Virus record (IMG/VR): IMGVR_UViG_3300037310_000065
Span: 1-38,067 of that record
Direction: 5' to 3' (one strand)
DNA length: 38,067 nt
Origin: a virus
Taxonomy: Duplodnaviria; Caudoviricetes
Shown: positions 1 through 38,067 of the stretch, one piece after another
Layout of the letters: each line of letters opens with the position of its first letter
Position numbering within the stretch: the stretch's first letter is position 1
Notes under the pieces: model-generated
Databases searched by the model: none
Seen by the model: the letters and a program-made list of their open reading frames with translations, nothing else
Told to the model about the DNA's origin: nothing
Translations under genes and position numbers: made by a program

Positions 1-2
1 TC

Positions 3-134
3 GGACATGCTTCGCCTTCGACAACGCGAATCGTTTACGCTCACACAAAGAAGGATGTATTGCGTGACCAATTGAACACATACGGCTTGTCGCCGCGAGA
101 GGCGATGAGCAACAGAACTAATCATGCCGTTTGA
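3..134 (+). CDS. int: Tyrosine recombinase/integrase, C-terminal fragment (5' truncated by window edge)
   Basis: Not in the ORF track. Frame from nt 3 reads GHASPSTTRIVYAHTKKDVLRDQL...HAV*, matching the (L)GHxxxxTTxxY box II motif with the catalytic Tyr. Confidence 0.85.
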   Translation, partial: GHASPSTTRIVYAHTKKDVLRDQLNTYGLSPREAMSNRTNHAV

Positions 135-465
135 TAGAAAAAAATACCCCAATAATTGGACTTCTATTAGCCGTCGAATCCGTGAACTCGCAGGAAAAAA
201 ATGCGAGTTCTGCGGCGCGGAAAATTATGCGCAGCATCCGATAACGGGGTCGCGGGTTGTTCTAACAGTCGCTCATCTCGACCACGACACGACCAACAAC
301 AGACGTGAAAATTTGCGAGCGTTGTGCCAACGATGCCACCTGCGATACGACAGCGAATATCACAAAAAAAATGCGGCGAATACACGACGAAGGAAAAAAT
401 TAGCAGGCGGGCAAACTGAGCTTTTCGGAAATGTTGCGGAGACAAGCGACAAAAAAGCGGACTAA
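124..465 (+). CDS. HNH endonuclease-like protein
   Basis: CEFC...VLTVAHLDH...N...NLRALCQRCHLRYD: zinc-binding CxxC pairs around an H-N-H core. Confidence 0.85.
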   Translation: MPFDRKKYPNNWTSISRRIRELAGKKCEFCGAENYAQHPITGSRVVLTVAHLDHDTTNNRRENLRALCQRCHLRYDSEYHKKNAANTRRRKKLAGGQTELFGNVAETSDKKAD

Positions 466-484
466 CTACCTAGTCCGCTTTTTT
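451..484. terminator. Bidirectional intrinsic terminator
   Basis: Perfect 14-bp inverted repeat AAAAAAGCGGACTA-actacc-TAGTCCGCTTTTTT between convergent genes (465+ and 509-). Confidence 0.85.
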
Positions 485-508
485 GTCGCGCGCTCGTTGT
501 TATCGCGA

Positions 509-754
509 TCAGAAATCGCCGCAGCGCACATCGCACAGCGCATCGTACTCGTCGTCGATTCGTTTTGTCGCCATATCTGCGATTTCGTCAACGATGTCGC
601 ACATTTGTGCGAACCACGCTGCGCTCACGCCACGATCGATTATTTTTGCAGCGTGGTCGACTGCTGCGTTGACGAGAGTTTCGATCTGCAATTTCTCACG
701 CACGAGTCTGTCGCGCATGAATTCAATCTGTCCGTTTGTGCTGGTTGGTGTCAT
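509..754 (-). CDS. Hypothetical early protein (81 aa)
   Basis: GAGG RBS before ATG, own consensus promoter upstream, terminator downstream. Confidence 0.75.
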   Translation of the reverse strand: MTPTSTNGQIEFMRDRLVREKLQIETLVNAAVDHAAKIIDRGVSAAWFAQMCDIVDEIADMATKRIDDEYDALCDVRCGDF

Positions 755-806
755 TTTTTACCTCAGAGTCGCTATCTCTCGCAGCCATTATTGACTGCGT
801 GAATGT

Positions 807-834
807 ATTATACGGTTTACGCGCGAAATGTCAA
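807..834 (-). promoter_or_regulatory. sigma70-type promoter
   Basis: TTGACA (834-829), 16-nt spacer, TATAAT (812-807) on the minus strand, upstream of ORF 754-509. Confidence 0.8.
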
Positions 835-898
835 TAGGTTTACGGATAAACATTTGTGCCTATATCGGATGCATCGCAAATTCGCGAATTACCCCATC

Positions 899-928
899 AA
901 AAAAACCCCCGACAATCGGGGGCTTTTT
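899..928 (-). terminator. Intrinsic terminator (possibly bidirectional)
   Basis: CCCCCGA-caa-TCGGGGG stem flanked by A7 and T5, directly after the stop of ORF 1254-931. Confidence 0.8.
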
Positions 929-930
929 CG

Positions 931-1254
931 TCACTCACTCGGCTCGTGTTTTGGTAATTCGCATCGGGTGATGCGTTTCCTACCCGTCTCCACGTCGCGC
1001 GTGACGCGCAGGGCGTCGATATGTAGCGTCACGCCGTGTTCGCGCTCGTCTATCGTGACGACGACGCGCGCATCCGCCAGCAATGCGCGTAACGCCACCT
1101 GAAACATAACGAGCGTTTCGTCGATGCCAGTCGAGTCGTTATGTCGCGTCGTAGCCGAGCGCTGCACGCGCTGCGCGCGCGGTTTCGCGCTGTCTACGCT
1201 GCGTGTCTGATTCGCGTTCTGCACGCTCGATTGCGTCTGCGTATCTGTCATCAT
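931..1254 (-). CDS. Hypothetical protein
   Basis: GGAGG RBS before ATG at 1254, followed by a terminator; overlaps the 3' end of ORF 1588-1139. Confidence 0.6.
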   Translation of the reverse strand: MMTDTQTQSSVQNANQTRSVDSAKPRAQRVQRSATTRHNDSTGIDETLVMFQVALRALLADARVVVTIDEREHGVTLHIDALRVTRDVETGRKRITRCELPKHEPSE

Positions 1255-1588
1255 CGCTATTGCCTCCATTTATGTAAATTCTGCTGCCAAACCAAACTCG
1301 AGAGCGACCGCTGCCGACAGCGAACTGGAACACACGCTGCCCGTCACGACTGAACCCGCGCGATAGCAGCCTGACGCCCTCGATTTCCGAAAAATCCCAA
1401 GCGCCGTCGTCGCCGCCGCCGTAATCCGCCGTATTTGCCACGCGGGACGCATCCCGCAGACGATTTTCGCCGTCAGACGGGTCGGGACAGCCAAAAACAA
1501 ATTCATGCGCTCCCAGCCCCGTTTCTGTCGATTTTATGGCGTATTCAGTTTCGCGTGCAAATTGCGCCTCGCGGGACGCGTCCCGCAT
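1139..1588 (-). CDS. Hypothetical protein; possible -1 frameshift extension of the 2307-1630 membrane protein
   Basis: Frame stays open upstream into the end of ORF 2307-1630; no clear RBS. Confidence 0.5.
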   Translation of the reverse strand: MRDASREAQFARETEYAIKSTETGLGAHEFVFGCPDPSDGENRLRDASRVANTADYGGGDDGAWDFSEIEGVRLLSRGFSRDGQRVFQFAVGSGRSRVWFGSRIYINGGNSDDDRYADAIERAERESDTQRRQRETARAARAALGYDAT

Positions 1589-1629
1589 GTTCGTCTCGCC
1601 CGCCGTCGCCGAACCTGCTACGGCGACGG

Positions 1630-2307
1630 CTAATGAGGGTTTACCCCGTTGCTGTTCGGCGACGTTGAACGATTTTGGAATTGCGCGGGACTAGTAGCCA
1701 TCAGCTCTCGATTTATCGTGTCTGCGCGCGTCTCGCCAAACACCGTGAGCGCCTCGCGCGATGCGTCGCTGGCGAGCGCAACGCTGAGCGCGTTTGATTT
1801 AGCCAGCTCCAGCGCTTGCGCGATTTTTCGGCGCTGGCGCATCAACTGAATAGCGGGATCAGCATCGATCACGGCTTTCCAAAACGCAATTGTGACGGGG
1901 ATAACAATCGGAACGCACCAAAACGCATATAGCCGCAGAATGTCACTGTTAATAGATGCGTTCGTGAGCGCGTTAAATTCGATCACGCAATTGAGCGAAA
2001 CGAGAACAAACATCGCCCAGCCGAAAATTTTTGCTAACTGTCCCTGCAATCCGTGCGAGAACCACACAAAATTCCCCACGAGAAACGCAGCCAAACTGCC
2101 CTCGATCAGTAACGCGGGGATGACGCCTAGTACGCGCATTTCGTTCGTGAACGCACGCGAATACAGCATGAAATTCAGGACGCCAGTGAACAATAAACCG
2201 ATTGCGATGATCGCGCCCGCCGCGACCTGCACCAAAACACGTTTTGATTTATTTTCATCGGCAGCGATGAGGTCTGCGACGGTGTTTATTTTTTCGTTTT
2301 CAAACAT
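1630..2307 (-). CDS. Multi-pass membrane protein (about 4 TM segments plus a coiled-coil tail)
   Basis: Four hydrophobic stretches followed by a helical charged tail; AAGGA RBS before ATG 2307. Confidence 0.8.
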   Translation of the reverse strand: MFENEKINTVADLIAADENKSKRVLVQVAAGAIIAIGLLFTGVLNFMLYSRAFTNEMRVLGVIPALLIEGSLAAFLVGNFVWFSHGLQGQLAKIFGWAMFVLVSLNCVIEFNALTNASINSDILRLYAFWCVPIVIPVTIAFWKAVIDADPAIQLMRQRRKIAQALELAKSNALSVALASDASREALTVFGETRADTINRELMATSPAQFQNRSTSPNSNGVNPH

Positions 2308-2346
2308 TGTGATTTCCTTTTCGCATAATCGGCGTAGAATCACGTC

Positions 2347-2404
2347 GATCATGCACATTGAATCGGCATGATTGCGGACGGTTTACGCCGTCCGTTTTTA
2401 TTTA
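2347..2404 (+). ncRNA. Candidate antisense small RNA (two hairpins plus U tail)
   Basis: TAGAAT at 2335-2340; stems GATCATGC/GCATGATT and GCGGACGG/CCGTCCGT, then TTTTTATTT; G-U pairs form only on the + strand. Confidence 0.45.
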
Positions 2405-2596
2405 TTCTTCATCCCCCCCCCTTGCCGCGATGCGCGCGGCGCGCCATTTACTGAACCCGTCGACATCGACGAGCCATATCCATCCAATTTTTTTATGCCA
2501 TTTTTCGCCGCTGTGTTTGCGGCACAGTGACCGTAGATACTCGCGGTCGATTTTCAGTTTTGTTGCTGCATCGCGCAGCTCTATAAATTTATCCAT
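2402..2596 (-). CDS. Small HTH DNA-binding protein (excisionase/MerR-like)
   Basis: FIELRDAATKLKIDREYLRSLCR...KKIGWIWLVD matches the HTH_17-type pattern; probably leaderless from extended -10 TGaTACAAT (2611-2603). Confidence 0.75.
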   Translation of the reverse strand: MDKFIELRDAATKLKIDREYLRSLCRKHSGEKWHKKIGWIWLVDVDGFSKWRAARIAARGGDEE

Positions 2597-2652
2597 TTGC
2601 AGATTGTATCATGTAATATGAGGCGTGCGACAAATCTATCTACGAAAACATA

Positions 2653-2681
2653 TTGACAAAGCGCGCTCGTGTGAATATGAT
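2653..2681 (+). promoter_or_regulatory. sigma70-type promoter (leaderless transcript)
   Basis: TTGACA-17-TATGAT; GTG at 2688 lies 7 nt after the -10 box; back-to-back with the leftward promoter. Confidence 0.75.
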
Positions 2682-2687
2682 GCTCGC

Positions 2688-3074
2688 GTGACAAAATTTC
2701 AGATTTGGCAAAAGCGCGTAAACAAATACGCGCAAAAAATCAAAAACGGACAAACAGACAAAAAGGCGCTTATTAAAAGCGCAAAACACGAATACGGCTA
2801 CCGTCCCGCGAAGGCGCGTCGGTTTGTCGACGAGGCGTTTGTTGTTGCGGGGGGGGGGACGGTCGAAAAGGATCGTGGCGGTCGCACAGTGGTCTACCAC
2901 ACAATCGACACGACCGATTGCGCGCTTGCAATGCGCGTAATCGAAAAACTCGGATTTACGGCAACGTGCGAGGATGGCACGTTGCGAATGAAAAAATGGC
3001 AAAACGGATTACGCGCGTGGGAGATTGTCGAGGCGGCGTTAGCGGTCGCGTTTGACGAATCGTTACGCGCTTGA
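2688..3074 (+). CDS. Hypothetical basic protein, possibly a DNA-binding regulator
   Basis: In-frame GTG at the predicted TSS; Lys/Arg-rich N-terminus; contains a G10 tract. Confidence 0.65.
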   Translation: MTKFQIWQKRVNKYAQKIKNGQTDKKALIKSAKHEYGYRPAKARRFVDEAFVVAGGGTVEKDRGGRTVVYHTIDTTDCALAMRVIEKLGFTATCEDGTLRMKKWQNGLRAWEIVEAALAVAFDESLRA

Positions 3075-3099
3075 CAAGCGCGACAATAACATGTAGTAT
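3071..3099 (+). promoter_or_regulatory. sigma70-type promoter of the replication operon
   Basis: TTGACA-17-TAGTAT with a TG extension. Confidence 0.75.
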
Positions 3100-3160
3100 G
3101 TAATCAACGCGCGAACGACTGTGCATTGCGTTCGTGCTAAATAGATGATGTGTACCGTCG

Positions 3161-3248
3161 TCGGCTTTGAGAAGCCGTCGCGTTAGCGCACACCCGTTGA
3201 CGGTCGGGAAAATGCACAACGTGACGCGCGACGGTTTCTCAGAGCCGA
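3161..3248 (+). promoter_or_regulatory. Structured 5' leader of rep
   Basis: TCGGCTTTGAGAAGCCGTCGCG pairs over 22 nt with CGCGACGGTTTCTCAGAGCCGA; the only imperfections are G-U pairs. Confidence 0.65.
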
Positions 3249-3278
3249 TTTGTTTTTCCGTAACGCAATCAACCAGCA

Positions 3279-4280
3279 ATGAACAAAATAGCGACCTCAG
3301 ACGAACGACGCACATTTTTTTCGCGCGTAGACCATTACGCGCAGTGGGGAGCAGACCTAACACCGAACGAGTTTAGATGCTACATGCACTATGTAGCATT
3401 ATGCGAGTGGGGCGGTGCGGTTGCATGGTGGCGGGAAAATGTAGCGGACGAAAATCCATTCTCGAAAACAGTGATGGCGCGCGTATTGAAAATGAGCGTT
3501 CACACTGTCGTAAAATGCCGTCGATCACTGATCGACAAAAACCTCATTCGTGCGTCTCGCAAATACCGCGACGCTAACCCCAGTGAGTCACGTTTTTATT
3601 TAGAAATCTCTATTGTCGATAACACGGAAAAAAATCTCTCGTTTTGCGTAAAAAACAGGGGTGAAATTAACACCCCTGACGATGGAAACAGGGGGCAAAA
3701 TAGACCCCCTGCAGGGGGCAAAGTAGACCCCCTGAATACGCGAAACAGGGGGCAAAATAGACCCAGTACAGAAGAATTAAATAATAATAATAAAAAACAG
3801 ATCGCGCATCCGCGCGATGTTTCCCCGCCCGATTTTTCAGCAGCTAAACCGAGTGACCCACTCGGACACATTTTCGAGCGTCACACACGCTCGCGCGAAC
3901 AAAAAACACAGTCTGTCATCGCGTCGTGGAATTGCAGTCAACACATCCGCGATTTTTGCATCACGTTTGCGCAGCTCACGATGATCATCCCAACCGCGCA
4001 GAATAAGACGCGGTGGATGCGCGAAGCAAAAACACTAATCCAGAACGGCGTAACGCCAGATGAGATGCGCGCAGCGTGGCAACGATTAAAAAATACGACG
4101 CTGACGATTGTGTCGCCTGCGGGATTATTTTCGACGATTCAGAGTTTGCGCGCAAAACACACGCGCGATGAAATAGAAGCGATGACGCAATCGGTGAATG
4201 ACGAACCGCGCGACGGCAATCGTTTGACAGCCGAACAATTAGAGCGCATCCGTTTATTAGCGCGTGCGGCGGTGACGTAA
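3279..4280 (+). CDS. Phage replication initiator (N-terminal winged HTH, internal iterons)
   Basis: LTPNEFRCYMHY...SKTVMARVLKMSVHTVVKCRRSLIDKNLI wHTH; central repeats; directly upstream of a helicase, as for lambda O. Confidence 0.8.
   Translation: MNKIATSDERRTFFSRVDHYAQWGADLTPNEFRCYMHYVALCEWGGAVAWWRENVADENPFSKTVMARVLKMSVHTVVKCRRSLIDKNLIRASRKYRDANPSESRFYLEISIVDNTEKNLSFCVKNRGEINTPDDGNRGQNRPPAGGKVDPLNTRNRGQNRPSTEELNNNNKKQIAHPRDVSPPDFSAAKPSDPLGHIFERHTRSREQKTQSVIASWNCSQHIRDFCITFAQLTMIIPTAQNKTRWMREAKTLIQNGVTPDEMRAAWQRLKNTTLTIVSPAGLFSTIQSLRAKHTRDEIEAMTQSVNDEPRDGNRLTAEQLERIRLLARAAVT
3656..3797. repeat. Iteron array and AT-rich tract: probable replication origin
   Basis: Four CAGGGG(G)-caaaataga-(C)CCCCTG-like dyads at 3656, 3689, 3712 and 3746 (last one partial), then AATTAAATAATAATAATAAAAAA. 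Confidence 0.8.
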
Positions 4281-4304
4281 AAAAAAAACTAGCGAGATAC
4301 AACC

Positions 4305-5381
4305 ATGACCAGCAACAACAACACATTATTTCAGTCATACGAACTCGCGCAGGCGAGTGACCTCATCGTTCGCGCGAAAACGGACATCACAAACGCGCTG
4401 AGCGCGGGGCGCGTGTTACCGCGAACATATTTACCTGTCATCGACGAGCCGATGACGGGTATGCCAAACATGCCATTCTTTGGCGCGCAACTTTGTCTTG
4501 TAGTTGGTTCCACGAATCACGGCAAAACCCCGTTGCTTACGTACATGGCTACGCGATACGCGCGCGACATCGTGGCGTCTAGCGCGTGGCAAAACTCAGA
4601 ACGACGCGGACGCATTCTCTATTTTGCGCTTGAGGATTACGTAGAGTCGATGCGGATGCGGTTTGCCAGAAGCGGGAATTTGCATCTGACCGCGATCACG
4701 AATCCGATGATGAGCGCAGCGCAGATCAGGCACGTTTTGTCTGAGAGTGATGATCTACCGATAGTCGTTTGTGGTTCGAGCATCGCGGACAGCGACGCAA
4801 AATTGTCACTTACCGAATTTGGTTCGAGTAGCCCGACTGTATCGAAAATTGCTCGAACGATTGCGACGCTATATCACGCGCACAAAATCATGCCAATCGC
4901 GGTCTATATCGATCATTTCCATTTGCTATCGACCGAGAAAAAACACAGTGGAATTAACGAGCGATACGAGCGCGTCGGAGAAGAAATTGTCGAACTCATT
5001 TCGTGGCTGCGCGACGTACCTCTTTTTGTCGGCGCGCAGGCGAACGTTAAGGACATCGCAAATCGACCTGCAAAAAAGCGCCAGCCTGACGCGCAAGACA
5101 TGCGTTACGGATCAGCGGCGCTCGATTACGCGCGCGATGTGATAACCGTGTGGCGACCAGCGAACGACGGTCTCGACGACGCAGAGACACTTGAGATCGT
5201 GCAGCGCGGCAAAAACAAAATAACCGTGCCAACGCATCCTAGTTTTCTTTTTGTAAAAAGTGCAAAGGCGCGGTTTGCGCCGATCGTTGGCGTTATAGAC
5301 GTTCTGTCGCTCGGCGGCTATCTACCTAATTCTCGACACGGCGACGTTACGCCGATTGAATTTTCATCAGTGGAGTTTTGA
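4305..5381 (+). CDS. DnaB-like (SF4) replicative helicase
   Basis: Walker A GSTNHGKT, FALED (motif 1a), YIDH (Walker B), GAQAN, DMRYGSAALDYARD. Confidence 0.85.
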   Translation: MTSNNNTLFQSYELAQASDLIVRAKTDITNALSAGRVLPRTYLPVIDEPMTGMPNMPFFGAQLCLVVGSTNHGKTPLLTYMATRYARDIVASSAWQNSERRGRILYFALEDYVESMRMRFARSGNLHLTAITNPMMSAAQIRHVLSESDDLPIVVCGSSIADSDAKLSLTEFGSSSPTVSKIARTIATLYHAHKIMPIAVYIDHFHLLSTEKKHSGINERYERVGEEIVELISWLRDVPLFVGAQANVKDIANRPAKKRQPDAQDMRYGSAALDYARDVITVWRPANDGLDDAETLEIVQRGKNKITVPTHPSFLFVKSAKARFAPIVGVIDVLSLGGYLPNSRHGDVTPIEFSSVEF

Positions 5382-6385
5382 TTGTGAATACCGTCTACGA
5401 AAAACTGATTGTCCCTATCGCACACGAATCTCGTTTTGTGTGCTGGCGTGGAACAAACAAAATTCCGTTCAACGCCGCGAATGGCAAAACCGCAAGCGTC
5501 GTGGATGCGACGACGTGGAGCGATGCTGCGACGTGTCGTGCGTTTTTCACGCGCGATGCGGGTGGGGGGATAGGCGTCGTGTTCACTCGCGACGCGCGCT
5601 TCACTCGACTTGTCGGAGTCGATCTCGATGACTGTCTCAACGCGCATGGCGCGATCATCAGAGACGACGTACGCGAGTTCGTCGAGATGCTCAATTCGCT
5701 GACAGTCGTCAGCGCGTCGGGGCGCGGTTTGCATATTTATTTGCGCGTCAACGACACTCGCACGCTCGACGATGTGTCGATACGAAATAAACACGCCGCG
5801 CGTAACGCTGACGGACTCGCGTTTGCCATGATGGAGATATACGACGACGCGCGTTATTTCCGCGTCGCGCGATCTCCGATTGCATACCGCGACGTGGATA
5901 TTCGATGCGTTGGCATCGACGAGATAGCGTTCGCGTGTAAGTTTTTCGACGACCTCGACGAATACGTCGAGCCAGAAATTGTTGAGTCACGCAAACCCGC
6001 TAGATTCAACGCAGGCGGGGGGGGGGATAGTGTTATCGCGCAGTACAACCTTCAGCGCAACGTCGCTGATTTGCTCAAACGTTTTGGCTATCACATTTCG
6101 GCAAGCGGAAAATATTTCACTCGACCAAACAAAAATCCACGCGATGGCGTGTCGGGGATGATTAACGACGATGGCAGCGCGTATTCGTTTTCGGTAAATG
6201 ACGCGATGCGTGTCGAGAAAAACGGACACGTCTACACGTTCCGCGCGTTCGATGTTTTGTGTGCGATCGGACATGATGGAGATGTTCGCGCTGCGGTCGC
6301 AGCAGCCGCGCGCGAACTTGGACTACAGCACACGCCGCGCGCGTTTGGTATCTCGGATTTGGCGCGTGTGGCGACGGGCTACTAA
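5378..6385 (+). CDS. Primase-polymerase (AEP superfamily) with a C-terminal accessory domain
   Basis: KIPF...TTWS...GIGVVF...GVDLDDC...SASGRGLHIY...EIYD..RYF motifs of phage prim-pol proteins. Confidence 0.85.
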   Translation: MIVNTVYEKLIVPIAHESRFVCWRGTNKIPFNAANGKTASVVDATTWSDAATCRAFFTRDAGGGIGVVFTRDARFTRLVGVDLDDCLNAHGAIIRDDVREFVEMLNSLTVVSASGRGLHIYLRVNDTRTLDDVSIRNKHAARNADGLAFAMMEIYDDARYFRVARSPIAYRDVDIRCVGIDEIAFACKFFDDLDEYVEPEIVESRKPARFNAGGGGDSVIAQYNLQRNVADLLKRFGYHISASGKYFTRPNKNPRDGVSGMINDDGSAYSFSVNDAMRVEKNGHVYTFRAFDVLCAIGHDGDVRAAVAAAARELGLQHTPRAFGISDLARVATGY

Positions 6386-6406
6386 AAGATACATAGTAAT
6401 ATGTAG

Positions 6407-6435
6407 TTGACAAGCGCATACGTTTGTGGTATGAT
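6407..6435 (+). promoter_or_regulatory. sigma70-type promoter
   Basis: TTGACA-17-TATGAT with TG extension; ATG at 6445 gives a near-leaderless mRNA. Confidence 0.75.
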
Positions 6436-6444
6436 CTTATCGAC

Positions 6445-6687
6445 ATGAAAATCACGCAGATTACAGTGACACACAAACGCACAATTCAGATTCGGAGATT
6501 CGAACCGCTGACTGTCGAGCTGGGCGCAGCGGCTGATGTTGACGAGTCCGATAATGTGCAGGATGCGTACGCGAGACTGCTCGCGGAACTACGCGAGGCG
6601 ACGCGGGCGTATTGTGTGCCGTTTGTCGAAGCGGCGGGTTTTCGTGTCAAAGAACAAGAATCAGTATCAGCATTAGAACAAATATAG
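6445..6687 (+). CDS. Hypothetical protein
   Basis: MKITQITVTHKRTI...; directly behind the promoter. Confidence 0.7.
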   Translation: MKITQITVTHKRTIQIRRFEPLTVELGAAADVDESDNVQDAYARLLAELREATRAYCVPFVEAAGFRVKEQESVSALEQI

Positions 6688-6698
6688 GAGAAACGAAA

Positions 6699-7391
6699 AT
6701 GGCACTAGACGAAAAAACACTTTCAAGAAATCGCCAATGGCTCAATGTTGAAGGCATGAGCGAGGGTGAAACGTTTTCTCATGTCGTGCAGGCGTCGACA
6801 GAGGTTGTCTCGCGCTTTAATGCGGGGCAGACTGAGTTTACCGTCACGTTTGCGGAAAGAAACAGCGACGGTAAAAATATCAGGTGGTCAATACCCATCT
6901 CGCGAAATGCGCACACGCAGAAAATCATAGACTATTTCCGCTCGCGTGGTGTAGACGGAGCGATAGAAGCGGATATGCTCGTGGGTTTGCGTTTTGACTT
7001 TTCTGTCGTCAGAGAGCCGAAGTCGATGCGCGACTCAACACTGATGAACAAGCTGCGCATCGCGTCGATCACTGATACGCGCGCTCAACACGCTTCACCT
7101 GCTGAGCAGGCTGAACATGTTGCACCTGCTGAACGCGCTCAACCCGCTGCGCAGGGTGCTCGTGTCATCCCGTTTGATGTGGAGAAACTCGAAGAATTGC
7201 GTGAGTGGCTCGCAAAAAACAACCTGTCAACACAACAACTGGATACGGTCGAGAAGCGGTTGGAAGTTACCGCATCTATGGGTGGAGTTTCACGAAATGA
7301 AATATATCACGCGACTAACGACTTGCCGTCGCAGCGTGAGCGAATTAACGCGCTGATTGATTTGCTATTAGCGTCTCCGATTCCGTTTTGA
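6699..7391 (+). CDS. Hypothetical protein (possibly SSB/recombination-associated; acidic IPF end)
   Basis: AGGAG RBS; beta-rich N-domain, PAE linker repeats, C-terminal IPF resembling SSB tails. Confidence 0.6.
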   Translation: MALDEKTLSRNRQWLNVEGMSEGETFSHVVQASTEVVSRFNAGQTEFTVTFAERNSDGKNIRWSIPISRNAHTQKIIDYFRSRGVDGAIEADMLVGLRFDFSVVREPKSMRDSTLMNKLRIASITDTRAQHASPAEQAEHVAPAERAQPAAQGARVIPFDVEKLEELREWLAKNNLSTQQLDTVEKRLEVTASMGGVSRNEIYHATNDLPSQRERINALIDLLLASPIPF

Positions 7392-7401
7392 GGTGAACAA
7401 A

Positions 7402-7668
7402 ATGGCGAAAAACAACTGTGCAGCATGCGCTCGTATTGATGAATTAACTGAAATGACGCGCACGCAATTCATTGTTGCTTGCGTCGGCGAAATAGAACTT
7501 GATGTTGTCGAGTGCGCTGCTGGCGTTGGCGAAGCAAGATTGAACGCACGCTATTTCTCATGTGTGAACGGTCACGTGCTTTTCTATGACCCGACATTCT
7601 GTGACCATTACGTCAGAGTAGATCATCTGGCGTATGACAAAACACTCGGATTGTATGAGATTGAGTAG
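7402..7668 (+). CDS. Small Cys-rich hypothetical protein
   Basis: GAGGTG RBS; CAAC and CVNGH possible Zn ligands. Confidence 0.6.
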   Translation: MAKNNCAACARIDELTEMTRTQFIVACVGEIELDVVECAAGVGEARLNARYFSCVNGHVLFYDPTFCDHYVRVDHLAYDKTLGLYEIE

Positions 7669-7732
7669 AAAGTAATGATCCTCGTAGCGACCCCGTGCGG
7701 TCTAACAACCGCGCGGGGAGAGGTAAAACAAA

Positions 7733-8698
7733 ATGACACCAACCAGCAACGATTTACACCAATTTTTCTATGACAGCGTCGCATACAGCGATGCGCTTGC
7801 GGCACGCATCAAGCCGAAATTGATGCGCGAACTGAAATCACAACCAACGCGCGGCATGCTCCCCGCGCGAGTACGCCTTTCCATTCAACTTTTGCTCCTG
7901 TTTTGTTTCATGATCGCGTTCGCGCTGGGCGGTTGGTTGCGCCCAGCGCGCGCGGTCTCATGGAGCAGTGACGTAAACGATATTGTTTACGTCACTGCCG
8001 TCGTAGACGGCATGTCAGTTACGTTTCCCGTCAACCAGCAGAGGTGCGAGGCGGGTTCGTTCGCCTTTCGCGTCGATGGAGTTCGGTATCGCGTTCACGG
8101 TTTTGTTGAGACTGGATATATCGACCAGCGCGGACGATTTGTATCGCTGGAATATCGCGTATTTGACCAGTCTAGCGACGTGCTGATTCAGATGCAGTTC
8201 CCGCCTGCGAGCGGGTGGGGGACGAATCCAGAGAACGTCGCGGAGTTTCACGCGCGCTATGCGTTGAATCGACACTACGCGCAAATTTTGCGCGGTGATG
8301 CGTTCGACTTTTGGTGTCACGATGTCATGAGACTGACACCGTCACCGAGCGCAACGTCAACTACCGCGCCGAGTGCGACTGCAACATCAACGAACACGCC
8401 AGCGCCTAGCGCGACTATTCGCGCAACGTCAACGATTGCGCCGAGCGTGACTTCTACAAACACGCCACGCGCAACGAACACTGCATCGCCGAGCGCAACC
8501 GCGCGCGTAACAGCGACTAGCACGCCGCCGATTGTTCCGCCCTATCCGCAAACCGCGACGCTTGCGCCGCTTGCGGTGGAGGATACGCCAGCCCCCCCCC
8601 GCAATTTGACGCCGCGCGTGTGGTTGCCGATTGTTATCAATCAAATTCAATTTGCAAATGACTGCGACGTTAGAACGTTGCCAGCCGTTTGCAATTAG
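7733..8698 (+). CDS. Exported/membrane protein with Pro/Thr linker and a VWLPIV C-terminal motif
   Basis: GAGG RBS; TM/signal segment ending in ARA; TATST repeats; RVWLPIV resembles the Chloroflexota xYLPxx motif. Confidence 0.75.
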   Translation: MTPTSNDLHQFFYDSVAYSDALAARIKPKLMRELKSQPTRGMLPARVRLSIQLLLLFCFMIAFALGGWLRPARAVSWSSDVNDIVYVTAVVDGMSVTFPVNQQRCEAGSFAFRVDGVRYRVHGFVETGYIDQRGRFVSLEYRVFDQSSDVLIQMQFPPASGWGTNPENVAEFHARYALNRHYAQILRGDAFDFWCHDVMRLTPSPSATSTTAPSATATSTNTPAPSATIRATSTIAPSVTSTNTPRATNTASPSATARVTATSTPPIVPPYPQTATLAPLAVEDTPAPPRNLTPRVWLPIVINQIQFANDCDVRTLPAVCN

Positions 8699-8711
8699 GA
8701 GAAAACCAGCA

Positions 8712-8912
8712 ATGAATAGCGAATATCTACAAAATCAACTTGACCGAATCATTTACGCGCTCGGATTGAAAAATCCGACGCGCGCGCAGATTGAGGCGGT
8801 GAAATCCGTGCTTGTGTTGGTATGGCATGACGCGCAAAACGAATGTGTTTCTGTTGCTCATGATGGATTCAGCGCGGAGATGTCTCTCAATTACGAGTTG
8901 ACTGTCGGATGA
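8712..8912 (+). CDS. Hypothetical protein
   Basis: AGGAG RBS, ATG 8712. Confidence 0.65.
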   Translation: MNSEYLQNQLDRIIYALGLKNPTRAQIEAVKSVLVLVWHDAQNECVSVAHDGFSAEMSLNYELTVG

Positions 8913-9436
8913 AACGCATCATTTTTGTTTGCTGTTTGTTTTTGTTGGGTTGCGACGCTCGACCAGTGTCGCAGCCACAACCAATCGCGCAGCCGCAACC
9001 GATCGTACAACCGCAACCGCAGGCTGGCGATGTGTTTCTCACGACGCGCAGCGTAGTAAATCTGCGCAGCGTTCCATCGACGGATAGCGTGCCACTCGCG
9101 GAATTGCCGCGCGGCGTTCGGTTGACGCCACTGTTTCAACGTGTAGTAGCTAACTACACGTGGTACAGGGTTGCAGTAGATGGGAGCGAATGGGGCGGAT
9201 GGGTGCGGGCTGATGTCGTTAGCGTGCATGGTGACGCGAGCGCAATTCCGATTGCGAATCCAGATGTGCCTACGTCTGCTCCGCCAGTTCCGCCGATGCC
9301 ACCGACACCGATGCCGTCGCTACCGACACAACCGATTCAACCGACACAGATTCCGCAGACACCGACGCCGACCGCAATTCCGCTCGGCGTCGTGACTACG
9401 GCAGGAATTGTAATTATCGTCACGGCAGCGCCGTAA
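8909..9436 (+). CDS. Lipoprotein with SH3b domain and Pro/Thr-rich tail
   Basis: MKR+hydrophobic+LLGC lipobox; VNLRSVPST...WYRV...GWVRADVV SH3b pattern. Confidence 0.8.
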   Translation: MKRIIFVCCLFLLGCDARPVSQPQPIAQPQPIVQPQPQAGDVFLTTRSVVNLRSVPSTDSVPLAELPRGVRLTPLFQRVVANYTWYRVAVDGSEWGGWVRADVVSVHGDASAIPIANPDVPTSAPPVPPMPPTPMPSLPTQPIQPTQIPQTPTPTAIPLGVVTTAGIVIIVTAAP

Positions 9437-9449
9437 GGAGTTTAAGAAC

Positions 9450-9698
9450 ATGAAAGATAAACGATTGTTTGAGATTATTTCGCGCGAAGTTGCTAATGAA
9501 GTTGGCGCGAATTTCGCGGCTGTTCACATCTCGCGCGAGGCGGGAATGGACGGCGAAAGATATTATTTGTCGCAATCAAGTTTTCGTGATGATGTAGTCC
9601 GCGTATTGAGTGAAATTGCGTCTGCGCATCGTGTGATTGGCAGTGATGTTGTCTTTCGCGTTTTGTCTGACGCGATAACGGAGATCAAGCAATTGTAG
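9450..9698 (+). CDS. Hypothetical protein
   Basis: AAGGAG RBS. Confidence 0.65.
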   Translation: MKDKRLFEIISREVANEVGANFAAVHISREAGMDGERYYLSQSSFRDDVVRVLSEIASAHRVIGSDVVFRVLSDAITEIKQL

Positions 9699-9768
9699 AA
9701 AAAAAAAGAGTGCGGCGCACTAGCGATATGCGCCGCACAGGAGTTAGTTGTTATTACAACCAACCAGC
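9699..9768 (-). ncRNA. Candidate trans-acting antisense small RNA (~70 nt)
   Basis: Own promoter; hairpin GUUGGUUGU-aaua-ACAACUAAC; terminator GUGCGGCGCA-uaucgcuag-UGCGCCGCAC then UC and U9; complementary to several start regions. Confidence 0.75.
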
Positions 9769-9775
9769 GAGCGCG

Positions 9776-9803
9776 ATTATATTATTTTTCGCATCGCTGT
9801 CAA
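9776..9803 (-). promoter_or_regulatory. sigma70-type promoter for the small RNA
   Basis: TTGACA (9803-9798), 16-nt spacer, TATAAT (9781-9776); no credible protein gene before the terminator. Confidence 0.8.
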
Positions 9804-9815
9804 TGGGGGCAAACG

Positions 9816-10100
9816 GTGGAAATTAGCGAAAAATCAATCAAACTTTATTTCGAGATGGTGAAATTCATGGCGAAAAATGGCGTGCCGCCAACAATTCGCG
9901 AACTGAAAACTGCTCTCGGATATAGTAGCGCCAGCACTGTAATTCACCATCTCCACGAATTGAAACGCGCGGGAATGGTAGTTGAGGCTGGCGACGGTCA
10001 TCGTGCGCGCTCTATTTTGCCGCGAATAGTTTTTGCCAAAATCAAAATCGCTTGCGAGCTAGAAAAATTGCGCTACGGCAAGGCGATGGGGTTGGAATGA
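9816..10100 (+). CDS. LexA-type DNA-binding domain protein, no peptidase domain
   Basis: GVPPTIRELKTALGYSSASTVIHHLHELKRAGMV...RARSI is the LexA N-terminal wHTH signature; only 94 aa. Confidence 0.85.
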   Translation: MEISEKSIKLYFEMVKFMAKNGVPPTIRELKTALGYSSASTVIHHLHELKRAGMVVEAGDGHRARSILPRIVFAKIKIACELEKLRYGKAMGLE

Positions 10101-10492
10101 GGCGCAACGCTATCGTCGTCGTCGTCGTCGAGTTTCCGACGCGCGAACTTGGGCAAAACCATCGCGGCAGCTGGCGGACGACGTTTGCCGCAAAACGTGA
10201 CGCGCGGTTTCAGGCAAAAATAGAGGCGCAGAATGTGTTATCACGTTCTACGTTTCGATTTTCTACATCATCGACGTTTCGCGTTCAGTGTGCGATCTAT
10301 GCGCCAAATCGTAGAACAGACGTGATGAACAATTTTTGCGCACTGAAAAACGCGATTGACGGCATCGCGGACGCGCTCTGCGTCAACGACAGCAGGTTTG
10401 TGGATTTTAGATTTTCCCGCGCTGGCATCGACTCAAACAATCCTCGCGTCGAGATTACTGTTTCATCGTTGCAATCTAGTTCTAAATGCTGA
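10097..10492 (+). CDS. rusA: RusA-like Holliday junction resolvase
   Basis: PNRRTDVMNNFCALKNAIDGIADALCVNDSRF...NPRVEITV matches the RusA DxxN...K...D...DD pattern. Confidence 0.8.
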   Translation: MRRNAIVVVVVEFPTRELGQNHRGSWRTTFAAKRDARFQAKIEAQNVLSRSTFRFSTSSTFRVQCAIYAPNRRTDVMNNFCALKNAIDGIADALCVNDSRFVDFRFSRAGIDSNNPRVEITVSSLQSSSKC

Positions 10493-10607
10493 TATTTCGC
10501 AGAGCATTTGTTCTGAGACGACAGAAAATGCAACGTGAGCGGTATGCGCAGCACATACACGCAACTAACCAGCACGTTACGTCACGCTACCGCTCACCGT
10601 TTCAATT

Positions 10608-10868
10608 ATGGTCGCGCAAACACGTAGCGAAAACGGGAAAACTGATGATAGTTCCTCGCGAAAACCGCGTGGGATCAGCGGGTACGACGCGAACTCACGC
10701 CGTTTTTTATTCACGCTGACGCCCGATGGCGTTATAAAATTTTGCGTTGCTGGCAAAACCTATTTGGTTGACATCGACCGTCTGCTCGATTTCCACGAGC
10801 GCGGCGTTTGCTCTGTGCGAATCTCTGCACTACCCGAAATGAAAGCGGATGATTTGAGTGTAGAATAG
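10608..10868 (+). CDS. Hypothetical protein (position typical of a late-gene regulator)
   Basis: Last ORF before the lysis operon; start uncertain. Confidence 0.5.
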   Translation: MVAQTRSENGKTDDSSSRKPRGISGYDANSRRFLFTLTPDGVIKFCVAGKTYLVDIDRLLDFHERGVCSVRISALPEMKADDLSVE

Positions 10869-10898
10869 CCACGCAAAAATAAAACGCTAATGCGCTCA

Positions 10899-10941
10899 AG
10901 CGCGAGGCAACCTCATGTGAGGTCGTCTCGCGTTTTTTTTT
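10899..10941 (+). terminator. Intrinsic terminator/attenuator before the lysis cassette
   Basis: AGCGCGAGGCAACCTCA-tg-TGAGGTCGTCTCGCGTT imperfect stem ending in a T9 run. Confidence 0.75.
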
Positions 10942-10959
10942 ATTCGTTTGGAGGCAAAT

Positions 10960-11343
10960 ATGCAATTTGATTTTTCTCAACTGCTAACCGTCGCTGGATT
11001 AACCAGCGCAGCGAGCGCGCTCATCGCACTCGTGTTTATCCTCGTCCCGCCTGCGCGAGCGCGGTTTGAGGCGCTCGATGGTGAGATTCAGCGCGCGGTG
11101 AACGGCGCGATCATCGTCGTGATTGGTGTAGCTGTATCGGGTGCGTCGTGCGTCGGACTGACGACTGTTGTCGCGTGTACCGCGAACGATCTCGTCTCGT
11201 ACTTCGTGTCGGTCGTGTTTGCGGCTGTCATCGCGCTCGGCGTGACGAAAGCGGAATACGGAATTGCTCAAGCGGTTTACCAACGCCGTGTCCGTGCGCG
11301 CGCAATTGGTGCAGCTCCGAATACGCCGAAATTGCTCGGATAA
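10960..11343 (+). CDS. Putative holin (about 3 TM)
   Basis: GGAGG RBS, three hydrophobic segments, basic C-terminus, upstream of the endolysin. Confidence 0.65.
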   Translation: MQFDFSQLLTVAGLTSAASALIALVFILVPPARARFEALDGEIQRAVNGAIIVVIGVAVSGASCVGLTTVVACTANDLVSYFVSVVFAAVIALGVTKAEYGIAQAVYQRRVRARAIGAAPNTPKLLG

Positions 11344-11350
11344 AAAAAAC

Positions 11351-11560
11351 ATGTCTGACTGGGTCGGGTGGGCGCTGGTAATAGCGAACGCGACGGCAAT
11401 TTTTATTCTCATCGTGCAATCGTTAAACATTCGTGATCTAACGCGCGCAATCGAACACAACACGAGCGCGATAGAACACAACACGGATGTTTCGACGAAC
11501 GCGATTACAGAGATAAAAATCTTGTCAGCGCGGATAACAGCGCAAAACCCAAACGAATGA
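11351..11560 (+). CDS. Small single-TM coiled-coil protein (holin/antiholin-like)
   Basis: N-terminal TM followed by AIEHNT repeats; in the lysis cassette. Confidence 0.6.
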   Translation: MSDWVGWALVIANATAIFILIVQSLNIRDLTRAIEHNTSAIEHNTDVSTNAITEIKILSARITAQNPNE

Positions 11561-11835
11561 GGCGTCGAGGGACTACTAGCGCATCTCCCGCGCCGCCAAC
11601 CAACGCAGATTTCAAAACGCAACATCGTAACCGAATAATCGATGCGCTCCGCGACAAATTTTCGTCGGGGGAAATTGAGGTGCTTGCTGTCTCGCTCGGC
11701 GTGGACGCGGATAGTTTGAGGCGTGAGCCGCGCGATTTGTTTGCGCTCGATCTAGTTACACATTTAGAACATCGCGACAGACTGCACGAACTCAGCGCGA
11801 TGATTCGTTTGCTCAGACCGAATGTAATTCTATGA
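11557..11835 (+). CDS. Standalone effector-associated (EAD7-like, death-fold-like) domain protein
   Basis: FSSGEIEVLAVSLGVDADSL...ALDLVTHLEHRDRLHELSAMIRLLRP resembles the F-xx-E-L...LGVD...L...RGRL..L......RP pattern. Confidence 0.55.
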   Translation: MRRRGTTSASPAPPTNADFKTQHRNRIIDALRDKFSSGEIEVLAVSLGVDADSLRREPRDLFALDLVTHLEHRDRLHELSAMIRLLRPNVIL

Positions 11836-13535
11836 ACCTGCGATTTGACCAACCAGTTGGTAGCGCGTCCGACCGCGAGGGGTTCGCGTGGGGGGGGGGA
11901 TGGTGGGACGCGACGGGGTACGCAAGGTTTTACGACGCGACGGGTCGTGGTGGACGACCAAACGCTTACCATACTGGCGTCGACCTCAACAATGGCGTCG
12001 GACGCGCGGACTACGGGCGTCATGTTTACGCCTGCGCTGACGGCGTTGTCGTGTACGCAGCGCGTGCGACCGTGTGGGGGCTGATTGTGTGCATCGAACA
12101 CACAGACGGCGTCGAGCGTGTGTGGTCGCGCTACGCTCACATGATCGACACGCCAGTTGTCGTCGGTCAGCGTGTCGAGCGCGGCGACCTTGTCGGTCGA
12201 GTCGGAGATGCAGACGGAACACAAGCGTCGCATCTGCATTTTGACATCGCGCGAATTGATTTGTCAAAACATCCGACTGACTGGGCAGGGATGGACAAAG
12301 CGCGTGTTCAGCGTGATTATCTCGATCCGCGATTGTTCATCAATGCTCATCATAGATACACCGCGACGACAACAGCAAAAACACTTGCCGAATTGCGCGT
12401 GCGATCAGCGCCGAAAACTAGCGCAAACATATTATTCACGTTGCCGCGTGACGCATCGGTTGTCATCAATTCGTTTGTTGACGGTGAAAGCGTTGCAGGA
12501 AACACGCGCTGGGCAGCCGTAACCGTTGCGCGCAAAACAGAGTTCGTTGTCGGCGGCGTGTCTGTTCAATCGACAATCGAATCAGTTGGCGACGGTTACT
12601 GCTCCGCGAAATATCTGTTTGTCTCAACGCAGACTCCCCCCCCCCAACCACAACCACAACCACAACAAAACGCGATTGGCGTTCATCCTGCGCTACCCGC
12701 GCTCACGATGAACAAACGAATCGGTCTCCACGTCATGGAACGCATCGAGGAAGCGCGAACCGCGCTCGATCTCGGATGCCGCGCGTTTACGTCGCTGGAT
12801 AACATCGCGGGCGCGCGTGAGATGCGTTCGCGTGGTGCTGCCGTGATCGTTCGTCGTTTCATTCCGCATGGCGTTATTCCCGATCCGCGCGAATTTGCGC
12901 GCGCAATCGGGCTAGGCAGCGATGACACGCTTATTGTGATGGGTGTCAACGAAGCGGACAACATCAGCACAAGCGAAATAGAAAAACGGTTTGAGTGGGA
13001 TCGAGCGTTTGCAGACGAAATTCTACAAATCGCGCCGCGATGTTTCCCCGTGATCGGTTCATGGAGCATGGGGACGCCGCAGATCGAAAACGCAGACGTC
13101 GCAAAACGATTCCGCGACACATACGCCGCATATTTGAACGCGAACAAAAGTCGTGTTGGGCTGAACTATCACAGCTACTCGCGTCGCGTCGATGTAACGT
13201 TACCGCCAGCGAATGTCGCGGTTGATGACGCGCAGTGGTACGAGATGCGATTTCTGCGATTCGCGTACGACAAAAATCTAGGCGGTCTCGACAACGGGGT
13301 CGTTCTCGTCAGCGACGAAAGCGGCGTCGACATCGGCGGGCATGGCGGATTCAAAGGGTGCGGATATGGCACGGACGATTTCCGTCGATGGTGGCAGATA
13401 CGCAAACGGATGTTCGAGGTGTATCCGCAGATGTATGTTTTTAATCTGTTTCAAGCGTCTCCGCGCGCGGACTGGGCAGGGTATGACGTGCGGGGATATT
13501 TTGATGCGCTCGCGGGAATTTGGGGGGGGGCATGA
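11832..13535 (+). CDS. Modular endolysin: M23 peptidase + SH3 + QP linker + glycoside-hydrolase-like domain
   Basis: HTGVDL, YAHM and HLHF (M23 Zn ligands); LRVRSAP (SH3b); PPPQPQPQPQ linker; GVNEAD and SDESG resembling GH-A catalytic glutamates. Confidence 0.85.
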   Translation: MNLRFDQPVGSASDREGFAWGGGWWDATGYARFYDATGRGGRPNAYHTGVDLNNGVGRADYGRHVYACADGVVVYAARATVWGLIVCIEHTDGVERVWSRYAHMIDTPVVVGQRVERGDLVGRVGDADGTQASHLHFDIARIDLSKHPTDWAGMDKARVQRDYLDPRLFINAHHRYTATTTAKTLAELRVRSAPKTSANILFTLPRDASVVINSFVDGESVAGNTRWAAVTVARKTEFVVGGVSVQSTIESVGDGYCSAKYLFVSTQTPPPQPQPQPQQNAIGVHPALPALTMNKRIGLHVMERIEEARTALDLGCRAFTSLDNIAGAREMRSRGAAVIVRRFIPHGVIPDPREFARAIGLGSDDTLIVMGVNEADNISTSEIEKRFEWDRAFADEILQIAPRCFPVIGSWSMGTPQIENADVAKRFRDTYAAYLNANKSRVGLNYHSYSRRVDVTLPPANVAVDDAQWYEMRFLRFAYDKNLGGLDNGVVLVSDESGVDIGGHGGFKGCGYGTDDFRRWWQIRKRMFEVYPQMYVFNLFQASPRADWAGYDVRGYFDALAGIWGGA

Positions 13536-13540
13536 AACGG

Positions 13541-13673
13541 TAGATCGTCTGCAACGTGAGCAGCGCGGCAGCACTATCGCATTCATTCGCTAACGCGATC
13601 TGCGGGTAGGGTGTCGTCCATCCGCAGTGTATCGACTGAATGCCGTCCGCCCGACTCACCGTTGCAGACGCTA
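13541..13673. ncRNA. Long rod-like structured element between endolysin and terS
   Basis: Nested stems 13546-56/13660-70, 13556-60/13655-59, 13579-85/13637-43, 13600-05/13622-27. Confidence 0.5.
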
Positions 13674-13724
13674 CGGTAGATTATACGCCTGTCAAATTAA
13701 ATGTTGACAGCGCGTCAACAAATT

Positions 13725-14120
13725 ATGGCGACGAAAAAACGAACAGGGCTTGCTCCTGCTGATGGCACGCACGGCAACAGCGAAAAAAAGCGACCGCGTG
13801 GCAATCCAAAGAACATCGAAAAATACCAGTGGCAAAAAGGGCAGAGCGGAAATCCGTCAGGGCGTCCGCGCAAGATCGAAACACTGCTACGACAGGCGTT
13901 GATGGCACGCCTTGCGGAGTTGGTCGAGCAAAATGGTGGCGTTAAATCGGTTGCCGAAATACTTGCCATGAAAATCACGAGCGAAGCGGTTGCAGGCAAA
14001 AACGTTGTGCCTGCGTTCAAAGCCATCGCGGATGTGGTTGAACCGCGACGACTAGAGGTTGACACTGACGGACATATCGAGATCGTCTACGTCAACGACT
14101 GGAGAGAGAGCAAGACGTGA
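13725..14120 (+). CDS. terS: Terminase small subunit (probable)
   Basis: WQKGQSGNPSGRP motif; ends in IEIVYVNDW; directly upstream of terL. Confidence 0.75.
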   Translation: MATKKRTGLAPADGTHGNSEKKRPRGNPKNIEKYQWQKGQSGNPSGRPRKIETLLRQALMARLAELVEQNGGVKSVAEILAMKITSEAVAGKNVVPAFKAIADVVEPRRLEVDTDGHIEIVYVNDWRESKT

Positions 14121-15385
14121 TCGTTAGATTACCGATGCCGCACACGGGTCAGCGATTCGTGATGCGCAACCGCAAACGATTTAATCATCTGCGCGCAGGG
14201 CGCAGATGGCGTAAAACGACATGCGTCATGCAGATACTCGTCGAAGAAGCGTTGCGAACACGGCAAAGCTATATGTGGTGCGCGCCAACCTACGATCAAT
14301 CACGAACCGCGATGGACGAGATAAAAAAAGCGCTGCGTAACGTCGCTGAGTTCAACGAGTCGAGAATGAGCGCGACGCTCGCGGGGGGCGGTGCGATCCT
14401 GTTTCGTTCGTTGGACAACTCCGACAACCTGCGTGGCAAAACCGCCGCTGGCGTTGTCATCGACGAGGCAGCAGAAACAGAGGGCGATGCGTGGTACGAG
14501 GTGCTGCGACCGATGCTCATCGACACAAACGGCTGGGCGTGGTTCGTTTACACGCCGAAGGGGCGAAACTGGATTTTCAACGAATGGCAACTTGCGATGA
14601 CGCGAGACGATACCGCGTTATTTCACGCGCCAACGCTCGGCGTCGAGATCGTCGGCGGAACGTTGACACGAAAAACACACGCGCTCGAAAATCCGTTTAT
14701 CGAATTTGCGGAGATCAAACAACTATATGAAACGATGCCAGAGACATCGTTTCGTCAGGAGATTCTCGCGGAGTTTGTCGAGGTCGGCGGGGGAGTCTTT
14801 CGGAACGTCTCTCAATGCGCAACAGCGACGGCGCAATCCGCAGCGTCGCTCAATCACACATACGTCGCGGGCGTTGATTGGGCGCTCACGACCGATTACA
14901 CCGTGTTAACGATCATGGATGCGACAACAAACGAGGTTGTTCACATCGACAGATTTAGCGGCGTCGAATATGCGCTGCAACGGCAACGCATCGCTGCGAC
15001 ATGCGCGCGATTTAACTGCGCAGTCATTGTCGCTGAAGAAAACGCGATGGGAAAGCCGAACAACGACTTTTTGCGGCAACATGGTTTGCCTGTCCGCGAT
15101 TTCACGACGACAAACGCATCTAAATCGACGTTGATCGAAAACCTCGCGGCTGCGTTCGAGCATCGACACATACGAATACTGAATAACGCACATCTGCTCG
15201 GCGAGCTAAGCGCGTACGAGGGTAAGCGACTTGCGGGAGGGGGTGTCCAGTATTCCGCGCCGTCTGGTCTGCATGACGACATGGTCATGTCGCTCGCGCT
15301 CGCGTGGCACGCTGCCGCACGCGGGAACTACGCTCAACTTGACGGAGAGATTATTCGGTCTGTTGCAGCGGGGGGGAGGTTTTAG
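14117..15385 (+). CDS. terL: Terminase large subunit
   Basis: AGRRWRKT Walker A, LRG, VVIDEAA Walker B, TPKGRNW, GVDW and HDD nuclease motifs. Confidence 0.95.
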   Translation: MIVRLPMPHTGQRFVMRNRKRFNHLRAGRRWRKTTCVMQILVEEALRTRQSYMWCAPTYDQSRTAMDEIKKALRNVAEFNESRMSATLAGGGAILFRSLDNSDNLRGKTAAGVVIDEAAETEGDAWYEVLRPMLIDTNGWAWFVYTPKGRNWIFNEWQLAMTRDDTALFHAPTLGVEIVGGTLTRKTHALENPFIEFAEIKQLYETMPETSFRQEILAEFVEVGGGVFRNVSQCATATAQSAASLNHTYVAGVDWALTTDYTVLTIMDATTNEVVHIDRFSGVEYALQRQRIAATCARFNCAVIVAEENAMGKPNNDFLRQHGLPVRDFTTTNASKSTLIENLAAAFEHRHIRILNNAHLLGELSAYEGKRLAGGGVQYSAPSGLHDDMVMSLALAWHAAARGNYAQLDGEIIRSVAAGGRF

Positions 15386-15387
15386 AA

Positions 15388-16008
15388 ATGCCGTATAACG
15401 CGATTTTGGACAATTTCAACCGAGCTGACTCATCGACGCTCGGCGCAAACTGGTCTACGCCGTTTGAGGTCGGCAACGGGTCGCTAGGCATCTCGTCGAA
15501 TCAGGTGATCGGCGCTGCGGCAGCGTTCGCTCAGTCATACTGGAACGTGACTAGGTTCTCGTCAAATCAGGAAGCGTTTATCAGTATCCCCGTGCTGCCG
15601 CTCGTTGGTTCGTACGTCGCGTTATTTATGCGTGTAAATGCGCCCAACACTGCATCAGTCTCGTTTTATTCGTCATACGTCGAACGACTTGCAGGAAATT
15701 GGCAGGTTGGTTTTGCGTATTTGACAGCAGGCGGAACGTATACCGTAGCAAAAACGACCGCGATCAGCGACGTGTTGAGCGGCGCAGTATTTCGCGCGAC
15801 CGTTGTCGATGGCATCGTGAGCGCGTACATCAACAACACGCTACTTGACACATGGGACGGATGGGCGAGCGCATCGACGACGATCACGGGCGGTGGGTTT
15901 ATTGCTCTGGAGCTTAACACGGGCGATATAGTGACACGTCTCGATGACTTCGGCGGTGGCAACGTCCCGCTGATGACAAACGTGTCAATTGCGCGGAGGA
16001 TTCAATGA
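15388..16008 (+). CDS. Putative virion accessory protein (lectin/beta-sandwich-like)
   Basis: DNFNRAD...LDDFGGG termini, beta-rich composition. Confidence 0.55.
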   Translation: MPYNAILDNFNRADSSTLGANWSTPFEVGNGSLGISSNQVIGAAAAFAQSYWNVTRFSSNQEAFISIPVLPLVGSYVALFMRVNAPNTASVSFYSSYVERLAGNWQVGFAYLTAGGTYTVAKTTAISDVLSGAVFRATVVDGIVSAYINNTLLDTWDGWASASTTITGGGFIALELNTGDIVTRLDDFGGGNVPLMTNVSIARRIQ

Positions 16009-16964
16009 AAATACCAAACTCAACGGAAATCGGCGGAAACGTCATCTATCAAGCGCAGGTCGATTCACGCGACATCGACGTTATTACGGCTGCGCTGAAC
16101 GGCGCAGGCGTTATCACTGGCGGCGCGGTGACGGCGCAAACAACGCCGAATATGACCGTTCAGGTCGCGGCGGGGATTGCGTCGCACGTCAGCACGTTGA
16201 TTTCGTTTGCGGCTGTGTCGTCACTTGCGATCACAGCAGCAGACGCAACGAACCCGCGTCGCGATCTTGTCGTAGTCGATACGGCTGGGACAGTGAGCGT
16301 AAAAACTGGCACGCCTGCGGGTATTCCGTTGCTGCCGACGTTCAATTTGACAACTGAGGTTGTTCTCGCTGAAGTCACAGTGCCAGCAAACACGACGAGC
16401 ATTCCATCTACGCATATCGTGGACAAACGGATGACGATTTCGCCGATTGGCACGATAGAACGGCAGCTCACGACGACGACAATCGTCAATTCAGCAGTCG
16501 AGACGGATATTCTGAACAAAACAATTCTCGGCGGGCTGATGGCAACGAATCGAAAAATTCGCGTGACGATTTCAGGAAACGTGCTGAACAACACAGGCGC
16601 AAACACAACGTTTACGCTACGAATTTATTTCGGCGGGACTGTTATCTACAGCGACTCGACATCGAGCGTAGCGACATCTGCAAGCAGGCGTCCGTTTTAC
16701 ATTCAGTTTGAGATACAAAACTCGGGCGCTGCAAATGTGAACAAAATGGGCGGATTGGTGTTGATCGGCGCGGCGGGCGGACTCGCGACGGGTCTCGGCG
16801 ATATAGGCGCGGCTGGGTTGCGCGAATCTCCGATAGCGCATGGCGCGACAGACCTAGCAATTAACACGGCAAATAATCAAATCGTTCGCGTATCTATTCA
16901 GCTATCGACTGCAAATGCGGCGCATGATTTTGTCGCGAAGTATTCAACGATTGAGTTGGTTTAA
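16005..16964 (+). CDS. Putative virion fibre/minor structural protein
   Basis: TPNMTVQVAAG...ADATNPRRDLVV...LAEVTVPA...IVDKR N-domain as in phage minor tail/fibre proteins. Confidence 0.65.
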   Translation: MKIPNSTEIGGNVIYQAQVDSRDIDVITAALNGAGVITGGAVTAQTTPNMTVQVAAGIASHVSTLISFAAVSSLAITAADATNPRRDLVVVDTAGTVSVKTGTPAGIPLLPTFNLTTEVVLAEVTVPANTTSIPSTHIVDKRMTISPIGTIERQLTTTTIVNSAVETDILNKTILGGLMATNRKIRVTISGNVLNNTGANTTFTLRIYFGGTVIYSDSTSSVATSASRRPFYIQFEIQNSGAANVNKMGGLVLIGAAGGLATGLGDIGAAGLRESPIAHGATDLAINTANNQIVRVSIQLSTANAAHDFVAKYSTIELV

Positions 16965-16974
16965 CGAGGGGAAC

Positions 16975-18375
16975 ATGGCAAACAATGCAATCAGACCACT
17001 AGATGAGCGTTCATTTTCTCTGTTTGGTTTCGACGTTGGCGATTCGACAAACATCAGCGCAATTTTGCCGCCTGTCGAAGTCGTCAAAAAACAATCGTAC
17101 AGGTCGAAGGCGCTTTTAATGCGCGCGTTACTCGAAATTTGTCCAGAGGTGGCAGCCGTGTGGTCTGTGTTTTCCGCGCAGATTGCGGCGCACGTTTTGG
17201 ACGTAACAGGTAAAAACACGCGACAACGGTTTCTCGACCTATTTCGCGAAACGGACGAGGGCGACGGATGGCGCGCGTTCGCTCGTCGGTTGTCGCGCGA
17301 TTTGATGTGCGCGGGTTGGTGCGTAGCTGGCAACGAATACGATGGAGCGCGGTTAGTCGATGTGTATCACATCGACGCGATCAACTGTTCGATGAATCTC
17401 GGTCGTGACGCGAGTTATCCGCGCCGTCAATTCCCGCTCGTGTATCGCTCACGAGAAACGCAACCGATTTACCTCGAACGTGGAGACACATTTACCGAGT
17501 CGTGGTGGATTATGGCGATGCCTCGCTCGAAAGACGAGCTGCGCTCGTCGAATGGCGTTATGCCGTCGATGATTCCGTTGTTCGGCGTCTATGACGACAT
17601 TCGTTCGATTTGCATTGGACGTGCAGTCAAACAAGCGGCTGAATCTGGCGACGCGGTGCTCAAACTCGTTTTCACGAATGCACAACCAAACGTGATTCGT
17701 GATTCGGAGCGAACCGCGCGCGTTGAGCGAAGCGGCGATCTCAATAACGGCGTGAACATGTACGCGCAAAGCGTGATGGACACGCTATTCGTTCATACGC
17801 TTGAACCCGCGTCGCTGAATCAGGTCGGCGTACGGACTCCGCCGACTGAAGCTGAGCTTGAATCGCGGTCGCAGAGTTTGAAAATCAAACTATGCAACGT
17901 GTTTGGTCTGAATCCGATGGACGTTGATTCGCGTTTGTCGGGAGCTGGCGGACTCAACGACGGAACGAAAGCAAAAGTTGCGGACGACCTGCGCAGCGGG
18001 CGTTTGGTCGCTGAGTTCGTAAACGCGCTCACAGAAAACATCAACACATGGATTCTGCCGAGCACGCTGCAGGCGTCGTTTACGTTTGACGACCCGCGTG
18101 ACGAACAGCGCAGAATTGCGAACAAAAAACTGCTCGTTGAAACGTATAGCGCGGCGCTTGCAAATGGCGTTCTCGACAAACGTCAGGTCGATCTCGATGC
18201 GAGCTGGGAAGAGGTTTTCGCGCCAAACGTCATCCAGTCTGAATCAGAAATAGCGACGACGACAGTTCTCGAAAATCCAGCAGCAACCGAGAGCAACGAG
18301 ACTCCATCGGATGACATCGCAAAAAACATCGCTGATGACGACGACGATGTAGTCGTCGAATACGAGTATGTTTGA
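16975..18375 (+). CDS. Portal protein (probable)
   Basis: About 467 aa; position after terL; acidic tail; FGLNP and ASFTFDDPRDEQ patterns; GAGG RBS. Confidence 0.7.
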   Translation: MANNAIRPLDERSFSLFGFDVGDSTNISAILPPVEVVKKQSYRSKALLMRALLEICPEVAAVWSVFSAQIAAHVLDVTGKNTRQRFLDLFRETDEGDGWRAFARRLSRDLMCAGWCVAGNEYDGARLVDVYHIDAINCSMNLGRDASYPRRQFPLVYRSRETQPIYLERGDTFTESWWIMAMPRSKDELRSSNGVMPSMIPLFGVYDDIRSICIGRAVKQAAESGDAVLKLVFTNAQPNVIRDSERTARVERSGDLNNGVNMYAQSVMDTLFVHTLEPASLNQVGVRTPPTEAELESRSQSLKIKLCNVFGLNPMDVDSRLSGAGGLNDGTKAKVADDLRSGRLVAEFVNALTENINTWILPSTLQASFTFDDPRDEQRRIANKKLLVETYSAALANGVLDKRQVDLDASWEEVFAPNVIQSESEIATTTVLENPAATESNETPSDDIAKNIADDDDDVVVEYEYV

Positions 18376-18985
18376 TTCACTGTCTAACCTGTTTGCGAAA
18401 GCGCGTGTCGAACTTGTCACGTTTCGTCCGCATATCGAGGACGAGGACACGCGCGAGCAAACAGTCAGAAAAATCCGCGCGGTCGAGAAATTATTGCGCG
18501 AATACGGCGAGCTTCTCGTCGATGCGTGTAAACGCGAATGCCCTGTTCGGTCGGGCAACATGCGCGATTCGATCAGATACCGAATCGAAAACAGAGATTC
18601 CGTGCTACTAAAACTTGTCGTGAGTGCAGGCAATAGCGAATCGCGCGAGGTCGCAATTCGCAGCGTGTTGTTTGGACGGCGTGGATTCAAGCCGAAACGC
18701 GCTCGCGCGTTGCGTTTCGTGACGCGAGACGGGCGTGTGATCTATACCGCGCGTGTGCGTGGCACGTTGGCGAATGATTGGTTTGCTCGCGCGTGGAACG
18801 CAACCGCGAATGCGCGGCGCACGTTGGCGCGACGGATTGGTGATTTATCTCCTCGCAAAATCGCGCAGTCTGATGTGCCGCTGAAAAACGCGCCGAATAT
18901 CGCAGGATATAAACCAAATAACCCAAGAGTTATCCCAAACACACGGCGAAACATTCGCAGAAATCAGGTTTTCAGGAGTCGGTGA
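18368..18985 (+). CDS. HK97 gp10-like head/tail component
   Basis: ECPVRSGNMRDSI...PKRARALRF...VRGT..NDW. Confidence 0.7.
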   Translation: MFDSLSNLFAKARVELVTFRPHIEDEDTREQTVRKIRAVEKLLREYGELLVDACKRECPVRSGNMRDSIRYRIENRDSVLLKLVVSAGNSESREVAIRSVLFGRRGFKPKRARALRFVTRDGRVIYTARVRGTLANDWFARAWNATANARRTLARRIGDLSPRKIAQSDVPLKNAPNIAGYKPNNPRVIPNTRRNIRRNQVFRSR

Positions 18986-18986
18986 A

Positions 18987-19466
18987 ATGGCGCGAATCGA
19001 AATAAAAATCGACAAACGTTTCCGCGACACGCAAACGCGAATCAATCGCGCGTTGCGCGAGGCGCGTGATGAGCTGGCGACCGAAACACGCGAGATGCAT
19101 CTCGCGACTGTCGCGACGTGGGATCACAAACCGAATTTCACGGTCAAAAAATATAAAAACGGGTTCGAGATTCGCGTGACGGGTGTGAACGCAAAAATAT
19201 GGCGCTTTGTGTCTGACGGCACGCGCGCGCATTTCATTCGTCCGCGTCGCGCAAAACGGCTACGTTTTCAGTCGAGCTATTCGGCGAAAACAGAGCCAAA
19301 CGTGATCGGGTCGAGCGCAGGCGGAGCGTTTGGCGCGAACGTGTTCGCGGCACAGGTGAGACATCCCGGTACGCGCGCGCGCAATTTCGAGAAAATCATC
19401 AGCAGCGACGCGCGAGAAATAGCGAAACGCATCTACCGCGAGAAACTGCGGGAGCTGCGCAAATAA
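18987..19466 (+). CDS. Second HK97 gp10-like protein
   Basis: DGTRAHFIRPRRAKRLRF...VRHPGTRARNF. Confidence 0.7.
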   Translation: MARIEIKIDKRFRDTQTRINRALREARDELATETREMHLATVATWDHKPNFTVKKYKNGFEIRVTGVNAKIWRFVSDGTRAHFIRPRRAKRLRFQSSYSAKTEPNVIGSSAGGAFGANVFAAQVRHPGTRARNFEKIISSDAREIAKRIYREKLRELRK

Positions 19467-19472
19467 CCAACC

Positions 19473-19694
19473 ATGCACACGACATTTAATATCGTTGACT
19501 CGTTGAAACTCATCATCACTCACGTTGGAATGATGGCGACCGCGACGCAGAACCGTCAAATTATGCTCGCGGTTCGTCAAGCGCTAATCGTTCAAGCAGA
19601 CGAGATCGGCAAACGTTGCGCGGTGCGGCGTAGCGTGACGGGCGTGCCGTCAGATGAAAAACAAAGCGTCGAAGTTCATTCGGTTGTGGTATAG
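19473..19694 (+). CDS. Hypothetical protein
   Basis: 73-aa ORF filling the gap in the operon. Confidence 0.55.
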   Translation: MHTTFNIVDSLKLIITHVGMMATATQNRQIMLAVRQALIVQADEIGKRCAVRRSVTGVPSDEKQSVEVHSVVV

Positions 19695-19759
19695 TCGCAG
19701 CAGTCAATCTAATATCGCTGAGCGCGCGCCGCGCGACTCGGTGGCGGTGAGGGAAATCT

Positions 19760-19795
19760 AGCCCGACACAAATAAATGTGTCGGGCTTTTTGTTT
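19760..19795 (+). terminator. Intrinsic terminator/attenuator before the capsid genes
   Basis: AGCCCGACACA-aataaa-TGTGTCGGGCT followed by TTTTGTTT. Confidence 0.8.
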
Positions 19796-19799
19796 GTCT

Positions 19800-20627
19800 A
19801 TGGCGAAACTAACACTAGATGCAATTGCTAAGCGCGTTATCGAAATGCTGGATCAACGCGCGAAAGCTGCGTCGCCGCGTGGCGAAATGTCGTCTGCCGA
19901 TTTGCGTGACGAGTTGCTGAAAATTGCGAACACACTAGACCGAGAGGTTTCGTATGTCATGGACGTGTTTTCAAACACGTTTGTCGTCCATGAAAATCTT
20001 GACACTGCTGCACCGAAATTTTACGAGATTGAATACACGATCAATGAGAACGGCGAAGTCGGCATTGGCAAGCGCGATACGTGGCGTGAGGTCAGGCAAG
20101 TCACGCGATATGAATATGCCGATTCGCAAAACGCCAGCATCGTGTTTTCTAAAAGTGCAAAAGGGACTTTGTTTATCGGCGTCGCGTCGGGCGCGTATCT
20201 CGACAACGACACGCCGCGCGAACGATTCAAGGCAGCCGCGCTGCGCGATTTCGCTGAGCGATTCGCACAAAACGGCTACACACGTATCGACGGATCGGGT
20301 GAAAAAATAACTCTTGACTGGGCGCATCAGGGTTTTCGCTCGAACAAAAATCCCAACGCAGACGAGCGACAAAAAATCATTCTCGGACACATCGAAGGTG
20401 CGACGTACGAAAACAATCATCTCGTTGTCGCGTTCAGATTTAACGACGAGCAGGATGCGCAAAACTTCTCGAAGGTCGCAAGCGATTTTGCGCTTTCTCT
20501 ATATTGGTCTGATTCGCAGCCAAACGCTGACGGCGAATACGAGACAGCACCAAACATTCAAAGCGTCGCGCTACTACCGCGCGGCTATCAAGCGTACCCA
20601 TATTCAAGTGTGACGGAGGTCAAATAA
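19800..20627 (+). CDS. Prohead protease (probable)
   Basis: FIGVAS..YLD...ERF...LDWAH...ILGHI...LSL...SVALLP in HK97-type protease order; upstream of scaffold and capsid. Confidence 0.6.
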   Translation: MAKLTLDAIAKRVIEMLDQRAKAASPRGEMSSADLRDELLKIANTLDREVSYVMDVFSNTFVVHENLDTAAPKFYEIEYTINENGEVGIGKRDTWREVRQVTRYEYADSQNASIVFSKSAKGTLFIGVASGAYLDNDTPRERFKAAALRDFAERFAQNGYTRIDGSGEKITLDWAHQGFRSNKNPNADERQKIILGHIEGATYENNHLVVAFRFNDEQDAQNFSKVASDFALSLYWSDSQPNADGEYETAPNIQSVALLPRGYQAYPYSSVTEVK

Positions 20628-20629
20628 CC

Positions 20630-21124
20630 ATGAACCTATCAGAGATTTTTAGAAAAACGTTTGGTCGCGCTGCAGAGACTGTAGCGACTGAACAATCGCA
20701 GGTCGCGGCAGAACAAGCGGCAGCGACAGGTGATGTGGCGAAAAGCGCCGAAGTTGTCGACGTGATTGCTGATACGCAACCGCAAAACGACTCGGCATCA
20801 ATTCATGATTTAGCAAACGCTATCGAAACTGCGTTTGCAAAATTAGATGAACGATTTGCGGCGATTGAATCGAGTCTGAACGCAACGCAGGAAGCGCAAG
20901 CAAAGTCACGCGATGACGCGGCTGCATTGCGTGAATCGTGGCTGAAAGATGCAGAGGCAAACGCGCAATCGCTGATCGAAAAGTGGGCGGGTGAAAACTC
21001 GCCGCGCGGCGGGAAATCACACGGTCGAGCGACCGAAACGCCGCGTGATGATTCTCAGAAGCAAAAAACAAATGATGATTTGCTCGCGGACAACGCCAGC
21101 GCGTTGTTTGCGACGAAGGAATAA
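20630..21124 (+). CDS. Scaffolding protein (probable)
   Basis: Acidic Ala/Glu/Gln coiled-coil between protease and capsid genes. Confidence 0.6.
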   Translation: MNLSEIFRKTFGRAAETVATEQSQVAAEQAAATGDVAKSAEVVDVIADTQPQNDSASIHDLANAIETAFAKLDERFAAIESSLNATQEAQAKSRDDAAALRESWLKDAEANAQSLIEKWAGENSPRGGKSHGRATETPRDDSQKQKTNDDLLADNASALFATKE

Positions 21125-21130
21125 CCAAAC

Positions 21131-22459
21131 ATGGCACAACAATTGCCTAGCGCGATCTACGGCACGTACTGTAGCCCAGACACGCGCTTTATCTCTTTGA
21201 TGAATTTGCAGATCAACAGCGCGGCGCAACTATTGCGTTCGCGCGTTGTGAACCGTGAACCCGTCGCGCCTGAGGTTTACGTCAAAATCGACACGTCGGT
21301 AACTCCGACATGCACGGCAGACGGTTGCATCCGCGGCGAGACACCGCGACCGTTCGTGAAATGCGATCAAGCGCCCGTCATCCCGTTTGGTTTGATTTCT
21401 GTTCACTCTGAATCGGTTGATTTCACGACGGTGACAAACGTCAATGATGCGTGCGCACGCGCGATCATGGATTTCCGCTACAACAAAATCATTCCGAGCG
21501 GCGCGCCAGAAGCGCTTTTCGCGCCGTTGCTCAATGCAGGCGAAGGTCGCGAAACTGAAATGCAATTCGCGCAACGCTTCGTTCTGTGGCAGCTCGCGGT
21601 TCGCTTCCACGAGCGGATGATCAATCTGACGCAGCTCGGAAACGCGACCGATCCATCGACAAACTGCTACAAACCGTTCAACGGTTACAGCCTGCTTTTG
21701 TCGAGCGACTCCGCGATTTATCCGTGTGTGGCAAACGCTGCATTTGGTGCGGACGCTGCGCCGTTCGTTCAGTTCTCGAACGTTGACGCAACAGGTTTTC
21801 TTTGCGCGTCTCCTTCGAGCGTCACACCAACAGAAGCAGAAATTGCACAATCTGCCGCCGCGTTCTACTCGAAGATCGCAGAGTTTTATCTCTGCTGGAA
21901 GGTACGCGCTCAAAAATGGGGATTGAACGCAGCACAAACGCCCGCGACGATTGCAATCCCCGCGAACGTGTATCACGAGTTCATTCGCGCGTTTCTTGTT
22001 GGACGACTCACGTTCAATCGCGTGAATTTCATGACCGCTGATCAGGCGGGTCAGATCGAAAATGCGCTTGCAAGCGGAGTCATCAACATTCTCGGTGATA
22101 CGGTCAACGTGATCGCAGACCAAACGCTGACGACGACGGCAAATGCTCTCGTTGGCGCGCCCGCGAACTCGGTTCTCGCGGACATGCAAATCCACCCTGC
22201 AGGCGTTACGCAGGTCGGCGACGCAGCGTGGTTTGAGTTCTACGGATACGATGCAGACGGTGCGAACAGAAACACGAGCGTTCTTGAGGTTGAAAACGTC
22301 GAAGGGCATCGTCTCGGACGATTCCGCGTGACAAAAATCGAGACAGGCGCATGCACATCGTGGGCGATTGAAGCGCGACCGCGTTTGCGTCTGAACATCC
22401 CGCCGTTGTTCGGGAAGCTGCGCAATCTTTGTTTCAAGTCGATCTCTTGCAGTCTGTAA
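21131..22459 (+). CDS. Major capsid protein (probable)
   Basis: 442 aa, AAGGA RBS, follows the scaffold; PFNGY and RPRLRL..P.LFGKLRNL end motifs; Cys-rich. Confidence 0.7.
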   Translation: MAQQLPSAIYGTYCSPDTRFISLMNLQINSAAQLLRSRVVNREPVAPEVYVKIDTSVTPTCTADGCIRGETPRPFVKCDQAPVIPFGLISVHSESVDFTTVTNVNDACARAIMDFRYNKIIPSGAPEALFAPLLNAGEGRETEMQFAQRFVLWQLAVRFHERMINLTQLGNATDPSTNCYKPFNGYSLLLSSDSAIYPCVANAAFGADAAPFVQFSNVDATGFLCASPSSVTPTEAEIAQSAAAFYSKIAEFYLCWKVRAQKWGLNAAQTPATIAIPANVYHEFIRAFLVGRLTFNRVNFMTADQAGQIENALASGVINILGDTVNVIADQTLTTTANALVGAPANSVLADMQIHPAGVTQVGDAAWFEFYGYDADGANRNTSVLEVENVEGHRLGRFRVTKIETGACTSWAIEARPRLRLNIPPLFGKLRNLCFKSISCSL

Positions 22460-22465
22460 TTTGAC

Positions 22466-22924
22466 ATGGGTTGCTCATCATGTGGTCAATCGAGCGCGGC
22501 GATAGCGTCGCGCTCGATGACAAACCAAACGAACATGCAAAACAAAATTTTGCTGCGATATGAGGGCGCGTTTGATGCGCCGATTCCGATTCTCTCGGGT
22601 ACGTATCGCGCAGGACGTGAGACGCCATACCGTGAGATCGCGGTCGATTTCGATCATGCGATTCTGTTGGTGCGACGCAACGAGAACGCGCGGACGCCAG
22701 ACACGCAGCATGACGCGGGTCGCTCTGGTCGCGTGTTTCTCGTCGTCAATCGCGCTGACGCGCAAGCGTTGCTCGACACTAATCAGGTTGACGCATCGTC
22801 AGTAGATGAGATTCTCGTCATGCAGCCGACATCGGCGCAGGTAGTAGAGCAAAGCGCGGATGAACCAGACATTGACGCAAAGCCGCGCAAGGGTACTAAG
22901 TCGAAAAGATCCAGCGATGACTAG
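22466..22924 (+). CDS. Hypothetical virion-module protein with N-terminal CxxC
   Basis: MGCSSCGQ start. Confidence 0.6.
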   Translation: MGCSSCGQSSAAIASRSMTNQTNMQNKILLRYEGAFDAPIPILSGTYRAGRETPYREIAVDFDHAILLVRRNENARTPDTQHDAGRSGRVFLVVNRADAQALLDTNQVDASSVDEILVMQPTSAQVVEQSADEPDIDAKPRKGTKSKRSSDD

Positions 22925-23300
22925 CGAAATGTGGTTGATTGTGTTCGTTCTCGCGTCGTTTCGCGTGAGTTACGCGATTGCAATCGAGCGCGGTTTTTTT
23001 GATGTGTTTGCGCGGTTTCGACGTGCTGTTCGTCAAGCGTTTCCAGTCGCGGACGACCGCGATTGGGATGCGCTGAGCGCAAACGACATGAACGATGACG
23101 GCACAACGTTTCGGCATTGGATCACTGCAGGCGTTGTATGCCCGTCATGCGTCGGAGTGTGGACATCGCTTGTGTTCTCGTTGTTTTTTCTTGTGACTGA
23201 GAACACGGATGCGTTTTTTCTAGCGTGGTCGATTCGTTCGATTGCGTTGTGGTTTGCGATGAGCGGCGTAGTGAGTCTGCTCAGTCGCGCAATGAGGTAA
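22917..23300 (+). CDS. DUF1360-like membrane protein with CxxC
   Basis: LASFRVS...GFFDVFARFR...CPSCVGVW followed by TM segments. Confidence 0.7.
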   Translation: MTSEMWLIVFVLASFRVSYAIAIERGFFDVFARFRRAVRQAFPVADDRDWDALSANDMNDDGTTFRHWITAGVVCPSCVGVWTSLVFSLFFLVTENTDAFFLAWSIRSIALWFAMSGVVSLLSRAMR

Positions 23301-23303
23301 CAA

Positions 23304-23942
23304 ATGGGTATCTGGTCGATGACTGACTATCTCGCAAACGCGCTTCTCAATCACGTTTTGCGAAACACTACATACACGTCGCCAGCAGCGAACTTATGGC
23401 TTGCGTTGACGAGCGACAACACGACCGACGCGGGGGGGGGGACTGAAATCACGGGCAACGGATACGCTCGCGTTCAGATCGGCAACAACTGGGGCGCGCC
23501 TGCGAGCGGCGTGACGAGCAACAACACAAACCTAGCGTTTGCGTCTGCGTCACCTTCGGGGTATTCCATTATTGGAATGAAAATAATGGACGCATCAACG
23601 GGCGGCAATGCGTTGTTTCATCGCTGGCTCGGTGTCGGACATGTGATTTTCACCGCGAAAGCTGCGGACGATACGTTTACGTCGCATGGACACGGATTGG
23701 TTAATAACGACTCCGTGATCTTGAAAGGGTCATCGCTGCCCGCTGGCGCGTCTGCCGATACGCAGTATTTCGTTGTTGGTGCAACGACAGACACGTTTCA
23801 GCTTTCGACAACGTTAGGCGGAAGCGCGATCAACTTGACGGGCAACGGGCAGGGGTTCGCGCACAAGGTCGTGCCGCGCACGCTTTTAGCTGGCGACAAC
23901 GTGAAATTCGATTCAGGCAGCATCACCGTTACGCTCGACTAA
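23304..23942 (+). CDS. Virion structural protein (tail-fibre-associated family)
   Basis: MTDYLANALLNHVLR...EITGNGYARVQI...DASTGGNAL, with an inserted HGHGL beta module. Confidence 0.7.
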   Translation: MGIWSMTDYLANALLNHVLRNTTYTSPAANLWLALTSDNTTDAGGGTEITGNGYARVQIGNNWGAPASGVTSNNTNLAFASASPSGYSIIGMKIMDASTGGNALFHRWLGVGHVIFTAKAADDTFTSHGHGLVNNDSVILKGSSLPAGASADTQYFVVGATTDTFQLSTTLGGSAINLTGNGQGFAHKVVPRTLLAGDNVKFDSGSITVTLD

Positions 23943-23944
23943 AC

Positions 23945-25075
23945 GTGGCATGTTTCATTTGTGGTCGAAGTTACGCGGGGAGCGTTGATGTTTTAAAAGG
24001 CTCGACGCTGATCTCTGCAAGCATCGTGGCAGCGTCGGGCATAGACGCAAACGGGACGGTGCAGTTAGGCGGAGGCGGGGGAACGCAGTATGACGGCAGT
24101 GCCGAGTTAGTTTGCGCGACGAGTGTAGCGTTGTTGGCGAGCGTCGAGCATGGCGGAGTTGTTGAGGTTCGATGCGCGACAACAGAGGACGCAAACGGTG
24201 TCGCCGAACGAGCGTGTTTATCGCAGCTAACCAGCGCGTCCGATTTGCAGATTAACAATCGAATATCCGTTGGTGCAATCGTTGAGCTAGTCGGTTCGAC
24301 TGACTTGTCGATCAACTACTCGGTCAGCGTCGGAGCATTCGCACGGTTTGAGAGCGCGACAGATGAGAGCGTGACAACAATCGTCAGCTTTGCAGGAGTC
24401 GCGGCGTGTGTCTCAACGAGCGACGAAACACTGAACGGCAATGTTTCGTGTTCGTTGAGCGCGGTAATTCTATCCGCGACGGATGAAAGCATCGGCGCAG
24501 GAATTGTGACATACGCAGCCGTTCACGTCGAGTCGTCTACTGACGCAGGCATAGGCGCAAGCGCACAACACGCGCTCACTGTCGCATACGACAGCGCAAC
24601 CGTTTCGACGAGTGACGCGACGCTCGCGTTGTTTGCACAAGCGCAGCTAGACAGCGCGACAAATCTAAACGCAGCCGCGAATCAGTCGATTGCAGTCACG
24701 TCGAGCGGCGACATAGTTGCTCGGTCTGATCTCGGCGCGAATGGTTCGGTAAGCGTCGCGTCATACGCAGGATTGCAGTCTGCGACAGAGACGATATGCG
24801 CGATGGTGTTTGGCGTCGCGCTTACCGCGAGTTTTGTCAGTGCGTCCGACGAAACGGCGCATGCGAATCTAGCGATTGCGAGTAGATCGGACGTTCAAAG
24901 CAATGGTAGCGGGAGTTTTATCGCAAGTTTGAGTATTGGGTCAACAGTGTTAGTAGAGGTGAAAACAACACTGAACGCGCTCGGTGTGATCGGAGTGATT
25001 CAAGCACTGGTCGGCGCAAGGTGGGTGTTGATACCGAAACAGCGTATGACGAGTGGACAGCATAGGCAACCATGA
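23945..25075 (+). CDS. Repetitive Ala/Ser/Val-rich fibre-like protein
   Basis: SAT(D/E) motifs recurring at about 20-aa spacing. Confidence 0.6.
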   Translation: MACFICGRSYAGSVDVLKGSTLISASIVAASGIDANGTVQLGGGGGTQYDGSAELVCATSVALLASVEHGGVVEVRCATTEDANGVAERACLSQLTSASDLQINNRISVGAIVELVGSTDLSINYSVSVGAFARFESATDESVTTIVSFAGVAACVSTSDETLNGNVSCSLSAVILSATDESIGAGIVTYAAVHVESSTDAGIGASAQHALTVAYDSATVSTSDATLALFAQAQLDSATNLNAAANQSIAVTSSGDIVARSDLGANGSVSVASYAGLQSATETICAMVFGVALTASFVSASDETAHANLAIASRSDVQSNGSGSFIASLSIGSTVLVEVKTTLNALGVIGVIQALVGARWVLIPKQRMTSGQHRQP

Positions 25076-25617
25076 GCATTTATCCGCCGCGCAAAAATCG
25101 CGCGTATGAGTTCTACATATCGCTTGTCGATCAGGGCGATGCGCGCAAATTTCGCGTATCGCCAACGATTGCCGTAGGCGATTTTCGTATACAGAAAGAC
25201 GGCGGAGCGTTCGCGAATTTGACGACGCTACCGACGATTGACCCTAACGACAGCGTGAGTTTGCGCGTCCAACTCAGCGCAGCGGAAATGAACGCGGACA
25301 ACGTATACGTGACTGCGCGCGATGTTGCAGGCGCGGAATGGTGCGATTTCGGCATCAACATTCAAACCGTCGCAGAGACGAGCGGCGGCGGGGCGCTGAT
25401 GTTCGTTTACACGTTGACGAATCAGCTTGATTCGACGCCGATTGCAGATGCAGACGTGTGGGTATCTACGGATTCTGCGGGTGTGAACGTCGTCGCGTCG
25501 GGACGAACCGACGCATTTGGAAACGTGACGTTTTATCTTGACGCAGGCACGTACTACCTGTGGCGTCAAAAAACAGGATGGAATTTTGTCAATCCAGACA
25601 TTGAAACAGTGAGTTAG
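25072..25617 (+). CDS. Virion protein with a C-terminal transthyretin/carboxypeptidase-regulatory-like domain
   Basis: PIADADVWV...GRTDAFGNVTFYLDAGTYYLWRQKTG. Confidence 0.65.
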   Translation: MSIYPPRKNRAYEFYISLVDQGDARKFRVSPTIAVGDFRIQKDGGAFANLTTLPTIDPNDSVSLRVQLSAAEMNADNVYVTARDVAGAEWCDFGINIQTVAETSGGGALMFVYTLTNQLDSTPIADADVWVSTDSAGVNVVASGRTDAFGNVTFYLDAGTYYLWRQKTGWNFVNPDIETVS

Positions 25618-25619
25618 AT

Positions 25620-26885
25620 ATGCCGCTTTTTGGATCAGGAACAGGAACGCCAGTCACGTTAAACGCGAGCGTCAACAACGCATTCGCGGGAGCGGTGACG
25701 TTCAACATGCTCGTCGAGATGTTTCGTGAGTCGATGGATTTCGACGCATGGCATTTCTGGCAGTGGTCTGATTCTGCAAGCGCGACAGGGCTAACGGGTT
25801 CGCCACGAATACCGCTTGGCGCAAATTGTGATGACCTGTTGCGTCAGCACGCATACCAATCACAAGGCGCGCTGACACGCGATGACATTCGATCAGCATT
25901 GATGCATGCGGCGCAACTGATGGAATCTCATCTCGGATTCTCGCCGATAGGTCGATTTGTCAACCGTGAAAATCTGACGCTCGGACAATCGCGCGATGGC
26001 GCGCAATCGTTCAAAACGAGGCTCGGCGGCGTGACCGCGCTCGGAGAGGAAACGTTCAGCGTGTGGGGAAGCACGCCATTTGTTTACACGGACGACGACG
26101 GCGACGGTTTGATTGACACGTGGACGATAAACGTAGCGATTGGCGATCCAAACATCAACGTCAACACGTTTGTCGTTCTCACGCACTTAGCATCGGACGA
26201 CGTGACGTTCCCAGCGCGAGATTTCGATGGCGAGGGCGCGTATCGGTTTGCCGTGCCGTTTATTGCGTATTCGGTTGCGGCGGGGCAATATGAGTTCAAG
26301 GGGCGCGCTTGGACGAACGCATCACGCGAATTGTATGAGGGAGTGTATTCAAAAAAATCATCGCCAGTCGGATCAGGCGCGAACGACGCAGGGCTGAATC
26401 CGTATCACGTCGCAAACTACGCACCAACCGCGTATCTGTATCGACGTTACCCAGACGCGACAAAAGCAATTGAGTTTGCAGACAAACCGTGTACGTGCGG
26501 TTGCGGTGCAGAGGAGCAGTGTTCATGTGGAAGCTGCACAGGCGCAGCGATAGACGATTGCAGGCTCGGTTTGCATTGCGTGCATGGATGTTCGGCGCGC
26601 GCGTATGTGTCGTATTACAGCGATTGGACATGTGCGACGAGTGAATCGCCATACGCTGCGTTATTTGCGCTCGCTGCGTCGTTGATGAAGGGGAGGTGCT
26701 GTACGCGTGGACAGTCTGACTACGACACGATGCGCGAGGACTTGACGGAGTTTATCGGACAGACCGATAGATCAAGCTACACAGGTCTGCCGATAGCACG
26801 CACACCGTTTGGAACAACGCGAGGAGCGCTCCTCGCGTGGGACTATGTGACGCGAAACAAATTAAGTCGCGGCACAGTGATTTAG
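25620..26885 (+). CDS. Putative head-tail adaptor, Cys-rich
   Basis: Position before the tail tube gene; ALMHAAQLMESHLGF adaptor-like helix; Cys cluster. Confidence 0.5.
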   Translation: MPLFGSGTGTPVTLNASVNNAFAGAVTFNMLVEMFRESMDFDAWHFWQWSDSASATGLTGSPRIPLGANCDDLLRQHAYQSQGALTRDDIRSALMHAAQLMESHLGFSPIGRFVNRENLTLGQSRDGAQSFKTRLGGVTALGEETFSVWGSTPFVYTDDDGDGLIDTWTINVAIGDPNINVNTFVVLTHLASDDVTFPARDFDGEGAYRFAVPFIAYSVAAGQYEFKGRAWTNASRELYEGVYSKKSSPVGSGANDAGLNPYHVANYAPTAYLYRRYPDATKAIEFADKPCTCGCGAEEQCSCGSCTGAAIDDCRLGLHCVHGCSARAYVSYYSDWTCATSESPYAALFALAASLMKGRCCTRGQSDYDTMREDLTEFIGQTDRSSYTGLPIARTPFGTTRGALLAWDYVTRNKLSRGTVI

Positions 26886-26920
26886 AGATGTTGCGCGAAT
26901 AGCGCAGGAGGTAAAAACAC

Positions 26921-28429
26921 ATGGCTCAAACAGTAGTAGACAAAGGACACACGAACTCACCAGATGTCAATCAAATTTTCTGGCAATATGGCGGAAGTCA
27001 GTTCGCGAATTGTCCGACACAGCTCGGTAGCGATCTACTGAGCATCGCGGGCGGTGAGACGAGCGATGGCGACATCGAGCGCGAATACATCCGCTACGGC
27101 GGGAACTGGCACGTTCTGACTGAAACGATCAACCCGCCAGATGACGGCGAGACAGAGGTCACAATCAATCCGAAGGCGGGGACGCTTGCGCGGTTGGTTG
27201 CTGATCCGTCATGCGAACACACGATGTATCACGCATTCGTTGACGATTGCGGCGTGCTGAAGCGCGTTGTCGTGTATCCAGACATGCGCAGGCAGACCGT
27301 CGACGAAGGTGACATCTACAACGCACGCGAACCCGAAACGATGGAACAGACGGTCACCTATTCTCGCGCGGGGACGTATCCAATCGCGACCGTCAATCTT
27401 GGTCGCGTAGCAGATACGGAAATTGTTGACGGCGTTGCGGATGTTGTTTACGCAGGTGGCGCAAACTGTGGAGATTGCGGCGCGGCAAACGATGGCTCGA
27501 AAACGTGGTACGCGGTGACTGCGTCAGAGGTCATCTATCGCGTCGCGGGCAAAGAGAACGTGCAGCAGGCGACGGTCAACGGCATTCAGGTCGGCGACAC
27601 ACTCAATTCAATCGCTGTGTTTGGTTCACGGTTGGTCGTCGGGTTCTCGAACGGAACAAACGGCGGTGTGTTTTACGCGACGCTCGGCGCTGACGGCTCG
27701 GTTGGATCGTTTACGCGATTGTTGCTGACATCAACGGTCATCAACGACATCGAAGTCGATGGCGCGGGTCGTTTGTGGCTAGTCGCAAGTGGTGGGAAAG
27801 CTGGCTACACGACGAGCATCACGACGCTTGTCGCAGGTGATTTGAAAGCGACGGGCGTATCAACCGATCTTCTTCGCGTGAAAGCATACGGGAACTCGGT
27901 CGTTATTGTCGGCAACGATTTGACTGTTTTGCGCGCGACCGACAGTTCAAGTTTCGCTACGACGAGTTTCACAAACGTAAAAGGCACTGCGCCAGTCAGC
28001 ACAGATGACGTTCGCGCGGTCGCGATCAGAGATCGAAACACGGTCGTCGTCGGAACGTCAGCGGGGCGCGTGTATGCGACTGCGTTCGTTCAGACATCCG
28101 CGCCGCAGTGGTATGAGATCGACATCCCGAACGCAGGGACATCGCAAATCAACGACATAGCGTACGGGACGAACGAGGTGATGTACATCGCTCACGGCGC
28201 GAAAATCTACCGAAACGTCGCGTCGGGTTCTTCATGTGGCGTGTCGTCGCTCGCGTGGGGTGAGTCAACGTTCATGACTGGCTATGACGGAACAGCCGTC
28301 AGCATTTTGAGAATTGCTACGCCCGATAGCGGGAGCAAATTCGTTCGCGGAAACAACGTCATCGCTGGCGGTGTCGCGACGGGTGGGACAGACGGCATTC
28401 TGCTGGTTGGTGAACCTGCAATTTCGTAA
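26921..28429 (+). CDS. Major tail (tube) protein with a C-terminal beta-propeller-like extension (probable)
   Basis: AGGAGG RBS; directly upstream of the frameshifting chaperone and tape measure; repeated INDI/VRAVAI..VVVG blades. Confidence 0.6.
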   Translation: MAQTVVDKGHTNSPDVNQIFWQYGGSQFANCPTQLGSDLLSIAGGETSDGDIEREYIRYGGNWHVLTETINPPDDGETEVTINPKAGTLARLVADPSCEHTMYHAFVDDCGVLKRVVVYPDMRRQTVDEGDIYNAREPETMEQTVTYSRAGTYPIATVNLGRVADTEIVDGVADVVYAGGANCGDCGAANDGSKTWYAVTASEVIYRVAGKENVQQATVNGIQVGDTLNSIAVFGSRLVVGFSNGTNGGVFYATLGADGSVGSFTRLLLTSTVINDIEVDGAGRLWLVASGGKAGYTTSITTLVAGDLKATGVSTDLLRVKAYGNSVVIVGNDLTVLRATDSSSFATTSFTNVKGTAPVSTDDVRAVAIRDRNTVVVGTSAGRVYATAFVQTSAPQWYEIDIPNAGTSQINDIAYGTNEVMYIAHGAKIYRNVASGSSCGVSSLAWGESTFMTGYDGTAVSILRIATPDSGSKFVRGNNVIAGGVATGGTDGILLVGEPAIS

Positions 28430-28431
28430 AC

Positions 28432-28893
28432 ATGAAATCGATCACGTTTAGTTCTGGCGAAACCGTTTCGTTTAAACAGTCGTCGATCATGGAGCTGATG
28501 CTCGTGCACGACGAAACGATGCGCGGTTATGAAGCGGCGCATCCAAAACCAGATGCGCCGCTTGTCGAAACGAAAATCACCGAGAGCAAAACCGAAATGC
28601 TCCCCGACGCGAAAGCGCATGAGCGTTTGCTCGCGGAGTGGGACAGCGCGATGCAGTTGGCGGTCGCGCGAACGCTATCGCTCTACATCGCGCTCAGCAT
28701 CGAGCTAACAGACAAACAACGCAAAACAGCATCAGCGCATCGACGCTCGATGGCTGTGATCGTTGCGGCGTATGAAAACTACACCGACGAGCAAGCGTTT
28801 CTGTTGATGAATCTCAAAACTGTTGACGATCTAAACAACGTCATCACGATATTTTCCGAAGCGGATGTAGAGAAAGCAGTCAAAAAAAAATAG
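28432..28893 (+). CDS. Tail assembly chaperone (gpG-like)
   Basis: Ends GTC AAA AAA AAA TAG, upstream of tape measure. Confidence 0.8.
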   Translation: MKSITFSSGETVSFKQSSIMELMLVHDETMRGYEAAHPKPDAPLVETKITESKTEMLPDAKAHERLLAEWDSAMQLAVARTLSLYIALSIELTDKQRKTASAHRRSMAVIVAAYENYTDEQAFLLMNLKTVDDLNNVITIFSEADVEKAVKKK

Positions 28894-29156
28894 ACAGTTT
28901 TGACATTCGTTACAAAGGCGCGCCGATCACGCGACTGCCGACAGGGCGAGGAAGCGGGATAACGTATTCGCTCAGATACGACTACGCGCTCGCAGCGCAA
29001 CACGCGGGGTTCACATGGCGCGAGTTCATGGAAGCGTCATTCGACGCTCAGGTTGACGCGATTGCGTTGTATCGAGCCGAAAACATGACGCAGGCAGTTT
29101 TGAACGAACAAGCACAACGAGAAAGCAAACAAAAACATGGCGGACGAAAACGTTAG
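28890..29156 (+). CDS. -1 frameshift extension of the tail chaperone (gpGT-like)
   Basis: Not in the ORF track. The -1 frame after the A9 run is open for 88 codons (IDSFDIRYKG...GFTWREFM...HGGRKR*). Confidence 0.8.
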   Translation: MDSFDIRYKGAPITRLPTGRGSGITYSLRYDYALAAQHAGFTWREFMEASFDAQVDAIALYRAENMTQAVLNEQAQRESKQKHGGRKR

Positions 29157-31767
29157 TATCCGATTCGAGACGGAAGGCGAGGATAAACTCGACGCAGCTT
29201 TTCGGCGGATATTTTCGGCTGTCCGCGATTTGTCTAGCGAATTTCGATCAGGCTTTGCAAGCGGGCTACAACAAGCGCGTGATGAAATGGAGCGTGTCGA
29301 TTCCGCTGGCAGTAGCGCCGCAAACGGAATACGAAAAATAAAAAGCGCATCGGACGATGCACGCGGCAGCGTAACAAGTGCGTTCGACGCGATGAGCGCA
29401 AAAGCCGTCGCTGTCGGTGTCGTGATCGGCAACGCGATCACAAGCGGACTACGCATTGTCGGACGCGCTGCGGGGCAACTCGTGACGGACGGATTCGACG
29501 CGGTTGCGAAAGAGCAACGTTTGAGCGCGTCGCTCGAATCGTTGTTCGAGAAAGAACTGAAAGCAGCGAACACAGAGACGATCAGGATTGCAACTGGCAA
29601 GCGCCTCGTGGGCGTAATCAAAGAAGCGGGGAAGGGGTACGCGGAGCAACAAACGCGACTCGATGGGATCAACATATCAATCAGGCAAACAGAACATCGA
29701 ATAGCGACACTGCAAGCGAAACTTGCAAGCGGAAAAGTGAAGGATGTCGCGGGAATAAATCTACAACTTGAGGCAGCGCAGAACAGATTGCGCGCACTGA
29801 ATTTGAGCGCAGAAAAAACGTCAGGGAAAGTCGAGAAACTCGCGCCGAGCGCAGACACGAAATTCGTCACAACGTTCATCACGAAAACAAAACAAAAACT
29901 CAGCGTCGAGGAGTTGACGCAACGTGTGCGTGAACAAGCCGAAGCAGCAAAACTGTTCATCGAGAAACTAGCGATTCAATCTCCGTTCGAAAAAGGTCAA
30001 ATCGCGGAAGCGTTCAAACTCGCGCAGAACTACGGATTTATCGCATCAGGCGCGAAAACAGTCGCTGAGGCGCAGAAAAAGGGCTTGATTACCGCGCAGC
30101 GTGTAACACAAGCGCTTGTTGATCAGGCAGCGGCGACGGGTCAATCTGAGGAAGCGGTCGCGGGGTTGGCGACGGCGTTGGGACAAATAAAAGCAAAAGG
30201 GAAAGTCAGTGCGGAGGAATTGAATCAACTGCGCGAACGCGGATTTGATGTAACTGGCGTTCTGCGCGATCTCGGTGTGACGCTGAAGCAGGTCGAGAAA
30301 GGCAAGGTCGGCGCGGACAAATTTATCGAGCAGGCGATCAAAAATGTTGAGCGCGATTTCGGCGGAGCAGCAGCACGTCAGTCGGGCTTGTTGTCAGGTG
30401 TTCTAGCGTCGTTCGCAGACATCAAAACGATAGGGCTGACGAAACTGTTTACACCAATCACGGACGCGCTGTTGCCAACGCTCAATCAACTGGCGGCATT
30501 CCTGCAGGACGAACGAGTCGGCAACGCGCTAAAAACGTTTGGCGAGCGAATAGGGGGGGGGATTCGGACGATCATTCAATCTGCAACGGCGTTGCTTCCG
30601 CGCGTCATCGTTATATTTTCGAATCTCGTAACATCGATCAGAGGAATACCGTTCAGCAGCATATTTGACGAACTGCGCGGCGCAATCGCTGGCATCGTCG
30701 CGTTTGTCGTGTCGAGTGGAATCATTCCGCAGATCGTCGCGTTGTTCTCTGGTCTCGTTAGCGCGATCAGTTCGAGCGGTTTGTCAGGTGTTTTTACGAC
30801 GTTGGCGCGTGGCATATTGAGTGTGTTGTCACCTGTCAATCTATTGATCGCATCTGCGACGTTACTCAGCGCAGCAATCGCGACGAATTTCGGCGGACTC
30901 GGTGACGCAGTCACACGCGCGTTCGATCAGATACTGCCGGCGCTGCAGTCGTTTGGCGCGTGGTTATCAGAGCGGTTGCCGCAGGCAGCCGCGACGGGAC
31001 AGAGATTCATTAGCGAAATACTCGTTCCAGCGCTGCGGACGCTGGCATCATTTGTAGCCACAAACGTCATCCCGTTACTCGCCAATTTTGCGGTTTGGTT
31101 TCTGACGAATTTACCTATCGCAATCGACGCGACGGTTCAGTTTCTCGACGGCACGCTATTCCCTGCGCTGAACGTGTTGTGGAATTGGTTGCGCGACAAC
31201 TTGCCGCGCGCGATCGATTTTCTCGTTGGCGCGTGGGGGTCTCTGAGAGCGAAAATAGATGATGTCGTGAGCGTTGTGTCTGATTTCATCAGACGCGCAG
31301 GCGACGCGATTTCATTTATCAGAGAAAAATTAAACGACGCGCTATCTGTTGCGGCGCGCGCGTTTGGCTCGGTCAGAAATGCGGTCGAGGATTTGACCGC
31401 GAGTTTTAGCAGCGCGATCAATTTCGCGCGTGGTCTGATTGATCTCATCCGCAAAATACCCGCGAGCATCCCGAACCCGTTTGCAAACGCATCCCCCCCC
31501 CCAGCGGTGACGCCTGGCAGCCCGTCGCCGTTCGAGAAAAGCCTCACGCGAACGTTCGCGTTGCTCAAGGAGATCAACGCGACGGGAATGTCGTTCGCGC
31601 CACAGTTGTCACCTGTCAGCGTGCCGATGAGCATCGCGCGTCCAGCTGCGACGACGCGCAGCGTTTCACGTGATGTTCACGTTAGCGTAAACGTAAACAG
31701 TATCTCGTCAGAAATGGATTTAGATCATGTTGCGCGTCGCGTCGCGGCTCGCATTCGCGGACGGTGA
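29137..31767 (+). CDS. Tape measure protein
   Basis: 876 aa, helical; QSPFE and ALGQIKAKGKVSAEELNQLRERG motifs; periodic W/F repeats. Confidence 0.95.
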   Translation: MADENVSIRFETEGEDKLDAAFRRIFSAVRDLSSEFRSGFASGLQQARDEMERVDSAGSSAANGIRKIKSASDDARGSVTSAFDAMSAKAVAVGVVIGNAITSGLRIVGRAAGQLVTDGFDAVAKEQRLSASLESLFEKELKAANTETIRIATGKRLVGVIKEAGKGYAEQQTRLDGINISIRQTEHRIATLQAKLASGKVKDVAGINLQLEAAQNRLRALNLSAEKTSGKVEKLAPSADTKFVTTFITKTKQKLSVEELTQRVREQAEAAKLFIEKLAIQSPFEKGQIAEAFKLAQNYGFIASGAKTVAEAQKKGLITAQRVTQALVDQAAATGQSEEAVAGLATALGQIKAKGKVSAEELNQLRERGFDVTGVLRDLGVTLKQVEKGKVGADKFIEQAIKNVERDFGGAAARQSGLLSGVLASFADIKTIGLTKLFTPITDALLPTLNQLAAFLQDERVGNALKTFGERIGGGIRTIIQSATALLPRVIVIFSNLVTSIRGIPFSSIFDELRGAIAGIVAFVVSSGIIPQIVALFSGLVSAISSSGLSGVFTTLARGILSVLSPVNLLIASATLLSAAIATNFGGLGDAVTRAFDQILPALQSFGAWLSERLPQAAATGQRFISEILVPALRTLASFVATNVIPLLANFAVWFLTNLPIAIDATVQFLDGTLFPALNVLWNWLRDNLPRAIDFLVGAWGSLRAKIDDVVSVVSDFIRRAGDAISFIREKLNDALSVAARAFGSVRNAVEDLTASFSSAINFARGLIDLIRKIPASIPNPFANASPPPAVTPGSPSPFEKSLTRTFALLKEINATGMSFAPQLSPVSVPMSIARPAATTRSVSRDVHVSVNVNSISSEMDLDHVARRVAARIRGR

Positions 31768-31770
31768 CAC

Positions 31771-33156
31771 ATGGCAGTTCAATATGATTTTATCAATCTG
31801 ACAGACGACGTAACACTCGTCGCGCTGCATGGCGGTTTGCAGTTCGTTGGCGATGTCGATTTTGGAACACCGCAACTTGATACACAGTCAACGAGTCCAG
31901 AAGCTGACGGCGGCGAGCTGCAACGCGCGTTCTATCGCAACGTGTCGGGCAGTATGCGTATTGCGTATTCATGTCACGACGACGCAGTTGCAGCGCGCGC
32001 GACGATTTCACGGTTGCTGCAGCAGGCGCGCGTCAAACAATCGAGCGGGTCGGGTCGTCGTGTGTTCATCAAAACGCGGCGCGCGCGGACGGACGAGGTA
32101 TATCGCTCGGAGATTCTCGCGGGGACGATAGCGATGAGCGCTGACGATGATCGCGTTCTGATTTTCGAGTTCACGCGCCGATATTATTTTGAGTCTGAGA
32201 CGCTGACGCAGGTTCGTAATCGGCGACACTCGGGCGAATCGTTCATTAATCAGTCACGAATCCATAATCACACGGCATCGTTGCAGGGTCAGTACAACCG
32301 TCTGTATTTGGAGAGCGTTACAGGCGACGTGCCGACGCCGTGTTTGTTTCGTTTCTTTAATCCTGACGATGGATTTCTCGCAGAGGTGCACGATGTCTAT
32401 ATCGGACATTTTGTGGAACGCTCAGGAGAGTTGTCGCACATCATACAGGGTGAGGCACATGCCGTTCAGAAACCAACAACCGCAGACCAATCATATTCTG
32501 ACGGTTATTACGGCGAGTTGACATTGTCAAACACTGTGCCTGTGTGGTCGGGTGTGATTTCGCCTACGTTTCTCGATAGAGCGGAAGGTGATTATTTCCG
32601 ATTGATCGGATATTTTCGGGGTGCGATGCCATCAACGACAACGTTATTACGTGTGACGATCGAGCAGAACACGCAAACATTTTGGGCAAGCGATTGGGCA
32701 ACGCTCAAACATGCGCAGCCAGTCGATTTTATTGATTTTGGATTAGCGCAAATTCCATCAACATTCATCGGTGGGAGCGGAATAGACACAACGTATATCA
32801 GGATCTACTCGTATCAGGAAACGGTCGGGGGTCTGCTCGGTCTCGATTATTTTCAGCTGATGCCAGCACGATCTTTTCGTCGATTGGCAAATGTGGGCTA
32901 TCCGACGCCCGTGAACAATTATCTCGCGGACTTCGCGACTGATAAATTGTTGTACGCATACGTCTTGTTGGCTGGTGTAGAGGGAGTGAAAAACAGCAAC
33001 TACGTCGCCGTAGGCGATGAGATCATGCTCTATCCAAACGAAACTAACGTTTTGTATCTAAACCTTTCACCACTGACGCTTTTTGCGATACAGGGTGACG
33101 TTCGGCATGCACTAGAGGTGCAGACATACTACCGCGCTCGCAAATTGTCGCTATGA
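31771..33156 (+). CDS. Distal tail-like protein
   Basis: First gene after tape measure. Confidence 0.55.
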   Translation: MAVQYDFINLTDDVTLVALHGGLQFVGDVDFGTPQLDTQSTSPEADGGELQRAFYRNVSGSMRIAYSCHDDAVAARATISRLLQQARVKQSSGSGRRVFIKTRRARTDEVYRSEILAGTIAMSADDDRVLIFEFTRRYYFESETLTQVRNRRHSGESFINQSRIHNHTASLQGQYNRLYLESVTGDVPTPCLFRFFNPDDGFLAEVHDVYIGHFVERSGELSHIIQGEAHAVQKPTTADQSYSDGYYGELTLSNTVPVWSGVISPTFLDRAEGDYFRLIGYFRGAMPSTTTLLRVTIEQNTQTFWASDWATLKHAQPVDFIDFGLAQIPSTFIGGSGIDTTYIRIYSYQETVGGLLGLDYFQLMPARSFRRLANVGYPTPVNNYLADFATDKLLYAYVLLAGVEGVKNSNYVAVGDEIMLYPNETNVLYLNLSPLTLFAIQGDVRHALEVQTYYRARKLSL

Positions 33157-35201
33157 GTGGTTATTCGGTCGTTTTCCTCGACAAAACAACATTGGCAAAG
33201 CCGCTTAATGTGCCTGCCAGTTTGTCTTTTGTCGTCGAACGCTACCGCAAACGCGATTTATTTGGGTGCGCGTCTGCTGAGATCAGCGTGCGCGGCGACC
33301 TGCGATTGTTGCTTGGACTGTCTCAGTATTTGCGGTGCGGCGTCGAGATCATCTCGGACGAAAACGGCGAGTGCGTGTGGTGGGGCTATTTGAATGAAAT
33401 TGCTACGCGCGTCGGGAAAATAAATCTACATACGACGCTCGACGAAATGGCAAACACTGTCGCGGTCGCGTACATATTGAACACGCAGGATCAATCGACG
33501 CGCGAAACGACGAGCTGGCGAATCGCTCCGCTGAGCGTAAATGAGTATGGAACAAAAGAGTTGCTACATAGCGCAGGCGATTCTACGAAAACGCAGGCAG
33601 ACGCATTAGCTATTCGCATTCTGACCGAACAATCGCAGCCGATCACACGCACATCGATTGCAGACGGCGAACAGGGCGTCGCTACGCTAACGTGTCTCGG
33701 TTGGGGAGAGACATTGAGCTGGCGGTATTACAAAAACGTACTGTCTGCGCTCGGGAATTACGCGAATGTGCCTCAGCAAACGCAGAGCGCGAATCTCGCG
33801 TATTTGCCTGAGCCAGAGGATTCGACGGTTAATGTTGGCGATGTCGCTGCATCGACGATGTGTGCGATGCAGGTTCTGGTACCGGGAACTCAGGCGAGCA
33901 TCCTCAGAAAAATACAAGTCAAATGCGTGAAAATCGGGTCGCCGACAGACGATTTGATTTGCGATGTGTATTCCGAGACAGGCGCAAATGCGCCTGCGGT
34001 TTTGCTCACGTCATCGCGTGTTCCGTCGTCATCTGTTAGCACGTCGCACGCGATCGAGGATTTCACGCCAGAGACGGAAGTCGCGCTCGCAGCAAACTCG
34101 AAAATTTGGCTGGTGCTGCGGCGCGCGGGGACGAACAACTCGGCGAATTACTATCGATGGACTGGGAAACTCGGACTGACGTATGCCGATGGTGTCGCAA
34201 AACGATTTGACGGCACAGCATGGCAGACGTTGCCGCCGACGTTCGCGGATCAAGATTTGTTTTTCTCGATTGAGTTGTCAGACACGCCGAACGTCGATAT
34301 TGGCGCGGTCGATCAACGTCGATACGTCGAGTGGTTTTTTTATTACACGTACAGCACGTCGTACGTCATCAACGAAATCGGCATTTGGCTTGCGCGGCAG
34401 GGCAACCCCGTCGACAGCGTGCAGGTCGAGGCGTGGCTTGTCGACGGTAGCGGGAACATTTTGTCGTTTCTCGGACTCGGCAGCGTGGTTGCGAGCAGTG
34501 TGCCGACCACATTCGGGCGCGTGAGCGTGTCGATAGCGACGACGACGCTTGTTGCGTCAGGCAGTCGAATAAAAATTCGCGTATCACGGACGGGCGCAGT
34601 CGATGCGTTTAATTTTGTCCGAATGCAGATCGACCCGTCGCGGTCAGATTATGCCGTCGATGTTTACGATTCGTCGAACGTCAAAACTGACTACACGTCG
34701 AGCGCGGTGTTCGACGCAACTCCGTCGGGCGAGAGTGCTGCGCAAATAAAACAGATTGTGACATCGGTCGGTCAGTTCATCACTGGTGTTGACACGCTGG
34801 AAACGACGGGCGTCTACAGTCCCGTTAATCGTGACGGCGACAACACGGCGTATGACATCATCGCCGCGATTTGCGAGGCAGGATGCGACGACGGACGACG
34901 AGTGAGCGTGGAGATTTCGCGCGATAGACGGTTACGAATACGCAGAGAGCAAAACAAAAATCAGCAAACGTATCTCATCAACCGCGACGGCGAGCTGATT
35001 TATGGCGTGACACGAGCGATCAGAAAAAATCAGGCGGTCGTCGGCGTGTGGGCAAAATTTCAGGACGCGATCTACACGGCGAAACTGAACGATGCGGTGT
35101 TTGTGACGGAAAATGAATTTTCGGTCGCATCTGGGACGAGCGATTTGGTGCTGCGAAATTCGATTAGCGATTTTGCAATTCCATCGGTGAGGCAGGGATG
35201 A
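33153..35201 (+). CDS. Tail tip/hub protein with two inserted beta-sandwich repeats
   Basis: VWWGY N-domain; two similar inserts (KIGSPTDDL.. and RQGNPVDSV..). Confidence 0.6.
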   Translation: MSGYSVVFLDKTTLAKPLNVPASLSFVVERYRKRDLFGCASAEISVRGDLRLLLGLSQYLRCGVEIISDENGECVWWGYLNEIATRVGKINLHTTLDEMANTVAVAYILNTQDQSTRETTSWRIAPLSVNEYGTKELLHSAGDSTKTQADALAIRILTEQSQPITRTSIADGEQGVATLTCLGWGETLSWRYYKNVLSALGNYANVPQQTQSANLAYLPEPEDSTVNVGDVAASTMCAMQVLVPGTQASILRKIQVKCVKIGSPTDDLICDVYSETGANAPAVLLTSSRVPSSSVSTSHAIEDFTPETEVALAANSKIWLVLRRAGTNNSANYYRWTGKLGLTYADGVAKRFDGTAWQTLPPTFADQDLFFSIELSDTPNVDIGAVDQRRYVEWFFYYTYSTSYVINEIGIWLARQGNPVDSVQVEAWLVDGSGNILSFLGLGSVVASSVPTTFGRVSVSIATTTLVASGSRIKIRVSRTGAVDAFNFVRMQIDPSRSDYAVDVYDSSNVKTDYTSSAVFDATPSGESAAQIKQIVTSVGQFITGVDTLETTGVYSPVNRDGDNTAYDIIAAICEAGCDDGRRVSVEISRDRRLRIRREQNKNQQTYLINRDGELIYGVTRAIRKNQAVVGVWAKFQDAIYTAKLNDAVFVTENEFSVASGTSDLVLRNSISDFAIPSVRQG

Positions 35202-37774
35202 GCAGCACACCATATACCGAGTTAGCGAATCGTCTCGCGCCGTATCTGATCGAAAAATTCAAAAAAGCAGGGAACGGCACGAGCGGCACGAGCAGTAGCG
35301 CGTCATGGCGTCCACCGCGTGTGTTTTACAGCGAGGACTATGGACTCGCTGGGCTGGGCGCGGACGAGGCGAGTTTAGCGAATAGTTTTTTGGCGCAGGT
35401 TGCAGCGCAGGGGGGGGGTATTGCGGTGTTTGCGTCGCGCGATCCAAACGGCTATTTCGTTTTTGACGCGACGGTCAACGTATTTTCTAACAACACGCAC
35501 GTTGTTTTCGCGCCGAGCGCAGGCGCGAACGTCAAATACACTGCAAACACAGTCATCCGCATCATGGGTGAGTTCGACGAATTTACGCGCAATCCGTCGG
35601 GAAACAAACTCAAACTCCGTGCAGCGTCATTCGACGACGCAAATAGCAGAATGGTGTTGCCGTTGGCGACGGGTGAGGGCGCGTATCTGCTCGTCGGCGA
35701 CAAAATAACGGTGCGCGGACAAAACGACATCAACGGCAAAGCGATTCAAAAACAAACGACGTTCGTCTATTCGATCGTCGGCGACGATGTGACATGCGTC
35801 GATGAATCAGACTACACGTTTCAACCGACCTATCCGCAGTCTGAATATCCGCCCGATTTGACAACTGGCACGACGATTGCGGTCGTTCGCTACAGCAATT
35901 TCACGACGGACATCAGCGCTGGCGCGGCATCTGCAACCGTCACAGATGCGAGCATTTTCTCCGTCGGCGATGTCGTGTATGTCAGCGATGGACGAGTCGA
36001 GCATGACGTACAGCCAAATTCCGCGCGCGTTTATCGCAACGCTGCGGTGATGGAGTATGCAAAAATCGTTGGCATCACAGGCAACGTCATCTCGTTTGAG
36101 CATGCGCTCGAGCGTTCGTATCTGACGTCGTTCTACGGCGGTGTCTCGCGCGTGCTACCCGTCCGTCATTCGAGCATTTCGGGCGTCGTTGGCGAGTGGC
36201 TTGCCGACGGCGCGTCACGCTCGCAAAATGCATTGCAGGTCGGATACGGATACGATTGTCAGATACACGACTGCTATTTAGACGGTGCGAACGGAAGAAA
36301 AGGACACGCGATACGGATATCCAATTCGTATCGTTGCGCGGTCTATCGCAATCACATCGACGGCGCAAAATTTTTCGACTCGGGCGAGGGATACGGCATC
36401 ACCTGCTACTATTCCACGAACTGCGACATCAGACAAAATTACATCAATGGATGTCGCCACAACATATTGTTTCAGGCAGCGACAAACTGCCGAGCGTTCG
36501 AGAACTACTGCGACAACGATTACGTCTCGTCAATCGACGGACACAGCGCAAACTCTCAGGGACTACATATATTCAACAACGTGGTTACACGTTCGCGCGG
36601 ACGCGGTGGAAGCGTCACATCTGGCACGCTCGTAACGACAGCAGGCGGGATCAGAATCGGAAACGGGTCGCATGTGTGCGGCGATCACAACGTGGTTGTC
36701 GAGGGAAATTGGATTACACGCTACAACGGCACGTCAGCAGATTTGCCCGAATGCTCGGCGATTGATATTTATCCGTCATCGCGTGATGTGACGGTGCGCA
36801 ACAATCAGGTCATCGACTGCACAAACGGCATCGAGCTACACGCGGTGTCGAACACTGTCCCAGAAACGATCACAGGGTTCAACTGGCTGTTTCAGGGTAA
36901 TCGTCTATTGCGATGCACGAATCCAGTAAAAACGAACAGTAGCACGACCAATAGCGTGTTCGACAGAATCACGTTCGAGGGCAACATCGACGAGGGCAAC
37001 GCAAACCATTTTGAGCTGAACAAGTTGCTCAATCTAAAAATGCTGAATAACGCCGTGATTCATTCGGTGAACACGGCGGCTAAATACGGAATCAATGCGA
37101 AAAACTGTACAAACATCACAATCTCAGGTAACAAACTCGACGGATGCAATCGCGGTATCAATATCGAGAACTGCGGCGCGACAATCGTTGAATACAACGC
37201 GCTGAACCGTTTGCTAGAGACTGAGGTGTTTCGAGACGGCGGCGGGAATAACGGTTCGCTCGTCCGCTACAACACTGATTTGCTGAACGTCGGAATCCCC
37301 GCGTACACGATCACAACATCGACTGGCATCACGATTGCGCGCGCGTCGAAAATCACGACGATACGCGCAACGTTAGCAGATAACACGACAACGACGAGCG
37401 TGATTCCAATCGACAACACGTTGCCAGACCGAACGCTCGGTGAAGGTTTGGAGATCATCACAACAAATTATTCGGTCGTCAATCGGGGGGGGGTAATCAA
37501 GGTCACGTGTGTCGTGCCGACGATGGAAATTTCGGTGACGACGAATGTCGCGCTGGCGCTATTTGTCGAGGACACGTGTATCGGCGTGCAGGCGTTGCGT
37601 GTGACGACAGGTGGGTCGTCGGGCGAGGGGATCATCTGTACAGGTGAGTTCATTGCGACAGCGGATACACACACGATCAGCGCACGGATCGGCGTGCGCG
37701 AATCGACGACGACGCTGACGCTGAAATCGAAATTTGCTGCGCTCGGTCAACCGCTCCTCGTGATCGAAGAATAG
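35198..37774 (+). CDS. Tailspike/receptor-binding protein with a right-handed beta-helix (pectate-lyase-like)
   Basis: Asn/Cys-ladder repeats (GYGI..., NYINGCRH, VVEGNWI, VTVRNNQVIDCTNGI, ITISGNKLDGCNRGI). Confidence 0.85.
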   Translation: MSSTPYTELANRLAPYLIEKFKKAGNGTSGTSSSASWRPPRVFYSEDYGLAGLGADEASLANSFLAQVAAQGGGIAVFASRDPNGYFVFDATVNVFSNNTHVVFAPSAGANVKYTANTVIRIMGEFDEFTRNPSGNKLKLRAASFDDANSRMVLPLATGEGAYLLVGDKITVRGQNDINGKAIQKQTTFVYSIVGDDVTCVDESDYTFQPTYPQSEYPPDLTTGTTIAVVRYSNFTTDISAGAASATVTDASIFSVGDVVYVSDGRVEHDVQPNSARVYRNAAVMEYAKIVGITGNVISFEHALERSYLTSFYGGVSRVLPVRHSSISGVVGEWLADGASRSQNALQVGYGYDCQIHDCYLDGANGRKGHAIRISNSYRCAVYRNHIDGAKFFDSGEGYGITCYYSTNCDIRQNYINGCRHNILFQAATNCRAFENYCDNDYVSSIDGHSANSQGLHIFNNVVTRSRGRGGSVTSGTLVTTAGGIRIGNGSHVCGDHNVVVEGNWITRYNGTSADLPECSAIDIYPSSRDVTVRNNQVIDCTNGIELHAVSNTVPETITGFNWLFQGNRLLRCTNPVKTNSSTTNSVFDRITFEGNIDEGNANHFELNKLLNLKMLNNAVIHSVNTAAKYGINAKNCTNITISGNKLDGCNRGINIENCGATIVEYNALNRLLETEVFRDGGGNNGSLVRYNTDLLNVGIPAYTITTSTGITIARASKITTIRATLADNTTTTSVIPIDNTLPDRTLGEGLEIITTNYSVVNRGGVIKVTCVVPTMEISVTTNVALALFVEDTCIGVQALRVTTGGSSGEGIICTGEFIATADTHTISARIGVRESTTTLTLKSKFAALGQPLLVIEE

Positions 37775-38067
37775 CGCGCGAACAGGGTAGTTATGCCCCC
37801 CCCGCACGATATGCCAAATAAAACCGTGCGATATGTTACCTAATCCTCATTGTGTAACATTAGATACGTGGCATCTATATCGACAAAATGGGGGTGTCCG
37901 TCCATGCAGCGACCGACATTGCGGTTTTGTTGTTTGTCGCTAGCGTCTAGCCTGCGGCGCGAACGTGGCTGACGCTGCACGCTCTCACGTTGTGTCGCGT
38001 GCGCGTGATGGTGACGGATTATCGCGCGTCATCCGCGCGGCTAGACCCAAGTCGCAGCTAGATTTCA

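Follow-up and report, generated by a model that had tools for sequence, protein, structure and literature searches.

The candidate RNA locus and its genomic setting

Positions 9699-9803 of the tailed-phage record analysed here carry a candidate small RNA gene, which lies on the strand opposite to its flanking genes, ORF 9450 and ORF 9816, and has a promoter and a terminator of its own. The window, i.e. the whole stretch of DNA that was analysed, comprises 38,067 nt of a linear record estimated by CheckV to be 44% complete. A freshwater metagenome is the best-matching sequencing run and may be the source of the phage. The early block includes an O/DnaD-like rep gene (ORF 3279, plus strand), a DnaB-like helicase (ORF 4305, plus strand), a primase (5378), an ORF with a LexA-type HTH only (ORF 9816, plus strand) and RusA (10097), while an M23 endolysin, the terminase and structural genes are found elsewhere in the record.

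The sigma-70-type promoter (TTGACA-16-TATAAT; 9776-9803, minus strand) matches the consensus at 12 of 12 positions and places the predicted transcription start at G9768. Three scans, which between them span the window, identified only two promoters of this quality, the other one (807-834, minus strand) driving ORF 754-. Promoter, terminator and folding together predict a 70-nt RNA (9699-9768, minus strand) with two hairpins. Hairpin 1 (9742-9765) has 10 bp including two G-U pairs, formed between nt 4-13 and nt 18-27 of the RNA, and its loop (9755-9752) varies in relatives. The terminator hairpin (9710-9738) consists of an 11-bp stem with a 7-nt loop (9727-9721) and is followed by a U9 tail (9707-9699). 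Two short elements of this RNA, hereafter referred to as sites a and b, have complements (tags) near gene starts, and both are placed exactly by the boundaries of the RNA, site a at +1 and site b in the terminator loop. The initial annotation had placed site a (RNA nt 1-12; 9757-9768) at the 5' end; its complements are present, but the annotation had overlooked that the element is folded into hairpin 1, whose 5' arm it forms, with just a 3-nt toehold left unpaired.

The predicted fold is stable (z-score -6.9 against 200 shuffles) and favours the minus strand, which folds at -32.4 kcal/mol as compared to -26.0 kcal/mol for the plus strand, on which three G-U pairs would become A-C mismatches. 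The terminator (9738-9699) tops a list of 41 in positions 1-15000. A blind terminator screen of 55 sequences gave 199 candidates, among which the RNA came second overall and at the top of the three that have a promoter, relative to a control that is lenient, the control loci being smaller and partly redundant. Searches against Rfam produced nothing at gathering score and gave no match to the P4 CI or C4 RNAs at E<=1 over the whole window or at E<=10 over 9600-9900, where the best match was the Staphylococcus sRNA71 at 26.8 bits (gathering threshold 50). Read on the plus strand, the locus resembles a gene-start cassette, with site b, AGGAG and site a in succession.

No family match was found in the window for integrase, resolvase, ParA, HTH_3 or Peptidase_S24. 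The statement of the initial annotation that a CI-type repressor is not visible in the window thus holds; the record being only 44% complete, the missing integrase and repressor families are uninformative. No tRNA was found in the window. ORF 754- has no family match, with Atlas scores all below 0.9, and its model is a helical hairpin without a fold match. A further minus-strand ORF of 64 aa (2402-2596; ORF 2596-) is divergent from ORF 2625. Its low-confidence model (pLDDT 56) is a small strand-helix-helix-strand unit for which the fold search gave nothing significant, the Xis of Tn916 being among the non-significant matches.

Some additional features of the record may be mentioned. The interior of rep (3652-3771) contains four imperfect palindromic repeats of about 30 nt, likely to be replication origin iterons. 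Three rightward promoters (2653-2681, 3071-3099 and 6407-6435, plus strand) have TTGACAA(A)GCGC in common at and after the -35 element, letters that a phage protein could use as an operator. For the first of these, the predicted +1 coincides with an in-frame GTG (2688, plus strand), and an ATG at 6445 (plus strand) lies only 10 nt past the -10 box of its promoter; the two mRNAs are possibly leaderless or nearly so, judging from these positions. A strong terminator-like hairpin (19760-19787, plus strand) separates ORF 19473 from the head genes. An EAD7 domain protein (11557-11835), an SH3 protein (8909-9436) and Pro/Thr-rich membrane-linked proteins (7733-8698) are encoded as well and may hint at a Chloroflexota host; a host search gave no assignment.

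Paired tags at early gene starts

The promoter, the terminator and every target coordinate of the initial annotation were found in place. Upstream of and across the rep start (3263-3294, plus strand), site a occupies 3266-3277, followed by the ATG at 3279 and site b at 3289-3294. At the helicase start (4288-4313, plus strand) the order is reversed, site b (4288-4295) preceding a site a (4298-4313) from which the UG of the AUG is bulged. Similarly, site b (7685-7690) precedes site a (7738-7747) at ORF 7733 (7685-7747, plus strand), and in ORF 754- (774-740, minus strand) site b (774-769) falls in a predicted leader loop ahead of site a (749-740). ORF 8712 (8704-8722, plus strand) has site a at 8704-8710, ATG at 8712 and site b at 8717-8722. 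The sixth target, ORF 10608 (10562-10630, plus strand), is doubtful: it has a 12-nt site a (10562-10573) and a site b (10625-10630), and its start is without a Shine-Dalgarno (SD) sequence and was skipped by the automatic gene caller. The tags accordingly vary in order (a-b or b-a), in spacing (6-52 nt) and in position relative to the start (-48 to +17), and occur in leaders as well as in three reading frames; site a tolerates a 2-nt insertion. The AUG lies either between both tags or within site a, which covers or abuts it in five genes. A conserved A on the 3' side of site a is unexplained by pairing.

The leader of ORF 9816 (9699-9829, plus strand) carries the full cis complement of the RNA together with an extra site b (9824-9829), which in one low-depth contig of a relative, read past 9809, ends in G instead of A, so that G-U pairing would be possible. 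A weak additional candidate, absent from the initial annotation, is ORF 19473 (19420-19477, plus strand), with site b at -53, a bulged site a across the AUG and cofolding at the 2.6th percentile. Fifteen nt into the endolysin gene (11848-11865, plus strand), a 10-nt complement to site a is followed by five of the six letters of site b; its net cofolding is unremarkable (11th percentile). Tags internal to ORF 7733 (8033-8178) were read as Asn/Asp-Gln codons and rejected, and an enrichment of CACTAG (4/5) was left uncounted as the rest of site b does not follow.

Enrichment was examined in a window of -60/+30 around starts, with 9691-9810 masked in counts and windows alike, for 45 curated and 46 automatic starts. 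Since some of the curated starts derive from the initial annotation, the automatic set matters for the interpretation. Relative to the curated starts, AACCAG, with seven of its 12 copies close to a start, and TAGCGA, with 11 of its 36, ranked first and second among 3902 hexamers; relative to the automatic starts TAGCGA fell to sixth and AACCAG to eighth. The co-occurrence of both tags near starts, the check proposed originally, was well above background: six of the 45 curated and five of the 46 automatic starts have double tags, whereas random sets of 45 windows averaged 0.21 and never exceeded 4 in 20,000 draws. Double tags were confined to early starts (6/19, versus 0/26 for late ones; Fisher P 0.003). 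The complement of the RNA scored above all 13,805 non-start windows and was matched by only one of 5,000 shuffles. Two pairs of targets look like duplicated cassettes from their sequences, ORFs 754- and 7733 having a 19-nt block and rep and ORF 8712 a 13-nt block in common; the six targets may therefore represent three to four independent events, for which the Poisson P ranges from 0.0013 to 7e-5. Site b is only 6 nt long and, as had been cautioned, TAGCGA is common in this genome (36 copies outside the masked locus) and frequent in coding DNA; its accessibility near starts is not significantly higher (P 0.16).

Cofolding was computed for whole molecules with the cost of opening hairpin 1 included, an approach that cannot model loop contact. 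The seven best of the 45 starts by net cofolding were helicase (best), ORFs 10608, 754-, 8712, 9816 (in cis) and 7733, and rep, at -11.4 to -7.9 kcal/mol. These are the six double-tag genes and the cis neighbour, and none of them lies above the 0.7th percentile when set against 700 random windows. The start of the terminase gene came next at -7.7 kcal/mol, pairing through the U-tail instead of the seeds. The weaker cases of the initial annotation stayed weak (ORF 22917 at the 73rd and ORF 1254- at the 24th percentile), and an anti-SD pairing of AACUCCU with ORF 9450 could not be sustained, the cofolding being at the 13th percentile and most of the motif lying within a stem. Predicted unpaired probabilities average 0.72 for site a and are 0.19-0.37 for site b at rep, helicase and ORF 10608.

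The locus and its targets in relatives

The close relatives found are short contigs that represent two other haplotypes. The sequencing runs that could be used were three, all classed as DNA; no RNA run carrying the locus was among those listed, which has no bearing on expression. In the first, L077, promoter, seeds and terminator are the same as in the window; the hairpin-1 loop differs, and one stem pair is changed from U-A to U-G. As its left flank is identical at 478 of 480 positions, this conservation says little, and what can be learned from L077 is that its differences cluster in the loop. Compared over 9219-10361, identity continues for 25 nt into ORF 9816 and then drops to 182/260, with 70-77% identity from 9841 on, a pattern suggestive of a recent exchange that ends at or near the ORF 9816 start, i.e. 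a mosaic boundary. A contig from run X2 carries on with the letters of L077; it is therefore not independent and the two were counted once. The second haplotype, X3, is a single contig of depth 2.4, aligned over 9702-9809 only and with five substitutions; its listed changes, which omit two of the five substitutions, fall in the hairpin-1 loop, together with a 1-nt deletion at 9770. This deletion, between the -10 box and the predicted start, is the only change in the promoter region among those listed for X2 and X3. The indels in relatives rule out a conserved plus-strand peptide.

At nt 14-16 of the RNA, both L077 and X3 read G-U-C in place of the A-A-U of this genome. The G14-U15 of the relatives would pair at six of six positions with the rep, helicase and ORF 10608 sites of this genome (P 0.015 given leader composition), and their loop letters would lengthen the pairing at these three sites to 15-17 bp. 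Among the 256 possible 4-nt extensions, that of L077 ranks second on four targets and seventh on five, compared to ranks of 227 and 244 for this genome's own; G/U-rich extensions are, in any case, favoured by A/C-rich leaders. The pairing of the relatives' loop is best regarded as modest out-of-sample support from sequence, and the loop of this genome is inferred to be the derived one.

A rep homologue of 75% identity (P0039), called from an upstream start, has a translated leader that reads Q-P-T-S against Q-S-T-S in the window, which implies C in place of T at the wobble position 3269. The position is flanked by indels on both sides, and at the amino-acid level the leader is compatible with a site a that is perfect. 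The helicase homologue (P0002) retains M-T-S. The principal claim of the initial annotation, an independent RNA that could pair at two sites with dispersed early starts, is supported by the promoter, the enrichment and the cofolding, but it is weakened at ORF 10608, where three letters of site b are changed in at least two X2 contigs. The covariation of RNA and targets that it had proposed to look for did not appear: a change in the seed with a matching change in a target was not seen in the two other haplotypes. It had further argued that C-to-T differences, which give G-U pairs, favour RNA pairing over a DNA operator. The changes in question, C>T and A>G, belong to the transitions, a class that makes up 382 of the 680 changes listed in run X2, so the argument adds little, the probability of five transitions in a row being about 0.056.

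Pattern searches for the RNA gene returned 49 loci in viral contigs (none real), three in a second viral scan (none real), five in genome contigs (none real) and 11 in metagenome contigs, of which one, L077, was real. A search with the hairpin-1 pattern gave no match. One viral locus (L094) that matched the target-cassette pattern had neither a complementary RNA pattern nor protein similarity to the window and was dismissed as chance. Helicase queries found no viral locus and no cultured phage; relatives by terminase are distant (25 loci at 28-53%, cultured phages below 60%), and the LexA-like gene was found in none of five tested records.

Probable function, alternative readings and known systems

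The element is probably the gene of a 70-nt trans-acting RNA that would repress five to six dispersed early-gene starts together by two-site antisense pairing, the proposed targets being rep, helicase, ORFs 754-, 7733 and 8712 and possibly ORF 10608. The exposed terminator loop would contact site b first, after which the short 5' toehold (in relatives, the hairpin-1 loop) would invade hairpin 1, so that two contacts would be needed. The resulting duplex of 10-17 bp over the ribosome-binding region, with the AUG covered or bracketed, would block initiation, and the predicted net gain from pairing at site a after unfolding is 8-11 kcal/mol. No plus-strand terminator is listed between ORF 9450 and ORF 9816, so rightward read-through toward ORF 9816, a perfect complement, could titrate the small RNA. 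As to its role, damping or shut-off of early genes appears the most plausible, short of being probable; lysogenic or carrier-state immunity, of which P4 is an example, is a serious possibility of slightly lower standing, and replicon copy control, known for plasmid antisense RNAs such as those of pIP501 and ColE1 (PMC5415839, in the part of that source available), seems unlikely. A wider conjecture, which we regard as distinctly unlikely, is that the RNA replaces a protein repressor, acting as a constitutive two-contact gate that silences early genes genome-wide and is made bistable by its own read-through complement, with the hairpin-1 loop as the determinant of immunity specificity between relatives.

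That the tags are instead binding sites of a protein, on mRNA or DNA, comparable to the start-associated sequences (SAS) or stoperators of mycobacteriophages, with 9699-9768 as an extra copy or an unrelated small RNA, is improbable. Such a reading would account for the asymmetry and sense orientation of the tags near the starts of non-structural genes, traits also reported for SAS (PMC3203893), and for the letters in common that exceed the complement (the 3' A and the 13- and 19-nt blocks); small HTH candidates are encoded in ORF 9816 and, without a significant fold match, ORF 2596-. It has difficulty with tags whose order and spacing change and with the 2-nt insertion accepted by site a, features more easily reconciled with a flexible RNA partner than with a protein operator, and with complements that lie exactly at +1 and in the loop. 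Moreover, a decoy would bear the sense motif, whereas it is the antisense strand that has the promoter and the terminator, and this orientation argues against one. Equally improbable is a real RNA acting in cis only, its target being the leader of ORF 9816 in read-through transcripts. In this reading the dispersed tags would be leftovers of duplicated start cassettes, and the locus would itself derive from such a cassette. The cassette-like plus strand of the locus, the apparent homology within two target pairs and the identity to L077 through the beginning of ORF 9816 are compatible with this, yet the helicase and ORF 10608 sites match neither cassette pair and bind best. Site a was also apparently kept despite indels in the rep homologue, and hairpin-1 loop changes would be free of cost in cis, yet the loop of the relatives fits the trans targets.

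An RNA that pairs at the same sites and activates translation or stabilises the mRNAs might be suspected from those site b copies that lie within predicted structure (rep, helicase and ORF 10608). Pairing of a small RNA over the start region should occlude ribosomes, and site a, over or beside the AUG in five genes, is mostly unpaired already; occlusion is thus the expected outcome and activation very improbable. The least credible reading is a chance combination of A/C-rich spacers and common N-terminal codons. CAACCA-like spacers do precede late genes too, and TAGCGA owes part of its abundance to coding DNA, but the tags occur in leaders and in all three frames, and the masked nulls rarely approach the observed values.

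A repressing antisense RNA with two separate pairing elements, as predicted here from sequence for sites a and b, recalls the CI RNA of satellite phage P4, a small RNA which pairs at two sites (seqA and seqC) and keeps replication genes off; the excerpted account describes it as processed from the transcript it controls, causing premature termination (PMC4825925). The present element differs from it in having its own promoter and terminator, tags at several separate start codons and no Rfam match. The C4 RNA pairs through two elements. In the portions of the sources at hand, this antisense RNA of P1/P7 (RF01695) represses phage genes, its target being the icd-ant operon, which belongs to the same immI region (PMC8201110, PMC2864571). 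Our candidate is like C4 in being a phage antisense RNA that would repress phage genes, and unlike it in giving no hit to RF01695 and in having targets among which an antirepressor was not recognised.

Separate short complementary blocks, without one long overlap, are also used by RNA II of the pAD1 par locus, a short RNA that blocks ribosome binding; as outlined in part of the source, it acts on one toxin mRNA, with which it is convergent and shares a terminator (PMC4147584). The dispersed targets here are many and non-overlapping and include no identified toxin; the adjacent convergent ORF 9450, considered as a type I toxin gene, has no family match or tag pair. According to one source, most of the antisense RNAs described from phages control a single gene or the operon they belong to, and its supplementary list of 38 undescribed phage sRNAs could bear on the novelty of the element (PMC12197685). 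A literature search, largely of freely available papers, returned no account of a phage whose RNA is the complement of paired tags at many starts of its own genome. The nearest multi-operon case found appears to be SviR of the Vibrio cholerae PLE, reported in the part of the preprint available to act in trans, without Hfq or ProQ, on several own-genome operons near their 5' UTRs, using one seed per genome, PLE or ICP1 (bioRxiv 10.1101/2022.04.08.487710). The element resembles sRNAs of this kind in its own promoter, its intrinsic terminator and its short imperfect complements near several starts; it departs from SviR in that a single target has matches to both seeds, placed around the AUG. No sequence relation is expected. 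The element probably works in the manner of P4 CI, pAD1 RNA II or SviR and is a member of none of these groups.

The SAS of cluster K mycobacteriophages are likewise asymmetric tags near the starts of non-structural genes, each being one 13-bp SD-containing block 3-7 bp before the start, for which the passages available leave an RNA or a protein partner open (PMC3203893). The tags described here differ in sequence, in being two and separate, in their variable position and in that the genome which carries them also has a candidate gene for a complementary RNA. If the proposed reading is true, they would define a translation-level regulon, in which two short tags around early-gene start codons have their complement encoded as one RNA. 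Such an arrangement is readable from sequence alone and can be tested with reporters without phage culture, and it would provide a specific hypothesis for how orphan motifs near gene starts, SAS among them, might work.
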